In this document: piece after piece, positions 1 to 64,000 of the stretch
Layout: every line of letters begins with the position of its first letter
How positions within the stretch are numbered: the stretch's first letter is position 1
Assembly: GCA_001447805.1 (NCBI GenBank)
Contig: CP013099.1
Coordinates: 3,524,235-3,588,234 of the forward strand
DNA length: 64,000 nt
Direction: 5' to 3'
From: Candidatus Tenderia electrophaga
GTDB lineage: Bacteria > Pseudomonadota > Gammaproteobacteria > Tenderiales > Tenderiaceae
The notes under the pieces: generated by a model
What the model was told of the DNA's origin: nothing
Seen by the model: only the letters and a program-made list of their open reading frames with translations
Databases searched by the model: none
Position numbers and translations under genes: made by a program

Positions 1-618
<618 letters not shown>

Positions 619-620
619 GC

Positions 621-2072
621 ATGGGCCAGGAGATCGATTCAAGCCGTTTCAATCATAAAGATTTTCAGCGCTTTGATGCCAAACTGCGCGACGAGACGCG
701 GCTGTTGGGCGAGTGGTTCGCACAGGATCGTTTCTGCAGCGGCGGTAAGGTCGGCGGTTTCGAACTGGAGGTGTGGTTGGTGGATGACAGCGGTCATCCC
801 AAGCCGGTGAACGATCAATATCTGCAACTGACCGAGGCCCGACATCTGCCCGTGGTGCCGGAGTTGTCACGCTTTAATGTGGAGTTGAACAGCGCGCCGC
901 GTCAGTTGCAGGGCGACGTGTTGAGCCGCATGCGCGCCGAGCTGGACGATACCTGGCGCCAATGCTCGCAGTTGGCGCGCCAGATCGATGCCGGCTTGTT
1001 GATGATCGGTATCCTGCCCACGGTGCGTGATGACCAGCTCACCCTGGCCAATATGTCCGACGTTAAACGTTTCCGCGCGCTCAATGAACAGGTGTTGCGG
1101 CTGCGCGGCGGTCATCCGCTCAACATCGATATCGATGGGTTTGAAGCGCTGCACCTCAGCCACGGTGATGTCATGTTCGAGTCCGCCGCCACTTCGTTTC
1201 AACTGCATCTGCAAGTCGAATTGGATCGGGCGGCGCGCTATTACAACGCCGCCCATATCCTGGCGGCCCCCATGGTTGCGGCCAGCGCCAACTCGCCCTT
1301 TCTGTTCGGTCGCAACCTGTGGGATGAAACGCGTATCCCTTTGTTCGAGCAGGCGGTGGCTTTGGAGGATGTCTACGGCGGCGAGCAATGCGGCGTGGCC
1401 GGCCGGATCGGCCGCGTCACCTTCGGCGCCGCCTATGTGCAGGATTCGGTCTACGAGTCCTTTTTGCGCAACCTGGAGTGTTACCCCGTTCTGTTGCCGG
1501 CACTCAGCGACGAACCGTTCGAGACTCTGCCCCATTTAAGGCTGCACAACGGCACCATCTGGCGTTGGAACCGGCCGTTGATCGGCTTCGACGCGGCCGG
1601 CGAACCGCACCTGCGTCTGGAGCACCGCGTGGTCCCCTCGGGGCCGACGGTGGTGGATGCCATCGCCAACGCGGCGCTGTTCTTCGGCGCCGTCGACAGT
1701 CTGGCCAACAGCGAGATCCCGCCCGAAGCGCGGCTGGATTTCGAACAGGCGCGCGGCAATTTCTACGCCGCTGCCAAACACGGACTGCGCGCCGAGCTGG
1801 TCTGGCTCGACGGCAAGCGCGTGTCGGTGCTGGATCTATTGCAGCAGGAGGTCCTGCCCCTGGCGCGACGCGGCCTGCAGGCATTGGCCCTGGCCCCGGC
1901 GGACATCGATCTCTACCTTGGCATTATGGAAAGTCGTCTCGACAAACAATGCAATGGCGCCGTCTGGCAGCGCCGTTATGTAGAACAACACGGCGCCGAC
2001 ATGACGCGGCTCACCCAGGCCTATCGCGAGCGCCAGCAGCAGGGCGAACCCGTGCACGACTGGTCTCTATAA
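621..2072 (+). CDS. GCS2-family carboxylate-amine ligase (glutamate-cysteine ligase-like), ~484 aa
   Basis: ATG at 621 sits 5 nt after a GGAG. The protein carries motifs typical of glutamate-cysteine ligase family 2 / YbdK-type ligases (GGFELEVWLVDD, NVELNSAP, SFQLHLQVE). The ORF-track start at 543 is an upstream extension with no RBS. Confidence 0.6.
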   Translation: MGQEIDSSRFNHKDFQRFDAKLRDETRLLGEWFAQDRFCSGGKVGGFELEVWLVDDSGHPKPVNDQYLQLTEARHLPVVPELSRFNVELNSAPRQLQGDVLSRMRAELDDTWRQCSQLARQIDAGLLMIGILPTVRDDQLTLANMSDVKRFRALNEQVLRLRGGHPLNIDIDGFEALHLSHGDVMFESAATSFQLHLQVELDRAARYYNAAHILAAPMVAASANSPFLFGRNLWDETRIPLFEQAVALEDVYGGEQCGVAGRIGRVTFGAAYVQDSVYESFLRNLECYPVLLPALSDEPFETLPHLRLHNGTIWRWNRPLIGFDAAGEPHLRLEHRVVPSGPTVVDAIANAALFFGAVDSLANSEIPPEARLDFEQARGNFYAAAKHGLRAELVWLDGKRVSVLDLLQQEVLPLARRGLQALALAPADIDLYLGIMESRLDKQCNGAVWQRRYVEQHGADMTRLTQAYRERQQQGEPVHDWSL

Positions 2073-2079
2073 AAAGGGG

Positions 2080-3120
2080 ATGGCTATGTTGAAGATCTAT
2101 CACGATCTGCCTGAAGGCTTTGACGAAGCCGGGCCTGAGGAGTTACAGGCACTGCTGGGCGGCCCCAGCCTGATCCATTTGCCTGGCCGGCGCGAACCGG
2201 CGCTGTTCGTCTCGCTGATGCTGCACGGCAACGAGCCCACCGGCCTGTATGCCGTCCAGACCCTGTTGCGCGATTACGCCGGCCAGCGCCTGCCGCGTGC
2301 CTTGTCCATCTTCGTCGGCAATGTCAGCGCCGCGGCCGAGAAGCTGCGCCGACTCGACGGCCAGCCCGATTACAATCGCGTCTGGTCGGTGGCCGGCGAT
2401 CTGCCCGAACAGCGCATGATGGCCCAGGTGCTGGCCGAGATGTCCGAGCGCGGCGTCTTCGCCAGTATCGACATCCACAACAACACCGGCATCAATCCCC
2501 ACTACGCCTGCTTCAACAAACTGGAACCGCGCTTCCTGCAATTGGCCGCCCTGTTCAGCCGCACCGTGGTCTACTTTACCAAGCCTGTCGGAGTGCAGAG
2601 CATGGCCTTTGCCGAACTCTGTCCCGCGGTCACACTGGAGTGCGGCCAGCCGGGCCAGGAATACGGCACCGAGCACGCCGCCGATTATCTCGAGGCCTGC
2701 CTCAACATGCACGAGATTCCCGATCACGCGCTGGCGCCCCACGACGTGAGCGTGTTCCACACCGTCGCCATCGTCAAAGTGCCCGAGGCGGTCAGCTTCG
2801 GCTTCGGCCCGCGCGAGGTGCAGCTGCGCTTTATCGACGACCTGGACCATTTCAACTTCAGCGAAATGCCGGCCGGCACCTGCTTCGGCTGGCAGCGCGA
2901 TCCGGCGGCGCATTTGGAGTGTTGCGATGAGCACGGCAACGAGGTAGGCGAGCGTTATTTTGTATACAAAGACGGCAAGATCGAACTCGCCGCCGCGGTG
3001 ATGCCCTCCATGTTGACCCGCGATGAACGTGTCATCCGTCAGGATTGCTTTTGTTATCTCATGGAGCGTTTGGAGCTGCCCCCGCATCTGCAGCAGCGGG
3101 CGCCGCAATCAGAGGCATAA
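2080..3120 (+). CDS. Succinylglutamate desuccinylase / aspartoacylase (AstE-AspA, M14-like) family protein
   Basis: 346-aa ORF with a zinc-ligand-like HGNEPTG motif near the N-terminus, characteristic of the AstE/AspA deacylase family. Starts 8 nt after the upstream ligase stop; AAGGGG RBS. Confidence 0.6.
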   Translation: MAMLKIYHDLPEGFDEAGPEELQALLGGPSLIHLPGRREPALFVSLMLHGNEPTGLYAVQTLLRDYAGQRLPRALSIFVGNVSAAAEKLRRLDGQPDYNRVWSVAGDLPEQRMMAQVLAEMSERGVFASIDIHNNTGINPHYACFNKLEPRFLQLAALFSRTVVYFTKPVGVQSMAFAELCPAVTLECGQPGQEYGTEHAADYLEACLNMHEIPDHALAPHDVSVFHTVAIVKVPEAVSFGFGPREVQLRFIDDLDHFNFSEMPAGTCFGWQRDPAAHLECCDEHGNEVGERYFVYKDGKIELAAAVMPSMLTRDERVIRQDCFCYLMERLELPPHLQQRAPQSEA

Positions 3121-3178
3121 AAAAGCGCGCCCGAAGGCGCGCAATGCATGTCTCGTCCATAGGGATCGAGACTGTCAG

Positions 3179-3418
3179 TCAGCGCTTGGTAATCATGGAG
3201 TAGAGACGGTCCTTGAGTCTCAACCGCTCTTTCTTGAGGAATTCGACATAATCATCAGTGACCGGCCGGCTCTGGGCCTCGATGCCGTAGATCTTCTTGT
3301 CGGTTTCGTCGTAGCGGGATAATAGGGTGGCAAACTGCGGGTCGCTTTTTTTCAGCGAGCTGATGGTTCCGGAAAAGTTGGGAAACTCTTCCTGAAAGTG
3401 ATGACGAACTCCGTACAT
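3179..3418 (-). CDS. DUF465 (YdcH-like) small protein
   Basis: 79 aa. The region FPNFSGTISSLKKSDPQFATLLSRYDETDKKI aligns with the YdcH/DUF465 pattern (FPEYRDLISRLK..P.F..L...H..LD..I). AAGGAG RBS upstream on the minus strand. Confidence 0.75.
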   Translation of the reverse strand: MYGVRHHFQEEFPNFSGTISSLKKSDPQFATLLSRYDETDKKIYGIEAQSRPVTDDYVEFLKKERLRLKDRLYSMITKR

Positions 3419-3644
3419 AGGCTTTTCTCCTTACGAATTGAGTAACTCACCATCAGCCCCGGCTGGATGCCTTTCGACCGGGGTGAATTTCCAGATTGTC
3501 ACGAATCTTTAATTCAAGTCAACTGCCCCCGCCGCCCCGGGTATTTGGGTTAATGGCTTGATTATCTTAATAAATATAGCCCTGCATAGAGCGCGCCAGG
3601 GGCGCAAAGTAGTTGTATTTTCGAAGCTTTTTTGCGGTGGGGAT

Positions 3645-4865
3645 TTATTTGGCCAGGGCCGCGGCGATGGCCTTGCTGCGCAGTTGGCGCAGGCGTTGGG
3701 CCAGCTTGTCGCCCGCCAGGCCTTGCTGCGCCAGGGCGGCGGCGTCCACCGTCAGGGCGGCCTGGCGGGCGCGGCGCAAGATGTCGGCCTGGGGATAGGC
3801 GCGCCCCTCGTAGCCGCTACGGCCACGATAGTCGGCCTGGCAGGCCAGCAGGAACTCCTCGAAGCGTTGCGGGCGCCGAAAGGCGTCCAGGCCCTGCAGG
3901 GTATCGAGCAGGGTGGTCGGGCGCAGCTCGGCGGCGCGGTGGCAATGGCCGTGGTAGCGTGCCGCCAACAGGGCCAGGTCGCGGTAGTCATTGGGCAGGC
4001 GCAACCGCTGACTCAGCTGCTTCACGAGTTTGACGGAACGCCCTTCGTGGCCCTTGTGGCTGGGCCATTCCGCTGGGGGGGTGGTGCCCTTGCCCAGGTC
4101 GTGCAGTAGCGCCGCGCAGCGTATGCGCGGCGCCGGACTCAGCGCGCAGGCCTGGTCCAGCACCATCAGGGTGTGCAGGCCGGTGTCGACCTCGGGATGA
4201 TAATCGGCCCGCTGCGGCACGCCGAACAGGGCGTCCAGTTCGGGGAAGATGGGCGCCAGGGCGCCGCAGTCGCGCAGCGCCTCGAAGAAGGCGCGTGGCC
4301 GCTGTTCGCCCAGGGCCCGTTGGGTCTCCTGCCAGACGCGTTCCGGCACCAGGGCGTCCACCTCGCCGTTGTCCACCATGGTGCGCATCAGGGCTAGGGT
4401 CTCGTCGGCAATACGAAAACCCAGAGGGGCGAAGCGGGCGTAAAAGCGTGCCACACGCAGGATGCGCACCGGGTCTTCGGCGAAGGCGGGGGAGACATGG
4501 CGCAGCAGCTTGTTGTCCAGGTCTTGCCGGCCGTGGAAGGGATCGATGAGATTGCCGGCCGCATCCATGGCCATGGCGTTGATGGTGAGATCGCGCCGCA
4601 TCAGATCGTCTTCCAGACTGACGTCGGGAGCGGCGTGGAAGGCGAAGCCCTTGTAACCCGGTCCGGTCTTGCGCTCGGTGCGCGCCAGGGCGTATTCCTC
4701 CTGGCTCTCGGGATGCAGGAACACGGGAAAGTCCTTGCCCACCTGGCGATAGCCGCGCGCCAACATCTCCTCCGGTGTGGCCCCCACCACCACCCAATCG
4801 CGATCCTGGACCGTTAGGCCCAGCAGTGTGTCTCTGACAGCGCCGCCGACCTGATAGATCTGCAC
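3645..4865 (-). CDS. cca: Multifunctional CCA tRNA nucleotidyltransferase (HD-domain type)
   Basis: [32 protein letters not shown] matches the E. coli Cca N-terminus; an HD motif (LLHDLGKG) is present. I place the start at the GTG for Val14 of the track ORF (4865), which is preceded by GAGG and avoids a 29-nt overlap with the next gene. Confidence 0.85.
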
Positions 4866-4875
4866 GGGACCTCGT

Positions 4876-5847
4876 TCAGCGCCCGCTGAGCGAATCTTTG
4901 TCACGCGCGGCGCGGCGGCGCAGGGTGTGATAGCGGCCGCGCATATCGGCCCCCCCGATGTACTTGGGTACGATGCTTTCGATGGTCTTGGGCGTCACGC
5001 CGAAGCGCGCCGGAAAGGGATTGCTGCACACCGCCGGCGTCTGCAGGCTCAGGTAATTGTCGTAGGTAAAGGGTTTGTAGGGCAGCTTGCCCATGATCCG
5101 CCCCATGAAGGCCGACATGCCGTTACCCAGCGGAATCACCGGGCGCCGCAGCCCGGTGAGGCGATTGGTGTAGTCGACCACCTGCCTCAGGGTGCAGATA
5201 TCGGGGCCGCACAGCTCGTAGGCCTGGCCGTAGGTGTCCTTGTCGTTGAGGGACTTGACCATGACCTCGGTTACGTCGCCGACATAGATCGGCGCCATGC
5301 GGCTGTCCGGGCAGGTCAGCGGGAATACCGGCAGCCAGCGCAGCAGCCCGGCGAAGCGGTTGAAGAAGTGGTCCTGCTCGCCGAAGATCACCGCGGGGCG
5401 GAAGCTGGTGACGTGCAGATCGTCCGCGGCGTGGGCCAGCCTTTCGCCCGCGCCCTTGCTGCGCAGATATTGGCTGCTGCCCTGATCAGCGTCGGCATTG
5501 AGGGCGCTCATGTGCAGCAGGCGCGTGACCCCGGTGCGGCGGCAGGCCTGGGTGATGCGTTCCACCAGATCGACGTGCACGCGCTTGAAATCGCCGCGCT
5601 TGTTTTCGTTGAGAATGCCCACCAGATTGATCGCCGCATGGCAGCCGACCAGCAGGGCGTCGAGGCTGTCATCATCATGGATACTCGCATCCACCACCTC
5701 CACCTTGGGCAGTACCTGCAGGGAGCGGTGCCGTTCCCGGTTACGTGACGGCACCACCACGTAGTAACCGGCCCGGGTCAGTTGGGACGCCAGGTGATGG
5801 CCGACGAAACCCGTGCCGCCGAGGATGCAGATGGTTTTAGATAACAT
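4876..5847 (-). CDS. NAD(P)-binding SDR protein, complex I NDUFA9-like / epimerase-dehydratase family
   Basis: [12 protein letters not shown] Rossmann motif. 323 aa with an NDUFA9-like architecture. AGGGA RBS. Confidence 0.7.
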
Positions 5848-5997
5848 GCGAAATCCCTGTTCAAATCCGAAAGTGGCGCAAATTTTCCCGTCTTTTCCTA
5901 ACCTTGGTCAAGTTTTTTGCGGCCCGGGCAAGGTTCTGGACGATGGGGTCAAACCCCTTACGCTATACTCAACTGCTATACAGCAAAGGAGTCGCAT

Positions 5998-7362
5998 ATG
6001 CCATTTGTTTCGCAAAATCCCGCTACCGACGAGGTCATGGAGGAATATTCCGACTGGAACGACGAGCAGCTCGAAGAGGCTATGGTTGAGGTCGCCATCG
6101 CCACCCCCAAGTGGGCCGCCACCCCGGTCAGCGAGCGTTGTGAGCACGTGCGCCGGCTCGGCCAGGTGCTCACCCAGCAGCGCGACCGCCTGGCCGAGAC
6201 GGTCAGTCGCGAAATGGGCAAACTCATCGGCGAGGCGCGCAGCGAGGTGGAGAAATGCGCCTGGGTATGTGACTACTATGCCGACAACGGCGCCGAGTTC
6301 CTGGCCGATGAAGTGATCGAGACCGATGCCGGCAAGAGCCTGGTGGCCCATCTGCCCATCGGTACAGTGTTGGCGGTGATGCCGTGGAATTTTCCCCTCT
6401 GGCAGGTGTTCCGTTTTCTTGCCCCAGCCCTGGTGGCGGGCAATACCGGCGTGCTCAAGCATGCCTCCAACGTACCCCAGTGCGCCCTGGCCATCGAAGA
6501 CCTGGTGCGTCGCGCGGGCCTGCCCGCGGGGGTATTCCGTACCCTGATGATTTCGTCCAAGCAGGTGGCCGGGGTGATCGAGGATGCACGCATCCGCGCC
6601 GTCACCCTCACCGGCTCCGAACCTGCCGGGCGCCAGGTGGCCGCCTGCGCCGGCGCCAATCTGAAAAAGACCGTGCTGGAGCTGGGCGGCTCCGACCCCT
6701 TCATCGTGCTCGAGGACGCCGACCTGGACTGGGCCGTGGAGCAGGGTGTCACCTCGCGCTTCCTCAACGGCGGTCAGAGCTGCATCGCCGCCAAGCGCTT
6801 CATCGTGGTCGAAGCGGTGGCCGACGCCTTCCTGGCCAAATTCAAACAGGCGGTGGAGGCGCGCCAGCCCGGCGACCCCCTGGATGAGGCCACCACCCTG
6901 GCGCCGATGGCGCGCAAGGACCTGCGCGATGAGCTGCACCAACAGGTGCAGACCAGCCTGGACAAGGGCGCCGTCGCCGTCACCGGCTGTGCGCCCATCG
7001 ATGCGCCGGGGGCCTATTACCAACCGTCCATTCTCGATGGCGTCAAACCCGGCATGCCGGCCTGGGACGAGGAATTCTTCGGTCCGGTGGCCATCATCAT
7101 CCGCGCCCGCGACGAGCAGGAGGCGGTCAAGATCGCCAATGGTTCCGACTTCGGCCTGGGCGGCAGCGTCTGGACGCGCGACAGTGAACGCGGCGAGCGC
7201 ATCGCCCGCCGGGTGCAGTCCGGCGCGGTATTCGTCAACGGCCTGGTGAAAAGCGATCCGCGTCTGCCCTTCGGCGGCGTCAAGAACTCGGGTTACGGCC
7301 GCGAGCTGTGCCACCATGGCATGATGGAGTTCGTCAACCAGAAAACCCTCTGGATCAAATAG
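5998..7362 (+). CDS. NAD(P)-dependent aldehyde dehydrogenase (succinate-semialdehyde dehydrogenase-like)
   Basis: ATG at 5998 with AGGAG RBS. ALDH motifs are present (ELGGSDP, catalytic Cys in GQSCIAAKR, FGPVA). Confidence 0.8.
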   Translation: MPFVSQNPATDEVMEEYSDWNDEQLEEAMVEVAIATPKWAATPVSERCEHVRRLGQVLTQQRDRLAETVSREMGKLIGEARSEVEKCAWVCDYYADNGAEFLADEVIETDAGKSLVAHLPIGTVLAVMPWNFPLWQVFRFLAPALVAGNTGVLKHASNVPQCALAIEDLVRRAGLPAGVFRTLMISSKQVAGVIEDARIRAVTLTGSEPAGRQVAACAGANLKKTVLELGGSDPFIVLEDADLDWAVEQGVTSRFLNGGQSCIAAKRFIVVEAVADAFLAKFKQAVEARQPGDPLDEATTLAPMARKDLRDELHQQVQTSLDKGAVAVTGCAPIDAPGAYYQPSILDGVKPGMPAWDEEFFGPVAIIIRARDEQEAVKIANGSDFGLGGSVWTRDSERGERIARRVQSGAVFVNGLVKSDPRLPFGGVKNSGYGRELCHHGMMEFVNQKTLWIK

Positions 7363-7377
7363 CGGGAGGCGAACAGA

Positions 7378-8100
7378 CTATTTATTTGCCGCCACCAGTT
7401 CGGCCACGATGTTGCTGGTGATCCTGTCGCGCTCCACCATGCCGATGAGCTGCTTTTTCTCGTTGACCACCGGCAGTTCGGAGAGATTGTTGTGCGACAT
7501 CAGTTGCAGGGCCTTCTCCTTGCTGCTGCCCTGCTCGATTGAGGCCGTCGTGATATCGCCCAGCGTGGTGACGTTGCCGCTTTCCAGGCGGGCGACGATG
7601 TCGAGATTGTTTTCGCGCATTTCAAACAGCAGCTGCGAGGCGTCCATGATGCCCATGAATTCGCCGCTGGTGCGGGTGAACAATACGTACTTGAAGAAGG
7701 GGTAGGGCGTTAGCGCCTGCAGATACTGTTTGATGGCCCAGTTGCTGTAATAGTTGGGCTTGTTGATGTTCAACCTCAGGGCGGCGACCTTTTTCTCGAC
7801 GAATGCGGGGATCTTGCTCAAGCCCTCCTTTTCGTTGGCGGAGATCTGTTCCGGCTCGATCAGGCTGCCTTCCTGCTGCAGCGACACCGGCAGGGCGGTG
7901 GCCTGATTCAGTTTAAAGGCCAGGCCGAAGCCGTTGAACTCCGCCAGCTGACCGGTGGCCAGCAGCCAGATCACCACCGGCGCCAGTCCCAGCGCCAGCC
8001 ATGAGGTCTCGATCTTGAACTCCTTGTTGAGGCGATAGTGGATCAAGGCGAGCACAAACAGAATGGCGAAAAAGACGGCGACGAATATCCACATGGTCAT
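7378..8100 (-). CDS. Membrane protein with two N-terminal TM helices and a C-terminal CBS-domain pair
   Basis: 240-aa ORF with a hydrophobic N-terminus (MTMWIFVAVFFAILFVLALI; WLALGLAPVVIWLLA). GC content is clearly lower than flanking genes. GGAG RBS. Confidence 0.6.
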   Translation of the reverse strand: MTMWIFVAVFFAILFVLALIHYRLNKEFKIETSWLALGLAPVVIWLLATGQLAEFNGFGLAFKLNQATALPVSLQQEGSLIEPEQISANEKEGLSKIPAFVEKKVAALRLNINKPNYYSNWAIKQYLQALTPYPFFKYVLFTRTSGEFMGIMDASQLLFEMRENNLDIVARLESGNVTTLGDITTASIEQGSSKEKALQLMSHNNLSELPVVNEKKQLIGMVERDRITSNIVAELVAANK

Positions 8101-8161
8101 GGTATGACTCCCGTGTCGTAGAAACCGGATACGTCTACTTGTATGTTGATAGCGTGAATCA

Positions 8162-8187
8162 CGGGCGGTTGTGATTACAACCGCCCG
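8162..8187 (-). terminator. Perfect hairpin (11-bp stem, 4-nt loop) immediately after the GDPD gene stop
   Basis: cgggcggttgt-gatt-acaaccgcccg. There is no clear U-tract, so it may be rho-dependent or a stability element. Confidence 0.35.
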
Positions 8188-8201
8188 TTGAGAAGGGCGG
8201 G

Positions 8202-9233
8202 CTAGTGGCCCTCCAACGCCAATCCCATGGCCAGGTCGTCAGTATAAAAACCGTCCACCCCGAGGGAGGACAGGAACAACCACTCGGCGTCCGAATTGAC
8301 CGTGTACACCAGGCCGGCGACGCCCAGATTGTGTAACTGCTGGAGCATCAACGCACCGCTGCCGGGTGTCATAAATTCCAGCTGCTGCAAGACATCCTTG
8401 TCCAGCGCCGCGGCGCGGGATTCCAAGGCCGTCAATGTGCCCACGAATTGGAATACCGACTCATAAATCGGCACCCTGAAAATGGGGCCGACCTGCACCC
8501 ATTGCAGGCCCAGGCCCACGTCCTTGTCCAGCAGGGTCACGGGCAGGCCGCTGGCCGCCTCGAGTTGTGCCGGCGTCAGCAGTTGCAGCAGGTCGAGCGA
8601 CAGAATGCGCGGCAGTTGCGGTTGTTGTTGCTTGACCAAGGCCACAATCTCGGGCGAGAAGGACTCGATCAATACCTGCCTTTGCATCTTGGTGTGATTC
8701 ACCTCGTCCAGGGTGGCGGCGACCAGGGCGGGCACGGTGCCGTCCTCCGGGTCGCACAGCGGCGCCGGGGTCTTGATCTCCAGGATCACCTGGCCGCTGG
8801 GACGCTCGTCGTGGCGTTTGATGGTATAACTGCGGGCGACCTTGAGGATATGCTTGAGTCGGGATGCTTCCCTGAAGCGGTGCCGCAGCTCGGAAAAGCT
8901 CAACTGGTTGACGCAGGTGAAGTCATCGAGAAAATCATCATGCAGGGCCACGGCGATGTGATCCTTGGTCATCACCACATCCACCTCGACAATCTGCGCG
9001 CCCGCGCGAAAGGCGCGCCGCACCGATTCGATGGTGTTTTCGATGGGCTTGTCCGGATGCTCGCCCAGATTGGCGCCGAAGCCGCGATGGCCGATGGCGA
9101 AGGGCTTGAGGTCCGCGCCCAGGACGTCTTCGATGGTCCAGCGATTGTCCTTGTCCGCGGCGGCGTGGGCCGGCAGCGCCACGCACAACAACAGCAATGA
9201 TGTGAAAATAAAACGTGTCAGATAAGTCGGCAT
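8202..9233 (-). CDS. Glycerophosphodiester phosphodiesterase family protein, secreted
   Basis: Signal peptide (LLLLCVALPAHAAAD) and the GDPD catalytic motif AIGHRGF. Confidence 0.8.
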   Translation of the reverse strand: MPTYLTRFIFTSLLLLCVALPAHAAADKDNRWTIEDVLGADLKPFAIGHRGFGANLGEHPDKPIENTIESVRRAFRAGAQIVEVDVVMTKDHIAVALHDDFLDDFTCVNQLSFSELRHRFREASRLKHILKVARSYTIKRHDERPSGQVILEIKTPAPLCDPEDGTVPALVAATLDEVNHTKMQRQVLIESFSPEIVALVKQQQPQLPRILSLDLLQLLTPAQLEAASGLPVTLLDKDVGLGLQWVQVGPIFRVPIYESVFQFVGTLTALESRAAALDKDVLQQLEFMTPGSGALMLQQLHNLGVAGLVYTVNSDAEWLFLSSLGVDGFYTDDLAMGLALEGH

Positions 9234-9383
9234 TACGTCACTCTCCCTGATAGTTATTATTCGGTGCGTCTACACGTCGATGCCTGCGCGCGTGCAGAGT
9301 TACATGATAGTCAATTCTCGCGCTGCTGTGGTGACGGGTAAGGAGAGGTTGCTGGGGATGGAGTGGTGACGTGCCGGCGGCGC

Positions 9384-10964
9384 TTATAAGTCGATATCGA
9401 GTTTGTCCAAGCGGTAGTGCAATTGCCGTGGCGTCATACCCAGGGTACGTGCCGCCAACGTCTTATTGCCCCGGGTTTTGTCGAGCGCCTGCAGGATCGC
9501 TTCTCGATCGCCCGGGTGGACCTTGCTATAGGGGCGGGGCATCAGATCGGCGGGCTGGCCCTCTTGGAAACTTGACATGGCGTTGATCTGGCCGCCTTCT
9601 TCCAGGGCAACGCCGGACTCCTCATTGAGAATGCCCCGGATGGTTTGTTCGCTGATCAGATCGTCATCGCTCATAATCACCAGGCGTTCAACCACATTTT
9701 CCAGCTGGCGCACATTGCCCGGCCATTCGTAGCCCTTCAGCTGGGCGAAGGCGGCATCGCTGAGCATGACGTTGCGTGTGTGCATCTGGTTGCAGCGGTT
9801 AAGAAAGTATAGCGCCAATAGTTCGATATCATCCTTGCGCTGGCGCAGCGGTGGCAGGGTGATGCGGATGACATTCAAGCGATAAAACAGGTCGAGGCGA
9901 AACCCGCCGTTGTTGACGGCCTCTTCCATACGCTGGTTGGTGGCGCTGATAATGCGCACGTCGACGGCGGTCTCCCGGTTGCTGCCGATGCGCTGCACGC
10001 AGCGTTCCTGCAGTACGCGCAGCAGTTTGGCCTGCAGGTCCAGGCTCATGTCGCCGATCTCGTCGAGAAACAGCGTGCCGCCGGCGGCGATCTCGAACTT
10101 GCCGGGCCGCGCGTTCGTGGCGCCGGTGAAGGCCCCTTTCTCATGGCCGAACAGTTCGCTCTCCAGCAGGTTGGCGGGAATGGCGGCGCAATTGATGCAG
10201 ACGAAGGGTTTCTCGCGCCGCTCACTGGCCAGGTGAATCATGCGCGCGAAGCGTTCCTTGCCCGAGCCCGATTCACCCACCAGCATCACCGTGGCTTGCG
10301 ACGCCGCCGCCTTGCGGGCGCGCTCGATGGATTCGCGCAGCGCTCCGCTCTTGCCGATGATGCCGTGCACAGCGTTGTGTTCTCGTCGCTTGACGCGCAG
10401 GGCCCTGTTTTCCTCTTTCAGTTCGCGCGTCTTTTGCTCGATCAGATCATGGATATGCAGGGTCTGGCCGATCATCGCCGCCATGATCTGAAGGATGTAT
10501 AAATCACTGTCGAAGTGGCCGATGACGGTCTTCAGGCAATGCACCGCCAGCACGCCGATGGGGGTGTCGTCGCGCATAATCGGCACGGCCAGATAGGCCA
10601 CGCGTTCACCCGGTGTCGGTTTGGCTGCCGAGACGTGAGCGACATAGGAAGGTTCCTTGCTGACATCGGGGATCAGGGCGATTTCACCTGTCGCCATTAC
10701 CCGACCGGTCACGCCCTCGCCCACGGCATAGGTGCCGCGGTCGATTTCACCCTTGCTGAGGTCGTGACTGTAGGCGATATGCAACATGCGGGTGTCGGGA
10801 GCCGGCAACACAACGCGGCCTCGTGTCAGGCCGAGTTTGTTCGACAACAAGGCCAAGATACCCTGGATGGAATGATGGGGATCGAGGGTTTGTCCCACCA
10901 GCCGTGAGGCATCCTGGATCACTTCAGCGATCTGGGGACTAAACGCCGGGCATTGATTGGGCAT
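9384..10964 (-). CDS. Sigma-54-dependent transcriptional regulator (GAF sensor + AAA+ sigma-54 activator + Fis-type HTH), NifA-like architecture
   Basis: Walker A GESGSGKE and the GAFTGA motif ([15 protein letters not shown]). C-terminal HTH ([17 protein letters not shown]). Start moved to M38 (ATG 10962-10964), which has an AGGAG RBS. Confidence 0.8.
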
Positions 10965-11316
10965 TGCAGCGGTACTCCTGATGAACTCAGCGCCTGTGAA
11001 TGTTGCTCGTAGAAGAGTAAGACGCCTTGGTTGCAGAATCATTGCATCACTATAGATGGGCGCGGATCTGCACACATCAAGTGATATGCACGTATTATTT
11101 GCATATTGTGTTCCACTTGGTGTGAATGTCTCGATGGGGGGTTTTGTGCGCGATCATTGCGCTTTCAAGGTATGGCAGGTGTGCTGCGCGCCCGGCTAAA
11201 GTGCGACAGCGGCGCGTACTGCACCAATCGATGGAGAAAAATGAGCCCCGAAGGCAGGGAAGGTCTCGGGGAGGGGGAGGAGCCTTGTTTCCTCCAGGGC
11301 TCAAGAACGCTTCAAT

Positions 11317-11577
11317 TTAAGCGGGCGCATGGCTGAGCGGTTTGCTCTTGCGCGGTGCGGGTGACGGCAGTTGTCCCAGCATGGCGTAGAGCGGATCCCA
11401 GGCCATGATTGCGGTCATCACCGGATACACCGAGGCCAGGGTGATCCAAGGGTTGCTCGCAAACGAGGTGGCGATGCTGGCACTCGAGCTAAAGATGAGT
11501 GCGATCATTGCGGCGCCCAGCACTAAACGGGCGAACCGCTCTAACGGATGAATATTGTCATAAGGTGTCTTCAGCAT
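11317..11577 (-). CDS. Small inner-membrane protein, DUF2892 (YgaP-like TM domain)
   Basis: 86 aa with two hydrophobic segments. AGGAG RBS 6 nt upstream of the ATG. Confidence 0.5.
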   Translation of the reverse strand: MLKTPYDNIHPLERFARLVLGAAMIALIFSSSASIATSFASNPWITLASVYPVMTAIMAWDPLYAMLGQLPSPAPRKSKPLSHAPA

Positions 11578-11865
11578 GATGTTGTCTCCTGTACAGCGGT
11601 GGTTGGGGTGCAGGCCCTTTTGCGCCTACGTCCAAGACTGTGCAGGGGGCGTGCCAGACATGGCTTGCTGTGAATAAACCGAGCTCATACAGTGGCTTGT
11701 GTTTATATGCCGGATGTTTCTGTGCCTCGGACAAACAGCGCAAAGGCGCAACAATGTCGACATTGTTCACAATGTTCTTGTGCGCCGCGCCTGGTCGCCA
11801 TTCTCTTGGCTCTGGGCGTGCCCTGGTCATGGCTGACTGATTTTGAAAGTACGACAACCGTGACG

Positions 11866-13371
11866 CTACCACTCCACCGCGCCGAAGCCGCTACTGCCCA
11901 GATAGGTGTAAGCCAGGCTTATGGCCCGCACGTTTTGCCGTGTGGCGGGCTGAGTGGGATAGTGGGCGTCGCGGCTGGAACTGCTGTAGCGCAGGGTGAT
12001 GCTGTGACGTTGATGCAGGCGTATGGTCAGGTCAATGCGGGCACGGCCGATGTGCTCTGTGCCATCGGGTTCGCCCGCGCCCAGCTCACTGACGTAGTGG
12101 TGACTCAGTTCGACGTCCAGGGCGGCACGGTCGGCGAAAACCAGGCGCGAGGTCAATAGGCCCTGCGGGGTGACGCCATCGTGATAATCGTAATCGCCGG
12201 CGCCGCGCAGCGTGCCGGCCACGCCGTAACCGATACCGACATAGGCCGTACCCTGCAACGCTACATAGCGCGACAACCACCATTGATTGGTGCTGCCGAG
12301 GCCGACCGAGGTGCTGGAAACGCGGAAAAACTGCGGCGCGATATAGTCATAGCTGCCGTAAACGCCCCAGACGCCGCGGTGCGCTGCGCCCATGGCATAG
12401 CCGCGGCCATAGAGCAGGCCGCGGCTATGTATATTTTCAAAGACATTGCTGTTGACGGCGCTGAACTGGAAATGGAAATAGTCGAACGGGCGCCGGTAGC
12501 GATAACCGGGTTTGCCCGGAAGGCCGTAAGACATGGCGACGTCCGCCAAGACCTCGCCCTCTTGATAGCTTTGCGGAATGGGTTCGGCGTCGGCGTCTGG
12601 ATTCAGGTTGATATTCGAGTGCATGTCGGCGTTTATATTTACACCGAGCTGGGCGCGGATATAGATCGCCGGGTGTCGGCTGGAGAAGATGCCGCTAAAG
12701 CGATCGCCGAAACCGACTCGGTTGAAACCCGTGGCTGGCGACAGCGCGGCGGCGCCCAATTCCCGCCAGACGCCTGCGGGGGTGTCGCCGCTTTCCAGCA
12801 GCAGGCTGGCCATGCGAAACAGGGATTCGCCCAGAATGCTGCCGCCGACGCTGGTGGTGAGCAGATCATTAATAGAGGGCTGGCTGGTTTCGCCGGCCAT
12901 CTCCCACATCAGACTGCCGGCCGTGGTATAGCCCATGGACGACCAAAAGCCGTGGCCGGTGGAGCGGGCGGCACCGAAATAGATGGTGCCCCCATAGGGA
13001 TGCAGAAACTGATTGATGGCAAAGGGGTCATTGTCATACGCCCAGCCGCGTTCCAAGTTGTTCTTGAACGAGCTGAAGTCCGAGTGGTAAACCTCGGAAT
13101 CGAGAAAATGCCGATCATATTGGTTCATGGCGAGATTGAAACCCACCACCTCCAGGGCCGCGATCAGATCGCTGTTGGCCTTGCCCTCGCCCCAGCCGAG
13201 GACCACTTCCGTTTGTTGAGCTGCCATTGTTTCCGTTGGCACGCTATCGAACGGTCGCCCAGGCGGCGTCGCCTCTTCGGCCAGGGGCATGATCGGCATT
13301 GACACGAAAAGTGCCATAACGGCCGTGATAAATTTCCCGCGAGTCGATCTATTGCCTACACGGGCACGCAT
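11866..13371 (-). CDS. Hypothetical outer-membrane protein (predicted beta-barrel; DUF3943-like?)
   Basis: 501 aa. N-terminal signal peptide (n-region MRARVGNRSTRGK, h-region FITAVMALFVSMPIMPLA). Gly/Tyr-rich alternating pattern. The C-terminal aromatic residue (…GFGAVEW) is typical of OMPs. Confidence 0.55.
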   Translation of the reverse strand: MRARVGNRSTRGKFITAVMALFVSMPIMPLAEEATPPGRPFDSVPTETMAAQQTEVVLGWGEGKANSDLIAALEVVGFNLAMNQYDRHFLDSEVYHSDFSSFKNNLERGWAYDNDPFAINQFLHPYGGTIYFGAARSTGHGFWSSMGYTTAGSLMWEMAGETSQPSINDLLTTSVGGSILGESLFRMASLLLESGDTPAGVWRELGAAALSPATGFNRVGFGDRFSGIFSSRHPAIYIRAQLGVNINADMHSNINLNPDADAEPIPQSYQEGEVLADVAMSYGLPGKPGYRYRRPFDYFHFQFSAVNSNVFENIHSRGLLYGRGYAMGAAHRGVWGVYGSYDYIAPQFFRVSSTSVGLGSTNQWWLSRYVALQGTAYVGIGYGVAGTLRGAGDYDYHDGVTPQGLLTSRLVFADRAALDVELSHHYVSELGAGEPDGTEHIGRARIDLTIRLHQRHSITLRYSSSSRDAHYPTQPATRQNVRAISLAYTYLGSSGFGAVEW

Positions 13372-13435
13372 TTTTCCCAGGTGTTATTGCCGCGTCCGGC
13401 GTGACTGCCCGGGCCTTGTGTCTTTGCTCGGGGCC

Positions 13436-13861
13436 TCACTTGAGCGCGGCCTGCAAGGTGATCTCCACGCCCTTCAGGGCCTTTGATACCGGGCAATTGG
13501 TCTTGGCCGACTGGGCTAACTTTTCGAATTCCGCCGCCTCGAGTTTGGGTACCTGGGCCTGGGTGTCGAGTTCGATGCGGGTGATGGCATAGCCGTCCTC
13601 TTGTTGATCCAGCTGCACTCGGGCACGGGTATCGATGCGCTCCGGGGTATAGTGGGCCTGTTCCAACATCAAGGCCAGGGCCATGGAAAAGCAGCCGGCG
13701 TGGGCAGCTCCGATTAACTCCTCCGGATTGCTGCCCGACTCGCTTTCAAAACGTGAGGCGGCGGAATACCGGGTTTCAAAGGCCCCGCTTTCCACCTGCA
13801 TTGTGCCTTGGCCAGATTTCAACCCACCCTTCCAGTGGGCCTGTGCGGTACGTGTGGACAT
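13436..13861 (-). CDS. osmC: OsmC peroxiredoxin (osmotically inducible protein C)
   Basis: Near-colinear match to E. coli OsmC (AHWKGGLKSGQGT…NPEELIGAAHAGCFSMAL…CPVSKAL). GGAGGAG RBS. Confidence 0.85.
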   Translation of the reverse strand: MSTRTAQAHWKGGLKSGQGTMQVESGAFETRYSAASRFESESGSNPEELIGAAHAGCFSMALALMLEQAHYTPERIDTRARVQLDQQEDGYAITRIELDTQAQVPKLEAAEFEKLAQSAKTNCPVSKALKGVEITLQAALK

Positions 13862-14165
13862 CGTCTTCTCCTCCTTGGATTGGGATTCTCAAGCGCAGAC
13901 CACCCAGTGGCTCGGCGATCACGGGCTAACATCAAGGCTAACAAAACGGGTTTTAGATTCATTGAGAACTATCAATCGCGCGTCAGGCGCAGTGGAGACG
14001 CGGCCGATCACCGCGTTTACGCCGCTTATACTGTACATGCCGAATCGCGCCGCTGACGCTATGCGCCTGTGCCGCGAGGCCGATAGCGTCGGCAGGCCCC
14101 GCGCTGTTTGCCCTTTACAGCCCGTCCTAGTATCTTCCGGACTCTAGCACTGTGAGTGATGATTT

Positions 14166-14783
14166 ATGACCAAGCCTATGATTTGTCTGGGCTCCGCCTC
14201 GCCGCGGCGGGCCGAGTTGCTGGCTCAGATCGGCGTGTCCTTTAAAGTGGCGACGGCGGATATCGACGAGTCGCCGCAACCCGGCGAGGTGCCGGAAGTC
14301 TATGTGTTGAGGATGGCGCGGCATAAGGCCGCGGCGGTGTCGGCGCAACATCCAGACCTGCCGGTGCTGGCGGCCGACACCACGGTGGTGGTGGACGGCG
14401 AGATCCTGGGCAAGCCGCGCGACGCGGCCGACGGGCTGGCCATGCTGGAGCGCCTCTCGGGTCGCGCCCACCAGGTATTGACAGCGCTGGCCGTGGTTGA
14501 AGCGGGCGTGGCGGCGCGCCGCGCCAGCCGGCTTAACGTAAATAAGGTAGTATTCCGGGCCACGACGGCGGCGGAGCGCCTGGCCTATTGGCGCACCGGC
14601 GAAGCGGCGGACAAGGCCGGCGCCTATGCCATCCAAGGGCGTGCGGCGGCGTTCATCGAACATCTGGAAGGCAGCTTTTCGGCGGTGATGGGGCTGCCGC
14701 TGTTCGAGACCGCCCAACTGTTGGCGGAATTTGGAATCAATGTCTGTGATCACTGGTCTGACAACGGGGGCGAAGGCGCGTAG
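14166..14783 (+). CDS. maf: Maf-like nucleoside triphosphate pyrophosphatase
   Basis: LGSASPRRAELL signature. Followed 3 nt later by rng, as in the E. coli mre-maf-rng arrangement. The start could be the second ATG at 14178. Confidence 0.85.
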   Translation: MTKPMICLGSASPRRAELLAQIGVSFKVATADIDESPQPGEVPEVYVLRMARHKAAAVSAQHPDLPVLAADTTVVVDGEILGKPRDAADGLAMLERLSGRAHQVLTALAVVEAGVAARRASRLNVNKVVFRATTAAERLAYWRTGEAADKAGAYAIQGRAAAFIEHLEGSFSAVMGLPLFETAQLLAEFGINVCDHWSDNGGEGA

Positions 14784-14786
14784 TTC

Positions 14787-16238
14787 ATGTCGATAGAAAT
14801 CCTGATGAATGTGACACCTCATGAGACCCGCGTGGCGGTGGTTGAGAACGGCGTGCTGCAAGAGGTGATTATCGAGCGCGAGCGTCGCCGCGGCCTGGTG
14901 GGTAATATATATAAAGGTAAGGTGTCGCGGGTGCTGCCCGGCATGCAGGCGGCCTTCATCGACATCGGCCTGGACCGTGCCGCCTTCCTGCATGCCTCGG
15001 ACATCGCTCAAGCGGGCGAGGCGGAGACGCACAGCGACAACATCACCCACTTGCTGCGCGAGGGCCAGGAGGTGCTGGTGCAGGTGATCAAGGACCCGCT
15101 CGGCACCAAGGGCGCGCGTCTGACCACCCATATCACCGTTCCGTCACGCTTTCTGGTGTTTACCCCGGAGGTGTTTCATGCCGGCGTCTCGCTCAAGATC
15201 GAGGACGAGCTGGAACGCCGACGCCTCAAGGATGTGATGTCGGTGTTGATGCACGGCGCCGCCGGTGGCTACATCGCCCGCACCGCCGCCGAGGGGGTGC
15301 CCATCGCGGCCCTGCGCGCCGATACCGAGTTTCTCAACAAGCTGTGGGAGTCCATCAGCGAGCGCAGCGCCGCCGCCCGGGCGGGCGAGATCGTCCACGA
15401 AGACCTGCCGCTGGTGATGCGTATCCTGCGCGACGTGGTGGACGGCGAGGTGGAAAAACTGCGCATCGATTCGCGCCGTGCCACGCGTCGGGTGAGCCAG
15501 TTCGCCGAGCAGTTCATGCCCGAGCTGGCGGCGCGGGTGGAGCACTATCCGGGCGAGCGCCCCATCTTCGACCTCTACGGCGTGGAGGACGAGATCCAGA
15601 AGGCGCTGGAGCGCAAGGTGCATCTCAAATCCGGCGGCTATCTGATTATCGATCAGACCGAGGCCATGACCACCATCGACGTCAACACCGGCGCCTTTGT
15701 CGGCCACCGCAATCTGGAAGAGACCATCTTCAAGACCAACCTGGAGGCCACCCAGACCATCGCCCGCCAGCTGCGGCTGCGCAACCTGGGCGGCATCATT
15801 ATCATCGACTTCATCGATATGATCGAGGAGGAACACAAACGCCAGGTGCTGCGTTCGTTACAGAAGAACCTGGAGCGCGATCGCGCCAAGAGCCATATCA
15901 CCGAGGTCTCGACCCTGGGCCTGGTGGAGATGACGCGCAAACGCACCCGCGAGAGCCTGGAGCACGTGCTGTGCGAACCCTGCCCGGTATGCAGCGGTCG
16001 CGGCACCCAGAAGACGCCGGAGACGGTGTGCTTCGAGATCTTCCGCGAGATCCTGCGCGAGGCGCGCCAGTTCGACGCCCAGCAGTACCTGGTGCTGGCC
16101 TCGCAGGAGGTGGTGGATATCCTGCTCGACGAGGAGTCCACCAGCATCGCCGAGCTGGAAGAGTTCATCGGCAAGCCCATCAAACTGCAGGTGGAGTCGC
16201 TCTACAGCCAGGAGCACTTCGACGTGGTCATGATGTGA
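14787..16238 (+). CDS. rng: Ribonuclease G
   Basis: S1 domain plus RNase E/G catalytic core, 483 aa. Lies between maf and yhdP. Confidence 0.9.
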   Translation: MSIEILMNVTPHETRVAVVENGVLQEVIIERERRRGLVGNIYKGKVSRVLPGMQAAFIDIGLDRAAFLHASDIAQAGEAETHSDNITHLLREGQEVLVQVIKDPLGTKGARLTTHITVPSRFLVFTPEVFHAGVSLKIEDELERRRLKDVMSVLMHGAAGGYIARTAAEGVPIAALRADTEFLNKLWESISERSAAARAGEIVHEDLPLVMRILRDVVDGEVEKLRIDSRRATRRVSQFAEQFMPELAARVEHYPGERPIFDLYGVEDEIQKALERKVHLKSGGYLIIDQTEAMTTIDVNTGAFVGHRNLEETIFKTNLEATQTIARQLRLRNLGGIIIIDFIDMIEEEHKRQVLRSLQKNLERDRAKSHITEVSTLGLVEMTRKRTRESLEHVLCEPCPVCSGRGTQKTPETVCFEIFREILREARQFDAQQYLVLASQEVVDILLDEESTSIAELEEFIGKPIKLQVESLYSQEHFDVVMM

Positions 16239-16284
16239 GCCGCGGCGCGGTCCCGGGCTGCGTCATCTTCTATGCTTAGTATCT

Positions 16285-19200
16285 GTGAACGTCAGCGTTA
16301 AAATCATTCGCTTCATTTCCCGGCACACCTGGTGGTGGACGGCCGGCTTCATCATCCTGCTGGCCGTGCTGCTCACCGCCGCGCGTCTGCTGTTGCCGCA
16401 ATTGGGCGGCTACAAGGCCGAGCTGGAGCAGCAGATCAGCCAGGTCTTGGGCCAACCGGTGCAGGTGCGCGATTTCGAGGTGGGCTGGCACGGCGACGGT
16501 CCGCGCCTGTATCTGCACCAGGTGCGGCTGCTGGACCAGGCGGGCACGCAGACCCTGTTCGGTTTTGACGAGGCCTATATCGATGTCTCCCTGCCCCTGA
16601 CCCTGTATCGCGGCCAGATTGCCCTGCATGACCTGACCCTGAGCGGCATCGAGCTGAGCCTGGTGCGCCAGGCCGACGGCGAAATCACCCTGGGCGAAAT
16701 GAGTTTTCCCAGCGCCGGCCAGCACAACGGCGATGGCGCTGCGGTATTCCGCTGGCTGTTCCGGCAGAACAGTCTGGCGATCGAAAACAGCCTCCTGCAC
16801 TGGCGCGACCATCGCCAGGGTGACTACCAGGTCACCATGCGCGATGTGAATCTGCTGCTGCGCAACAGCGGCGAAAAACATAGTCTCAGCGGTCGGCTGG
16901 CCCTGCCGTCCACCCTGGGCGGCCAGGTGCGGGTGATGGCCGAAGCGCGCGGCGGCGTGGATGATTTCAGCGACTGGACGGTGGACATGTATGCCGAGGG
17001 CGCCGGCCTGGAATTGGTGCAGTGGCTGGTGGACCGGCCCGGCCTGGGCATGCGCATGGTCAGCGGCCAGGCCGAATTGGAAGTGTGGGCCGGCTGGCGC
17101 GACAACCGGCTCGACACGCTCAAGGGCTATGTGTTCCTGCGCGACGCCTATCTGGCGCCGGATCAGCCGGTGCCCGAGATGCCGCAAGATGTGCAGCGGG
17201 TGTCCTCCCTGTTCGGCGAATTCGCGTGGCAGAACCGGGATCACGGCTGGACCCTGGACGTGGACCGCTTGCGCCTGGAAATGGACGGCGTCGCCTGGAC
17301 GCCGGCCCGCGTGCACGTGGCGCAGACCCCCACCGAGCGCGGCAGCCGGCTGGAGCTGGCCACCACGTTCGCACGCGTGGACGACCTCTCCACCCTGCTG
17401 GCGCTCAGTTCCATGCCCAGTCAGGCGCAACGCCAGATCCTGCTCACCACCAAGCCGCGCGGCGAACTGCGCAACACCTACCTCAGTCTGCAACTGGTGG
17501 ACGGCAAGATCCAAGACTATTTCGCCCGCGGCGAACTGCAGGATTTCGCCCTGCTGCCGTGGCAAGAATTTCCCGGTTTCGACGGCCTGGACGCCACGCT
17601 CAACATGAATCAATCGGGCGGCGTGGCCGACATCGGCACCCGCGGCGCCTATCTCGATGTGCGCCAGTGGTTCCGCGACTTTTTCGCCGTCGACGACATG
17701 CGCGGCCGCCTGGCCTGGCAGCGTCGGCCGGACGGGCTGTCGGTCGAGCTGCGGCACTTGGATATCGCCAACCAGGACGCCGCCGTGCGCCTCGACGGCA
17801 AGCTGTTTCTGCCCGCCGACGACGCCTCGCCGGTGGTGAAACTGCTGGCCGACTTCAAGCGCGGCAACGGCGCGGCGGCCAGCCGTTACCTGCCCGCCAA
17901 GATCATGCCCGAGCAGAGCGTGGCCTGGCTCGACCGCGCCATCGTCGCCGGCAAAGTCACCTCGGGCGGCATGCTGTTGCAGGGGCCGATTGAGCGCTTC
18001 CCGTTCACGGACGGTTCGGGGCGCTTTGAGATCCTGTTCAATGTCTCCGACGGCATCCTCGACTACCAGGCGGGTTGGCCGCGAGTCGAGGAGATTGAAA
18101 CCCAGGTGGCCTTCGTCGGCAAGCGCATGTCCATCGAGGCGGTGGCCGGCAAGGTGCTGGGTGCCGACCTCAAGCACGTGGATGTGCAGATCCCCAATCT
18201 GCGCGACAAGCCGGCCATGCTGCACCTGCTGGGGCGTGCCGAGGGCGGCGCCGACGACGTGGTGGATTTTCTCAACAAGAGCCCGCTGCAGCAGCGCTTC
18301 GGTGAGTTCACCGCGGGGGCGCAGGCGACCGGCCCGGCACAACTGGACCTCAGCCTGACCATTCCCCTGCAGGCCGACACCCAGGTGGAGACCCACGGCC
18401 TGGTGGCCTTCGACAACAGTGGCGTCGATTTCAAGCGCCTGGGGGTGGACCTGGACGCCATCTCCGGGATCGTCGAATTCAGCAACACAGGCGTGTCGGC
18501 CAAGTCGGTGGACGCGCAGGTGTTGGGCCAGCCGGCGACCATCGATATCTTCAGCGAGGCGCTGCCGCGCGACAAGACCAATCTGATCTTTGAGGCCGCC
18601 GGCGAGACCCGCTACAACGAACTGGGCAAGCGTCTCGACCTGTTCGTGTTTCCCCATCTCGACGGTCAAAGCCGCTGGCAGGCACGGCTGGAGATTCCGC
18701 GCAGTCAGCGCGGCGGCATCGTTCAGCCCACCCTCAAGCTCACCTCGGACCTGGTCGGCACCGCGGTGCAACTGCCGGCGCCGCTGCAAAAACAGGCCGC
18801 TTCGCCGCGTGAACTGGAAGTGTTCGCGCGCTTCGACGGCCAGGCGCGGCGCTGGTTTTTCGATTACGCCGCCGAGACACTGAGTGGCGTGTTCCTGTTG
18901 CAGGGTGATGCGGGTCTGACGCATGGCGAACTCCATTTCAACGGCCCCGCGCAGCTGCCAGAAAAGCCGGGCCTACGCATCGGCGGCCAGCTGGCGCGCT
19001 TCGATTACGGCCAATGGCAACCCTTGTTGGAGGACGATGCCGCCGCGGGCGCGGCCCAGGCCCGGAGCACGGCGGAGGCCCGGATATCGCCGGTGAATCA
19101 GCTCGATCTCAACATCAGGACCGCCCAATTGTTCGGCCAAACCCTGAGCGACGTCAGGGTGCAGGGCGAGCGCGGCACCTCCCTGTGGACGGTAGATGTC

Positions 19201-20205
19201 AGCAGCGACCGTCTGGTTGGTAAGATTTGGCTGCCAGAAAAACGCAACACCTTGGTGAAAATGGAATTGGAACGGCTCCATCTGGCCCGCCCGCCCAAGG
19301 GTGACGCGCAGCAGACGGCGCCGCAGGAAACGCCTGTCGACCCGGCTGACCTGCCGCCGCTGAGCATGACCAGCCGCCAGACCCGTTACGGCGATCTGGA
19401 CCTGGGCCGTGTAGAACTGGAAACCCGCCGCCGCGCCAACGGCCTCAAACTGGAGCGCTTGAGTGTGGCCTCGGGCATCGTCGAGGGCGTCATTCACGGC
19501 GACTGGCGCAAGGACGAGCGCCACCGCAGCCAGGTGGACGCCGACCTGCGCATTTACAATCTCGGCGCCCTGCTCACCGGGCTTGGCTATGCCCAGAGCA
19601 TCCGCAACGGAGAGGGCACCGGCCAGCTCGAACTGAGTTGGGACGGCCCCTTGCTGGATTACGACCTGGCCAGTCTCGACGGCACGGTGAATTTCGACTT
19701 CAACGACGGCAGCGTGCCGGAGGTGGAGCCCGGCGCCGGGCGCTTTTTCGGCCTGCTCAGTATCTCGGCCCTGCCGCGCCGCCTGAAGCTGGACTTCAGC
19801 GATTTCTTCGGCAAGGGCTTCGCCTTTGATTACATGCGCGGTCATTTCGATATCCGCGCCGGCAACGCCTTTACCGAGAATTTTGAAATGGACGGTCCCG
19901 CCGCCCGCATCGAACTCAGCGGCCGGGTCGGCCTGGTCCAGGAGGACTACGACCAGCGCGTCAAGGTCGTGCCCCATGTCACCTCCGGGCTGCCGACCCT
20001 GGCGGGCATTCTCACCGGCAGCATCGCCCCGGCCCTGGTGATGGCGCTGATCGAAAAGTTGGCCAGTTCGGAAGTGGACAAAGCCACCGGGATTTATTAC
20101 CAGGTCAGCGGCAGCTGGGACGATCCGAAGATCGAGCCTGTGGACCTGGTCAAGGGCGAAGCCCCGGCCGGAGATTCGGGCGCCAGCAGTCGCGCGCCGC
20201 GCTAA
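16285..20205 (+). CDS. yhdP: AsmA-like/YhdP family inner-membrane-anchored envelope protein
   Basis: 1306 aa with an N-terminal TM anchor. Position (rng - yhdP - tldD) is the same as E. coli yhdP. Confidence 0.85.
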   Translation: MNVSVKIIRFISRHTWWWTAGFIILLAVLLTAARLLLPQLGGYKAELEQQISQVLGQPVQVRDFEVGWHGDGPRLYLHQVRLLDQAGTQTLFGFDEAYIDVSLPLTLYRGQIALHDLTLSGIELSLVRQADGEITLGEMSFPSAGQHNGDGAAVFRWLFRQNSLAIENSLLHWRDHRQGDYQVTMRDVNLLLRNSGEKHSLSGRLALPSTLGGQVRVMAEARGGVDDFSDWTVDMYAEGAGLELVQWLVDRPGLGMRMVSGQAELEVWAGWRDNRLDTLKGYVFLRDAYLAPDQPVPEMPQDVQRVSSLFGEFAWQNRDHGWTLDVDRLRLEMDGVAWTPARVHVAQTPTERGSRLELATTFARVDDLSTLLALSSMPSQAQRQILLTTKPRGELRNTYLSLQLVDGKIQDYFARGELQDFALLPWQEFPGFDGLDATLNMNQSGGVADIGTRGAYLDVRQWFRDFFAVDDMRGRLAWQRRPDGLSVELRHLDIANQDAAVRLDGKLFLPADDASPVVKLLADFKRGNGAAASRYLPAKIMPEQSVAWLDRAIVAGKVTSGGMLLQGPIERFPFTDGSGRFEILFNVSDGILDYQAGWPRVEEIETQVAFVGKRMSIEAVAGKVLGADLKHVDVQIPNLRDKPAMLHLLGRAEGGADDVVDFLNKSPLQQRFGEFTAGAQATGPAQLDLSLTIPLQADTQVETHGLVAFDNSGVDFKRLGVDLDAISGIVEFSNTGVSAKSVDAQVLGQPATIDIFSEALPRDKTNLIFEAAGETRYNELGKRLDLFVFPHLDGQSRWQARLEIPRSQRGGIVQPTLKLTSDLVGTAVQLPAPLQKQAASPRELEVFARFDGQARRWFFDYAAETLSGVFLLQGDAGLTHGELHFNGPAQLPEKPGLRIGGQLARFDYGQWQPLLEDDAAAGAAQARSTAEARISPVNQLDLNIRTAQLFGQTLSDVRVQGERGTSLWTVDVSSDRLVGKIWLPEKRNTLVKMELERLHLARPPKGDAQQTAPQETPVDPADLPPLSMTSRQTRYGDLDLGRVELETRRRANGLKLERLSVASGIVEGVIHGDWRKDERHRSQVDADLRIYNLGALLTGLGYAQSIRNGEGTGQLELSWDGPLLDYDLASLDGTVNFDFNDGSVPEVEPGAGRFFGLLSISALPRRLKLDFSDFFGKGFAFDYMRGHFDIRAGNAFTENFEMDGPAARIELSGRVGLVQEDYDQRVKVVPHVTSGLPTLAGILTGSIAPALVMALIEKLASSEVDKATGIYYQVSGSWDDPKIEPVDLVKGEAPAGDSGASSRAPR

Positions 20206-20358
20206 GCCGGATGTCTCATCCCTGTTCGTGGCGAGACGGTTCAAGGGGGTGCCATTGGGCCGTCGCAGTAGAAAGGGGATGAGAAATTCGAGCCAAGGCC
20301 GGCCCCGCGGCGCACGGCACAGGTGTGAGAAATGTAGGTTAATGATATTCTTGCGCCG

Positions 20359-20889
20359 ATGAAGCGTTTGTTATTTTTACTCTTTTGTCTGATGCCCGGG
20401 GCCTGGGCGGCGCAGCAGCCGGTGGCCGAACTGGGGGCCGACTTCTGGTTTACGCCGCGCCATGGCGATGTGATCGCCGCGCGGGCCGACCTCGGTGCCG
20501 CGGTCAAACAATTACTGGCCGAGCCCGAGGCCTATCTGGTGTTGCGTTATCCCGAAGGCGAGTCGGGCGAGCTGTGGGGCCAGGAGTTGCAGGCCTGGCT
20601 GGTGGCCCTCGGCATCGCCTCGGACCGCATCGAATTGCAGGCCGATCCCGAGCGCCTGGACGCAGTGGCGGTGGTGCTGGTGGATCCGACCCTGCCCGAG
20701 CACGCCGAGCCGCTGCAAATCGATGCGCTGCCGGCCGCGGACGAGGCCCGGGTGAACGATCCCGCCGCCGCAAGCCCTGCCGCGCAGCCCATGGATGCCG
20801 CGGCGACGCCGCCGGCAGACACGGCTCAGGACGCGCAGGCGCCGCCGGTCGCGGAACAGGGGCAGGAAGAGCCGGTCGAAACGGAGTAG
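20359..20889 (+). CDS. Hypothetical secreted protein with acidic Ala/Pro/Gln-rich low-complexity C-terminus
   Basis: ATG at 20359. Signal peptide MKRLLFLLFCLMPGAWAA. Ends 2 nt before the nitrilase ATG. Confidence 0.45.
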   Translation: MKRLLFLLFCLMPGAWAAQQPVAELGADFWFTPRHGDVIAARADLGAAVKQLLAEPEAYLVLRYPEGESGELWGQELQAWLVALGIASDRIELQADPERLDAVAVVLVDPTLPEHAEPLQIDALPAADEARVNDPAAASPAAQPMDAAATPPADTAQDAQAPPVAEQGQEEPVETE

Positions 20890-20891
20890 GA

Positions 20892-21707
20892 ATGAATCAA
20901 AATCGTGTAGCTGCAGTGCAAATGGCCTCCGGGCCCAATGTGAATGCCAATTTGCTGGAGGCGGGTCGCCTCATCGCCAAGGCCGCGGGCGAAGGCGCCG
21001 GCATGGTGGTCTTGCCGGAAAACTTCGCCATTATGGGCGTCAAGGAACAGGATAAGGTGGCCGTGCGCGAACAAGACGGCCACGGGCCGATCCAGGAGTT
21101 TCTGGCCCAGCAGGCCGCCCGGCACGGCATCTGGGTGGTGGGTGGCACCGTGCCCATGGCGGCCCAGAGCCCGAGCAAGGTGCTGGCCGCCTGTCTGGTC
21201 TATAACGAGGCCGGCGAGCGGGTGGCGCGCTACGACAAGCTGCATCTGTTCGATGTGACTCTGGAAGGCGGCGCGGAAAAATATACCGAATCGGAGACCA
21301 TCGAACACGGCAAGGACGTGGTGGTGATCGACAGCCCCTTCGGCCGCATGGGCATCGCGGTGTGTTACGACCTGCGTTTTCCCGAGATGTTTCGCAAGAT
21401 GCTGGATCAGGATATGGAATTATTGGTCCTGCCCGCCGCCTTCACCGCCATTACCGGCAAGGCCCACTGGGAGGTGCTGGTGCGCGCCCGGGCCATCGAG
21501 AATCTTTGTTACGTGGTGGCCGCCGCCCAGGGCGGGTATCACGTCAACGGCCGCGAGACCCATGGCGACAGCATGGTGGTCAACCCCTGGGGTGTGGTGA
21601 TCGACCGCCTGCCGCGCGGTTCCGGCGTAGTCATGGGCGACATCGACCGCGACCAGCTGGCCGCCATGCGCCGCAGCCTGCCGGCCATCAGTCATCGCCG
21701 CCTGTAA
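20892..21707 (+). CDS. Carbon-nitrogen hydrolase (nitrilase superfamily, omega-amidase-like)
   Basis: ATG at 20892 with GGAG RBS. Catalytic E-K-C signature (VLPENF…; CYDLRFPE). The ORF-track 440-aa version is a spurious N-terminal extension. Confidence 0.8.
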   Translation: MNQNRVAAVQMASGPNVNANLLEAGRLIAKAAGEGAGMVVLPENFAIMGVKEQDKVAVREQDGHGPIQEFLAQQAARHGIWVVGGTVPMAAQSPSKVLAACLVYNEAGERVARYDKLHLFDVTLEGGAEKYTESETIEHGKDVVVIDSPFGRMGIAVCYDLRFPEMFRKMLDQDMELLVLPAAFTAITGKAHWEVLVRARAIENLCYVVAAAQGGYHVNGRETHGDSMVVNPWGVVIDRLPRGSGVVMGDIDRDQLAAMRRSLPAISHRRL

Positions 21708-21737
21708 CCGCCGCCCCAACCGACCCTGGAGGTTTTC

Positions 21738-23189
21738 ATGAGTGACACTTTCGACATCGCCCGCACGGTCATCCTGCAACCCGCCGCCATGGACGAGGCG
21801 CAGTTGGAGGGGGTGTTGGGCAACATCATGGGCCACCGCGTCGACTATGCCGACCTCTATTTCGAGACCAGTCGCTTCGAGTCCTGGTCCCTGGAAGACG
21901 GCATCGTCAAGGACGGCGGTTACAGTATCGAGCGCGGCGTCGGCGTACGCGCGGTAAGCGGTGAGAAGACCGGTTTCGCCTACTCCGACGAGATCTTTTT
22001 GCCGGCCCTGACCGAATCGGCCCTGGCCGCGCGCGCCATCGCCCGCAGCGGCGCGCAGGGCAGCCTCAAGGCCTGGTCCGGTCAGCCCGCGGTGCACTCG
22101 CTGTATAGCAGCCTGCAGCCCTTCGACAGCCTGTCGGAACAGGACAAGGTGGCCCTCATGGAGGCGGCCGACGCCGCGGCCCGCGCCCAGGATCCGCGCG
22201 TCAAGCAGGTCATGGTGAGCCTGGTGGGGACCCATAAAGTGGTATTGGTGGCCGCCAGCGACGGCACCCTGGCGGCGGATGTGCGCCCGCTGGTGCGCAT
22301 GAGCGTATCGGTGGTGGTGGAGGAGAACGGCCGCCGTGAGCAGGGCTCAAGCGGCGGCGGGGCGCGCCTCGATTACCGCTTTTTCAGCGACGCCGAGGCG
22401 CGCGGCCTGGGCTATGCCCGCGAGGCGGTGCGCCAGGCGCTGGTGAATCTGGAGGCCAAGGACGCCCCTGCCGGCAGCATGCAGGTAGTGCTGGGCCCGG
22501 GCTGGCCGGGGGTGCTGCTGCACGAGGCGGTGGGGCACGGCCTGGAGGGTGACTTCAACCGCAAGGGCACCTCGGCCTTTTCCGGCCGCCTCGGTCAGCA
22601 GGTGGCCTCGGAGTTGTGCACCGTGGTGGACGACGGCACCCTGCTCAACCGCCGCGGCTCGCTCAACATGGACGATGAGGGCACGCCCACCCAGTGCACC
22701 ACCTTGATCGAAAACGGCATTCTCAAAGGCTATATCCAGGACAAGATGAACGCCCGCCTGATGGGCGGCGTTTCCACCGGTAACGGCCGGCGCGAATCTT
22801 ACGCCCATCTGCCCATGCCGCGTATGACCAATACCTATATGCTGGCCGGCGAGCATGACCCGCAGGAGATCATCGCCTCGGTGGACAAGGGCCTGTACGC
22901 GGTCAACTTCGGCGGCGGCCAGGTAGACATCACCTCGGGCAAGTTCGTGTTCTCCGCCAGCGAGGCCTATATGATCGAAAACGGCAAGGTCACCCATCCG
23001 GTCAAGGGCGCCACTCTGATCGGCAACGGCCCGGACGCGCTCACCCGGGTGGGCATGGTAGGGAATGACCTGAAGCTGGACGAGGGGGTGGGCACATGCG
23101 GCAAGGAAGGCCAGAGCGTGCCGGTGGGCGTAGGCCAGCCGACCATGCGTATCGACGGGCTGACCGTGGGCGGGACGTCGGCCGGCTAG
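21738..23189 (+). CDS. tldD: Metalloprotease TldD
   Basis: 483 aa TldD/PmbA family with [11 protein letters not shown]. Synteny after yhdP. Confidence 0.9.
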
Positions 23190-23689
23190 TGGTCCTTGAG
23201 CATGTCTCGTAACAAACGGAACAGGCTGCGCGCCGACGTCGGCGGTTTACCCTGTTTGGCCTCGCGCTGGGCGTTGAGCATGAGCTGGCGCAGTTGTTGG
23301 CGGTCCGCCTGCGGCTGTTGACCGACGAACTCATCCAGGGCAGGCTGGCCCTCGGCGAGAATACGGTCGCGCCAGTGTTCCACGGCGTGAAAGCGGGCGC
23401 TGGATTGCTGGCCGGTGAGGCGGATGGCCTCCAGGGCCTGCTGGATCGGTTCGGGATCGACGTTGCGCATCAGCCGGCCGATGAACTGCAACTGTCGTTT
23501 CAGCGCGCCGTGGCTGTTGATGCTGCGCGCCTGGGCCACGGCCTCGGCCAGCTCGTCGGGCAGGGGAATCTTGGCCAGGTCCTTGGGCGGGAGTTCGACG
23601 ACGGCCTTGCCCAACGCCTGCAGCGCGTGCATTTCGCGCTTGAGTTGGGATTTGCTTTTGGGGAGTTCCGCATCGTCTTCGTCGTGCAT
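23186..23689 (-). CDS. yjgA: Ribosome-associated protein YjgA (DUF615 / DarP)
   Basis: Strong colinear similarity to E. coli YjgA ([16 protein letters not shown]…[11 protein letters not shown]…DRQQLRQL…[15 protein letters not shown]). Divergent to pmbA as in E. coli. Start set at M49 (23689). Confidence 0.8.
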
Positions 23690-23779
23690 GGGCGCTAAGG
23701 TAGCGCAGTCATGCCGAAAAATACAGCAGCGCATGGTGTGCGCGGCGCACCCGACATTCAAAGCAGTGGGAGCAAGACA

Positions 23780-25132
23780 ATGGCGCAAACGCCGGTAATC
23801 AAAAATTCGGTTTACAGCCAGGCACAGTTGCAAGCGTTGGTGGAACAGATTCTGGCCGAGGCCAAACAGCTGGGCGCCAGCGCGGCCGAGGCGGCGGTAA
23901 GCCTGGAGTCGGGCCTATCGGTGAACGTGCGCCTGGGCGAGGTGGAAACCGTCGAGCATAATCACGACAAGGGGCTGGGGGTGACGGTCTATTTCGATCG
24001 TCGTAAGGGCTCGGCCAGTACCACTGATTTCGGCCAGGAGGCAATTCGCGACACCGTCGCCGCCGCCTGCCGCATCGCGCGCTACACCGCTGAAGATCCC
24101 TATGCGGGTTTGGCGGATGCCGCATTGATGGCCGGGGAAGTGATTGATCTCGATCTCAATCATCCCTGGGACATCGCCCCGGAACGGGCCATCGAACTGG
24201 CCCTGGAGAGCGAGGCGGTGGCGCGCGACTATGACGCGCGCATCACCAATTCCGAGGGCGCCAGTGTCAGCAGTCATCAGGCCTTTCGCGTCTACGGCAA
24301 CAGCCACGGTTTTGTCGGCGGCTACGGCGGCACACGCCACGGGGTGAGCTGCTGTGTCATCGGCCAGCAAGGCGACAACATGCAGCGCGATTATTGGTAC
24401 AGCTCCGCGCGCGATGCCTGCAGCCTGGAGGCGCCCGATATCGTCGGCCGCAAGGCCGCCGAGCGCACCGTGAAACGCCTCGGTGCGCGGCGTATGAAGA
24501 CGCGCCAGGCGCCGGTGATCTTCGCCGCCGAACAGGCCGGCGGTTTAGTGTCCGGTTTTCTCGGCGCCATTCGCGGCAGCGCCCAGTACCGCAATTCTTC
24601 TTATTTGCTTAACAGCATCGGCGAGCAGGTGTTTCCGGGGTTCGTCCGTATCGACGAGCGACCGTTGTTGCCGTGCGGTCTCTACAGCGCACCCTTTGAT
24701 CGCGAAGGGGTGGCCACCCGCGATCGTGACCTGGTCAGCGATGGTGTAGTGCAGGGCTATATCCTGGACAGTTATGCCGCGCGCCGTCTCGACATGCAGA
24801 CCACGGCCAATGCCGGCGGCACCCGCAATGTGTTTATCTCCCATGGCGATAAGGATCTGCAGGCCCTGTGTCGTGAAATGGATACCGGCCTGTTGATCAC
24901 CGACATGATGGGGCACGGTACCAACATGGTCACCGGCGATTATTCGCGCGGCGCGGCGGGGTATTGGATCGAGGGCGGTGAAATTCAATACCCGGTGGAG
25001 GAATTGACCGTGGCGGGCAACCTGAAACAGATGTTCAAGGATATAATCGCCATCGGCAATGATGTAGACTTGCGCGGCAATGTGCGCAGCGGTTCCATTC
25101 TTATCGACACCATGACCATCGCCGGCGAATAG
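23780..25132 (+). CDS. pmbA: Metalloprotease PmbA (TldE)
   Basis: PmbA/TldD family. ATG at 23780 with GGGAG RBS. Confidence 0.85.
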   Translation: MAQTPVIKNSVYSQAQLQALVEQILAEAKQLGASAAEAAVSLESGLSVNVRLGEVETVEHNHDKGLGVTVYFDRRKGSASTTDFGQEAIRDTVAAACRIARYTAEDPYAGLADAALMAGEVIDLDLNHPWDIAPERAIELALESEAVARDYDARITNSEGASVSSHQAFRVYGNSHGFVGGYGGTRHGVSCCVIGQQGDNMQRDYWYSSARDACSLEAPDIVGRKAAERTVKRLGARRMKTRQAPVIFAAEQAGGLVSGFLGAIRGSAQYRNSSYLLNSIGEQVFPGFVRIDERPLLPCGLYSAPFDREGVATRDRDLVSDGVVQGYILDSYAARRLDMQTTANAGGTRNVFISHGDKDLQALCREMDTGLLITDMMGHGTNMVTGDYSRGAAGYWIEGGEIQYPVEELTVAGNLKQMFKDIIAIGNDVDLRGNVRSGSILIDTMTIAGE

Positions 25133-25150
25133 ATCTTCGACCACTCAATC

Positions 25151-25981
25151 ATGACGGATGACAATAATCACAACAGCGACGATGTGCTGGTCAAGATTCG
25201 CGGCCTGAGTTTCAAGCGCGGTGCGCGCATGATCTTCGACAATATCGACCTGGATATCCAGCGTGGCAAGGTGACCGCCATCATGGGGCCCAGCGGTACC
25301 GGGAAAACGACCTTGCTGCGCCTGATCGGCGGGCAGTTGCGTCCCGATGCGGGCACGGTGGAGGTGGACGGCGAGAACGTGCATCGTCTGTCCCAGACGG
25401 CGCTGTACACGCTGCGCAAGCGCATGGGCATGCTGTTTCAAAGCGGCGCCCTGCTGACCGATCTCGATGTCTATGACAACATCGCCTTTCCCATCCGCGA
25501 ACACACTGAGCTGCCGGAAGAATTGATCCGCGACCTGGTGCTGATGAAGCTGGAGGCGGTGGGGCTGCGCGGCGCGCGTGAGCTGCAGCCCAGTGAACTC
25601 TCGGGCGGCATGGCACGGCGCGTCGCTCTGGCGCGCGCTATCGCCCTGGACCCCATGATGATCATGTACGATGAGCCGTTTACCGGCCAGGATCCCATCT
25701 CCATGGGCGTCATCGTGCAACTGATCCGTAAACTCAATGACGCCCTCGGCCTGACCAGCGTGATCGTCTCTCATGATGTGTCCGAGACCTCGGCCATCGC
25801 CGATTATGTCTACGTGCTGTCGGGCGGCAAGGTGATGGGCAAGGGCTCGCCCGATGAACTGGAACGTTCCGATTCCGACTGGGTGCAGCAATTCATCCAC
25901 GCCGAGCCGGACGGCCCGGTGCCGTTCCACTATCCGGCGCCCGATTATGTCGAGGATCTGATGACAGGGGCGCCGGACTGA
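25151..25981 (+). CDS. mlaF: Phospholipid ABC transporter ATP-binding protein MlaF
   Basis: Walker [10 protein letters not shown] and ABC signature [14 protein letters not shown]. First gene of the mla cluster. Confidence 0.85.
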
Positions 25982-26754
25982 TGCAGTGGCTGCGCAATCT
26001 GGGCCGTTCCGGGCTCGGCTTTTTCGAGCGCCTGGGGCGCGGCCATTTATTTTTTCTGTCCCTGATCGCCGGTCTGCCGAGTTTGCTGCCACGCCTGCGC
26101 CTGCTGTTGCAGCAAATGTATTCAGTGGGCGTACTGTCGCTGTTGATCATCGTCGTCGCCGGCCTCTTTGTCGGCATGGTGCTGGGTCTGCAGGGCTACA
26201 ATACCCTGGTGGATTTCGGTGCCGAGGAGTCCCTCGGCGTCATGGTGGCCCTGTCCTTGGTGCGCGAGTTGGGGCCGGTGGTTACGGCCCTGCTGTTCGC
26301 CGGTCGCGCCGGCTCGGCCCTGAGCGCCGAGATCGGTCTGATGAAGGCCACCGAGCAGCTCTCCGGCATGGAGATGATGGCGGTGGACCCCATCAAGCGC
26401 GTGGTGGTGCCGCGCTTCGTCGCCGGTATGTTGTCCATGCCTTTGCTGGCGGCCATCTTCAGCGCCGTCGGCGTGATGGGCGGTTATTTCGTCGGTGTCG
26501 GTCTGCTGGGGGTGGACAGCGGCGCCTTCTGGTCGCAGATTCAGGACCGCGTGGATTTTTATGAGGACGTGGGCAACGGTGTCATCAAGAGTCTAGTCTT
26601 CGGTGTGGTGGTGACCTGGATCGCCGTATTCGAAGGTTACGACAGCGTACCCACCTCGGAAGGGGTGGCGCGGGCCACCACCCATACCGTGGTGCACGCC
26701 TCGCTGGCGGTGCTGGGACTGGATTTTGTCTTGACCGCATTGATGTTTGATTAA
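25981..26754 (+). CDS. mlaE: Phospholipid ABC transporter permease MlaE
   Basis: 257-aa multi-TM permease; ATGA overlap with mlaF. Confidence 0.85.
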
Positions 26755-26765
26755 AGGAACAGCTT

Positions 26766-27239
26766 ATGTTTCAAAACAAAAATGTAGAGATTCTGGTGGG
26801 CATCTTCATCGCCGCCGGCCTCGGCGCCTTGTTCGTGCTGGCCATGAAGGTCAGCAATCTGAGCGAGTTCGGCGAGGAGGGCGGCTATCCGCTCATCGCC
26901 CGCTTCGACAATATCGGCGGTCTCAAGGAGCGCTCGCCGGTGACCATGGCCGGGGTGCGCATCGGCCGGGTGGAACAGATCGGCTTTGATGAACAGACCT
27001 TCGAGGCGGTGGTGACACTCAAGATCCGGGAGCAGTATGACCAGCTGCCGGAGGATACCAGCGCCAGCATTTTCACCTCCGGCCTGTTGGGTGAACAGTA
27101 TGTGGCCTTGGAGGCGGGCGGTTCCATGGATAACATGCAGCCCAATGATGAATTCAAGATCACCCAGTCGGCCTTGGTGTTGGAAGAACTGATCGGTCAG
27201 TTCCTGTTTAAGGCGGCGGGAGGAGGCGGCAGCGAGTGA
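26766..27239 (+). CDS. mlaD: MCE-domain periplasmic substrate-binding protein MlaD
   Basis: N-terminal TM segment followed by an MCE domain; 157 aa. Confidence 0.85.
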   Translation: MFQNKNVEILVGIFIAAGLGALFVLAMKVSNLSEFGEEGGYPLIARFDNIGGLKERSPVTMAGVRIGRVEQIGFDEQTFEAVVTLKIREQYDQLPEDTSASIFTSGLLGEQYVALEAGGSMDNMQPNDEFKITQSALVLEELIGQFLFKAAGGGGSE

Positions 27240-28585
27240 GAACGTGTTTGGCATTGCTCTGCCTGAGTCTGGCCCTGCCGGCGGCGGCGGAGACCCTCGA
27301 CCTGGATCAGGCCATCGAGCGTGCCCTGAACAGCGATCCGCGCATTGAAGAGCGGCGTCACTTCGTTGCCGCGGCGCGCGGCCAGTTGGAAGAGGTGGAA
27401 GGCCATGGCGGCTGGTTTGTGGAGAGCAACAGTTTTCTCGCCCTGGCGCCGCAGATCGAGGGCAGTATCTTCGAGAACGGCGGCTGTACGCCGGGCAATT
27501 GCGAGCTGCGCGACGACCGCTATGAATTCAGAGGCGCCTCGCTGTGGTTGAAGATCGATCTGGCCCTGCTCAAGCCGCTGCACACCTTCGGCAAGTTGGA
27601 AAACTACTCTGATGCGGCCCAGGCCAACATCCGTATCAAGGATCAGGATGTGCAGTTGCAACGCAATGCCACCGTGCTGGATGTGAAAAAGGCCTACTAC
27701 GGCTACCTGGCGGCGCGCGACGGGCGCCTGGTGTTGGAGGACGTGGAAAAACGTCTGCAGGGGGCCATCGACTTGGTGCAAGGGTGGCTGGACCAAGGCG
27801 AGGGCGAGGTCAGGCAATCCGATCTCTACGCCCTGCAGTCCGGGCGGGCCCTGGTGGCCAAATACAAGGCCCAGTCCGCGGCCTTGGAAAAGGTGGCGCT
27901 GGGCGGCCTCAAGGTGCTCACCGGCATCTCCCAGGACGAGACGCTGGAGCTGGCCGACCGCCGTATTCGCCCGGTGGAATTGCCGGGTGGCAGCATGGAG
28001 GAATTGCAGTCCCAGGCCATGCGTCAGCGCCCCGAGATGGCGCAGTTGGAGGCCGGCATGGCGGCGCGCCGCGCCCTGGTGGCGGCGAATAAATCCACCA
28101 GCAATCCCGATCTGTACGCCGGGGTGGCGGCCACCCTGTCCTATGCGCCCGAGCGCAACCGGCTGGAGAACCCCTATATCTATGACCCGTTCAATGAGGC
28201 GGGCATGACGCCGCTGATCGGTCTGCGCTGGAACTGGAACCCGGGCGTCGCCGACGGCAAGATCACCAGCGCCGAGGCCGAATTGAACGCCTTGATCGCC
28301 AAGTCTTCCTTTGCCCGCAAGGGTATTCCATACCAGGTGGCGGAGCAGTATTACCAGGTACAGGGTTACCACAAGGCGGTGCAGCGTCTGGAAGAGGCCA
28401 GCCGCTCGGCGCGGCGCTGGATGATCGCCAGCTATACCGATTTCGAAGCCGGCCTGGAAAAGGCGGAAAAGATCATGACCGCCATGCAGGCCTACGTGTT
28501 GGCCATGACCGATTATTTGCAAACCACCTTTGAATACAACATGCATGTGGCACGTCTGGAAGATGCCGCGGGGAAGACGCCATGA
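27236..28585 (+). CDS. TolC-family outer membrane efflux protein embedded in the mla operon
   Basis: 449 aa. Signal peptide, then the canonical TolC N-terminus (ETLDLDQAIERALNSDPRIE). GTG start overlaps the mlaD stop (GTGA) and the stop overlaps the mlaC start (ATGA). Confidence 0.75.
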   Translation: MRTCLALLCLSLALPAAAETLDLDQAIERALNSDPRIEERRHFVAAARGQLEEVEGHGGWFVESNSFLALAPQIEGSIFENGGCTPGNCELRDDRYEFRGASLWLKIDLALLKPLHTFGKLENYSDAAQANIRIKDQDVQLQRNATVLDVKKAYYGYLAARDGRLVLEDVEKRLQGAIDLVQGWLDQGEGEVRQSDLYALQSGRALVAKYKAQSAALEKVALGGLKVLTGISQDETLELADRRIRPVELPGGSMEELQSQAMRQRPEMAQLEAGMAARRALVAANKSTSNPDLYAGVAATLSYAPERNRLENPYIYDPFNEAGMTPLIGLRWNWNPGVADGKITSAEAELNALIAKSSFARKGIPYQVAEQYYQVQGYHKAVQRLEEASRSARRWMIASYTDFEAGLEKAEKIMTAMQAYVLAMTDYLQTTFEYNMHVARLEDAAGKTP

Positions 28586-29190
28586 AACGATTGATGACGA
28601 TTTTTGCGCTGCTGTTGAGTTTGACAGCGGCGCCCGTGTGGGCCGCCCAGTCGGCGCAGGAGCTGGTCAGGCAGACCTCCGAACGCATGCTGAGCACGCT
28701 CAAGCAGGAACAGGCGGTGATCAAAAACAATCCCGAGCGTATCTATGAGCTGGTCAATAAGATCGTCTTGCCCCATTTCGATTTTGAATACATGTCGCAG
28801 TTGGTGCTGGGCAAGTACTGGCGCCGCGCCTCGGCGCAGCAGCGCGACGCCTTTACCGAGGAGTTCAAACAACTGCTGGTGCGCACCTACGCCACTTCGC
28901 TGAATGAATACACCGACCAGGAGATCAGCTTTCTGCCCTTTAGGGAAGGTGGTGATCCGGAGCAGGCCCAGGTGCGCACCGAGGTGGAGCAGCCCGGCGG
29001 TTTCCCCATTCCCATTGATTACAAGCTGCATAAGAGCGGTGACGCGTGGAAGGTGTTCGATGTGGTGATCGACGGCGTCAGCCTGGTGACCAACTATCGC
29101 AGCAGTTTCTCCAAAGAGATCCGCCAGGGCGAACTGGACGGCCTCATCGCCACCCTCAGGCAGCGTAACCAGGACGTAATGAAAAAGTGA
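28582..29190 (+). CDS. mlaC: Periplasmic phospholipid-binding protein MlaC
   Basis: Signal peptide plus the MlaC/Tgt2 fold. Position is mlaD-x-mlaC-mlaB. Confidence 0.85.
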   Translation: MKRLMTIFALLLSLTAAPVWAAQSAQELVRQTSERMLSTLKQEQAVIKNNPERIYELVNKIVLPHFDFEYMSQLVLGKYWRRASAQQRDAFTEEFKQLLVRTYATSLNEYTDQEISFLPFREGGDPEQAQVRTEVEQPGGFPIPIDYKLHKSGDAWKVFDVVIDGVSLVTNYRSSFSKEIRQGELDGLIATLRQRNQDVMKK

Positions 29191-29495
29191 GTGCCGCCCA
29201 ACAGCTCAAACGGCAGGCGCCGGGGGCGTTCAGCCTCGGCGGCGAGTTGAGCTTCGCCACCGTGCCCGATCTGGTGGGCGCCGGCGCGCGCCTGTTTGAC
29301 GACGCCGCCGAGGTGGAAGTGGACCTGGCCGAGGTGGGCCGCAGCGACAGCGCCGGCCTGGCCCTGCTGGTGAGCTGGATGCGCCTGGCGCGGCGTCACG
29401 ACAAGCGACTCAGTTTTCATCAGGTGCCCGAGCAGTTGGTGGGCCTGGCCAAGGTCAGCGGTGTGGCCCAGCTGCTCGCCCTGGAAACGCCTTAA
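29187..29495 (+). CDS. mlaB: STAS-domain protein MlaB
   Basis: 102-aa STAS domain, overlapping the mlaC stop. Confidence 0.75.
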   Translation: MSAAQQLKRQAPGAFSLGGELSFATVPDLVGAGARLFDDAAEVEVDLAEVGRSDSAGLALLVSWMRLARRHDKRLSFHQVPEQLVGLAKVSGVAQLLALETP

Positions 29496-29582
29496 TAAAA
29501 CCGCCCATTCAGGGTATCCTATGCGGTTCCTGATTTTTCGAATCCGGGACTTTTTCGGGATTCACAACGGACGCGCAAGCAG

Positions 29583-29825
29583 ATGCAAGCACAACAGATC
29601 AAACAGATGATAGAGACAGGCCTGCCCGGCAGTGAGGTGCAGGTGTTGGGTGACGACGGTCAGCATTTTGATGCCGTCGTGGTGTCCGAGGCCTTTAATG
29701 GCAAGACCATGGTGCAGCAGCACCAGCTGGTCTACGCCACCCTGGCGGGGCGCATGGAGAGTGGCGCGATCCACGCCCTGGGCTTGAAGACCTATACGCC
29801 AGAGGCGTGGTCCAAGGCGCAATAG
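29583..29825 (+). CDS. ibaG: BolA-family protein IbaG/YrbA
   Basis: 80-aa BolA-like protein immediately upstream of murA, as in E. coli and Pseudomonas. Confidence 0.75.
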   Translation: MQAQQIKQMIETGLPGSEVQVLGDDGQHFDAVVVSEAFNGKTMVQQHQLVYATLAGRMESGAIHALGLKTYTPEAWSKAQ

Positions 29826-31085
<1,260 letters not shown>

Positions 31086-31097
31086 GGATTGACTGAC

Positions 31098-31751
31098 GTG
31101 AGTAGTAATAGTCTGACCATTGCCGTTTCCAAGGGCCGCATCTTCAAGGATGCCCTGCCCTTGCTGGATGGCGCCGGCATCGTGCCCAGGGATGATCCGG
31201 AGCGGAGTCGCAAGCTGATCCTGGATACCAGCCGCGACGATGTCAAACTGGTGTTGATCCGCGCCTCCGACGTGCCTACCTATGTGGACTACGGCGCCGC
31301 CGATATCGGCATCGCCGGCAAGGACGTGCTGATGGAGTACGAGGGCGACGGCCTCTACGAGTTGCTGGATTTGAAGATCGCGCGCTGCAGGCTGATGGTG
31401 GCCGGGCCGGCGGACGGGGCGCGGGATTCCGGCCACGGTCTGCGTGTCGCCACCAAATATGTCAATTCGGCGCGCCGGTATTTCGCCAGCCAGGGCAAGC
31501 AGGTCGAGATCATCAAGCTCTACGGCTCCATGGAGCTGGCGCCGCTGGTGGGCTTGGCCGACCGCATCGTCGACGTGGTCGACACCGGCAACACCCTCAA
31601 GGCCAACGGCCTGAAACCGCTGGAGCACATCGCCGACATCAGCTCGCGCCTGATCGTCAACAAGGCATCCATGAAGATGAAGCATGCCGCTGTGAAACAG
31701 TTTATCGATGACGTGGCCCGCAGTGTGGCCAGATTCAATCCGGATGAATAA
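31098..31751 (+). CDS. hisG: ATP phosphoribosyltransferase, short form (HisZ-dependent)
   Basis: [10 protein letters not shown]…[23 protein letters not shown] at 31098 is preferred over the track's TTG at 31089 on RBS spacing grounds. Confidence 0.8.
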
Positions 31752-31762
31752 GGGAGACTCTG

Positions 31763-33070
31763 ATGACTTCCGTTAGCGTGAAACGCTTGACGACCCAGGA
31801 CGAAAACTTCTGGTCCGAACTGGACGGGTTGCTGGCCTGGGAGGGCGTCTCGGACGAGCAGGTGGCCGGGGCGGTGAAGGAGATCCTCACCAACGTACGG
31901 CGCCGCGGCGACGAGGCGGTGGTGGACTACACCAATCGTTTCGACCGCATGTCGGTGCAGTCCATGGACGAGCTGGACATCCCTCAGGCACGTATGCAAG
32001 AGGCCTTGGCGCGCATGCCGGCCGACGAGCGCAAGGCCTTGGAATTTTCCACCCAGCGCCTGTTCGCCTATCACGAATACCAGCGCGCCGAGTCCTGGTC
32101 CTACACCGAGCCCGACGGCACCCTGCTGGGCCAGAAGGTGACACCGCTGGACCGCGTCGGCCTCTACGTGCCCGGCGGCAAGGCCAGTTATCCATCATCG
32201 GTATTGATGAATGCGGTGCCGGCCAAGGTGGCGGGGGTGGAGGAGATCATTATGGTGGTGCCCACCCCGGACGGTGAGATCAACGACATGGTGCTGGCGG
32301 CGGCCGCCCTCGTCGGTGTCGACCGCGCCTTTGCCATCGGCGGCGCCCAGGCGGTGGCGGCATTGGCCTACGGCACCGACACGGTGCCCCAGGTGGACAA
32401 GATTGTCGGCCCGGGCAATATCTACGTCGCCACGGCCAAGGGTATGGTGTTCGGCACGGTCGGTATCGACATGATCGCCGGTCCGTCCGAGATCCTGGTG
32501 GTGTGCGACGGCGCCACCGACCCTGATTGGGTGGCCATGGACCTGTTCTCCCAGGCCGAGCACGATGAAGACGCCCAGTCTATCCTGGTCTCGCCCGACG
32601 CCGCGTTTCTGGACAAAGTGCAGCAAAGCATCGACAGGCTGCTGCCGGAGATGGAGCGCGAGGCCATCATCCGCCAGTCCCTGGAGGCGCGCGGTGCCCT
32701 GGTGCTGGTGGAGAATTTGGAGGAGGCCGCCCGAGTGGTCAACTACGTCGCCCCCGAGCACCTGGAGCTGTCGGTGGAGGATCCGGACGAACTACTGGAA
32801 AACATCCGCCACGCCGGGGCCGTATTCATGGGTCGCTACACCGCCGAGGCGGTGGGCGACTACTGCGCCGGGCCCAACCACGTGCTGCCCACCTCGCGCA
32901 CGGCGCGCTTCTCCTCGCCGCTGGGGGTGTATGACTTTCAGAAGCGCTCCAGCCTGATCATGTGTTCGCCCGCCGGCGCCGCCTCGCTGGGCCGGTATGC
33001 CTCCACCTTGGCGCGTGGCGAGGGTCTGACGGCCCATGCCCGCTCGGCGGAGTACCGCATGAAAAAATAG
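31763..33070 (+). CDS. hisD: Histidinol dehydrogenase
   Basis: 435 aa; AAGGGAG RBS. Confidence 0.9.
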
Positions 33071-33123
33071 CGTCGGGGCTTAATCTTTGAGTAAAATGCT
33101 TGTATAAATTAGAGAACACCAAT

Positions 33124-34224
33124 ATGGCATCGGTAATCGTGGATAAAAAAGACGAAAAGATCATTCATTTGATCCGGCCCGATGTGCAGAAGGCGCAGAT
33201 CAATCGCGTGCCCCCCACCCGCGGGCTGATCAAGTTGGATGCCATGGAGAGCCCCTATCCCTGGCCCGCCTATCTGCGCGGCGAGTGGCTGGAGGAAATG
33301 CAGGGAGTGACCTTAAACCGTTATCCCGATCCCCAGTCCACCGAACTCAAGGCGGCGCTGCGCCAGGTATTCGACATTCCGGCCAATATGGATCTGATGC
33401 TGGGCAATGGCTCCGATGAACTGATCCAGATCATCAACCTGGCCCTGGCCGGGGCGGGACGCAAGGTGATGGCGGCGCTGCCCACCTTTTCCATGTTCCA
33501 GATGATTGCCACCTATGTGGGCATGGACTTCGTCGGCGTGCCCTTGCGCGAGGATGATTTCTCCCTCGATATGCCCGCCATGCTGGCGGCGGTGGAAAAA
33601 CATCGCCCCGCGGTGATCTATCTGGCCTACCCCAATAATCCTACCGGTAATTTGTTCGCCGAGGACGAAATCGTGCGTCTGGCCCAGGCCAGTCACGGCC
33701 TGGTGGTGGTGGATGAATCCTATTTGGCCTATGCCGGCGTCAGCGTCATGGAACGACTGCAGCACCACGATAATCTGCTGATCATGCGCTCGCTGTCCAA
33801 GATGGGTCTGGCCGGACTGCGCCTGGGGTATCTGGTGGGACATAATAAGTGGATCAGTCAGCTTGAGCGGCTGCGTCTGCCCTTCAATATCAACGTACTG
33901 ACCCAGTTTACCGCCGAGTTTGCGCTGAATTATTATGATGTGTTCCTGGAGCAGGTGGAACAGATCCGCCGCGACCGTATCTGGGTGGCGGAAAACATGC
34001 GTCGCCTGCAGGGTGTGAGGGTATTTCCCTCCGAGACCAATTTCATTCTGTTCCGGGTGGCGCAGGGCCGCGGTGACGCCATCGATGCCAGCCTGAGAGA
34101 AAAGGGCGTTCTGTTGAAAAACCTCAATAACAGCGATCCGCTGCTGCACGACTGCCTGCGCGTCACCATCGGTAAGCCCAGCGAAAATGTGGCCTTTCTG
34201 TCGGCGCTGACCTCGTCACTGTGA
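33124..34224 (+). CDS. hisC: Histidinol-phosphate aminotransferase
   Basis: Class-II aminotransferase (pyridoxal-phosphate lysine in SLSKMGLAGLRLGY). I use ATG 33124 rather than the track's TTG 33100. Confidence 0.85.
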   Translation: MASVIVDKKDEKIIHLIRPDVQKAQINRVPPTRGLIKLDAMESPYPWPAYLRGEWLEEMQGVTLNRYPDPQSTELKAALRQVFDIPANMDLMLGNGSDELIQIINLALAGAGRKVMAALPTFSMFQMIATYVGMDFVGVPLREDDFSLDMPAMLAAVEKHRPAVIYLAYPNNPTGNLFAEDEIVRLAQASHGLVVVDESYLAYAGVSVMERLQHHDNLLIMRSLSKMGLAGLRLGYLVGHNKWISQLERLRLPFNINVLTQFTAEFALNYYDVFLEQVEQIRRDRIWVAENMRRLQGVRVFPSETNFILFRVAQGRGDAIDASLREKGVLLKNLNNSDPLLHDCLRVTIGKPSENVAFLSALTSSL

Positions 34225-34341
34225 GCGGTCTCGCTTCAAACGGGGCGCGTTTGCGGGTATCCTGGCGGTTTCTATCTGGCTGACTTTAATTAAGTTCGTT
34301 CATGACGGGCGCTGATCGTCCGTATTTGGAGATGTTTGCAA

Positions 34342-34935
34342 ATGGCTGAACGCAAGGCCGCGGTGGCGCGCGATACGCTGGAGACCCAAATTCAGGTCAC
34401 GGTCAATCTGGACGGTGAAGGCAAAGGCGAGTTTGACACGGGGGTGTCCTTTCTCGAGCACATGCTCGATCAGGTGGCGCGTCACGGCATGATCGATCTG
34501 GCGGTCAAGGCCCGGGGCGATTTGCACATCGACGCCCACCACACTGTGGAAGACATCGGCATTGCCATCGGTCAGGCCTGCGCCCAGGCGGTGGGCGACA
34601 AGAAGGGCATTCGCCGCTACGGCCATGCTTACGTACCCTTGGACGAGGCCCTGTCCCGGGTGGTGCTGGATTTTTCCGGCCGTCCCGGGCTGGAGTTTAA
34701 CGTGGATTTTCCGCGCGCCGCCATCGGCGCCTTCGAGACCGATCTGTTTTTCGAATTTTTTCAGGGTTTCGTCAATCACGCCCAGGTGACCCTGCATGTG
34801 GATGCGCTGCGCGGGCGCAATTCGCATCACATCGCCGAGACCGTGTTCAAGGCCTTCGGTCGCGCGCTACGCATGGCGCTGGAGCCCGATGCCCGCATGC
34901 AGGGCGTTATCCCTTCAACCAAGGGGGCGCTGTAA
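34342..34935 (+). CDS. hisB: Imidazoleglycerol-phosphate dehydratase
   Basis: Monofunctional IGPD. ATG at 34342. Confidence 0.85.
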
Positions 34936-34971
34936 GCCAGTCCGGAGCAGCCCGTTTGAACTGACAGCCTC

Positions 34972-35622
34972 ATGACTTCTATTGCAGTAATCGATTACGG
35001 AATGGGTAACCTGCGCTCCGTCGCCAAGGCGCTGGAGCATGTCGCCCCTTCCGCCTCTATCGCCGTGACAGCGAATGCTGAGATCATTGCGGCGGCCGAG
35101 CGCGTGATCTTTCCCGGTGTCGGCGCCCTGCGCGACTGCATGACCGAATTACGTCGTCTGGCGCTGGATCAGGTGATCCGCGAACTGGCCGCCTCGGGTA
35201 AGCCGCTGCTGGGCATTTGCCTGGGCATGCAGGCGCTGCTCGACTGGAGCGAGGAAAACGGCGGCAGCGCGGGGTTGGGGATTCTTCCCGGCAAGGTGCT
35301 GCACTTCGCCGCCGGCCAGACCGATCCGCGCACCGGCGAACCGCTCAAGGTGCCGCACATGGGGTGGAACCAGGTCCATCACAGCGGTGGACATCCTTTG
35401 TGGCGCGACATCCCCCAGGACAGCCGTTTCTATTTCGTGCACAGCTATTATGCCCGGCCTGACAATTCGGCCGACTGCGTCGGGACCACCCATTACGGCC
35501 TGGATTTTGCGTCGGTGCTGGCGCGTAAAAACGTGTTTGCCGCGCAATTTCATCCGGAAAAGAGTCAGCAGGCGGGGCTCACGCTGCTGCGTAACTTTGC
35601 TGAATGGAATGGGACACTATAA
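34972..35622 (+). CDS. hisH: Imidazole glycerol phosphate synthase glutaminase subunit
   Basis: Class-I GATase (GICLGMQ). Confidence 0.9.
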   Translation: MTSIAVIDYGMGNLRSVAKALEHVAPSASIAVTANAEIIAAAERVIFPGVGALRDCMTELRRLALDQVIRELAASGKPLLGICLGMQALLDWSEENGGSAGLGILPGKVLHFAAGQTDPRTGEPLKVPHMGWNQVHHSGGHPLWRDIPQDSRFYFVHSYYARPDNSADCVGTTHYGLDFASVLARKNVFAAQFHPEKSQQAGLTLLRNFAEWNGTL

Positions 35623-35647
35623 TGAATGATACGTTGGGAGCGTCATC

Positions 35648-36378
35648 ATGTTGTTAATACCCGCAATTGATTTAAAACAGGGCAAGTGTGTGCGACTGCG
35701 GCAAGGACGCATGGAGGACGACACGGTATTCTCCGATGATCCGGTGGCCGTGGCCGGACGCTGGGTCGAGGCCGGCGCCAAGCGCCTGCACCTGGTGGAC
35801 CTGGACGGTGCCTTCGCCGGCAAGCCGGTCAACGCCGCCGTGATCCGCGATATCGCCGCTGCCTTTCCCGACCTGCCCATCCAGGTGGGCGGCGGTATTC
35901 GCGACGAAGAGACCATCGACACCTATCTGGCCGCCGGGGTGCAATACGTCATCATCGGCACCAAGGCGGTGAGTGCGCCGCACTTCGTCGGCGATGTCTG
36001 CGCCGAATTCCCCGGTCATATCATCGTCGGGCTGGATGCCAAGGACGGCAAGGTGGCCATCGACGGTTGGTCCAAGCTGTCCCATCATGACATTATCGAC
36101 CTGGCCCAGCATTTCGAGCGCGACGGCGTGGAGGCCATTGTCTATACCGACATCAGCCGCGACGGCATGATGCAGGGCGTGAATGTCGACGCCACCCGTA
36201 AGCTGGCGCGCGCCATTACCATCCCGGTTATCGCCTCGGGCGGCGTCACCGATATGGACGACATCCGCGCCCTGCAGGCGGCCGCGGAGGACGGTATCAT
36301 GGGCGCCATCCTCGGTCGCGCCATCTATGAGGGCCGTATCGACCTGGCCGCAGCGAACGCGTGGGTGAGTGGCGACTG

Positions 36379-36379
<1 letters not shown>
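35648..36379 (+). CDS. hisA: ProFAR isomerase
   Basis: [17 protein letters not shown]. Confidence 0.9.
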
Positions 36380-37142
<763 letters not shown>

Positions 37143-37146
<4 letters not shown>

Positions 37147-37529
37147 GCTGGTTGGACGAGATCGAGTGGAGCGCCGACGGCCTGGTGCCGGTGATCGCCC
37201 AGGAGACCGGCAGCGGGCGGGTACTGATGTTTGCCTGGATGAACCGCGCGGCCCTGGCCGAGACCGCCGCCGACGGCTACGCGGTGTACTGGTCGCGTTC
37301 GCGCCAGCAGTTGTGGCGTAAGGGCGAGCGCTCCGGCCACCGGCAGCGGGTGATCAGCATAAACCTTGATTGCGATGAGGATGTGATCCTGCTGGAAATT
37401 GAACAGCAGGGCGGCATTGCCTGTCATACTGGGCGCAAGAGCTGTTTTTACCGCCGTCTCGAGGACGGTGAGTGGAAGACGGTGGAGCCGGTACTCAAGG
37501 ATCCGGCCGAGATCTACGCGGGCAAGTGA
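37143..37529 (+). CDS. hisI: Phosphoribosyl-AMP cyclohydrolase
   Basis: 128 aa. The GTG start overlaps the hisF stop. Confidence 0.85.
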
Positions 37530-37536
37530 GGCATTA

Positions 37537-37899
37537 ATGGAATCCAGCCAGGTACTGCAGGAACTGGCCCAGCTGCTGGAGTCGCGCAAGGGGGCGGACG
37601 CAGATTCCTCCTATGTGGCCGGCTTGTACGCCAAGGGCCTGGACGCCATTCTGAAGAAGGTCGGCGAAGAGGCCACCGAGACGGTGATGGCGGCCAAGGA
37701 CGGTGACCCGGACAAGTTGGTCTACGAGGTCGCCGATTTGTGGTTTCACACTCTGGTGCTGCTGGCGCAGCAGGGGTTGGCACCGGAGGCCGTGCTTACA
37801 GAGCTGGCGCGCCGCTTCGGTATTTCCGGTATTGAAGAAAAGGCGGCGCGGGGTCAGAATAAACAGCTTTCGGCGCGGCGCGATTTTGGAGAAGAGTGA
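37537..37899 (+). CDS. hisE: Phosphoribosyl-ATP pyrophosphatase
   Basis: ATG at 37537 (M47 of the track ORF). MazG-like HisE. Confidence 0.8.
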
Positions 37900-38156
37900 T
37901 GGGATTTGGTGGCATTAGTATCTGGCAGTTGTTGATTGTTCTGGTGATTGTATTGTTGCTGTTCGGCAGCAAGAAACTGCGCGGGCTGGGCTCGGATCTG
38001 GGCAGTGCGGTGAAGGGCTTTCGCGGCGCCATGGGCGAGGCCGAAAAAGACGAAGACAAGCCCAAGGATGAACCGGCCAAGTTGGACCAGGCCGACAGCA
38101 GCGAGGCGCGGGTGATCGAAGGCGAGGCCGGCGAGCGGGACAAGAAAAAGGTTTAG
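37899..38156 (+). CDS. tatA: Twin-arginine translocase subunit TatA
   Basis: [22 protein letters not shown] helix with an amphipathic helix. The ATG overlaps the hisE stop (TGATG). Confidence 0.8.
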
Positions 38157-38173
38157 CCCGGGCCTGATTTGCC

Positions 38174-38542
38174 ATGTTCGACATCGGCTTCCTGGAAATC
38201 GTGCTGATCACCGTGGTGGCCTTGCTGGTGGTCGGTCCCAGCGAGTTTCCCGGCCTGGTGCGTAACATTGGCCGCGGCCTGGGTAAGGCGCGGGCCTTTC
38301 TCAGCTCGGTCAAATCCGATCTTGATTACGAAATCGACAAGGCCAACGAGATCAAGCAGCTGATGGAAAAAGAGGCCGAGATCGCCCGGCTCCACGAAAT
38401 AATCGAAAACAATGCCGCGACCGTGCCCGTTCAGGGTAAGCCGGCTGAAGAACCCAGCAGGGTCGAGAAGTCAGATGAGCTCAGCCAAGCCGAGACCGAC
38501 CAAGAGTCGCCGCAGCCGGTCAGTGATCGGCGACCGACTTAA
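38174..38542 (+). CDS. tatB: Twin-arginine translocase subunit TatB
   Basis: MFDIGFLEIVLITVVALLVVGP. Confidence 0.75.
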   Translation: MFDIGFLEIVLITVVALLVVGPSEFPGLVRNIGRGLGKARAFLSSVKSDLDYEIDKANEIKQLMEKEAEIARLHEIIENNAATVPVQGKPAEEPSRVEKSDELSQAETDQESPQPVSDRRPT

Positions 38543-39314
38543 TACCCGCTCGACGCGCGACCGCAATCAGGAGCAGCAGGGACTGATCGGCCACCTGATC
38601 GAACTGCGCTCGCGCCTATTGCGTATCTTCTTGTCCATCGGTCTTATTTTTCTGCCGCTGGCCTTCTTCGCCAACGATCTCTACGCCCTGCTGGCCATGC
38701 CGCTGTTGGCGCATATGCCGCAAGGCACCAGCATGATCGCCACCGAAGTGGCCTCGCCCTTTCTGACGCCGTTCAAGTTTGCCCTGGTGCTGGCCATTTT
38801 TCTCGGCATGCCGGTGATCCTGTATCACTTCTGGGCCTTTATTGCGCCGGGGCTGTACGTCCACGAACGTAAGATGATGCTGCCCCTGTTGGCGGGCAGC
38901 ACCGCGCTGTTTTACGGCGGGGTGATATTTGCCTACTACGTCGTGTTTCCGCTGATCTTCGGGTTTTTTCTCAGCGTCGTGCCGCAGGGCGTGGCGGTGA
39001 TGACCGACATTAGTAAGTATCTCGATTTTGTTCTCAAGATCTTTTTTGCCTTCGGTTTGGCCTTTGAGGTACCCATTGTCACCATCGTCTTGGTCTGGGC
39101 CGGCGCCACCACGCCCGAACAGCTGGTCGCCAAGCGTCCTTATGTGATTGTGGGGGCCTTTGTGCTGGGGATGTTGTTTACCCCGCCGGACATGATTTCG
39201 CAAACCCTGTTGGCGATTCCCATGTGGTTGTTGTTCGAGATCGGCGTGGTGTTGTCACGCATGGTGGCCAAGCGCCAGGCCGAGCGGGACACGGCCGAAG
39301 AGGAACAGTCTTAA
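38475..39314 (+). CDS. tatC: Twin-arginine translocase subunit TatC (start uncertain)
   Basis: LIGHLIELRSRL…FFANDLYALLAMPL matches the TatC N-terminus. The only in-frame ATG is at 38475, which gives a 35-aa basic N-extension and overlaps the tatB 3' end by 68 nt. Alternatively translation starts at a non-canonical codon such as CTG ~38583. Confidence 0.7.
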   Translation: MSSAKPRPTKSRRSRSVIGDRLNTRSTRDRNQEQQGLIGHLIELRSRLLRIFLSIGLIFLPLAFFANDLYALLAMPLLAHMPQGTSMIATEVASPFLTPFKFALVLAIFLGMPVILYHFWAFIAPGLYVHERKMMLPLLAGSTALFYGGVIFAYYVVFPLIFGFFLSVVPQGVAVMTDISKYLDFVLKIFFAFGLAFEVPIVTIVLVWAGATTPEQLVAKRPYVIVGAFVLGMLFTPPDMISQTLLAIPMWLLFEIGVVLSRMVAKRQAERDTAEEEQS

Positions 39315-39324
39315 GCCGGATTTC

Positions 39325-40491
39325 TCAGCGGGCTTGCTCCAACAGTGGTTGCGGCCGCTCGCCGATGACCACCTCCAATGTTTGCGTTTGACCCTGACGC
39401 AGGATTTCCACCTCCAATACCGTGCCTGGTGCAAGGCTGGCGATGACATTCATTAGTGAGCGACTGCCGCTGACTGGCTCATTGTTGACGCGCACGATGA
39501 CGTCGCCCGGTTGCAGCCCGGCCTCAGCGGCCGGTCCGTCGGGCTGGATGCCAGCGATCAACGCGCCCTGGATGTCGCCCAGACCGAAGGATTCGGCCAG
39601 GCTGTCGCTCAGGTCCTGTACCTCCACGCCCAGCCAGCCACGCAGCGGCCGGCCGTGTTCGATGATCTGTTTCATCACGCCCTTAGCCAGGCTTACCGGA
39701 ATGGCGAAGCCGATCCCCTGCGAACCGCCGGAGCGGGAAAAAATGGCGGTGTTAATACCGATCAGCTGCCCCGCGGTATTGATCAAGGCGCCGCCGGAGT
39801 TGCCGGGATTGATGGCGGCGTCGGTCTGGATGAAGTTTTCGAAGGTGCTGAGTCCCAGTTGCGAGCGGCCGGTGGCGCTGACGATGCCGCTCGTGACGGT
39901 CTGACCCACGCCGAAGGGGTTGCCGATGGCAAGCACTACGTCGCCGACGCGCAGGGCCTCGGACTGGCCGAACGTAATGGCCGGGACGTTGCTGATGTTG
40001 ACCTTGAGCACGGCCAAATCGCTTTCTGGGTCGGTACCGACGATGGCGGCGGCGGCGGTGCGGCCGTCGTGTAGCGCCACTTCGATTTCGTCGGCACCCT
40101 GGATGACATGATTATTGGTGAGGATGAAGCCTTGGTCGTTGACGATGACGCCGGAGCCCAGGCTGTTTTCCAGGCGCTGTTGCGGCGCGGGCGCGCGGTC
40201 GCCGAAAAAACGTCGAAACAGGGGGTCCTCGAACAAGGGGTTGGCGCGTTGTGTTACCACCTTGCGCGTGTAGACATTGACCACGGCGGGCGCGGCGATA
40301 TCGACCGCATGGGCATATGAGGCCAGGCCGCTTTCGATTGCCTGGCGCGTGGGAGAGGGGGCTTCAATAAATTCTACGCTTGGTCTACTCTCGAATGCCT
40401 CGGGCTTGAACAGCAACAACAACACGAAGGCGAACGCCAAACCGGCGGTGATTGCTTCGGTCGCGAAGGAGAGCAGTTTTCGTAGTTGCAT
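39325..40491 (-). CDS. DegS/AlgW-type periplasmic serine endoprotease (HtrA family, single PDZ)
   Basis: ATG at 40491 (M119 of the track ORF). N-terminal TM anchor, catalytic triad motifs (TNNHV…D…GNSGGAL) and one PDZ domain. Its position next to the his genes mirrors Pseudomonas algW. Confidence 0.8.
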   Translation of the reverse strand: MQLRKLLSFATEAITAGLAFAFVLLLLFKPEAFESRPSVEFIEAPSPTRQAIESGLASYAHAVDIAAPAVVNVYTRKVVTQRANPLFEDPLFRRFFGDRAPAPQQRLENSLGSGVIVNDQGFILTNNHVIQGADEIEVALHDGRTAAAAIVGTDPESDLAVLKVNISNVPAITFGQSEALRVGDVVLAIGNPFGVGQTVTSGIVSATGRSQLGLSTFENFIQTDAAINPGNSGGALINTAGQLIGINTAIFSRSGGSQGIGFAIPVSLAKGVMKQIIEHGRPLRGWLGVEVQDLSDSLAESFGLGDIQGALIAGIQPDGPAAEAGLQPGDVIVRVNNEPVSGSRSLMNVIASLAPGTVLEVEILRQGQTQTLEVVIGERPQPLLEQAR

Positions 40492-40551
40492 CGTTGGGCG
40501 TATCTTGAGTAAGTTGGCAGCCAATGTTAACGCAAAGCGTAGGATAAGTGC

Positions 40552-41301
40552 ATGGTTCAATTGGAAGAGCTGGTAAATTTTTGTGACGAACTGCTGGCCG
40601 CGAATAGCTTTGGCGACTATGCCCCCAATGGACTGCAGGTGGAAGGGGCGGTGCAGGTCAACAAGATTGTTTCCGGCGTAACCGCCAGCCAGGCCTTGAT
40701 CGAGGCGGCGGCGGCCAACGATGCCGATGTCCTGTTGGTGCATCACGGCTTTTTTTGGAAGGGCGAATCGGCGTGTATCACCGGCATCAAAAAACGCCGC
40801 ATTGCACGCTTGTTGGCGGCCGACATAAGTTTGCTGGCCTATCATTTACCCTTGGATGCCCATCCCGATATCGGTAACAATGCGCAGCTCGCGCGCCGCT
40901 TGGGGCTTCAGGTGGAAGGGCGTTTCGGGCGTGACGCGCTTGGCATGGTCGGGCGTCTGCCGCAGCTGATGACGAGCGCCGAACTGATTCAGCATATCAG
41001 CGTTAGGCTGGGACGGCAGGCGATCCATCTGGGTGAAGGTGACGCGCAAATCGAACGGGTCGCTTGGTGCACAGGGGCGGCGCAAGGATATATCGAGGCG
41101 ACACCGGGCTTGGGGGTGCAGGCCTATATCAGCGGTGAAATGTCCGAGCAGACGACCCACTTTGCCAGGGAGACCGGCATCCATTATGTGTCGGCCGGCC
41201 ATCATGCCACGGAACGTTACGGTGTGCAGGCCTTGGGTGAGTTACTGGCGCGGCAATTCGGCCTGACACATCAGTTTATCGACATCGACAACCCGGTTTG
41301 A
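40552..41301 (+). CDS. Nif3-like dinuclear-metal-centre protein (YbgI / GTP cyclohydrolase 1 type 2 family)
   Basis: 249 aa; Nif3 motifs (VLLVHHG, GHHATE). Confidence 0.8.
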   Translation: MVQLEELVNFCDELLAANSFGDYAPNGLQVEGAVQVNKIVSGVTASQALIEAAAANDADVLLVHHGFFWKGESACITGIKKRRIARLLAADISLLAYHLPLDAHPDIGNNAQLARRLGLQVEGRFGRDALGMVGRLPQLMTSAELIQHISVRLGRQAIHLGEGDAQIERVAWCTGAAQGYIEATPGLGVQAYISGEMSEQTTHFARETGIHYVSAGHHATERYGVQALGELLARQFGLTHQFIDIDNPV

Positions 41302-41431
41302 GTTTCTCGCAGAGCGGCCGTCGCCAGCCCAGTTGAGACCGCCAAAAGAGAAAGTTTTGTACAACTTTTTGGCGCGATTGATGCCCTGATAGTTTGATTT
41401 TCAGGGTGGCGGAAAACTTGAGTGCTTAGCG

Positions 41432-41461
41432 TTGACATTGAGAATAAAAGTGTTCTAGGAT
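41432..41461 (+). promoter_or_regulatory. Candidate sigma-70 promoter in the long AT-rich leader of the act operon
   Basis: TTGACA-N18-TAGGAT, about 380 nt upstream of actA, in a 540-bp region of low GC. Confidence 0.3.
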
Positions 41462-41841
41462 GCCGAAACGCTCGATAAAGATGGTCGACTATAACCCGGC
41501 AATGGCTGGGGATAAATGCAAAAAATGGCCATAACAAATAAAATCAGAGCTTAATGCCTGGTTATAGAAAATTAGGCCGGTGTTTTGTGTTAAGCTGTGA
41601 AATCGGAGAGGGAGTAACGCTGGCCGAGGTACGTCACAGCAAAAAATAACAACAACAGAATAACCTTTCCGTCGGAATATATTAGGGATAGCCAAGTCAG
41701 TTTATAAGTTTATAGTGTTGAGCCCGTAACAGGCTGAGTGGTTCGTCCGCTTGTTGGCTGTTTCTCGCTGCGGGGCTTGGCGCTGGTGTGTTTTCTTTCA
41801 ATTGAAGCCTACGTGGGATCTACAACGGATCGAGGACTGAG

Positions 41842-42468
41842 ATGTTTGTGAGTGAAAAATTTCTCTCTATAGGGGGCGGAAATAAGGCCGGCCATGCGAG
41901 TGTCAACAAGGGGCTTGCCGTGTTTTTCGCGATGCTGGCGGCTGCCTTCTTTGTGAATGTCGCGCAGGCGGAAGTGCCGAATGCCGTGCCGCCTAAGGGG
42001 ACGCATGACGGCGAGCATGTGCCGCAACCCATCGAGTTTCCGCACGACATTCATGCCGACATCAACGACATCAACTGCATGTATTGTCACACCTATGCAC
42101 GTCGCAGCAAGGTGGCCGGAATCCCGCCCACCAGCAAATGCATGGGGTGCCATTCGGTCATCGCAACCGACAAGGATCGTATCAAGAAGCTTACGGAATA
42201 TTGGGAAAACAATGATCCGCCGAAGTGGAAAAAGGTCCATGACGTGCCGGATTATGTGCATTTCACTCACGAGAAACATCTGCAGCGATTTGTGTTTAAC
42301 AACGAAGGTATGAAGGTGGAGAACGTCTCCGAAGTCTGTGCCTTCTGTCATGGCGACGTTAAGAAAATGACTGTGGCGCGCAAGGTTAAGCCGCTGAACA
42401 TGGGCTTCTGCGTGCGTTGTCATGAAGCGAACGACGGTCCTTTCGATTGCTGGAAGTGCCACAAGTAA
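41842..42468 (+). CDS. actA: Alternative Complex III subunit ActA (pentaheme cytochrome c)
   Basis: Five CxxCH motifs (CMYCH, CMGCH, CAFCH, CVRCH, CWKCH), an N-terminal membrane anchor and a GAGGA RBS. Confidence 0.75.
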   Translation: MFVSEKFLSIGGGNKAGHASVNKGLAVFFAMLAAAFFVNVAQAEVPNAVPPKGTHDGEHVPQPIEFPHDIHADINDINCMYCHTYARRSKVAGIPPTSKCMGCHSVIATDKDRIKKLTEYWENNDPPKWKKVHDVPDYVHFTHEKHLQRFVFNNEGMKVENVSEVCAFCHGDVKKMTVARKVKPLNMGFCVRCHEANDGPFDCWKCHK

Positions 42469-42537
42469 CCTCGGGTGGGCTGGGGCCTGGCGTCCGGCCG
42501 TCAATTTTTAACTAATATATTTAACGGATGATTTGTT

Positions 42538-44757
42538 ATGAGTGGTAACGATATCAACCGCAGAGACTTCCTGAAATTCATGGGGATCGGTGGCGTCGGT
42601 GCCGCGACCTTGAGTGGTTGCGACATGCCCACCACCATCACCCTTGAGGAGGGTAAGGAAGACGTGGTTTCCTACCTGGCGCCGGAAGAATATGCGATAC
42701 CGGGTATTGGCATCTATTTTGCATCCACCTGTCAGCAATGTCCTTCGGGCTGTGGTGTGCACGGCCGGGTTCGCGAAGGTCGTTTGTTGAAGCTGGAAGG
42801 CAATCCCGCAGCCATGAACGGCAGGGGACTGTGCCAGATGGGGCAGGCCAGCGTGCAAAGTCATTACAATCCCGACCGTATAACGCAGCCCATGGCGCGT
42901 AAAAATGGTGCCTTGACGCCCATCAGTTGGGACGAAGCCTGGCAATTGATGGGCGATAAGGTCTCCGGTGTGGATGCGGGGCGTAGCGCTTGGTTTACCG
43001 GGACTGTCAGCGGCCACCAGGCCAAGCTCCTGGAGGCGCTGAACGAGGCCTGGGGTAGCAAAGACCATTACGTGTACGAAGCCGTCAATAACGCGGTGGG
43101 CAAGGCGGTCAACGAGGCGGTCCTGGGTGATCCCATGCCGGCGTATCGTATCGACAAGGCCAAGTCCATATTGTCGTTCGGGGCCGATTTTCTCGGCACC
43201 TGGATGTCGCCGGTACACTTCTCGCGCGAGTACGTCAAGTTCCGCGGCGGTGACCGAGGTGTGCTGATCCAGGTCGAGCCGAAGATGACCCTGACCGGTG
43301 GTAACGCCGACCTGTGGGTGGCGGCCCGGCCCGGTACCGAAGGCGTGTTGGCTCTCGGTATCGCCAACGTGCTGCTGACCAAGAACCAGGTGAAGGGCGA
43401 CAAATTGCCGCAGGCGGCCTTGGATGAAATCGCCAAGTACGATGTCAACAAGGTGACAGAAATCACCGGCGTGGGTGGCGATACCATGGTACGCATCGCC
43501 AATTACCTGACCAATCATAGCCCCAGTTTAGTGTTGTCGGGTGAGTCGGCCCATAACCATGTCAATGGTTATGAGAACGCCATGGCAGCCATGATGCTGA
43601 ATGTGTTGTTGGGTAATGTGGGTAAAACCATCGAGCCTTCCAATAGCATCGCCTTCGAGGATCTCAAGGCTAAGCACGGCAACAGCCGTGCCCTGGCGGA
43701 TTTCGCCAAGGCGGTGGACGGCGGCAAGTACGATGTGGTGTTTTTCCACGGTGCCAACCCCGTTTACACCGCGCCGGCGCATCTGGCGATGGCGGAGAAG
43801 TTGGCCAAGGTGCCGTTTAAGGTGGCCTTGTCTATGTTCCCCGATGAAACCACTGTGGCCGCCGACCTGGTGTTGCCGCTTTCTTCGCCATATGAAGAAT
43901 GGGCCACTACGGTGGCGCCCTATCAGCCCAAAGAGGCGGCCATCAGCATATCGCAGCCACTGATGAAACAGCTCTATCCCGAAACTATGGGCCTGGGCGA
44001 CCTGCTGCTGACCATGCTTAAGCACCATCAAGTCGAAGACTATGCCGATTACGGTGACTATTATGCTTATCTGCGCGCTGCTTTGGAGCAGATGCCGGCA
44101 TCGGTCAAGGGCGGTAAATCCGGGGGGCAGTTCTGGTCGGCGGCGTTGCAGCAGGGCCTGATCAAGGCGCCGGCCAAGGCTGGTTCGCTCAAGGTGAGCC
44201 TGGGGAGTATCAAGCAATCGATACCCCAGGCGGGTAATGATTATCCGCTGCACCTGGTGCCATCCACCAATCAGAACATGTATGACGGTCGCAACGCCAA
44301 CCTGCCCTGGTTGCAGGAGGCGCCGGATCAAATCAGCAAAGTGTTCTGGGATTCCTGGGCAGAGCTTCATCCCAAAACCGCTGCCAGACTCGGTGTGAAA
44401 GAGGGTGACTATGTCCGGGTGGAGTCGGACCAGGGCGCAATCGAGACACAGGTCTATATCCACAAAGGCGTGCATGTGGACGCTGTGTGCGTGCCTATCG
44501 GGCGCGGCCATGAGGCATACGGTCGCTATGCCGAGGGGCTCGGTGTCAATCCGCTCAAGATCCTCAGCCCAGCGGTTGAGCAGAAGAGCGGAGAGCTGGC
44601 CACCCATGCTACCCGGGTGCGGGTCAGCAAGACCGGCCGCCATGCCGAGTTACCACGCTTAGGGGGCAGCGAAACCCAGGTGGGACGCCGCTTGGTTAGT
44701 AGCATCCCAGCTGATGCTTTCAGAAGGACTGAGGGAGGCGATAACAATGTCGCTTAA
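42538..44757 (+). CDS. actB1: ACIII subunit ActB1 (molybdopterin-oxidoreductase-like domain, Tat signal)
   Basis: Twin-arginine signal ([21 protein letters not shown]) and a 739-aa MoCo-oxidoreductase-like fold. Followed by an overlapping FeS-subunit start. Confidence 0.75.
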
Positions 44758-44898
44758 GAATATACTCGAAAACTGGTCTCAATATCGTAAGGGCCACGAG
44801 CAGGGTGGCCATCATGAATACGAACACATGTGGGCCATGGCCATTGACCTGAACCGATGTACTGGCTGTAATGCCTGTTCCGTGGCCTGTTACGCCGA
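43031..44898. repeat. Tandem direct repeat, copy 1 (1,868 bp)
   Basis: Identical to 44899-46766. Base-by-base comparison of the first ~110 nt matched, and all six-frame ORFs recur with identical translations at a constant +1868 offset. Confidence 0.85.
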
Positions 44899-44926
44899 TG
44901 GAGGCGCTGAACGAGGCCTGGGGTAG
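44747..44926 (+). pseudogene. actB2 5' fragment (60 codons) created by the tandem duplication
   Basis: [10 protein letters not shown]…[10 protein letters not shown] is identical to the start of the full actB2 at 46615. It then reads across the junction into 9 out-of-frame codons and a stop. Confidence 0.6.
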
Positions 44927-46625
44927 CAAAGACCATTACGTGTACGAAGCCGTCAATAACGCGGTGGGCAAGGCGGTCAACGAGGCGGTCCTGGGTGATC
45001 CCATGCCGGCGTATCGTATCGACAAGGCCAAGTCCATATTGTCGTTCGGGGCCGATTTTCTCGGCACCTGGATGTCGCCGGTACACTTCTCGCGCGAGTA
45101 CGTCAAGTTCCGCGGCGGTGACCGAGGTGTGCTGATCCAGGTCGAGCCGAAGATGACCCTGACCGGTGGTAACGCCGACCTGTGGGTGGCGGCCCGGCCC
45201 GGTACCGAAGGCGTGTTGGCTCTCGGTATCGCCAACGTGCTGCTGACCAAGAACCAGGTGAAGGGCGACAAATTGCCGCAGGCGGCCTTGGATGAAATCG
45301 CCAAGTACGATGTCAACAAGGTGACAGAAATCACCGGCGTGGGTGGCGATACCATGGTACGCATCGCCAATTACCTGACCAATCATAGCCCCAGTTTAGT
45401 GTTGTCGGGTGAGTCGGCCCATAACCATGTCAATGGTTATGAGAACGCCATGGCAGCCATGATGCTGAATGTGTTGTTGGGTAATGTGGGTAAAACCATC
45501 GAGCCTTCCAATAGCATCGCCTTCGAGGATCTCAAGGCTAAGCACGGCAACAGCCGTGCCCTGGCGGATTTCGCCAAGGCGGTGGACGGCGGCAAGTACG
45601 ATGTGGTGTTTTTCCACGGTGCCAACCCCGTTTACACCGCGCCGGCGCATCTGGCGATGGCGGAGAAGTTGGCCAAGGTGCCGTTTAAGGTGGCCTTGTC
45701 TATGTTCCCCGATGAAACCACTGTGGCCGCCGACCTGGTGTTGCCGCTTTCTTCGCCATATGAAGAATGGGCCACTACGGTGGCGCCCTATCAGCCCAAA
45801 GAGGCGGCCATCAGCATATCGCAGCCACTGATGAAACAGCTCTATCCCGAAACTATGGGCCTGGGCGACCTGCTGCTGACCATGCTTAAGCACCATCAAG
45901 TCGAAGACTATGCCGATTACGGTGACTATTATGCTTATCTGCGCGCTGCTTTGGAGCAGATGCCGGCATCGGTCAAGGGCGGTAAATCCGGGGGGCAGTT
46001 CTGGTCGGCGGCGTTGCAGCAGGGCCTGATCAAGGCGCCGGCCAAGGCTGGTTCGCTCAAGGTGAGCCTGGGGAGTATCAAGCAATCGATACCCCAGGCG
46101 GGTAATGATTATCCGCTGCACCTGGTGCCATCCACCAATCAGAACATGTATGACGGTCGCAACGCCAACCTGCCCTGGTTGCAGGAGGCGCCGGATCAAA
46201 TCAGCAAAGTGTTCTGGGATTCCTGGGCAGAGCTTCATCCCAAAACCGCTGCCAGACTCGGTGTGAAAGAGGGTGACTATGTCCGGGTGGAGTCGGACCA
46301 GGGCGCAATCGAGACACAGGTCTATATCCACAAAGGCGTGCATGTGGACGCTGTGTGCGTGCCTATCGGGCGCGGCCATGAGGCATACGGTCGCTATGCC
46401 GAGGGGCTCGGTGTCAATCCGCTCAAGATCCTCAGCCCAGCGGTTGAGCAGAAGAGCGGAGAGCTGGCCACCCATGCTACCCGGGTGCGGGTCAGCAAGA
46501 CCGGCCGCCATGCCGAGTTACCACGCTTAGGGGGCAGCGAAACCCAGGTGGGACGCCGCTTGGTTAGTAGCATCCCAGCTGATGCTTTCAGAAGGACTGA
46601 GGGAGGCGATAACAATGTCGCTTAA
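44899..46625 (+). pseudogene. N-terminally truncated second copy of actB1 (lacks first ~164 codons including the Tat signal)
   Basis: In-frame identical copy of ActB1 residues ~165-739. The six-frame ORF 44871-46625 gains a fortuitous ATG 28 nt upstream of the junction. Confidence 0.6.
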
Positions 46626-46766
46626 GAATATACTCGAAAACTGGTCTCAATATCGTAAGGGCCACGAGCAGGGTGGCCATCATGAATACGAACACATGTG
46701 GGCCATGGCCATTGACCTGAACCGATGTACTGGCTGTAATGCCTGTTCCGTGGCCTGTTACGCCGA
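44899..46766. repeat. Tandem direct repeat, copy 2 (1,868 bp)
   Basis: Begins tggaggcgctgaacgagg… exactly as at 43031. The junction reads …tgttacgccga|tggaggcgct…. Confidence 0.85.
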
Positions 46767-47460
46767 GAACAACTTGGCAGTGGTGGGCAAGGAACGCATG
46801 AAAAAAGGCCAGGGCATGCACTGGCTCCGGGTTGAGCGCTACTGGGATGAACCCCAGCTCGGCGGCGATGACAAGGAATATCAAGAGCGGGGCGGCAGCT
46901 TTCTGCCGCTGATGTGTCAACAGTGTAACGCGGCTACCTGTGAGCCGGTGTGTCCGGTTGCGGCGACCTATCACACCCCCGACGGTCTGAATGCCCAGGT
47001 CTATAACCGCTGCATCGGCTCGCGTTATTGCTCCAATAACTGCCCTTATCGCCTGCGCTATTTCAATTTCTATTCCTATTACGAGGATTCGTGGCCCGAA
47101 CCGCTGCACATGCAGTTGAATCCCGATCTTAGCGTGCGCGACAAGGGCGTTATGGAGAAGTGCACCTTCTGCGTTCAGCGCATTCGCACCGCCAAGGATA
47201 CTGCGCGCCGCGAAGGACGCGAGGTGCAGGACGGCGATGTGATTACCGCCTGCGCCCAGACCTGTCCTACCGAGGCGATCGTCTTCGGCGACATACTGGA
47301 TGAGAACTCCCAGGTGCGTAAGATTTGGCGGGCACAGCAGGTTCAACTCGGCGTCACGGAGCAAGATAAGACAAATCCCGAGTTGCGCGGCTACCGTATA
47401 TTGGAAGCCTTGAATACCGATCCTTGTGTAACGTATCTCGACAGGGTGCGCGAGGCCTGA
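46615..47460 (+). CDS. actB2: ACIII subunit ActB2 (4Fe-4S ferredoxin-type iron-sulfur subunit)
   Basis: Four Cys clusters ([42 protein letters not shown]…CAQTCP). GGAGG RBS. Confidence 0.75.
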   Translation: MSLKNILENWSQYRKGHEQGGHHEYEHMWAMAIDLNRCTGCNACSVACYAENNLAVVGKERMKKGQGMHWLRVERYWDEPQLGGDDKEYQERGGSFLPLMCQQCNAATCEPVCPVAATYHTPDGLNAQVYNRCIGSRYCSNNCPYRLRYFNFYSYYEDSWPEPLHMQLNPDLSVRDKGVMEKCTFCVQRIRTAKDTARREGREVQDGDVITACAQTCPTEAIVFGDILDENSQVRKIWRAQQVQLGVTEQDKTNPELRGYRILEALNTDPCVTYLDRVREA

Positions 47461-47514
47461 TTGGGGCAGGTGCTGTTGAGTAAGGCCATGCAAATAAAAA
47501 ATGTGGTGTGACCT

Positions 47515-48924
47515 ATGCAAACTAAAGATATAAATGAAAATATAGAGTGGGCGAAAATCAACGAGGATGTGCTCCGCAGTATGGAGAATCCTCGGATTGG
47601 CTACTGGATCGCCGTTGCCTGTTGTGTCGCGATGGTGATGTGTGCCGTGGTTGCCGAAATTTATCAGTACCAAACCGGTATGGGGGTCGGCAACCTCAAC
47701 TGGCCGCACATGTGGGATCTTTACATCGCCACCTTCGTATTCTGGATCGGGATGAGCCACTCCGGGACGCTGTTGTCGGCGATTCTGCATATTATCCAGG
47801 CCGACTGGCGCAAACCGATTTATCGTTTCGCCGAGGCGATGACCACCTTCTCGCTGATGACCGCGGGCCTGTTCCCGATGATCCACTTGGGCCGCGTCTG
47901 GAACATGTATTGGGTGCTTCCCTACGTTTCCGATCGTGGCATCTGGCCCAATTTTCGTTCACCGTTGATCTGGGATGCGTTCGCGATCACTACCTATTTG
48001 ACTTCGTCAGCACTGTTCCTGTTTATCGGTATGATTCCCGATCTGGCGATTTGCCGGGACAATGCCCGCGGCTGGCGCCAAAAGCTGTATACCGTATTGT
48101 CGCTGGGATGGCAGGGGGACGACCGCCAGTGGCGCAATTTCCGCAAAATCTACCTGTTGATGGCCTGCTTCCTGATTCCGCTGGCGGTCTCGGTGCACTC
48201 CATCGTTTCGGCTGACTTTGCCATGTCGATCATGCCAGGCTGGCACATCACTTCGTTCCCGCCCTACTTCGTTGCGGGTGCTCTTTATTCCGGCTGTGCC
48301 GCGATCATCTCACTGTTCATCATTCTGCGCTATTTCTTCCGCTTTGAAGATTACATGACGATTCCGATCCTGGAAAAGACCTGTAAGCTGACCTTCGCCA
48401 TTGCCATGGTGTGGAGCTACTTGACGCTGGTTGAGTTCGCCTCTGTCTGGTACGGCCATGACGCTGTGGCCAAGGAGGCCTTGATGGGCCGTTTTACTGG
48501 GGCGTATGCGCCCCTGTTCTGGCTCATGCTGTTCTGCGGGATCGTTGTCCCCTTTACCTTGGCCTTCGAAAAATTGAGGCGACATTTGCCTACCATGTTC
48601 GTGGTGTCACTCGTGCTCAACTTAGGTATGTGGCTGGAGCGCTATATGATTGTTACACCCACCTTGCAGCTGTCGTACTATCCTTTTGCCTGGGATGTAA
48701 TGTGGCCCAGCATGGTGCAGTGGGCCATCGTCTTCGGCAGTTTCGGCTGGTTCGGGCTGCTGTTCCTGATCTTCGTCAAGGTGTTTCCGTCGGTCTCCAT
48801 GTACGAAGTCAAGGAGATGGTGTTTCATCGCCGCCAGCACCACAGTCCGGCGCTGGCTGAGCAACTCCACCGCCGCGCCGGCGACCCGAAACCGGGTGAG
48901 CAACCGAGTACAGAAGGAGCTTGA
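47515..48924 (+). CDS. actC: ACIII subunit ActC (NrfD/PsrC-like polytopic membrane quinol-interacting subunit)
   Basis: 469-aa multi-TM NrfD-family protein. Confidence 0.75.
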   Translation: MQTKDINENIEWAKINEDVLRSMENPRIGYWIAVACCVAMVMCAVVAEIYQYQTGMGVGNLNWPHMWDLYIATFVFWIGMSHSGTLLSAILHIIQADWRKPIYRFAEAMTTFSLMTAGLFPMIHLGRVWNMYWVLPYVSDRGIWPNFRSPLIWDAFAITTYLTSSALFLFIGMIPDLAICRDNARGWRQKLYTVLSLGWQGDDRQWRNFRKIYLLMACFLIPLAVSVHSIVSADFAMSIMPGWHITSFPPYFVAGALYSGCAAIISLFIILRYFFRFEDYMTIPILEKTCKLTFAIAMVWSYLTLVEFASVWYGHDAVAKEALMGRFTGAYAPLFWLMLFCGIVVPFTLAFEKLRRHLPTMFVVSLVLNLGMWLERYMIVTPTLQLSYYPFAWDVMWPSMVQWAIVFGSFGWFGLLFLIFVKVFPSVSMYEVKEMVFHRRQHHSPALAEQLHRRAGDPKPGEQPSTEGA

Positions 48925-48926
48925 CC

Positions 48927-49454
48927 ATGAAGCGTTACTATGTAATGGGGCTGTTTAGTAACTTCGAAGAGGCGTTCGCAACGATTTCCGAGATTCGCGA
49001 ACACGCCGTTCCGGGTGTGTCCGTGGATGACGTCACACTCAAGTCACCAATCGAGCATCCGGAGATCGAGGAGGTGTTGGGTGACCGGGGTTCTCCCGTG
49101 CCCAAGTTCACCCTCTTCGGTGCGATCTTCGGAATTTGCTTCGGCTTTCTGTTCCTGGCGTCGGCCCAGGCAACGTTTCTGGTGCAACCGCAGGGCGGAA
49201 AACCGGTGGTGCCGTTGCCGACCAACATCGTCTTGACTTACGAAATGTTGATCCTGTTTGGCGTGATTTCCACGGTGATCGGATTTCTGATCAATGCCCG
49301 TTTGATGACCAAACGCCATCCTTTGTACTCGGAAAAGGTCAGCCTAGACCAGGTCGGAGTCATGTTGGAGTTGGATGAGAAGAATGTTGATCCCATCAAA
49401 GATTTATTCAAAAGGCACAAAGTATTGGAAATTCGTGAAGAGGTTTCGCAATGA
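48927..49454 (+). CDS. actD: ACIII subunit ActD (DUF3341)
   Basis: ATG at 48927 with AAGGAG RBS. Two TM helices, 175 aa. Confidence 0.65.
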   Translation: MKRYYVMGLFSNFEEAFATISEIREHAVPGVSVDDVTLKSPIEHPEIEEVLGDRGSPVPKFTLFGAIFGICFGFLFLASAQATFLVQPQGGKPVVPLPTNIVLTYEMLILFGVISTVIGFLINARLMTKRHPLYSEKVSLDQVGVMLELDEKNVDPIKDLFKRHKVLEIREEVSQ

Positions 49455-49996
49455 GACTTAAGAGTGTAATTGCAGCGGCAGCGCTGATGATGCCGGCGGC
49501 GGCCATGGCCTGGCCCTGGTCTACCGATATGATGAATCAGCCGAACATCAAGCCGCAGGAAGGTGAGATGATCCCGTTCCCCGAGCGCTCTATTCCTGTT
49601 GGCGGTATCCCGACGCAAGTGGCGGATCGCGAAGCGGCCAAGCCGATGAAAAATCCCATCGAGGCGACCCCTAAATCGATTGCCCAAGGGCGCACGCTGT
49701 TTAAGATTTACTGTGCCGCCTGTCATGGCCTGACCGGGGCGGGAGACTCTCCTGTCAGCGGCAAAATCGGGGCTATCGCACTCAATGATAGCTATGTGCA
49801 GGAGAACCTGACCGAGGGATGGGTATGGGGCACGATCACTTTCGGTAGCTATGTAATGCCGGCCTACGGGGTGCCGCAAGGCAAGCGCGGTTCCAACGAT
49901 TTGAATGTTGAAGAGCGTTGGCATGTGGTGAATTACGTCAAGCACGGTCTGATGAAGGATCATGCGGCGGCGACAAGAACGGCCGCAGCCGAGTAA
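49451..49996 (+). CDS. actE: ACIII subunit ActE (monoheme cytochrome c)
   Basis: Signal peptide and a single CAACH motif. ATGA overlap with actD. Confidence 0.65.
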   Translation: MRLKSVIAAAALMMPAAAMAWPWSTDMMNQPNIKPQEGEMIPFPERSIPVGGIPTQVADREAAKPMKNPIEATPKSIAQGRTLFKIYCAACHGLTGAGDSPVSGKIGAIALNDSYVQENLTEGWVWGTITFGSYVMPAYGVPQGKRGSNDLNVEERWHVVNYVKHGLMKDHAAATRTAAAE

Positions 49997-50038
49997 TTCA
50001 GTCTATAAAACTAATAGAGATAGAACGCAGGGGTTAGC

Positions 50039-51070
50039 ATGGAAAACTTCGGTTTCTGGTCGGTTGTAATCACCAACTTCTTAATTGTGCTCTACCTGGC
50101 CCTAGGTGGAGTGACCTTGTCGGCCGCATTGCATCTGGCAAACGGTAAATGGCGTTTTCAGATTCGCTCGTTGGCATGTTCGCTGGCCGTGCTGTTCCCG
50201 ATCGCCTTTGTCCTGTTGCTGATCATTCTGACGGCGGGCGAGTCGGCCTTCCCATGGCTGGCGCATGCGCATGACGAAGGTCATCACCTGCCGGGTTGGC
50301 ACAACTATACCTTCCTGGTGGCGCGTAATATCATCGGGTTCCTGCTGGTGGCGGGCATGTACCTGCTCTTCATTAAATGGCAGTACGAAACCACCGTCGA
50401 TAGCTCCTATGCAGTGCAGCGGCGCTTCCGTAACCTTGCGCTGATGATACCGTTTGTGTACTTCACTTATGGCACTATGGTGGCGTGGGACTTTGAAATG
50501 ACCATGCTGCCAAATTGGCATAGTGCGAGTTACGGCGCCTACCATTTCCAAAGTAACTTCCACATGTTTCTGGGCTTTTTTACCATCTTCCTGTTCATAC
50601 TTTACCGCTCAGGCAAACTGGTGAAACCGTTTGAGGGGTATATCTTCAACTTCATGGCTCAGTTTATGCTGGCGATGACCATTTTGTGGACGTATCTCTA
50701 CTTCACACAGTATTTGATCATGTGGTATGGCCGTCTGCCTTTCGAGATGGAGCGTTATTGGGACATGATGAGCAACATGAGCGGCCTGTGGTGGTTGTTC
50801 TTGGCGCTCAAGTTCGTTATTCCGTTCTGCACGCTGGCGATTACACCCAATCGTCATAATCCACCGGTGATCGTGATGGTGGCGGCGAGCATTGTGCTGG
50901 GTACCTGGATCGAGCGCTATACCTGGGTTTCCGGTTCCGTCGACCCGCAGTACTATCACACCCCCATGTCGTCAATCGCCGATATCGTGGTTACGGTGGT
51001 GGTCTTTGCGGTCAGTTGGTTTGCAGTGAAATGGAGTCTGACCCGATACGGACTGATGCGCAGCTCATAA
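50039..51070 (+). CDS. actF: ACIII subunit ActF (second NrfD-like membrane subunit)
   Basis: 343-aa multi-TM protein. Last gene before a strong terminator. Confidence 0.65.
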   Translation: MENFGFWSVVITNFLIVLYLALGGVTLSAALHLANGKWRFQIRSLACSLAVLFPIAFVLLLIILTAGESAFPWLAHAHDEGHHLPGWHNYTFLVARNIIGFLLVAGMYLLFIKWQYETTVDSSYAVQRRFRNLALMIPFVYFTYGTMVAWDFEMTMLPNWHSASYGAYHFQSNFHMFLGFFTIFLFILYRSGKLVKPFEGYIFNFMAQFMLAMTILWTYLYFTQYLIMWYGRLPFEMERYWDMMSNMSGLWWLFLALKFVIPFCTLAITPNRHNPPVIVMVAASIVLGTWIERYTWVSGSVDPQYYHTPMSSIADIVVTVVVFAVSWFAVKWSLTRYGLMRSS

Positions 51071-51088
51071 GGCGCCGCTGGCGATCAC

Positions 51089-51117
51089 AAAAAAGGCGGG
51101 CCAGGCCCGCCTTTTTT
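51089..51117. terminator. Bidirectional rho-independent terminator
   Basis: AAAAAA-GGCGGGCC-a-GGCCCGCC-TTTTTT. Lies between the convergent actF and DUF3530 genes. Confidence 0.8.
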
Positions 51118-51121
51118 GTAT

Positions 51122-52090
51122 CTAGCGGTTGACCGAGACGCCTTTTGCGTGCCGTTCCAGCCAGCCGATGATGCGTCTGGCAAGCATGATTTCGGCGCCG
51201 CTGAAATCGTGACTGGCGCCATCGATGCGGATCTGGCGATACGAAATATAGCCTTGTGATTTCTGATTGCTGCTCTTGGCGATTGCCGAATGCCTATAGG
51301 CCTCAAGTTGATTGGTGCGGGTGGCGGAGTCGCTTGAGACCTTGGCCGCCAAGGCGCGCTGTCTAGCCGTGCCGGTGACATATTCCAGATCATTGCCGCC
51401 GAAGATATCGAGGATCGGAAGATTGATGGTCTCGAGCTGACCCGGGATGGAGTCATCTTTCGCCTGGCCGTGCAGCACGCCCAGGCTGATGGCGACAAAG
51501 GCACGGATAAACTCGCTCGACTGGCTGGACAGGTATTGGCTGGCCGCCATGGCGCCGCTGCCGTGACCCAGCAGCACTAGATTGTCGAAGCCGTTATTGC
51601 GCATGTAGGTAATGGCGGCGTTAATGCGTTCGTCGATGCTGGCGCGCTGTTTCAGATAGCCGGCAGGCCGGTCCAGCGGCGGCAGCTGGATCGCCAGGGT
51701 AGCCCAGCCGTGCAGGGGCAATCGGTCCCGTAAGGGGCGGATGACTTGCGGTTTGTCCGGGTGGCTGTCGGCATCGGGCAGGATGATGACACCCCCCTTG
51801 GGTTGCCCGCTCAGGTCTGGATTGAAGACGGCGAAAAACTTTCCCTGGCCGTCGTCCAGCCAGGCCGCCTGCCCGTTTTCCAGCCCTTGCTCGAGGGCCT
51901 TCCCCAGTTCTACGGCATTGGACCAAGCCAGCGGCGAGGCGCCCAGCAGGCCCAGGGTGAGGGCCCAGGCGACGCCGGCCCTTGCGGAAATAATTCTTCT
52001 AAAACAAATTGTTATGTAAGACGCGCGGCGCCATAGCCAAGCGTTTTGCGCGGTGCCGCCAAAAAAACAGGAATTATTTCGAGAATTCAT
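51122..52090 (-). CDS. DUF3530-family alpha/beta-hydrolase-fold protein, secreted (start uncertain)
   Basis: Signal-peptide-like RRIISARAGVAWALTLGLLGASPLAWS and an LLGHGSGA nucleophile-elbow-like motif. The first in-frame ATG is at 52090. The track start at 52204 would overlap the rpe start on the other strand. Confidence 0.6.
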   Translation of the reverse strand: MNSRNNSCFFGGTAQNAWLWRRASYITICFRRIISARAGVAWALTLGLLGASPLAWSNAVELGKALEQGLENGQAAWLDDGQGKFFAVFNPDLSGQPKGGVIILPDADSHPDKPQVIRPLRDRLPLHGWATLAIQLPPLDRPAGYLKQRASIDERINAAITYMRNNGFDNLVLLGHGSGAMAASQYLSSQSSEFIRAFVAISLGVLHGQAKDDSIPGQLETINLPILDIFGGNDLEYVTGTARQRALAAKVSSDSATRTNQLEAYRHSAIAKSSNQKSQGYISYRQIRIDGASHDFSGAEIMLARRIIGWLERHAKGVSVNR

Positions 52091-52202
52091 AGAGTTAAAC
52101 GCGTGAAAAAATAGCCCCAATCGGTTAAAGTTAGCGGCTATTTTGCCTCCGGGCTTTAAACCGATTCTTGACTTAATTGCAACTATTAAAGAGGCCTCAA
52201 CC

Positions 52203-52889
52203 ATGCCAGATTACAAAATCGCCCCTTCGATTTTGTCCGCCGACTTCGCCCGTCTGGGCGAGGAAGTCGTCAATGTACTGAATGCCGGTGCCGACATCGT
52301 GCATTTCGATGTGATGGATAACCACTATGTGCCCAACCTCACCATCGGGCCGTTGGTGTGCGAGGCGCTGCGCAAACACGGCGTGAGTGCCGATATCGAT
52401 GTGCACCTGATGGTGAAGCCGGTGGATCGTATTATCCCCGACTTCGCCAAGGCCGGCGCCACGTACATCACCTTTCATCCCGAAGCATCTGAGCATGTCG
52501 ACCGTACTCTGCAATTGATCAAGGGTGAAGGCTGCAAGTCAGGCCTGGTCTTCAACCCGGCCACGCCTCTGGATGTGCTCAAATACGTCATCGACAAGGT
52601 CGATATGGTGCTGCTGATGTCGGTGAACCCGGGTTTCGGCGGCCAGAGCTTTATTCCCACAGCCTTGGACAAGCTGCGCGAAGCGCGCAAGATCATCGAT
52701 GCATCAGGGCGTGATATCCGTCTTGAAATAGACGGCGGCGTGAAGGTCGACAATATTCGCGAAGTCGCCGCCGCCGGTGCCGATACTTTTGTTGCCGGTT
52801 CCGCCATTTTTAACGCGGCGAAAGAGAGCGATCCGAATCATTACGATAGCGTCATCGCCGCTATGCGCGAAGAGCTGGCCAAGGCGTAA
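52203..52889 (+). CDS. rpe: Ribulose-phosphate 3-epimerase
   Basis: ATG at 52203 with [26 protein letters not shown]. Confidence 0.9.
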
Positions 52890-52895
52890 CCCTGC

Positions 52896-53567
52896 ATGCG
52901 TTTACGAAAACCAAAGCTGGTCCTCATCGACCTCGACGGCACGCTGGTGGACAGCGTGCCGGATCTGGCCTACTGCGTCGATGAAATGATGAAGGCCTTG
53001 GGGCGGGCGCCCTGGGGAGAAGAAACAGTGCGTGGCTGGGTCGGAAACGGCGTCGATCGTTTGGTCATGCGCGCCCTTACCAATACCCTTTGGGACGACC
53101 CGGAGGACGATGAATTCGAGGCCGCTCATCCCATCTTCATGAAGCTGTACGCCGAAAACACCAGCGGCCGCAGTTGCCTCTATGCCGGGGTGGTGGAAGG
53201 TATCGACTACCTCAAGGGCGAAGGGCTCAAGGTGGGATGCGTCACCAACAAGGCGGCGGCCTTTACCGTGCCGCTGCTCAAAGCCATGGGCATCTACGAA
53301 AAGTTCGACATCGTCGTCAGCGGCGACACCACGCCCAAGAAAAAACCCGATCCCATGCCCTTGCTGCATGCCGCCAATCAACTCGGCGTGAAGGCCGAGA
53401 ACTGTCTCATGGTGGGCGATTCCATGCACGATGTGGAGGCCGCCCGCAACGCCGGTTTTCAAGTGGTCTGTGTGCCTTACGGCTACAACCATGGTGTGGA
53501 TATCCGTGAAGCCGGCCCGGATGCTGTGATAGACTCGCTGGCAGAACTGAAAAACCTGTTGAAATAA
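52896..53567 (+). CDS. gph: Phosphoglycolate phosphatase (HAD family)
   Basis: LVLIDLDGTLVDS HAD motif I. rpe-gph synteny. Confidence 0.85.
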   Translation: MRLRKPKLVLIDLDGTLVDSVPDLAYCVDEMMKALGRAPWGEETVRGWVGNGVDRLVMRALTNTLWDDPEDDEFEAAHPIFMKLYAENTSGRSCLYAGVVEGIDYLKGEGLKVGCVTNKAAAFTVPLLKAMGIYEKFDIVVSGDTTPKKKPDPMPLLHAANQLGVKAENCLMVGDSMHDVEAARNAGFQVVCVPYGYNHGVDIREAGPDAVIDSLAELKNLLK

Positions 53568-53686
53568 ATCATTGAAATGAGTATTGCCCGTCAAAGACAG
53601 CGCCAGATGAATCCCAATAGCAAACGATGGTGATGCCGCGTTTGCAGTGGGATTTGTTTTATCGCTGTATTTGAAAGGTAATGACT

Positions 53687-55171
53687 ATGACACGTGAAGA
53701 ATTCGATGCCCTCGCCGCCGAGGGCTATAACCGCATCCCGGTGATGCGCGAAGTGCTGGCCGATCTGGACACGCCGCTCAGCACCTACCTCAAGCTGGCC
53801 AACGGGCCGTACTCCTATCTGTTCGAATCCGTCGAGGGCGGCGAGAAATGGGGCCGCTATTCCATCATCGGCCTGCCCTGCCGCACCGTGTTGCGCGTGC
53901 GCGGCCACAAGATGACCGTGGAGCACGAAGGCGAGGAGCTGGGCACCACCAATGCCGAGGATCCCCTGGCCGCCATCGAAGCCTTCCGTGCCCAATTCAA
54001 GGTGCCGGAGGTGGCGGGACTGCCGCGCTTTACCGGTGGCCTGGTGGGTTATTTCGGCTATGACACGGTGCGCTACATTGAGCCGCGCTTGGACCGCAAG
54101 GTGAATGCCGATCCGCTCAAGGTGCCCGATATCCTGTTGTTGGTGTCCGATGAGGTGGTGGTGTTCGACAACCTGCGCGGCCGTCTGTTCGTCGTAGTGC
54201 ACGTTGACCCCTCGGTCAAAGGCGCCTACAAACAGGCGCAACAACGCTTGGACGAGCTGGTGGCGCGCATGCGCCGCCAGGCTCTGCCGATGGAGCCGAA
54301 AAGACGCGGCCGCAAGGTCCAGGAACGGGATTTTCGTTCCGGTTTCAAACAGGACAAGTTCGAAGCGGCGGTGGACAAGATCAAGGACTACATCGTCGCC
54401 GGCGATTGCATGCAGGTGGTGTTGTCGCAGCGCCTGTCCATTCCTTATAAAAGCGAGCCGCTGGACCTCTACCGGGCATTGCGCAGTCTCAACCCCTCGC
54501 CCTACATGTTCTATCTCAATCTGGAAGAATTTCATGTGGCCGGCTCTTCGCCGGAGATCCTGACCCGGCTGGAGGACGGTGAGGTGACGGTGCGCCCCAT
54601 CGCGGGTACGCGGCCGCGTGGCAAGACGGTAGATGAAGACCAAGCGTTGGAAAAGGAGCTGCTGGCCGATCCCAAGGAGCTGGCCGAACACCTGATGCTC
54701 ATCGATCTGGGCCGCAATGATGCCGGCCGGGTGTGCGAAACCGGATCGGTCAAGCTCACCGACAAGATGGTGATCGAGCGTTATTCCCATGTCATGCACA
54801 TCGTCTCCAATGTCACCGGCAGATTGAAGCCCGGCCTGACCGCCATGGATGTATTGCGCGCCACCTTTCCCGCCGGTACGCTCTCCGGCGCCCCCAAGAT
54901 CCGCGCCATGGAAATCATCGACGAGCTGGAACCGGTCAAGCGCGGCGTCTACGGCGGTGCCGTCGGTTACGTCGGCTGGAACGGCAATATGGACACCGCT
55001 ATCGCCATCCGCACCGCCGTCATCAAAGACGGCAAACTGCACATCCAGGCCGGTGCCGGCGTGGTGGCCGACTCGATACCGAAAAACGAATGGGACGAAA
55101 CCATGAACAAGGGTCGTGCAATTTTTCGCGCCGTGGCCATGGCCGAGGCCGGTTTGGACAACGTGGGTTAG
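53687..55171 (+). CDS. trpE: Anthranilate synthase component I
   Basis: [18 protein letters not shown]…, chorismate-binding family. ATG at 53687 preferred on RBS spacing grounds. Confidence 0.9.
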
Positions 55172-55180
55172 GGGGCGACT

Positions 55181-55765
55181 ATGTTGTTGATGATCGATAA
55201 CTACGACTCCTTCACCTACAACCTGGTGCAGTACTTCGGTGAGCTGGATGTCGAAGTGCGTGTGTTCCGTAACGACCAGATCTCCGTTGAGGAAATCGAG
55301 TCCTTGGCGCCTCAATATCTGGTTATCTCGCCCGGTCCCTGCACACCCAACGAGGCCGGCATCTCCATCGCGGCGATCCAGCACTTCGCCGGCAAGATTC
55401 CCATTCTCGGCGTCTGTCTCGGTCACCAGAGTATCGGTCAGGCCTACGGCGCCAAGATCGTGCATGCCAAACAGGTCATGCACGGCAAGACCTCCATGGT
55501 GCGGCACAAGAATGTGGGTGTGTTTAAAGGGCTGACCAATCCCTTCGAGGCGACCCGCTATCATTCCTTGGTCATCGAGCGCGACTCCTTGCCGGAGTGT
55601 CTCGACATTAGCGCCTGGACCGAAACCGAAGAGGGCGGGGTGGATGAGATCATGGGCGTGCGTCACAAGACATTGGCGCTGGAAGGCGTGCAATTCCATC
55701 CCGAGTCGATCCTGACTCGGCACGGTCATGATATGTTGAAAAACTTTCTGGAACGAAATAGCTAG
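55181..55765 (+). CDS. trpG: Anthranilate synthase component II (glutamine amidotransferase)
   Basis: [18 protein letters not shown]; GVCLGHQ. Confidence 0.9.
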
Positions 55766-55777
55766 GGGGCTCAACCC

Positions 55778-56800
55778 ATGGATATGCAGGCCGCGATTCA
55801 CGCCGTCACCGAAGGCAAAGATCTGACCACCCCGGAGATGGCCGAGGTGATGCACTTGATAATGACCGGCGCGGCCACCCAGGCCCAGATCGGTGGTTTT
55901 CTCATCGGCCTGCGCATGAAGGGTGAGAGCGTCGACGAGATCACCGCTGCCGCCCAGGTAATGCGCGAGCTGGCCACGCCGGTACAGGTCAAGGTCGAGC
56001 ACCTGGTGGACACTTGCGGCACCGGCGGCGACGCCTCCTGCGCCTTCAATATCTCCACCGCCAGCGCCTTCGTGGTGGCCGCCGCCGGCGGCAAGGTGGC
56101 CAAACACGGTAACCGTTCGGTCACTAGCAAGTCCGGCAGTGCCGATGTGTTGGAGTCCGCCGGGGTCAATCTAGACCTGACGCCGGAACAAGTGGCACGC
56201 TGTATCGAAGAGGTGGGCGTCGGCTTCATGTTCGCGCCCAGGCATCACAGCGCCATGAAGCACGCCATCGGCCCGCGCAAGGAGCTGGGCGTGCGCACCA
56301 TCTTCAATGTGCTCGGCCCGCTCACCAATCCCGCCGGCGCGCCCAACCAGGTGCTGGGCGTATTCAGTGATCAGCTGTTGGAGCCCCTGGCCCGGGTGTT
56401 GGGACGGCTCGGCAGTCGTCATGTGCTGGTGGTGCGCTCCGACGATGGCATGGACGAGATCAGTATCGGCGCCCCCACCCAGGTGGCGGAACTGAAAGAC
56501 GGCAAGGTCAGCCGCCACAGCATCATGCCGGAACAGTTCGGCATGACCCGCGCCGCCCTCGATAGCCTGGCCGTGGACGGCGCCGCGGCCAGCCTGGCCA
56601 TGATTCATGACGTCTTCGACAATCAGCCGGGTCCGGCCCATGACATCGTCGCCTTGAATGCCGGCGCCGCCATTTATGTCGCCGGTTTGGCCGACACGCT
56701 CGACCAAGGTGTCAGCCGCGCCCAGCAGGTGATCGCCAGCGGCGCCGCCCGGGTCAAGCTGGACGCGCTGGCCAAGCTGAGTCAGCGCTTGGCGGGGTAA
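55778..56800 (+). CDS. trpD: Anthranilate phosphoribosyltransferase
   Basis: DTCGTGGD motif. Confidence 0.9.
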
Positions 56801-56804
56801 ACGA

Positions 56805-57599
56805 ATGAGTGCCCCCGACATTCTGCAAAATATTCTGCGCCGCAAGGTTGAAGAGGTCATCGCGCGCAGCGCCGAGCTGAGCATACCCGAACTGCAACGA
56901 CGGATCGAAGCGGTGGCGCCGGCGCGCGGTTTCGTGCGCGCCATGGACGAAAAGATCGGCCAGGGCAGCGCAGCGGTGATCGCCGAAATCAAAAAGGCCT
57001 CGCCCAGCAAGGGGCTGTTGCGGGAGGACTTTCGTCCCGACGAGATTGCCCGCGCCTATGAACAGGGCGGGGCGGCCTGTTTATCGGTGCTCACCGACGC
57101 GGATTTTTTTCAGGGCTCGGAGGACTATCTGAAACAAGCTCGGGCGGCGTGTCAGCTGCCGGTGCTGCGCAAGGACTTTCTCATCGATCCCTACCAAGTC
57201 TACGAGGCGCGCGCCATCGGTGCCGATTGCATCCTGCTGATCGTGGCGGCGCTGGGGGACGTCATGCTGCTGGAATTGAGTCAGCTGGCCGGGCAACTGG
57301 GTATGGATGTCCTGGTGGAGGTCCACGATGCCCGTGAGCTGGAGCGAGCCCTCAATCTGCCGCTGAAACTGATCGGCATCAATAACCGCAATCTGCGCAG
57401 CTTTGACACCTCGCTGCAGACCACCCTCGATTTATTGGCGCAGATCCCCGCGGATCGGCGCGTGGTCACCGAAAGCGGTATCCATAGCGCCGCGGATGTG
57501 GCGCTGATGCGTGACCATGGTGTCAACGCCTTCCTGGTGGGGGAGGCGTTGATGCGGGCGCCGGATCCGGGGATGGCCCTGCGCACGCTGTTTGGCTGA
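56805..57599 (+). CDS. trpC: Indole-3-glycerol phosphate synthase
   Basis: [12 protein letters not shown]. Confidence 0.9.
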
Positions 57600-57704
57600 T
57601 ATTGCGCTATATTTCTCGTATTGATTCTAAAGCCCGGCAGCGCTGAGTCGATAATTTCAACACGCGATTATCGCTTTGTTCTCCATTGATTAAGGGACAG
57701 ATTC

Positions 57705-58964
57705 ATGCATAAACAGATTTTGCTGAAAGGGTTGCTGCCGGCGGTGGTGTTGTTTTCCAGTCAGGCGGCGGCGCTGCCGTTCCAGTCGATCGATCCGCGC
57801 AGCCTGGGCATGGGCGGCGTCGGGGTCGCCTCGGGCACCAGTTCCAACGCCGCTTTCATGAATCCCGCCCTGCTCTCGGCGGCCCATGAGGATGAAGACT
57901 TCAGCCTGGCCATGCCTATCATCGGCGCGCGTTTCCGTGATGAGGATGATTTGATCGAAGAGGTGGATGCCTACCAGGACAATAACCTCGAGGCCAATCT
58001 GAACACGGCTATCGATAACTTTAATACCACGCCCAATGACGCCAATGCCGCTGCGGTGGCGTCGGCCTCTCAGGCAATGCTGAATCAGCTGCAGAAATTC
58101 ACCGCCAAACCCATTCAGGGGGAGGTCATCGCCGGTACGGTAATCGCCGTGCCAAGCAAGAAGATGGGCGCCTCTCTGAGCCTGAACGGCTATGCAGTGG
58201 GGGGCGGTCAGTTTGATCTTAGCAGTGCCGATATCGCGCTTATTCAAGGGATTATCGATGATGCCAACACCAGCGCCGCCGCTTTGGCTGCAAACTCCGA
58301 TGTCGCCGCGCAGGCGGGCGGGAACGACGTCGTCGACAAACTGACCTCCGGCCTGGATGCCCGCGGCGCCCTGATCACCGAGGTGGGGCTGTCCCTGTCG
58401 CGGGAGTTCACCATCGGCGGCCATGCCATCGCCGTTGGGGTCACGCCCAAAGTGGTGCAGGTCAAAACCTTCGACTATTTTCTGGATACCAACACCGCCG
58501 AGTTTGACGCCGACACCGGCACTAAGGATTATGACGATTTCAATATCGACATCGGGGTGGCCAAGGACTTTAATAACGGTTGGAAGACCGGATTTGTCGC
58601 CAAGAACCTGATCGCCAACGATTACGAGACCGTGCGCGGCAACATCGTCAAGGTGGAGCCGCAGTTGCGCGTCGGCGTGGCCCGCGCCAACGAATGGCTG
58701 ACCCTGGCGGCCGATGTGGACCTGGTGGAAAACGAGCCCGCCGGCTTCGATTCCAAGACCCAGTATGTGGGCCTGGGCGCCGAAGTGGACCTGTTCGACT
58801 GGGTCCAGCTGCGCGCCGGTTATCGCCACAACCTGAGCGATTCCGACACCAGCATTCCCACCCTGGGATTCGGCTTCTCGCCCTTCGGCCTGCACATGGA
58901 TATCGCGGTTGCCGGCAACGGCGATGAAGTGGCCGGCGCTTTCCAGCTGGGATTCCGCTTCTAG
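57705..58964 (+). CDS. FadL/TraF(PF13729)-like outer-membrane beta-barrel protein, paralog 1
   Basis: Signal peptide. The N-terminal motif (PRSLGMGGVGVASGTSSNAAFMNPALL) resembles the FadL N-terminal hatch region (SGLGRAYSGEGA…NPAL). C-terminal …QLGFRF. Confidence 0.6.
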   Translation: MHKQILLKGLLPAVVLFSSQAAALPFQSIDPRSLGMGGVGVASGTSSNAAFMNPALLSAAHEDEDFSLAMPIIGARFRDEDDLIEEVDAYQDNNLEANLNTAIDNFNTTPNDANAAAVASASQAMLNQLQKFTAKPIQGEVIAGTVIAVPSKKMGASLSLNGYAVGGGQFDLSSADIALIQGIIDDANTSAAALAANSDVAAQAGGNDVVDKLTSGLDARGALITEVGLSLSREFTIGGHAIAVGVTPKVVQVKTFDYFLDTNTAEFDADTGTKDYDDFNIDIGVAKDFNNGWKTGFVAKNLIANDYETVRGNIVKVEPQLRVGVARANEWLTLAADVDLVENEPAGFDSKTQYVGLGAEVDLFDWVQLRAGYRHNLSDSDTSIPTLGFGFSPFGLHMDIAVAGNGDEVAGAFQLGFRF

Positions 58965-59009
58965 ACGTGTGTCGGGTTTGACCGCGCAAGCGGGAGAGCG
59001 GCCCACCTA

Positions 59010-59042
59010 AGCCCCGTCCGTTATGGCGGGGCTTTGCTTTTA
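59010..59042 (+). terminator. Rho-independent terminator after OMP paralog 1
   Basis: AGCCCCG-(loop)-CGGGGCT followed by TTGCTTTT. Confidence 0.5.
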
Positions 59043-59142
59043 CGGGGCGGATCGAGCGCGGGATTTACGGTAAACTCTCGGGATAGCTATATAAAATCAT
59101 AATCCCATTAATTAATCTGCCAACACAGAAAGGAAGTCGGGC

Positions 59143-60372
59143 ATGGCAAGACGAAACCCATTATTAGGCGCGCTGCTGTTGCCTGGAATGGTCTTCTTTT
59201 CAACGCAGTTGCAGGCGCTGCCCTATAGTGTGATGGACAGCTATTCATTTTCCATGGGCGGCACCGGCGTCGCCTCCGGCACGCGCGGCAATGCGATTTT
59301 CTACAATCCGGCCCTGCTGGCGGCGTCAGAAATGCCGCAGAACTACAGCCTGCATGCGCCGGTGCTCGGCGCGCGCTTCTATGATCGAAATAAGGTTCTC
59401 GAGGAACTGGACAAGTACCAGTATCTGGGGCTGGAGGCGAATTTCGACGAGGCGCTGACGGCCTACAGTACCGATGTCGGTGCCCTGCAGGACGTGGCCG
59501 ATGCCACCTCCAGTCTGGGCCAACAGCTGCTGACTCTGGCGGGTGACCCCATGCAGCGTGAATACTTCGGCGCGGTGGTGCTGGGCATTCCCCATCAGCG
59601 CCTTGGCATATCACTGACGCTGAATACCCGGGTGGTAGGCGGTGCCGAAGTCAATGTGGTCCAGAACGATCTGGACGAGCTGCAACGCATCTTGACTGCG
59701 ACCCGTGAAGTTAATTTATCCCAGGCCGAGGCGTTTCGTTCCAACGACCTTGAGTCGCGCCTGCTGGGGCGCGGCTTGGTGATTAGCGAAGTGGGGCTGG
59801 CGTTGGCGCAGGATATGGATGTGTTCGGTCACGAGATCAGCGTCGGGGTGACGCCCAAGTATCGTCAGGTGACCAGCTTCGATTACGCCAGCGAGCTTAA
59901 CAGCGCCGATTTCGAGATCGACCTGGGGGAAAAGGACCACAGCGCCTTCGACGTCGATATCGGCGCCGCCAAGCACTATGGCAACGGCTGGAGTACCGGG
60001 GTGGCCATCAAGAACCTGATCGGTCAGGAATATAACACCGTGCGCGGCAATACCATCAAAATAGGGCCCCAGGTACGTTTGGGGGCGGCCCACAGCACCC
60101 CCTATACCCGGGTGGCCGTGGACCTGGACGTGAACGAGAGCCGTTCCACAGGCTTTGATTCAAACAGCCGATATATCGCCGTAGGCGCCGAGCTCAATGT
60201 TTTCGACATGACCCGGGTGCGTATCGGTTATCGTCATAACATGAGTGATACGAATACCAGTATCGCCACTTTCGGAATGGGGTTTGATGTATACGGCGCC
60301 GAGTTGGATCTGGCCGCCGGGGCGAATGAAGATGAGCTGGGGTATTCGGCCCAGTTGGGCTTTGAGTTCTAG
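59143..60372 (+). CDS. FadL/TraF-like outer-membrane beta-barrel protein, paralog 2
   Basis: Same architecture and conserved blocks as 57705-58964 (SMGGTGVASGTRGNAIFYNPALL; …QLGFEF). Confidence 0.6.
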   Translation: MARRNPLLGALLLPGMVFFSTQLQALPYSVMDSYSFSMGGTGVASGTRGNAIFYNPALLAASEMPQNYSLHAPVLGARFYDRNKVLEELDKYQYLGLEANFDEALTAYSTDVGALQDVADATSSLGQQLLTLAGDPMQREYFGAVVLGIPHQRLGISLTLNTRVVGGAEVNVVQNDLDELQRILTATREVNLSQAEAFRSNDLESRLLGRGLVISEVGLALAQDMDVFGHEISVGVTPKYRQVTSFDYASELNSADFEIDLGEKDHSAFDVDIGAAKHYGNGWSTGVAIKNLIGQEYNTVRGNTIKIGPQVRLGAAHSTPYTRVAVDLDVNESRSTGFDSNSRYIAVGAELNVFDMTRVRIGYRHNMSDTNTSIATFGMGFDVYGAELDLAAGANEDELGYSAQLGFEF

Positions 60373-60387
60373 GCCTCTGTAGACGCC

Positions 60388-61029
60388 TTAGCGCGTACCG
60401 AAGACCACGATGGTCTTGCCCTTGGCCGAGATCAGATTCTGCTGCTCCAGGTTCTTCAACACCCGCCCCACCATTTCCCGCGAGCAACCGACGATGCGCC
60501 CCAATTCCTGACGCGTGATCTTGATCTGCATGCCGTCCGGGTGGGTCATGGCATCGGGCTGTTTGGTCAGATCGAGCAGGGTGCGGGCGACCCGGCCGCT
60601 GACGTCCATGAAGGCCAGCCGGGTCGCCATATCGGAGGTGCGACGCAGGCGCAGGGCCATCTGCGAGGCCAGCTGAAACAGCACGTCGGCATCATGCTTG
60701 GCCATTTCGCGGAAGCGGTCGTAGCCGATCTCCGCCACCTCGCACTCGCCGCGGGCGCGGATCCAGGCGCTGCGTTGGGGCGTCTCACTGAACAGCCCCA
60801 TCTCGCCGAAAAAATCGCCGGCGTTGAGGTAGGCCAGTACCATTTCGTTGCCGTCGTCGTCCTCGGCCACCACGCTCACCGACCCCTCGGTGATGTAGTA
60901 GAGCGAATCGGGCGTGTCGCCGCCGTGGATGATCACGCTCTTGTTGGGATAGCGGTGACGGTGGCAATGGGATAAAAAGCGTTCGATGGCCGCATTGGCC
61001 TGGGGGATCGGTTTCTTGACTAGGCTCAT
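60388..61029 (-). CDS. crp: cAMP receptor protein (Crp/Vfr family global regulator)
   Basis: ATG at 61029. Colinear with Crp (cNMP-binding domain plus [23 protein letters not shown]). The track ORF has a 195-aa spurious extension. Confidence 0.85.
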
Positions 61030-61134
61030 ATCGGTCTCTTTGGTTGCAGGTCCATGGATAGCTATCGGCAAACCGGCGCAAGAGTTTGAGTTATCATACG
61101 CCCTATCGGTAACTATAGAACCTGGGAGTGAACA

Positions 61135-61575
61135 ATGAAGGCGCGCATCAAATGGGTCGACAATGCCATGTTCGTGGCCGAATCCGGCAGCGGCCATGCC
61201 GTGGTCATTGACGGCCCGCCGGACGGCGGCGGCCGCAATATGGGGATGCGACCCATGGAAATGCTGCTCATGGGCACCGGTGCCTGCAGCGCCTATGACG
61301 TGCTGCTGATCCTGCGCAAGGGGCGCCACGCGGTGACCGATTGTGTCTGCGAAGTGAGCGCCGAACGCGCCGACGCGGTGCCTGCGGTGTTCACCCAGAT
61401 CCACCTCCATTTCATTGTGACCGGCCATGATCTCAAGGAGAGCGCGGTCGAGCGGGCGGTGCAGCTGTCGGCCGAGAAGTACTGCTCCGCCTCCATCATG
61501 CTGGGCAAGACGGCCCGCCTTAGCCATGATTTTGAGATCATCGAGGCACAGGGGGGGCGGCATGATCAAGCCTAA
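61135..61575 (+). CDS. OsmC-family protein
   Basis: 146-aa OsmC/Ohr fold with conserved cysteines. Downstream of crp, as in Pseudomonas. Confidence 0.75.
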
Positions 61576-61960
61576 GCCCACCTCGGGCATGCGCCACGTG
61601 GCCATGTTCGTCACCGATCTGGAAGCCTGCGAGCACTTTTATATCGATTTGCTCGGTATGCAGGTGGAATGGCGTCCCGACGCCGACAATGTCTATCTGA
61701 CCTCGGGTAACGACAACCTGGCCCTGCACCGGGTACCGACGGGTTTTGACGCCAGTGGCGACCAGGTGCTGGATCATATCGGTTTTATTATCGATGAAAT
61801 GGCGCAGGTTGACGTCTGGTTCGATTTCCTGCGCGGTCACGACGTGCCCATGAAAACCGAACCGCGCACCCATCGCGACGGCGCCCGCAGCTTCTACTGC
61901 TTCGATCCGGCGGGCACCACGGTGCAGATCATCCACCATCCCCCGATCGTGAAAAAATAG
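61562..61960 (+). CDS. VOC family (glyoxalase/bleomycin-resistance/dioxygenase) protein
   Basis: ATG at 61562 overlapping the OsmC-like stop. Vicinal oxygen chelate fold. Confidence 0.7.
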
Positions 61961-62052
61961 TTCCCCTGATACCCCGGAATGGTGGATAATCCGCCGTTTT
62001 TCCCGTTAGCATTGGGCCGGGAAGCGGGTTTCGAGGCCAGGAGGACGTTTAA

Positions 62053-62862
62053 ATGCCGACACAGATGAGAAAATTGAGACTGCACGGGTTTAATAACCTC
62101 ACCAAGACCCTGAGTTTTAATATTTACGATATCTGCTACGCCGTGACCCCCGAACAGCGCCAGGCCTATATCGAATACATCGACGAGGCCTATAACGCCG
62201 AGCGCCTGACCCAAATTCTTACCGATGTCACCAATATCATCGGCGCCAATATCCTCAATATCGCCCACCAGGATTATGATCCGGAAGGCGCCAGCGTCAC
62301 CATCCTGATCTCGGAAGAGCCGGTGATGGCTGAGGAACTGTCCAACACCGAGGCTCCCGGCCCCCTGCCGGAATCGGTGGTCGGCCATCTGGATAAGAGT
62401 CACATCACCGTGCATACCTATCCCGAGAGTCACCCCGACGGCGGAATCAGCACCTTTCGCGCCGATATCGATGTCTCCACCTGTGGTCGTATCTCGCCGC
62501 TGAAGGCGCTGAACTACCTGATCCACAGTTTCGAGTCCGATATCGTCATCATGGACTATCGCGTGCGCGGCTTTACCCGTGACGTGCGCGGTAAGAAACA
62601 CTTTATCGACCATAAGATCAGTTCCATCCAGAACTACATCGCCAGAGACACCAAAGAGAAGTATCAGATGATCGACGTCAACGTCTATCAGGAGAACATC
62701 TTCCATACCAAGATGATCCTCAAGGAATACGACCTGGATAACTATCTCTTCGGCCTCCACCCCAGCGACCTGGCCGACAAGGAGATCAAGGCGATCGACC
62801 AGCGCCTGCAGCGCGAAATGGCGGAGATCTTCTATGGCAGAAATCTGCGGCGTGGCTTGTAA
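62053..62862 (+). CDS. speD: S-adenosylmethionine decarboxylase proenzyme
   Basis: [24 protein letters not shown]…[10 protein letters not shown] closely matches E. coli SpeD. Confidence 0.9.
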
Positions 62863-62990
62863 CGCCCCGGCTGTCGTCGCGCGGCCCCCATTGGCTCATC
62901 TCTTACCGCTGCGCGTATACACGCGTAGATACAAGGCGCGCGCGGCGTCCTTGCGCGTCCTGCCTCACATTTAATAAAACCTTCATTGTT

Positions 62991-63009
62991 TTGTCACAAA
63001 TCTGTAACC
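62991..63009 (+). promoter_or_regulatory. Pho-box-like tandem 7-mers upstream of the phosphate porin gene
   Basis: TTGTCAC-aaat-CTGTAAC (compare CTGTCAT-N4-CTGTCAT), followed ~10 nt later by TAAATA. About 170 nt upstream of the porin ATG. Confidence 0.3.
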
Positions 63010-63175
63010 GTCAGCCTTTTAAATACGCTGCACAGGTGAAGTGCAGATGCCCGCACGGCTCCGGCCCCATTGGGCGCGCCAAACGGCTGTGATCCGATCA
63101 GGCCAGGGGTGGTGAGGCAATCTTCACGTCGGTTTTTTTAATAGAACTATACAATTGTAAAAAGGGAAATCTATC

Positions 63176-64000
63176 ATGCGTAAACAAGTGGTTACCTCGG
63201 TAGCAGTGATGGCTGCTCTGTCTTCCGCCAGCGTTCTCGCCGGTGTCACCTACAAAGACGGCGACAGCTATGTGAAGCTGGGCGGCCGCATCCAGCTGCA
63301 ATACCATAAGGCGGACCCCGACGGCGGGCAGGCCACCGACGACATCTTTTTCCGCCGTCTGCGCCCCTACATCGAAGGCAGCCTCCACCCCAACTGGAAG
63401 GGTAAATTCCAGTGGGATATGGGCAAGGCGGAAGACACCAACGAGATCGCCGTCAAAGACGCCTACATGCAGTACAAGGCTGAAAGCGGCGTCAAGGTTT
63501 CCCTCGGTAATTACTCCTTCCCGTTTTCGCGCGAATATTTGACCTCGTCGAAATACCAGCAGCTGGTTGAGCGCACCTTCGTCGGCGACCACAACTACGG
63601 CACCCCGGACCGCCAGGCCGGTGTCTATGTTGAAGGCATGAACGCGTCCAAGACCTTTGATTGGGCGGTGGGCCTGGCCGACGGGCGTATCGATCCCGAC
63701 GACGACAAGATCGATTTCGAACCCGCAGTCAATAACAACAGCGATTTCAACCAGGGAATGATGGTCGGTGGCCGCGTCAGTTTCCACCCCTTCGGCTATC
63801 TGAAGATGAAGCAAGGCGATTTCTCCGGCGAGCAGAAGGCCACCGTGAGTCTCGGCGCGTTCAGTTGGAGCAACGATGACGATAACAACACTCGGACCAG
63901 TGCCGCCGGTGTCGCGACCGATGTCACCAGGCCCGACCTGGACAGCGTCACCGGCCTGGAGCTGAGTGGTGCCTACCGCAACAAGGGTTTCTCGGTCGAC
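63176..64000 (+). CDS. Phosphate-selective porin OprO/OprP family, 3' end truncated by window
   Basis: Not in the ORF track because it has no stop within the window. ATG at 63176 with AAGGGA RBS. Signal peptide MRKQVVTSVAVMAALSSASVLA, then GVTYKDGDSYVKLGGRIQLQYH, which is typical of OprP/OprO. Confidence 0.7.
   Translation, partial: MRKQVVTSVAVMAALSSASVLAGVTYKDGDSYVKLGGRIQLQYHKADPDGGQATDDIFFRRLRPYIEGSLHPNWKGKFQWDMGKAEDTNEIAVKDAYMQYKAESGVKVSLGNYSFPFSREYLTSSKYQQLVERTFVGDHNYGTPDRQAGVYVEGMNASKTFDWAVGLADGRIDPDDDKIDFEPAVNNNSDFNQGMMVGGRVSFHPFGYLKMKQGDFSGEQKATVSLGAFSWSNDDDNNTRTSAAGVATDVTRPDLDSVTGLELSGAYRNKGFSVD

Follow-up and report, generated by a model that had tools for sequence, protein, structure and literature searches.

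How lipids pass across the periplasm, and in which direction the Mla system moves them, is still debated. To our knowledge, the only established outer-membrane (OM) partner of the carrier MlaC is MlaA with OmpC/F. Chloroplast TGD1/2/3 and TGD4 represent a Mla-type ABC/MCE complex with an outer-envelope beta-barrel other than MlaA, and the precedent of CusF shows that a tripartite system can be fed by a soluble periplasmic carrier.

The E. coli mla operon has no OM component, as the preliminary description of this DNA had stated, and in Neisseria and Burkholderia mlaA lies inside the operon (PMC11131202). In Pelobacter carbinolicus, P. acetylenicus and Desulfocapsa the order is mlaE-F-D-mlaA-mlaC, and in Geobacter sulfurreducens and Desulfobacca one unlisted gene, which we infer to be of the type described below, occupies the slot between mlaD and mlaC (PMC10665443 supplementary dataset). 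Veillonella parvula (Negativicutes) has the operon mlaEFD-tolC-tamB, with a tolC homologue directly 3' of mlaD; it lacks MlaC and MlaA, its MlaD is long with a C-terminal beta-barrel, and its TolC served only as an OM marker, with no Mla role assigned by the authors (PMC10665443). The HpnN-HpnM-HpnS route proposed for hopanoids uses the MlaC-like protein HpnM to link an MMPL transporter to the MlaA-like OM partner HpnS (PMC12324291, bioRxiv 2025).

Here we describe a TolC-like gene of the OEP family that lies between mlaD and mlaC in the window, the whole 64-kb stretch of Ca. Tenderia electrophaga DNA that was analysed. No description of a Mla-linked TolC-like partner was found in the searchable literature, and the words VacJ, MlaA and TolC are absent from the supplementary files of the publication on Ca. 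Tenderia.

Results

The OEP gene is embedded in an orthologous mla operon

Pfam and NCBIfam models identified mlaF, mlaE, mlaD, mlaC and mlaB encoded together in the window (Table 1). By sequence and by its position before ibaG-murA, the locus is orthologous to the E. coli housekeeping operon. It shares with the canonical Mla system of E. coli and Pseudomonas the same genes in the same order and slot, a short MlaD (46% identical to E. coli MlaD) and a soluble MlaC. Unlike that system, it adds a gene for a 449-aa TolC-fold protein between mlaD and mlaC, and the OM partner proposed here would be a channel-tunnel, in contrast to an inner-leaflet lipoprotein. The locus resembles that of Veillonella in having a tolC-like gene directly 3' of mlaD; however, it does not match the Veillonella-type minimal MlaEFD (long helical MlaD with a beta-barrel, no MlaC), since the window encodes a short MlaD together with MlaC.

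Table 1. Features of the mla locus in the window
Feature	Position	Strand	Evidence and remarks
mlaF (ABC ATPase), first gene of the operon	25151-25981	+	Pfam ABC_tran 108 bits; 62% identity to E. coli MlaF
mlaE (permease), start overlapping mlaF stop	25981-26754	+	Pfam MlaE 253 bits; 62% identity to E. coli MlaE
mlaD, short, 157 aa, single MCE domain	26766-27239	+	Pfam MlaD 78 bits; NCBIfam TIGR04430 equivalog 185 bits (cut-off 135)
Shine-Dalgarno sequence AGGAGG	27221-27226	+	Within mlaD 3' end, 9 nt 5' of OEP GTG; read directly from the letters
OEP gene, divergent TolC-fold OM protein (predicted), 449 aa	27236-28585	+	Pfam OEP, two repeats; AlphaFold2 model; Foldseek matches
Predicted signal peptide, aa 1-18, MRTCLALLCLSLALPAAA	27236-27289	+	Cleavage before ETLDL; read by eye from the sequence
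Predicted extracellular loop 1, aa 73-100, unusually long	27452-27535	+	Cys84/Cys89 pair, invariant R92 and D94; AlphaFold2 secondary structure
Predicted extracellular loop 2, aa 304-320, APERNRLENPYIYDPFN	28145-28195	+	Clade signature
mlaC (periplasmic lipid carrier)	28582-29190	+	Pfam MlaC 217 bits
mlaB (STAS)	29187-29495	+	Pfam STAS_2 65 bits
ibaG (BolA family; 29583-29825) and murA	29583-31085	+	Pfam BolA, ORF table; same downstream genes in E. coli

In the ORF listing of the window, the OEP gene begins with GTG. The mlaD TGA (27237-27239) shares bases with this start codon (27236-27238; ...GAGTGA..., a GTGA overlap), and the OEP gene TGA (28583-28585) overlaps the mlaC ATG (28582-28584; ...ccATGAaa..., an ATGA overlap). 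These junctions bear out the embedding with overlapping start and stop codons that had been noted in the preliminary description, and its claim of a signal peptide on the 449-aa protein agrees with our reading of the N-terminus as a Sec signal peptide with an AxA cleavage site. This region is weakly conserved among homologues, as expected for a signal peptide. The GC content of the OEP gene region (0.61-0.63) is like that of its neighbours, and the identical 449-aa protein (P0001) is called at the same coordinates on public contigs. An antisense ORF of equal length (27197-28546, - strand) has no family support and was rejected as a high-GC mirror ORF.

A consensus scan of the OEP gene borders, which is weak evidence, found no promoter-like site on the + strand and no terminator-like site. 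No gene for a membrane-fusion/adaptor protein (MFP/HlyD) was found among the identified neighbours or in the flanks inspected; OMF genes may lie apart from those of their pumps. Nor did the window yield any hopanoid genes.

The OEP protein has a predicted TolC fold and conserved loops

The Pfam model OEP (PF02321) matched the protein with 73 bits against a cut-off of 22, in two repeats, with the best stretch at residues 255-445. Scores against TIGR01844 (TolC; 44 bits, cut-off 225) and TIGR01845 (NodT; 21.5 bits, cut-off 210) fell well below the subfamily cut-offs, and distant clade members likewise score under both. The best PDB sequence match was SilC (E = 0.011). The AlphaFold2 single-chain model (pLDDT 88.5, pTM 0.78) has strands at residues 61-72, 101-116, 292-303 and 321-331 and helices at 120-187, 194-229, 336-404 and 410-445, which is the topology of TolC, with helices H3 and H7 68-69 residues long. 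Foldseek aligned the model over its full length with TolC, OprM, OprN, CusC, SilC, VceC, CmeC and MtrE at TM scores of 0.70-0.81, and E values against ∼40 OMF chains ranged from 1e-18 to 1e-14. By sequence and predicted fold, the OEP gene product is a divergent TolC-type (OEP-family) protein. The TolC-family identity first proposed from the sequence is thus upheld by Pfam and by the modelled fold, where a non-TolC structure could have emerged.

The predicted extracellular loops are long and conserved, and they probably carry a disulfide bond. Conservation of loop 1 was judged over 27 and 81 sequences, and its CxxxxC..R.D motif occurs in 59 of the 81. No other segment of the protein is as conserved as loop 2 (mean top-residue frequency 0.79 versus 0.64 overall) and the second periplasmic tip (0.80), and the loop-2 motif NRDxxxNPFIxDxFN recurs in the distant homologues described below. 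Typical OMFs are not known to have extracellular loops of such strong conservation. We defined the Mla-linked clade by an OEP-family gene directly 5' of mlaC, usually after mlaD, plus two motifs, a QP(L/I)YTFGK-type motif and the loop-2 motif N(R/P)..NP(F/Y)I.D.FN. The window protein carries KPLHTFGK and NPYIYDPFN at these places, and a gap in profile score separates the clade from other OEPs. The OEP protein has at least 1232 homologues, and the clade is carried by ∼350 gammaproteobacterial species in addition to Geobacter, Nitrospirota and Nitrospinota.

In protomer fold and dimensions, and in having an ABC or RND inner-membrane transporter encoded beside an OMF, the locus is like AcrAB-TolC, MacAB-TolC and CusCFBA. 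The periplasmic tips also bear turn motifs typical of OEPs (WL..G.G...QSD and DFEAGLE), and in E. coli tolC is unlinked to its pumps. The protein might then be a general OM factor serving efflux or type I secretion pumps whose genes lie elsewhere, kept in the mla operon for co-expression with other envelope genes; the cases of ibaG and murA illustrate that genes unrelated to mla can remain linked to it. However, this reading is at odds with the low TolC and NodT subfamily scores, the conserved extracellular loops and the lack of an adaptor gene in the flanks inspected, which also set the protein apart from tripartite and type I systems. The partners encoded here are a MCE protein and a lipid carrier.

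The OEP-mlaC pair is conserved in gammaproteobacterial relatives

We examined ∼80 species-level genomes of Tenderia and its gammaproteobacterial relatives, with OEP proteins of 48-88% identity. A survey of how widely the mlaD-tolC-mlaC arrangement occurs, suggested in the preliminary description, recovered the order mlaFED-OEP-mlaCB-ibaG-murA in 73 of 79 related genomes, and OEP and mlaC were adjacent in all 79 with sequence available. The mlaD and OEP genes overlap in 44/74 related loci, and the OEP and mlaC genes in 65/80 (with locus L001 counted). In two independent lineages (the L058 type and L072), the locus has no mlaFED or mlaB and retains OEP-mlaC, still overlapping. On this comparative evidence the OEP gene did not enter the operon recently: the arrangement, 4-nt overlaps included, is conserved across the ∼80 genomes, and no promoter- or terminator-like site flanks the gene; a recent insertion with its own promoter, raised at the outset as a way in which the proposal could fail, finds no support.

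Within a clade, a shared gene order may simply be inherited, with no functional tie between the genes, and ibaG and murA are equally conserved beside mla. In a mirror-tree analysis of 55 loci, MlaC was the protein with which OEP correlated best (partial r of 0.42), and murA gave 0.35-0.47 with several partners; because murA correlates similarly with several proteins, rate co-variation was rejected as evidence.

Distant homologues include a natural OEP::MlaC fusion

A pattern search based on an 11-sequence alignment recovered a distant shell of homologues (∼30% identity) in Geobacter, Pelotalea, Nitrospirota and Nitrospinota, with the order mlaE-F-D-OEP-mlaC. In these, mlaD is upstream in 70/70 loci and mlaC downstream in 64/69, and the order was confirmed directly in Geobacter sp. 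SVR. The earlier proposal of a lineage-specific Mla variant therefore does not hold, because the homologous mlaEFD-OEP-mlaC arrangement also occurs in Geobacter, Nitrospirota and Nitrospinota. In remoter clade members, OEP and MlaC are encoded beside MMPL/HpnN-like and HpnL-like genes in place of MlaFED.

A 677-aa protein, P0227, consists of an OEP part, a Pro/Gly/Ala-rich linker of ∼50-60 aa without a signal peptide, and MlaC. It is encoded 3' of mlaE-mlaD and is identical on three contigs from three samples (three assemblies). As judged from these sequences, P0227 is a genuine natural OEP::MlaC fusion, and it is the only fusion that we accepted. The apparent MlaD::OEP fusions at L116 and L151 are ORF-calling artefacts, with mlaD in another frame. 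P0300 (PEPCK+OEP) is probably a gene-call artefact, P0256 (LPG_synthase_TM+OEP) probably represents two merged genes because its OEP part retains its own signal peptide, and P0294 (MMPL+OEP) was found on one partial contig only and was not accepted.

The distribution and the fusion weigh further against a general OM factor that merely resides in the operon. Linkage holds in gammaproteobacteria, Desulfuromonadia, Nitrospirota and Nitrospinota even though these differ in gene order (F-E-D versus E-F-D) and in the presence of mlaB, the pair is kept after loss of mlaFEDB from the locus, and OEP is joined to MlaC in P0227. We regard that explanation as improbable.

The tips of TolC are pseudo-sixfold and MlaD is a hexamer. 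The TolC-like trimer could accordingly sit tip-to-ring on MlaD, which would serve as its own adaptor in a continuous trans-envelope duct (MlaFEDB-TolC) that expels lipids or hydrophobic solvents, with MlaC as an accessory. The position of mlaD directly 5' of the OEP gene in 73 of 79 and 70 of 70 loci of the two sets, often overlapping it, would fit such a duct, as would the full-length tunnel helices of the model, and P0227 would tether MlaC near the duct, implying that duct and inner-membrane complex are close. Both Mla bridges and an adjacent tolC are known from Veillonella (PMC10665443). However, the window MlaD is of the short canonical form, lacking any extension, and MlaC, which is never lost, is the closer partner. 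OEP-mlaC persists without mlaFED in two lineages, and in other loci the pair accompanies MMPL transporters, which lack an MlaD. A direct OEP-MlaD duct is therefore unlikely in our estimation. It overlaps with a partnership of OEP and MlaC, the sole difference being who contacts the tunnel.

The window MlaC and the MlaC domain of P0227 both score highest on the HpnM model. This MlaC-like carrier and the remote OEPs beside MMPL/HpnL-like genes recall the HpnN-HpnM-HpnS route, in which the OM partner is MlaA-like, whereas here it would be TolC-like. Relative to MlaF, MlaE and MlaD, the window MlaC is closer to Geobacter MlaC, yet its best solved relative is Ralstonia MlaC; both observations bear on transfer of an OEP + mlaC cassette.

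The OEP gene occupies a slot held elsewhere by mlaA

With E. coli MlaA as the query, tblastn and jackhmmer found no MlaA homologue in the 64-kb window or in the flanks of ∼168 OEP loci, a further difference from the canonical system. As in Pelobacter and Desulfocapsa, an OM component is encoded in the operon, exactly in the mlaD-mlaC slot; there it is MlaA (PF04333), and here it is the unrelated OEP. That mlaA fills the place of the OEP gene in other Desulfuromonadales supports an equivalence of the two at the level of gene position.

OmpC/F-type porins are missing from many non-enteric bacteria, and the TolC-like trimer might replace them as the beta-barrel that holds an MlaA encoded elsewhere. 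In E. coli, MlaA functions in complex with porin trimers (PMC11131202), and G. sulfurreducens retains one MlaA-family gene. However, this sole homologue is of the MlaZ type and is paired with the lipase MlaY (PMC10374164), and Desulfobacca is listed with MlaC and without MlaA (PMC10665443 supplementary dataset). No MlaA gene adjoins any of the OEP loci, and the fusion joins OEP to MlaC and not to MlaA. A scaffold for MlaA is thus a very improbable role for the OEP protein.

Discussion

Taken together, these data lead us to favor, as probable, the view that the OEP protein is a TolC-type trimeric channel-tunnel, a vertically inherited component of the Mla operon and most likely the OM station that partners physically with MlaC. 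The alternative OM partner suggested in the preliminary description is supported by the OEP-mlaC pair without mlaFEDB, the OEP::MlaC fusion and the presence of mlaA in the same slot. As such a partner, the OEP protein would take the role held in E. coli by the lipoprotein MlaA (with OmpC/F), and MlaC would dock on it and exchange lipid there. The periplasmic tunnel, ∼100 Å from its TolC-like helix lengths, would bring the OM station near the MlaD ring, so that MlaC may work as a short-range or tethered adaptor. Against this partnership, the water-filled TolC tunnel offers no obvious path for phospholipid, and we know of no TolC-family protein to which a soluble carrier delivers lipid.

Both TolC ducts and MMPL partners work as exporters, which would favor outward transport, whereas the consensus for E. 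coli Mla is retrograde transport. The OEP protein may export lipid or solvent, as the preliminary description had suggested. More tentatively, we consider a MlaC-fed exit duct, in which an inner-membrane transporter (MlaFEDB; elsewhere MMPL/HpnN-like) would hand lipid to MlaC and then through the TolC-type tunnel to the outer leaflet or surface; this is possible but doubtful. If true, lipids would have a third kind of machinery for crossing the Gram-negative envelope, besides the MlaA shuttle and MCE/AsmA-type bridges, and nature would provide evidence that orthologous MlaFEDB/MlaC can run outward. The chloroplast system differs in that TGD4 is LptD-like rather than TolC-like and that there is no MlaC.

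The OEP-MlaC pairing across several phyla points to an undescribed OM partner for Mla-type lipid trafficking. Since a TolC-fold protein is genetically locked to MlaC, it would be a second, structurally unrelated OM terminus for the same carrier. The pairing is open to direct experiment: Geobacter can be manipulated genetically, and P0227 offers cryo-EM a complex in which the two partners are already joined. If the partner role holds, it would extend TolC biology past adaptor-dependent efflux and secretion, and would account for how the pathway is completed in bacteria that have MlaC without canonical MlaA.

RESULTS

The OEP Gene Lies within the Housekeeping mla Operon

The preliminary description had placed a TolC-family gene between mlaD and mlaC, with codons overlapping at both ends, and this arrangement was borne out by the ORF table, the junction reads, and the neighbors assigned by Pfam and NCBIfam (mlaF, mlaE, mlaD, mlaC, mlaB (STAS), a BolA-family gene, and murA). 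Two bases are common to start and stop codons at each junction (GAGTGA and ccATGAaa, respectively), and the encoded N terminus, MRTCLALLCLSLALPAAA followed by ETLDL, reads like a Sec signal peptide. Base composition is even throughout the operon, the OEP gene included, and a consensus scan of the gene borders found neither a promoter-like site on the + strand nor any terminator-like site. Public contigs carry an identical protein, its gene called with the same limits. The antisense ORF that mirrors the gene was rejected as a high-GC artefact with no family support; the ORF table holds many other long shadow ORFs of this kind.

The window mlaD scored as a TIGR04430 equivalog (185 bits versus a cut-off of 135; NCBIfam), and MlaF, MlaE, and MlaD share 62, 62, and 46% identity with their E. 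coli counterparts. Downstream of the operon come ibaG and then murA, exactly the E. coli layout. The locus is the housekeeping Mla operon, and a paralogue reading was set aside. The upstream gene order is rng-yhdP-CN_hydrolase-tldD-darP-pmbA-mlaF. YhdP (AsmA-like) and Mla are lipid-trafficking systems usually given opposite directions, and since yhdP precedes the mla operon by ∼5 kb, the two are near neighbors. Two further observations from the window, a molybdopterin-oxidoreductase pair and a DUF3943 protein, are listed in the table.

Coordinates of features in the window and in loci of relatives
Sequence	Feature	Coordinates	Strand	Description
Window	OEP gene	27236-28585	+	449-aa ORF; GTG start at 27236-27238
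Window	mlaD stop codon	27237-27239	+	
Window	mlaC ATG	28582-28584	+	
Window	OEP stop codon	28583-28585	+	
Window	AGGAGG	27221-27226	+	inside Gly-rich mlaD tail, 9 nt 5′ of OEP GTG
Window	antisense ORF	27197-28546	-	exactly 449 aa
Window	yhdP	16285-20205	+	1306 aa; Pfam YhdP, 921 bits
Window	molybdopterin-oxidoreductase-family genes	42538-46625	+	adjacent pair, 739 and 584 aa
Window	DUF3943 protein	11866-13371	-	501 aa; sole Pfam match DUF3943
L083	FIST-domain sensor gene	3836-5008		3′ of OEP::MlaC fusion operon
L087	MMPL (HpnN-like)+OEP	1-3694		single gene call, partial contig
L127	OEP with C-terminal AMIN domain	965-2872		
L152	OEP with C-terminal AMIN domain	5941-7872		
L171	OEP-MlaC cluster	1-11458		aminotransferase, GFO/IDH/MocA oxidoreductase, CDP-alcohol phosphatidyltransferase, MlaC (-) divergent from OEP (+), MMPL (926 aa)
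L174	LPG_synthase_TM (HpnL-like)+OEP	85-3149		gene call

The Protein Has a TolC Fold with Distinctive Loops

The window protein matched Pfam OEP at 73 bits (gathering score 22) in two repeats and fell far under the curated NCBI subfamily cut-offs (TolC, 44 versus 225 bits; NodT, 21.5 versus 210); no NCBIfam model reached its cut-off for any clade member scored. By sequence, the nearest solved structure was SilC, which barely matched (E = 0.011). A confident AlphaFold2 model built on 27 homologues (pLDDT 88.5, pTM 0.78) has TolC topology, with β-hairpins at residues 61-72/101-116 and 292-303/321-331, a pair of long descending helices (68-69 residues), a pair of ascending ones, and an equatorial segment. 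In Foldseek searches of the PDB it aligned over its full length (TM 0.70-0.81 at 12-18% identity) with TolC of E. coli, Klebsiella, and Salmonella and with OprM, OprN, OprJ, CusC, SilC, VceC, CmeC, and MtrE. These results argue against a non-TolC fold and uphold the family assignment.

Its periplasmic tips resemble those of OEP-type proteins in having ordinary turn motifs. It differs from textbook outer membrane factors in its predicted extracellular loops: loop 1 (residues 73-100) is long and carries a near-invariant Cys84/Cys89 pair with invariant Arg92 and Asp94, and loop 2 (304-320) is conserved (consensus SPxRDRLDNPYIYDPFN). Conservation in the whole protein is highest in loop 2 and the second periplasmic tip.

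The Gene Is an Old Member of the Operon

Two word-indexed searches returned at least 591 and at least 1232 homologues of ∼450 aa, all from uncultured Gammaproteobacteria and none annotated beyond "TolC family protein." With one genome scanned per species, 350 species had a relative. The best 80 of these were 48-88% identical, with labels including Ca. Tenderia, Chromatiaceae, Ectothiorhodospiraceae, and Thiotrichaceae; among them, mlaC lay directly 3′ of the OEP gene in all 79 loci with sequence and mlaD directly 5′ in 73 of 79. Overlaps of 4 nt were kept in close relatives at mlaD/OEP (44 of 74 loci) and OEP/mlaC (65 of 80). This conserved synteny, together with the conserved overlaps, indicates that the gene is an old, vertically inherited operon member and not a recent insertion with its own promoter. 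That it is an unrelated general outer membrane factor hitch-hiking in the mla operon, its ordinary periplasmic tips notwithstanding, we consider improbable. In one clade of relatives (L013-L019), pmbA and mlaF are set apart by ∼1.5 kb of additional sequence.

The OEP-mlaC Pair Persists without mlaFED

Six close-relative loci had no mlaFED upstream of OEP. Five belong to one subclade (L058, L062, L065, L068, L070, and L078), whose remaining member has a contig cut at the OEP gene; the sixth, L072, is an unrelated singleton, so at least two independent events occurred. In L058, L062, L065, and L078, fabA (minus strand) lies directly upstream of OEP-mlaC-murA, and in L058, L062, and L065, whose sequences reach far enough upstream, the E. 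coli-type lptB-lptA-lptC-kdsC-kdsD-yrbG cluster lies beyond it; in L068, the genes upstream are others. L072 has a histidine kinase gene ahead of OEP-mlaC-bolA-murA. In both lineages, the inner-membrane genes are gone from the locus on either side (mlaFED upstream, mlaB downstream) and the OEP-mlaC pair is kept with its ATGA overlap intact, which sets OEP apart from MlaFEDB and links it with MlaC. Direct docking of the TolC-like protein on MlaD, whose gene adjoins it in most relatives, is rather unlikely. A comparable split is known in Campylobacter, where mlaA and mlaC are together and mlaDEF is elsewhere (PMC11131202).

In the gammaproteobacterial subgroup to which the mlaFED-less loci belong, the mlaB match downstream of mlaC was weak (30-31% identity) or missing (L045, L050, L074, and L075), also in loci that keep mlaFED, suggesting that MlaB is being lost in this lineage.

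Fusion to MlaC and Alternative Inner-membrane Partners

Three contigs, each from a different sample, encode in identical form P0227, a 677-aa protein with OEP followed by MlaC (Pfam); its gene lies 3′ of mlaE-mlaD, which it overlaps by 4 nt. Its interdomain segment of 50-60 residues is Pro/Gly/Ala-rich, and no signal peptide precedes the MlaC domain. On these features and the recurrence, we treat P0227 as a real gene fusion and set aside a merged gene call; it tethers MlaC at the periplasmic C terminus of the TolC-like protein. The fusion operon is without mlaB, ibaG, and murA, indicating a lineage different from that of the window. A FIST-domain sensor gene lies 3′ of it in all three contigs.

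Loci at the clade edge have the OEP-MlaC pair and neither MlaE nor MlaD. One such locus (L171, Logan SRR8371833 contig) sets the pair beside an MMPL transporter and phospholipid-synthesis genes and has the appearance of an island for lipid synthesis and export using the pair without MlaFED; in another, the neighbor is an LPG_synthase_TM (HpnL-like) gene. The single call joining such a gene to OEP in L174 is probably two merged genes, the OEP part keeping its own signal peptide; the MMPL+OEP call in L087 is a candidate fusion. A 2025 preprint proposed a hopanoid route through HpnN (MMPL), HpnM (MlaC-like), and HpnS (MlaA-like) (PMC12324291); the clade-edge loci differ in having a TolC-like protein in the HpnS position.

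The D-OEP-C Order Extends beyond Gammaproteobacteria

An exhaustive profile search over 1.84 billion cluster representatives gave 2900 matches at E ≤ 1e-3 and 363 at E ≤ 1e-30; among the best 150, the full-length core family (480-607 bits) was separated by a gap from a continuum of 300 to 164 bits. A metagenome scan with a second-shell protein alignment yielded 80 loci. Profile HMMs from the gammaproteobacterial genes showed nearly all to be mlaE-mlaF-mlaD-OEP-mlaC; with two ORF-calling artefacts put right, mlaD precedes OEP in 70 of 70 loci and mlaC follows it in 64 of 69. Named sources were Nitrospinota, Nitrospirota/Thermodesulfovibrionales, Geobacter sp. SVR, Pelotalea chapellei, Oryzomonas, and Desulfuromonadaceae; the order mlaE-ABC-mlaD-OEP-mlaC was read directly from the complete genome of Geobacter sp. 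SVR. Over the full length, the OEP proteins of this shell show 29-30% identity to the window protein (E about 1e-62 to 1e-69), and they have the loop-2 motif in common with it. Their operons are ordered E-F-D and have no mlaB, whereas the window type is F-E-D; D-OEP-C is constant across both. In a further lineage, mlaF and mlaE-mlaD-OEP-mlaC are divergent, and the 4-nt overlaps recur. Some distant-shell proteins (L127 and L152) carry a C-terminal AMIN domain, of peptidoglycan-binding type, where P0227 has MlaC.

The OEP Slot Compared with MlaA

In Pelobacter carbinolicus, P. acetylenicus, and Desulfocapsa sulfexigens, consecutive accessions read mlaE-F-D-mlaA-mlaC (Grasekamp et al. 2023 supplementary dataset, PMC10665443). 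The same dataset gives mlaE-F-D, one unlisted gene, and mlaC for Geobacter sulfurreducens and Desulfobacca acetoxidans, and no MlaA at all for the latter. The unlisted gene is presumably OEP, since this slot holds OEP in Geobacter sp. SVR. The sole G. sulfurreducens MlaA homologue groups with MlaZ and adjoins an MlaY lipase homologue (PMC10374164). No MlaA homologue was detectable in the 64-kb window or in the ∼168 fetched loci; a scaffold for an unlinked MlaA is a highly improbable role for the TolC-like protein.

DISCUSSION

In full-text literature searches and in Mla reviews and datasets, neither a TolC-family gene in the mlaD-mlaC interval nor an OEP::MlaC fusion was found described. The closest precedent is the Veillonella mlaEFD-tolC-tamB adjacency, noted by its authors with no function assigned (PMC10665443); MlaC is absent there and present in the window operon.

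In the loci compared here, a TolC-fold outer-membrane protein shows genetic coupling foremost to MlaC and, next, to MlaD or some other lipid transporter of the inner membrane. Neither a mirror-tree test nor one for OEP-mlaC cassette transfer gave a clear signal. For the direction of lipid movement, the precedents are opposed: TolC ducts and MMPL transporters are exporters, and the consensus direction of E. coli Mla is retrograde. In the model, tunnel helices of TolC length suggest a reach of ∼100 Å into the periplasm, and the fusion indicates that MlaC can work tethered to the TolC-like protein. Helix length and tethering together favor a compact arrangement that would bring the end of the tunnel, MlaC, and the MlaD ring near one another. 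We propose that the TolC-like protein is the outer-membrane station that would exchange lipid with MlaC and replace or parallel MlaA.

Follow-up and report, generated by a model that had tools for sequence, protein, structure and literature searches.

A perfect 1,868-bp tandem duplication in the Alternative Complex III operon of 'Candidatus Tenderia electrophaga'

The deposited genome of 'Candidatus Tenderia electrophaga' (CP013099.1) contains, inside the operon for Alternative Complex III (ACIII), a segment that is present twice, head to tail and without a single difference. This raises the question of whether the second copy exists in the chromosome or was introduced by assembly and, if it is real, how it arose and whether it matters for the complex. 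The locus was analysed within a window of 64 kb (the whole stretch considered here, positions 3,524,235 to 3,588,234 of the contig), to which all coordinates refer. Taken together, the evidence makes it probable that this is a genuine, very recent head-to-tail chromosomal duplication of 1,868 bp that is unfixed, leaves a gene remnant as a by-product and is neutral or mildly deleterious.

Geometry of the repeat and its effect on the operon

Base-by-base comparison of window positions 43031-44898 with 44899-46766 yielded 0 mismatches over 1,868 nt each, and a repeat search of the 64-kb window recovered the pair at spacing 1868 and no second long repeat. A perfect match of this length cannot be due to chance. 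The perfect head-to-tail duplication described in the initial annotation is hence confirmed, as is its statement that identical open reading frames (ORFs) recur at a constant offset of +1868, e.g. the minus-strand pair 43528-44643 / 45396-46511; the paired frames are alternative-frame or antisense, the real genes being on the plus strand. The match extends 0 bases leftward and 0 rightward beyond the unit ends, so that the unit boundaries are exact and no bases are common to both sides of the join, in agreement with the earlier claim of a junction lacking microhomology. The adjacent direct copies are linked by a single novel junction, from unit end to unit start, that reads ...GTTACGCCGA/TGGAGGCGCTG... 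(the slash marks the join), as is characteristic of a tandem duplication. Reads spanning it can be recognized by the diagnostic sequence GTTACGCCGATGGAGGCGCTG or by the junction 25-mer GTTACGCCGATGGAGGCGCTGAACG. Since 1868 mod 3 equals 2, the junction shifts the reading frame.

Table 1. Features of the duplicated locus (window coordinates; a slash marks the join).
Feature	Position	Strand	Description
actA, Tel_16340	41842..42468	+	cytochrome, five CxxCH motifs; Table S1 of PMC5371394
Second operon polymorphism	42538..42539	+	'AT' of the actB1 ATG deleted in some assemblies, giving a TTG start
Intact actB1, Tel_16345, ALP54594.1, 739 aa	42538..44757	+	Molybdop_Fe4S4, Molybdopterin and Molydop_binding domains
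Copy 1 of unit	43031..44898	+	actB1 from codon 165 through the stop; actB2 codons 1-51 (called start 44747)
actB2' stub	44747..44926	+	51 native codons, then 8 frameshifted codons and a stop; 59 aa
Novel join-point 44898/44899	44889..44908	+	TTACGCCGA/TGGAGGCGCT; an ATG codon is created by A/TG across the join
actB1' junction ORF, Tel_16350, ALP54595.1, 575 aa	44898..46625	+	ActB1 residues 166-739 after the junction-made ATG
Copy 2 of unit	44899..46766	+	same sequence as copy 1
Intact actB2, Tel_16355, 281 aa, 4Fe-4S subunit	46615..47460	+	Fer4 domains
actC, NrfD-type membrane subunit	47515..48924	+	PF03916
actD	48927..49454	+	PF11821 ActD, E 2e-29
actE, monoheme cytochrome c	49451..49996	+	cytochrome c domain
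actF, second membrane subunit	50039..51070	+	no Pfam match

The genes here form an ACIII operon in the order actA-actB1-actB2-actCDEF, in which ActB is split; this identity had been proposed from the sequence and is confirmed by domain and structure-chain matches of ActB, ActC and ActD. ActB1 carries a twin-arginine (Tat) motif (RRDFLKF) ahead of its PF04879, PF00384 and PF01568 domains and matches the ActB chains 8K9E_B, 6LOD_B and 6F0K_B at E about 1e-40, while ActC matches 6F0K_C, 8K9E_C, 6LOD_C and 6BTM_C at E 1e-98 to 1e-107. A weak similarity of ActC to ActF chains was also seen. An ActC homologue is thus accompanied by a Tat-signal molybdopterin-oxidoreductase-like and a 4Fe-4S ActB module, ActD, a multi-heme ActA and a monoheme ActE. 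The intact actB2 is preceded by a GGGAGG Shine-Dalgarno sequence, and its start overlaps the actB1' stop by 11 nt. Compared with ACIII of Rhodothermus marinus, Flavobacterium johnsoniae, Roseiflexus and Chloroflexus (6F0K, 6BTM, 6LOD, 8K9E), subunit set and order are alike, ActB1 resembles the N-terminal molybdopterin-like part of the ActB chains and the ActD Pfam family is present; however, the solved ActB chains have 933-1,039 residues, whereas Tenderia ActB is divided between two genes, and the extra actB2' and actB1' fragments of the reference genome are lacking in single-copy strains and relatives. Published Tenderia papers (including PMC5371394) name this putative ACIII cluster by homology, and a central role in the organism's reverse electron transport has been suggested for the complex (PMC5371394).

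Since one endpoint falls in actB1 and the other in the neighbouring actB2, actB1 is preserved by the left copy and actB2 by the right one. One intact copy of each gene is therefore left, with the actB2' stub and the 5'-truncated actB1' between them, and the ACIII complex is still encodable. The stub, which would have 70 aa if started at an upstream ATG (44714), keeps the first Fe-S cysteine motif only and matches only Fer4_2. Tel_16350 has neither the Tat signal nor the Fe4S4-like N-terminal domain, no Shine-Dalgarno sequence is present upstream of it, and an alternative in-frame ATG occurs at 44871. Because these parts and the ribosome-binding site are missing, Tel_16350 is most probably a remnant that is transcribed but has no function, and not an extra ACIII subunit, as far as its sequence allows one to judge; ribosomes finishing the stub (44926) could start again from the ATG at 44898. 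The sole peptide unique to Tel_16350 would span the junction Met-Glu-Ala-Leu.

Single-copy forms, origin and selection

Two JGI assemblies of the same strain (3300035361 and 3300035329) are single-copy with 100% identical flanks, although these contigs could in principle be collapsed repeats instead of true single-copy populations. In a sister strain at about 97% identity Logan contigs continue uninterrupted across both breakpoints, and three relatives at 50-55% identity, retrieved by an ActB1-based search of genome contigs that did not return the source genome, are likewise single-copy. The comparison with sister strains proposed in the initial annotation hence finds the locus single-copy in the sister strain and in the more distant relatives, and a single copy is the ancestral state. 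Its occurrence in the same strain, the sister and the relatives indicates that the duplication arose recently and, it appears, segregates in the biocathode enrichment. The duplicated variant is unfixed, given that one clonal strain has both duplicated and single-copy assemblies, which is also consistent with the instability that had been expected of it.

Over 22 kb of otherwise identical sequence there are only two polymorphisms, both in actB1: the duplication and the 2-nt deletion at the start codon (Table 1). The four allele combinations (ATG or delta-AT with duplicated or single-copy) were considered as proof of recurrent loss and rejected, since consensus contigs from a mixed population can join alleles from different molecules.

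Concerning origin, no homology, microhomology or inverted repeats beyond chance were found at the breakpoints, the best local similarity being no better than that of shuffled sequence; neither a repeat nor mobile sequence marks the endpoints, as a mobile-element or homology-mediated duplication would leave, and the unit carries ACIII coding domains only. A near-palindrome, CTCC/TGGAG, is present at the left breakpoint. A promoter and terminator scan gave nothing above shuffle expectation and nothing particular to the unit. Illegitimate joining, independent of homology, of one position in actB1 to one in actB2 would have produced the tandem copies, and the join-point would have as its only new product the frameshifted actB2' stub followed by the 5'-truncated actB1' (Tel_16350). 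Tandem duplications can be removed precisely by RecA-dependent recombination between the repeats, and such recombination between the 1.87-kb copies could return this locus to a precise single copy.

Join-point tandem duplications that are RecA-independent and have short or no junction homology have reportedly been described in Salmonella and E. coli by Roth, Andersson and colleagues. The Tenderia case is alike in being head-to-tail, with one join-point, identical copies, a chimeric ORF and survival of both endpoint genes, and in being apparently polymorphic and unstable, with a precise single-copy form in the same strain. It differs in that those duplications usually measure tens to hundreds of kb, whereas this unit has 1.9 kb and includes no whole gene, so that the usual dosage rationale is inapplicable; in addition, it comes from an uncultivated organism in a mixed enrichment and has zero microhomology, whereas the Salmonella and E. 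coli cases come from selection experiments.

Whether selection has acted is the point on which the strongest alternative turns. The duplication and the ATG-to-TTG change might be regulatory mutations evolved in the laboratory and selected on the poised electrode, through altered ACIII stoichiometry, lower actB2CDEF expression by polarity, or a functional cytoplasmic ActB1 fragment. Between actB1 and actB2 the duplication would place 1.87 kb of poorly translated RNA, and polarity would act over the 1.7 kb of untranslated actB1'. If true, this would be real-time adaptation of the electroautotroph's proposed reverse-electron-transport module, and the role proposed for ACIII itself speaks for it. 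Both polymorphisms of the 22 kb fall in actB1, and the second change, at the start of that gene in the same population, may hint that the operon is under selection, against simple neutrality; two changes within 3 kb of 22 kb are, however, statistically unremarkable (about 0.14). Published mRNA levels are ~3-fold lower in actB2-F than in actB1' (PMC5371394), but this step could be native, and the transcript values come from the duplicated reference only. The duplication is present in many samples, yet single-copy forms persist or re-arise. The unit consists of the last 575 codons of actB1 and the first 51 of actB2 and includes not one complete gene, which makes a dosage benefit unlikely and leaves the earlier description as an 'amplification intermediate' without support in the dosage sense, and the junction ORF has neither export signal nor ribosome-binding site. 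We therefore regard adaptation, by any of these routes, as improbable, and the duplication appears neutral or mildly deleterious rather than a selected amplification.

The junction in independent data

The preferred reading of a real chromosomal duplication has also to be weighed against an assembly artefact, e.g. an untrimmed circular long-read overlap rotated inward or a mis-resolved repeat in a chromosome that is truly single-copy. Untrimmed-overlap and collapsed- or expanded-repeat artefacts resemble the Tenderia case in that a closed genome of the PacBio era shows a perfect direct repeat without any divergence. Here the copies are perfectly identical, a metagenome was the source of the long-read assembly (CP013099.1 is described as a PacBio-sequenced genome, PMC5371394), and the strain is single-copy in many public assemblies. 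Such artefacts, however, are present in one assembly only, whereas the Tenderia junction was recovered from independent short-read data, and no further long repeat of this kind occurs in the window.

Ten contigs from ten blocks of the searched collection carry the junction ORF, with NCBI and ENA as the only sources; one of the nine duplication-bearing contigs from outside NCBI was read directly, the rest being counted with sources attributed by listing. The ENA SPAdes contig ERZ3820733 NODE_104 matches the window across the whole duplication, the 59-aa stub gene being called in it as well, and differs only by a 2-nt deletion at 42538. This indel indicates a data set separate from the reference and not derived from CP013099.1.

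A second line of evidence is a test for junction reads that does not need the reads themselves, in which predicted edge-truncated gene products are sought in unitig-level public assemblies. It was predicted beforehand that, given junction reads, contigs from k-mer graphs (Logan) would end at the breakpoints, and both predictions held: contig SRR1953061_4671 is exactly the 1,868-nt unit, and six Logan contigs begin at window 46737, i.e. 30 nt (k-1) before the right breakpoint. These six come from at least five SRA runs (SRR1953059, SRR1953061, SRR1956857, SRR1956906, SRR1956907, plus one unlisted), and contigs cut exactly at the breakpoints require junction k-mers in the raw reads. The runs SRR1953059-SRR1956907 may be the metatranscriptomes of PMC5371394, judging from the proximity of their accessions to BioSamples SAMN03462067-74. 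A degenerate 28-mer, covering the novel junction and the wild-type right boundary, gave 0 matches in a metagenome contig collection; it also missed the known JGI contig, so that the collection evidently lacks the organism or has it masked.

The feature is thus neither confined to one assembly nor missing from independent read sets, and the junction occurs in data independent of the deposited assembly, both as an ENA contig and as Logan breaks. Misassembly is already contradicted by this evidence, and we give it very little credence. Where the initial annotation took zero divergence to mean either a recent unstable event or a misassembly, the ENA junction and the Logan breaks back the former. 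A planted or synthetic duplication was rejected, the published 2017 gene table already listing Tel_16350 at matching coordinates (Table S1 of PMC5371394).

It should be noted that a de Bruijn graph looks the same for a chromosomal tandem duplication and for one chromosomal copy accompanied by a free circle of 1,868 bp, the tandem form being argued by the long-read assembly alone. An excised circle threaded by assemblers into a single-copy chromosome would share its k-mer graph with a tandem array and would agree with the existence of single-copy contigs, but it is highly implausible, given that the unit is internal actB1/actB2 coding sequence with no recombinase, origin, terminal repeats or end homology, that two copies stand in tandem in the deposited long-read genome, and that published transcript levels over the unit fit two copies transcribed in operon context. 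Length-normalised, these levels are flat (actA 10.77, actB1 10.68 and actB1' 10.47 log2 CPM/kb; PMC5371394 Table S1), which is the simpler pattern under two transcribed copies.

Consequences for annotation and read mapping

The event is of an ordinary kind and its practical consequences outweigh the conceptual ones, its main relevance being to annotation and read mapping. No mention of the duplication was found in the Tenderia papers searched, one supplement or a full-text search by locus tag and protein accession, and Tel_16350 is listed with the ACIII genes in the published expression table (PMC5371394). It should be handled as a duplication remnant wherever this reference electroautotroph is used for orthology, proteomics or model building. 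Since the copies are identical, short reads and nearly all peptides of the 1.87-kb unit are unassignable to one copy, and hence the expression values of Tel_16345, Tel_16350 and the start of Tel_16355 depend on how multi-mapping is handled.

The population also includes single-copy forms and the start-codon variant, the reference genome showing just one of its alleles. These alleles offer a ready marker for sub-lineages of this uncultivated organism across reactors, and make it possible to ask, in a small natural experiment, whether cathodic growth is affected by ACIII expression.

The ACIII operon and the repeat within it

By its gene content, the locus is an Alternative Complex III (ACIII) operon in which ActB is divided into B1 and B2. 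ActC matches the ActC chains of the solved ACIII structures 6F0K, 8K9E, 6LOD and 6BTM (E 1e-98 to 1e-107), ActB1 matches the N-terminal part of the ActB chains in the same structures (about 1e-40), and these matches, together with PF11821 in ActD, uphold the operon identity proposed in the initial annotation. Two relatives at 50-55% identity show the same split, in the single-copy order actA-B1-B2-C-D-E-F. In this model electroautotroph, ACIII has been proposed to feed reverse electron transport (PMC5371394). Directly upstream of the operon (about 32500-41300; positions 1-8764 of L001) lie a histidine-biosynthesis cluster and then tatA-tatB-tatC, along with an oppositely oriented gene for a DegP-like protease and one of the NIF3 family; the genes for Tat export are thus less than 5 kb from an operon whose ActB1 bears a twin-arginine signal.

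Base-by-base comparison shows that 43031-44898 equals 44899-46766 over all 1,868 bases, with a mismatch at once on extending to the left or to the right, so the perfect tandem duplication described earlier stands with complete identity and exact ends. The join reads ...CCTGTTACGCCGA|TGGAGGCGCTGAAC..., and no bases are shared there, neither between the pre-unit sequence and the unit end nor between the unit start and the post-unit sequence, in agreement with the claimed lack of microhomology. The paired ORFs reported at a +1868 offset are present, but they are alternative-frame or antisense, the real genes being on the + strand. A repeat search of the 64-kb window recovered the same pair (spacing 1868) and no other long direct or inverted repeats. 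The left breakpoint (43026-43034) lies centrally in a near-palindrome, CTCC|TGGAG; a comparable one is absent at the right breakpoint, and there is no sign that it mattered.

Features of the locus, with window positions, CP013099.1 positions obtained via Table S1 of PMC5371394, and length-normalised transcript levels (log2 CPM/kb) from the published metatranscriptome (same table)
Feature	Window position	CP013099.1 position	Strand	log2 CPM/kb	Description
Window		3524235-3588234			
Duplication		3567265-3571000			
actA	41842-42468		+	10.77	cytochrome with five CxxCH motifs
actB1	42538-44757	3566772-3568991	+	10.68	739-aa molybdopterin-oxidoreductase-like, twin-arginine motif RRDFLKF; ALP54594.1, Tel_16345 (exact-sequence match)
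actB2' stub	stop at 44926				51 native codons (first cysteine motif only) + 8 frameshifted codons
actB1'	44898-46625	3569132-3570859	+	10.47	ActB1 residues 166-739; ALP54595.1, Tel_16350 (exact-sequence match)
actB2	46615-47460		+	9.01	281-aa 4Fe-4S protein
actC	47515-48924		+	8.94	NrfD-type membrane protein
actD	48927-49454		+	9.16	ActD-family protein (PF11821, 2e-29)
actE	49451-49996		+	8.94	monoheme cytochrome c
actF	50039-51070		+	8.66	second membrane protein

The junction in independent assemblies

CP013099.1, from 'Candidatus Tenderia electrophaga', is described as a PacBio-sequenced genome (PMC5371394). In the public collection, 10 contigs from 10 blocks carry the junction ORF, all of them of NCBI or ENA origin. 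The one ENA contig read among these, ERZ3820733 NODE_104 (SPAdes naming, 108.6 kb, coverage 66), stays colinear with the window across both copies. Its sole difference, the loss of 2 nt at the start codon of actB1, shows that it does not come from the reference.

Provided that the reads include the junction, an assembler that builds a k-mer graph and leaves repeats unresolved is predicted to cut contigs at both ends of the unit. Look-up of the expected gene product of 43033-44757 gave one Logan contig, SRR1953061_4671, whose 1,868 nt are exactly those of 43031-44898. For the downstream contig, the expected start is k-1 = 30 nt short of the right breakpoint; the product of 46738-47460 was matched by six Logan contigs, and the five among the matches listed (SRR1953059, SRR1953061, SRR1956857, SRR1956906 and SRR1956907) all start at window 46737 with no mismatch downstream. 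Branch points at the exact breakpoints in at least five runs therefore place the junction in the raw reads. The k-mer graph would be the same for a single chromosomal copy accompanied by a free 1,868-bp circle as for a tandem array; against such a circle, the long-read assembly has the tandem form, the unit holds no mobile or replicative feature, and the transcript pattern fits two transcribed copies. The tandem array is the reading kept here. As the junction is in the raw reads, misassembly, untrimmed circularisation overlap included, is excluded for practical purposes: the ENA contig, the unit contig and the downstream contigs are three lines of evidence independent of the deposited assembly, and an artefact was rejected on this test. 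The initial annotation had offered a very recent event or a misassembly, of which only the former is borne out.

Single-copy forms and the age of the event

Two JGI assemblies of the same strain, 3300035361 and 3300035329, match the window at 100% identity over 12.4 kb to the left and 11.7 kb to the right, but with one copy of the unit. The single-copy type accounts for 15 of 23 contigs in one set of matches read and for all three in another. In the sister-strain comparison that had been suggested, the locus is also single-copy in a strain about 97% identical (Logan contigs from ERR3484138, ERR3484139 and ERR3484141), whose unitig-level contigs run uninterrupted across both breakpoints. A single copy is therefore ancestral, and with no divergence between its copies the duplication is very recent; it either segregates in the enrichment or is on its way to being lost. 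Given how SPAdes handles loops, metaSPAdes contigs are expected to include the loop where the junction is abundant, and hence the JGI single-copy contigs probably reflect populations in which it is rare or absent, repeat collapse being also possible. The Logan contigs L008-L010 (ERR3484141, ERR3484138, ERR3484139) show a close relative of 'Ca. Tenderia electrophaga' in unrelated public runs, with 95-98% nucleotide identity, 7 amino-acid changes in ActB1 and the same gene order.

The operon has another polymorphism, 493 nt upstream of the left breakpoint, where some assemblies lack the AT of the actB1 ATG (42538-42539), giving a TTG start in the same frame (10001-10003 in L002, the ENA contig; 10001-10006 in L007). 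The window and JGI 3300035361 read GTTATGAGT, ENA ERZ3820733 and JGI 3300035329 read GTT--GAGT, and the sister strain has the ATG. The deletion is found with and without the duplication, all four allele combinations occurring among the assemblies; this was rejected as proof of recurrent loss, since consensus contigs of mixed populations can be chimeric.

Reading and transcription of the array

The second base of actB1 codon 165 is the first of the unit, which runs to the end of actB2 codon 51 (called start 44747; codon 62 when numbered from the upstream ATG). Because the unit is 2 mod 3 in length, the array reads intact actB1, frameshifted actB2' stub, actB1' and intact actB2. In one public contig the stub is annotated as a gene of 59 aa. 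The ATG of actB1', the 5'-truncated junction ORF, is a chance product of A|TG across the join; no Shine-Dalgarno-like sequence precedes it, and its product lacks the Tat signal and the Fe4S4-like domain. Upstream of intact actB2 the native context is kept: a GGGAGG Shine-Dalgarno lies ahead of the gene, whose start overlaps the stop before it by 11 nt. Tel_16350, listed as a hypothetical protein among the ACIII genes in Table S1 (PMC5371394), is taken here as a transcribed remnant, probably untranslated or unstable; should ribosomes reinitiate on it after the stub, its product would remain in the cytoplasm because it has no Tat signal.

The blunt, homology-free join suggests that the copies arose by illegitimate recombination and not by unequal crossing-over at repeats. 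When the endpoints of a tandem duplication fall in neighbouring genes, each gene keeps one intact copy, as is the case for actB1 and actB2, so ACIII can still be encoded. The event is of an ordinary kind, a spontaneous tandem duplication of small size that made a join-point ORF, at a notable site. Selection of the duplication and the start-codon change as regulatory mutations is improbable; an IS- or repeat-mediated origin failed its test, and adaptive amplification was rejected as no complete gene lies inside the unit. The duplication is mentioned neither in the Tenderia papers searched, PMC5371394 among them, nor in the results of a full-text search for the locus tags, and is apparently undescribed. 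It is of use mainly for marking lineages and as a caution in annotation and read mapping, with no new biological mechanism.

Published transcript levels are flat across actA, actB1 and actB1'. Two transcribed copies with multi-mapping reads shared out would give such a level, whereas with a single-copy template the level over the unit would be lower by about one log2 unit; the flat level thus points weakly to transcription from two copies. The 69-nt gap between actA and actB1 holds a terminator-like G+C-rich hairpin (42478-42509), GGCTGGGGCCTGGCGTCCGGCC and then GTCAATTTTT, despite which actB1 is at the actA level; overall, the terminator scan did not exceed shuffle expectation. From actA/actB1/actB1' (41842-46625) to actB2-actF (46615-51070) the level drops roughly 3-fold (about 1.5 log2 units), a step that could be native to the operon or a polar effect of the poorly translated actB1' segment.

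Follow-up and report, generated by a model that had tools for sequence, protein, structure and literature searches.

The alternative complex III (ACIII) operon of Candidatus Tenderia electrophaga, the electroautotroph of the Biocathode-MCL enrichment, carries a partial copy of actB2 and a partial copy of actB1 wedged between the full-length versions of these two genes. This arrangement raises the question of whether the extra pieces exist in the cell, how they arose, and whether they serve any purpose. The answer that we favor, with a probability of roughly 0.85, is that the locus harbors a genuine and very recent 1868-bp tandem duplication within the operon, formed without homology, prone to collapse, still polymorphic, and leaving behind two remnants that are most likely non-functional by-products. 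This is an ordinary, known kind of mutation, which adds two broken gene pieces and reveals no new kind of system.

When the window, that is, the whole 64-kb stretch of DNA analyzed here, is aligned against itself with a shift of 1868 nt, positions 43031-44898 and 44899-46766 form a single unbroken run of 1868 identical bases. These two copies, neither of which is assigned to a strand, lie head-to-tail with 100% identity and zero bases between them, and constitute the sole direct or inverted repeat of at least 60 nt recovered by a repeat search across the entire window. Each copy begins within codon 165 of actB1, runs to codon 739 of that gene, and extends 152 nt into actB2. The only novel join is found at 44889-44908 on the + strand, where TTACGCCGA meets TGGAGGCGCTG with the break between 44898 and 44899 and without any microhomology; the junction-spanning sequence is also written as GTTACGCCGA followed by TGGAGGCGCT. 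The rearrangement would have arisen through an illegitimate event independent of homology, in which actB2, interrupted after 152 nt, was joined to codon 165 of actB1. Since both breakpoints fall inside genes, no complete gene was gained. The join creates an ATG codon (44898-44900), with its A contributed by copy 1 and its TG by copy 2, which is in frame and replaces Leu165. A scan for promoters and terminators detected no new signal arising at the junction and, according to its Pfam content, the unit encodes no replication or recombination functions.

All the genes affected are encoded on the + strand, and their proteins are identical to ALP54594, ALP54595, and ALP54596 of Ca. Tenderia electrophaga, with coordinates agreeing with those of CP013099.1. 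Full-length actB1 (42538-44757; Tel_16345, ALP54594.1) encodes a protein of 739 aa, in which the Tat signal reads NRRDFLK and which also contains a four-Cys motif of the FS0 type and a molybdopterin-oxidoreductase-like domain. Behind it, the Shine-Dalgarno sequence GGAGG of the first actB2 start (44734-44738) now serves a stub (44747-44926), the ATG of which overlaps the actB1 stop by 11 nt. This stub consists of 59 aa followed by TAG: 50 native residues out of the 281 of ActB2, an E51D exchange, and eight out-of-frame residues, so that its tail reads DGGAERGLG. The first CxxCxxCxxxC motif of ActB2 is kept within the native part, and the stub is called as a gene on nine ENA contigs. Next comes the actB1 remnant (44898-46625; Tel_16350, ALP54595.1), 575 aa long and made up of Met plus residues 166-739, whose start at 44898 is the choice of both GenBank and Prodigal. 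Missing from it are the Tat signal, the lipobox Cys28, the FS0 cysteines Cys65, Cys68, Cys72, and Cys99, and ~50 residues at the start of the PF00384 domain. Finally, the genuine actB2 (46615-47460; Tel_16355, ALP54596.1), encoding the FeS subunit of 281 aa, is preceded by its own GGAGG (46602-46606), and its first 152 nt fall within copy 2. A preliminary description of this locus had proposed that intact actB1 and actB2 flank two pieces, a stub of actB2 and an ActB1 fragment devoid of the Tat signal, that the overlapping GGAGG...ATG start at 44747 still follows actB1, that this copy of actB2 stops at the junction after 60 codons, and that the genuine actB2 begins before the fragment ORF has ended; the ORF coordinates and translations bear out all of these points. 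Its account of the fragment itself stands in part: an upstream ATG at 44871 does open a 584-aa ORF ending at 46625, but the native residues are 166-739 instead of ~165-739, and the ATG born at the junction had been missed.

Around the duplication, the operon still encodes one complete ActA-B1-B2-C-D-E-F set. Also on the + strand, it starts with actA (41842-42468; Tel_16340, labeled as ACIII in Table S1 of Eddie 2017), which encodes a pentaheme cytochrome c subunit of 208 aa with five CxxCH motifs and cytochrome c3/c7 Pfam matches. Downstream of actB2 lie actC (47515-48924; NrfD-like membrane subunit, 469 aa; PF03916, 3.7e-24), actD (48927-49454; 175 aa; PF11821 ActD, 2.3e-29; gene call taken from contig L002), actE (49451-49996; monoheme cytochrome c of 181 aa with one CxxCH and cytochrome c Pfam matches), and actF (50039-51070; 343 aa), whose product matches the ActF chains 6F0K_F (5.4e-17), 6LOD_F, and 6BTM_F. 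The subunit set and its order are the same as in the ACIII of Rhodothermus marinus (6F0K), Flavobacterium johnsoniae (6BTM), and Roseiflexus castenholzii (6LOD), and in the 8K9E complex. However, contrary to these solved complexes, which have one fused ActB of 930-1040 aa, the Tenderia ActB is split into the overlapping genes actB1 and actB2: ActB1 aligns with the N-terminal two thirds of the ActB chains (8K9E_B, 2.7e-41; 6LOD_B, 1.1e-39; 6F0K_B, 3.5e-39; 6BTM_B), and ActB2 with their C-terminal FeS domain (6F0K_B, 1.2e-74; 8K9E_B, 6LOD_B, 6BTM_B). The Tenderia allele additionally differs from the solved systems in the partial B1 and partial B2 placed between actB1 and actB2, and the FS0 four-Cys motif kept in Tenderia B1 is absent from 8K9E_B. 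In this organism, a quinol:cytochrome c (or reverse) oxidoreductase activity of ACIII is a proposal from the literature.

The split between molybdopterin-like and FeS subunits is also a feature of the Qrc menaquinone reductase of sulfate reducers (QrcABCD), and among the NCBIfam models, ActA, ActB1, and ActB2 score best with QrcA, QrcB, and QrcC. These scores lie under the curated cut-offs (316.8 against 440, 216.9 against 400, and 71.7 against 180, respectively), and the identification as Qrc is also opposed by the presence in the operon of ActD, ActE, and ActF, which are absent from Qrc.

Public assemblies of a single clonal laboratory lineage contain both the duplicated and the single-copy allele. 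Among the 23 longest contigs encoding exactly this ActB2, 16 have a full actB1 upstream of it, as in the single-copy arrangement, and seven have the fragment. Two JGI contigs equal the window minus one unit, with flanks 100% identical over 14-22 kb. The only other difference seen between assemblies in ~22 kb is the loss of 2 bp at 42536-42538, by which the ATG start of actB1 becomes TTG. The presence or absence of the duplication and that of the deletion occur among the assemblies in all four combinations, a pattern suggestive of recurrent loss of the duplication; as contigs are consensus sequences, these combinations are possibly not physically linked haplotypes. A strain at 97% identity and two relatives at 50-55% identity are single-copy, with one tightly coupled actB1-actB2 pair. 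The ActB1 scan of genome contigs from which such relatives come returned only three of them (50-55% identity) and not the source genome, and it is used here only for the ancestral gene order. A perfect direct repeat of 1.9 kb would be open to precise collapse through RecA-dependent unequal recombination, which makes the coexistence of both alleles an expected outcome.

What the remnants may yield can be judged from their translation signals. For ATG 44871 as well as ATG 44898, pairing with the anti-Shine-Dalgarno sequence yields -1.5 kcal/mol, against a background mean of -3.0, whereas the duplex of actB2, at -11.4 kcal/mol, is the strongest in the operon. Since the ATG codons of the fragment have no Shine-Dalgarno match, this piece is more likely to be poorly translated than to accumulate as an abundant cytoplasmic protein. 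Having lost the first 165 residues, the export signal, and the ribosome-binding site, it would be translated weakly if at all, and only via re-initiation once the stub has terminated, at a stop codon located 26 nt past the junction ATG. The stub, in turn, inherits the strong ribosome-binding site of actB2 and the overlap with actB1; it is probably made and then degraded. As the genuine actB2 retains its own strong Shine-Dalgarno sequence, it should be able to initiate independently of the fragment. An 8-bp RNA hairpin folds over part of this Shine-Dalgarno sequence and the AUG, but the folding of the region is no stronger than that of shuffled sequences (z = -0.32), and the hairpin is given no weight.

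According to the published RNA-seq counts in Table S1 of Eddie 2017, the per-nucleotide read density is 1.75 for actA and ~2.4 (2.39) for actB1 in its unique 5' part. From actB2 to actF it amounts to 0.32-0.57, and these genes lie at around one third to one fifth of the density of actA and actB1. The densities of the two copies sum up to 2.84, which is 1.19 times the 2.39 of the unique part, where a ratio of 2 would be expected if both copies were equally transcribed and a ratio of 1 if there were only one. These counts were obtained with Bowtie2 and featureCounts, with multi-mapping reads divided at random, and for this reason the many reads on Tel_16350 are uninformative about its function. 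Seen in one way, the low ratio is what would be expected if RNA dropped as soon as copy 1 ends to the level found downstream, and the drop occurs once, while a site within the repeat would act twice. Such a pattern would suit a polar block, in which the untranslated 1.7-kb stretch could provoke Rho-dependent termination or faster mRNA decay, leaving less of actB2 to actF in relation to actA and actB1. The same data are explained just as well by a template with one copy in which expression naturally decreases from actB1 to actB2 (expected ratio 1.0, observed 1.0-1.4), so that the RNA-seq counts are compatible with both.

On these grounds, it could be argued that the duplication is being kept by selection on the electrode, either by altering ACIII expression through this polar block or by providing a newly useful Tat-less ActB1 fragment. 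The duplicated allele appears in at least 10 assemblies despite its expected instability, and both the duplication and the ATG-to-TTG deletion strike the same gene, actB1. However, two variants in one gene within 22 kb correspond to a p of about 0.1, which is not statistically compelling, and single-copy alleles predominate among the contigs read. No complete gene is amplified, the fragment is devoid of a Shine-Dalgarno sequence, a signal peptide, and the FS0 domain, and the 100% identity of the copies implies that they are too young for a new function to have evolved. We therefore consider retention by selection through either route quite unlikely. A narrower version, in which a polar insertion cuts actB2-actF about five-fold relative to actA and actB1 in the reactors of the published transcriptomics and, along with the independent ATG-to-TTG deletion, reflects selection on the cathode for the down-tuning or re-balancing of ACIII, likewise appears unlikely. 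The recent, collapse-prone duplication with non-functional remnants remains our preferred reading, even though the persistence of the allele in many reactor samples despite its expected instability could mean that it is selected rather than neutral. If the duplication were indeed polar on actB2-actF, it would bear on the amount of ACIII needed for the proposed reverse electron transport.

A homology-free join between 100% identical copies is also what would be expected of an assembly artefact or an engineered insertion, and it is only the independent read sets that oppose these origins. The 575-aa ORF that starts at the junction occurs in 10 public contigs, one from NCBI and nine SPAdes-style short-read contigs from ENA, and the SPAdes contigs pass through both copies, from the upstream flank through two consecutive units to the downstream flank (X-U-U-Y). 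The single ENA contig examined carries a 2-bp indel with respect to the reference, and this private difference indicates that it was assembled independently and not copied from it. PacBio reads, several kb long, would bridge an array of 3.7 kb. The genome CP013099.1 is described by its authors as PacBio-sequenced. In addition, six Logan contigs from six runs (k=31, unitig-type) begin at 46737, 30 nt (k-1) ahead of the distal boundary, as predicted for a repeat of this kind, and one further Logan contig, SRR1953061_4671, is precisely the 1868-nt unit (43031-44898). Breaks at this k-1 offset imply that the junction k-mers must occur in the raw reads. The possibility, already raised in the preliminary description, that the duplication might be an artefact of the reference genome and exist in no cell is effectively refuted by the PacBio genome, the nine ENA contigs, and the de Bruijn branch points in six more runs. 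Perfect identity, a copy number of exactly two, the absence of microhomology, and the many public contigs of the same lineage without the duplication would all suit such an artefact, which we nevertheless regard as very improbable in light of these read sets. The suggestion that such duplications are rarely fixed gains indirect support only, from the fact that otherwise-identical single-copy alleles form the majority of the public contigs read. A 40-mer degenerate pattern covering the junction and the normal distal boundary, which does match the window and the fetched loci, had no match in the JGI metagenome contig collection, evidently one without these samples. Among the papers searched, none refers to the duplication, Tel_16350, or ALP54595 in its main text, and the sample and run accessions occur in none of the relevant ones. 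It is hardly conceivable that the junction stems instead from an amplification to more than two copies or from an excised 1868-bp circle beside a single-copy chromosome, since, even though short-read graphs show only that a unit end is joined to a unit start and not the copy number or topology, the closed PacBio-based genome has exactly two chromosomal copies, the SPAdes contigs traverse X-U-U-Y, and the unit carries no replication or recombination function.

Spontaneous RecA-independent tandem (segmental) duplications have reportedly been studied in the chromosomes of Salmonella and Escherichia coli, in work by Anderson and Roth and by Reams and Roth. The Tenderia case resembles them in its head-to-tail arrangement, its single novel join, its identical copies, and its polymorphism in a clonal population, as well as in that the wild type would be precisely restorable by unequal homologous recombination. 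Contrary to the classic selected duplications, which raise gene dosage, its unit is just 1.9 kb long, internal to an operon, and contains no complete gene. It also differs in its zero-microhomology join and in being known from metagenome assemblies of an uncultivated organism, not from genetics. It represents a clean natural case of a tandem duplication within an operon, observed at a stage at which both alleles are still present.

Its relevance lies mainly in annotation and read mapping. At least two alleles circulate in the Biocathode-MCL lineage, of which the reference genome of this model electroautotroph shows only one, and its Tel_16350 corresponds to a repeated portion of actB1 and does not encode an additional subunit of ACIII. 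In published expression tables, the reads and peptides that derive from actB1 are shared out over Tel_16345 and Tel_16350, which distorts the values of both.

The segment 43031-46766 is a perfect two-copy head-to-tail duplication: a self-comparison of the window shifted by 1868 nt pairs 43031-44898 with 44899-46766 through 1868 uninterrupted matches. The copies meet at …TTACGCCGA|TGGAGGCGCTG…, a join without microhomology, because the bases bordering the run of matches mismatch, and no second repeat of at least 60 nt occurs anywhere in the 64-kb window. This tandem duplication is real, recent and polymorphic; no complete gene is duplicated, and two gene remnants are left inside an otherwise intact operon for alternative complex III (ACIII). 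Tandem duplication is a well-known kind of mutation, and no description of this instance was found in the searchable literature. It matters mainly for annotation and for how actB1 is quantified in omics data sets of this model electroautotroph.

Full-length actB1 (42538-44757, 739 aa, Tat motif NRRDFLK) is followed by an actB2-type start, ATG 44747, which has GGAGG 8 nt upstream and an 11-nt overlap with the actB1 stop. This start opens the first remnant, a stub (44747-44926) whose first 50 residues are native ActB2 and contain the first CxxCxxCxxxC motif, after which DGGAERGLG leads to a TAG stop. The second remnant is an ActB1-frame fragment ending at 46625, and the full actB2 occupies 46615-47460. 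The preliminary description, which had proposed a duplication leaving a stub and a Tat-less fragment between full actB1 and actB2, was correct in structure and in its ORFs. It had also started a 584-aa fragment at ATG 44871; the ActB1-frame ORF to 46625 is indeed present, but an in-frame ATG made by the junction itself at 44898 (A|TG, replacing Leu165) had been overlooked, and gene callers and GenBank annotate a 575-aa product from that codon. Exact protein look-up assigns the window to Candidatus Tenderia electrophaga, with ActB1 matching ALP54594.1 (Tel_16345), the fragment matching ALP54595.1 (Tel_16350, "hypothetical protein") and ActB2 matching ALP54596.1. CP013099.1 is a PacBio-sequenced genome according to Eddie et al. 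2017 (PMC5371394), and the gene coordinates in their Table S1 fit the window as CP013099.1:3,524,235-3,588,234.

The preliminary description had named an artefactual duplication as an outcome that would refute it, and the duplication survives this check. The junction ORF is found on 10 public contigs, namely the NCBI genome and nine SPAdes-style contigs from ENA, 20-200 kb in length. One ENA contig (L002/L003) has a junction identical to that of the window and carries a 2-bp indel elsewhere relative to the reference, and is thus an independent assembly. Moreover, a prediction was made beforehand for Logan contigs: being unitig-type assemblies (k=31) unable to resolve repeats, those from junction-containing samples ought to end at the edges of the repeat. 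A look-up with ActB2 residues 42-281, the expected gene-caller product of a contig starting at 46737, returned six Logan contigs (SRR1956857, SRR1953061, SRR1956906, SRR1956907 and two further runs); four of them were read, and each begins exactly at 46737, which leaves 30 nt (k-1) to the distal boundary. With ActB1 residues 166-739 as query, the look-up found Logan contig SRR1953061_4671, whose 1868 nt are exactly those of 43031-44898. Such breaks arise only if k-mers spanning the junction occur among the raw short reads, so an artefact is effectively excluded.

The duplication is not present throughout the lineage. JGI contig Ga0247267_00054 (L001) matches the window at 100% identity across 22 kb, save that it has a single copy of the unit, and Ga0247261_00060 (L004) is single-copy too. 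Among the 23 longest contigs encoding this exact ActB2, the gene upstream of it is full-length actB1 in 16 and the fragment in seven. A 97%-identical strain (L005) and relatives at 50-55% identity (L006 and L007) have a single actA-B1-B2-C-D-E-F, with the actB2 start overlapping the actB1 stop or a few nt past it. By these comparisons, the single copy is the ancestral state and the duplication is a variant that arose recently inside one clonal lineage. The sole other difference seen in about 22 kb among lineage assemblies also affects actB1: at its start (42534-42540), the window, L001 and L005 read TTGTTATGAGT, and L002/L003 (L002 9990-10003) and L004 (5995-6003) read TTGTTGAGT, a derived 2-bp deletion that turns the ATG start into TTG. 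All four combinations were seen (duplicated with ATG in the window, duplicated with the deletion in L002, single with ATG in L001, single with the deletion in L004), which is compatible with recurrent precise collapse, the contigs being consensus sequences in which the variants are possibly unlinked.

In the published metatranscriptome, Tel_16350 was grouped with the ACIII genes without comment (Table S1), and multi-mapping reads were placed randomly by Bowtie2 and counted by featureCounts (PMC5371394). Per-nt densities computed from the logCPM of that table are 1.75 for actA, 1.64 for actB1, 1.42 for the fragment, 0.52 for actB2, 0.49 for actC, 0.57 for actD, 0.49 for actE and 0.41 for actF. 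Deconvolution gives about 2.39 for the unique 5' part of actB1, 2.84 for both copies summed and 0.32 for the unique part of actB2. Two copies of equal abundance would give a ratio of 2 between the copies and unique actB1; the ratio obtained, 1.19, is far from that. It is equally compatible with a template that has one copy and with a duplicated one on which RNA falls, immediately after copy 1, to the level seen downstream, a drop that would be a polar effect. The density of actA and actB1 is 3-5 times that of actB2-actF, so RNA abundance, for whatever reason, steps down at the actB1/actB2 boundary or close to it. Between actA and actB1 lies a terminator-like GC-rich hairpin followed by ATTTTT (42478-42508), despite which actB1 density is no lower than that of actA. 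Accession numbers date the Logan runs with boundary breaks to the period of the metatranscriptome submission (SRX978937, SAMN03462067-74), and the BioSample numbers of the replicate-reactor metagenomes are later; going by this chronology of accessions, the runs may be RNA libraries, in which case the junction would be transcribed.

The strongest Shine-Dalgarno (SD) sequence of the operon is that of the actB2/stub start (-11.4 kcal/mol). At both fragment starts an SD match is lacking (-1.5 kcal/mol each, the background mean of the operon being -3.0), and the stub TAG lies 26 nt downstream of ATG 44898. From these signals we infer that the stub would be translated, coupled to actB1, that fragment translation would be weak at best, through re-initiation after the stub TAG, and that the genuine actB2 could initiate from its own SD. 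A hairpin over the SD and AUG of actB2 is small and no better than chance, and a scan found no promoter or terminator created by the junction. Missing from the fragment are the Tat signal, the lipobox-like Cys28, the FS0 motif with its four cysteines (C65, C68, C72, C99) and the beginning of the molybdopterin-like domain. The earlier idea of a cytoplasmic fragment is weakened, because the fragment has no translation signals.

The genes around the duplication form a complete ACIII operon: ActA is pentaheme and ActE monoheme, ActB1 and ActB2 align to the N- and C-terminal parts, respectively, of solved ActB chains (6F0K_B, 6LOD_B, 8K9E_B, 6BTM_B), ActC is NrfD-like, ActD is PF11821 and ActF matches 6F0K_F. 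Models of Qrc are the best NCBIfam matches, yet every score is under cut-off, and Qrc lacks ActD-F, whereas those subunits are present here. In ActB1 residues 1-28 (42538-42621), NRRDFLK precedes a lipobox-like LSGC with Cys28, and the RRxFLK ... LAGC arrangement is kept in L006 and L007, which suggests a Tat-exported lipoprotein. Residues 65-99 (42730-42837) hold an FS0-type C-x2-C-x3-C...C motif, also present in relatives, that aligns to [4Fe-4S] ligands of ArrA (6CZ7_A) and NapA (2JIM_A). In contrast, the solved 8K9E_B has no cysteines at these positions, so that an additional cluster, absent from structurally characterised ACIII, may be present in the split-ActB type seen here. Just upstream of the operon (32538-41300) lie a his biosynthesis cluster, tatA/tatB/tatC, a DegP-like protease and a NIF3-family gene, which places Tat machinery genes within about 5 kb of ActB1, their presumed export substrate.
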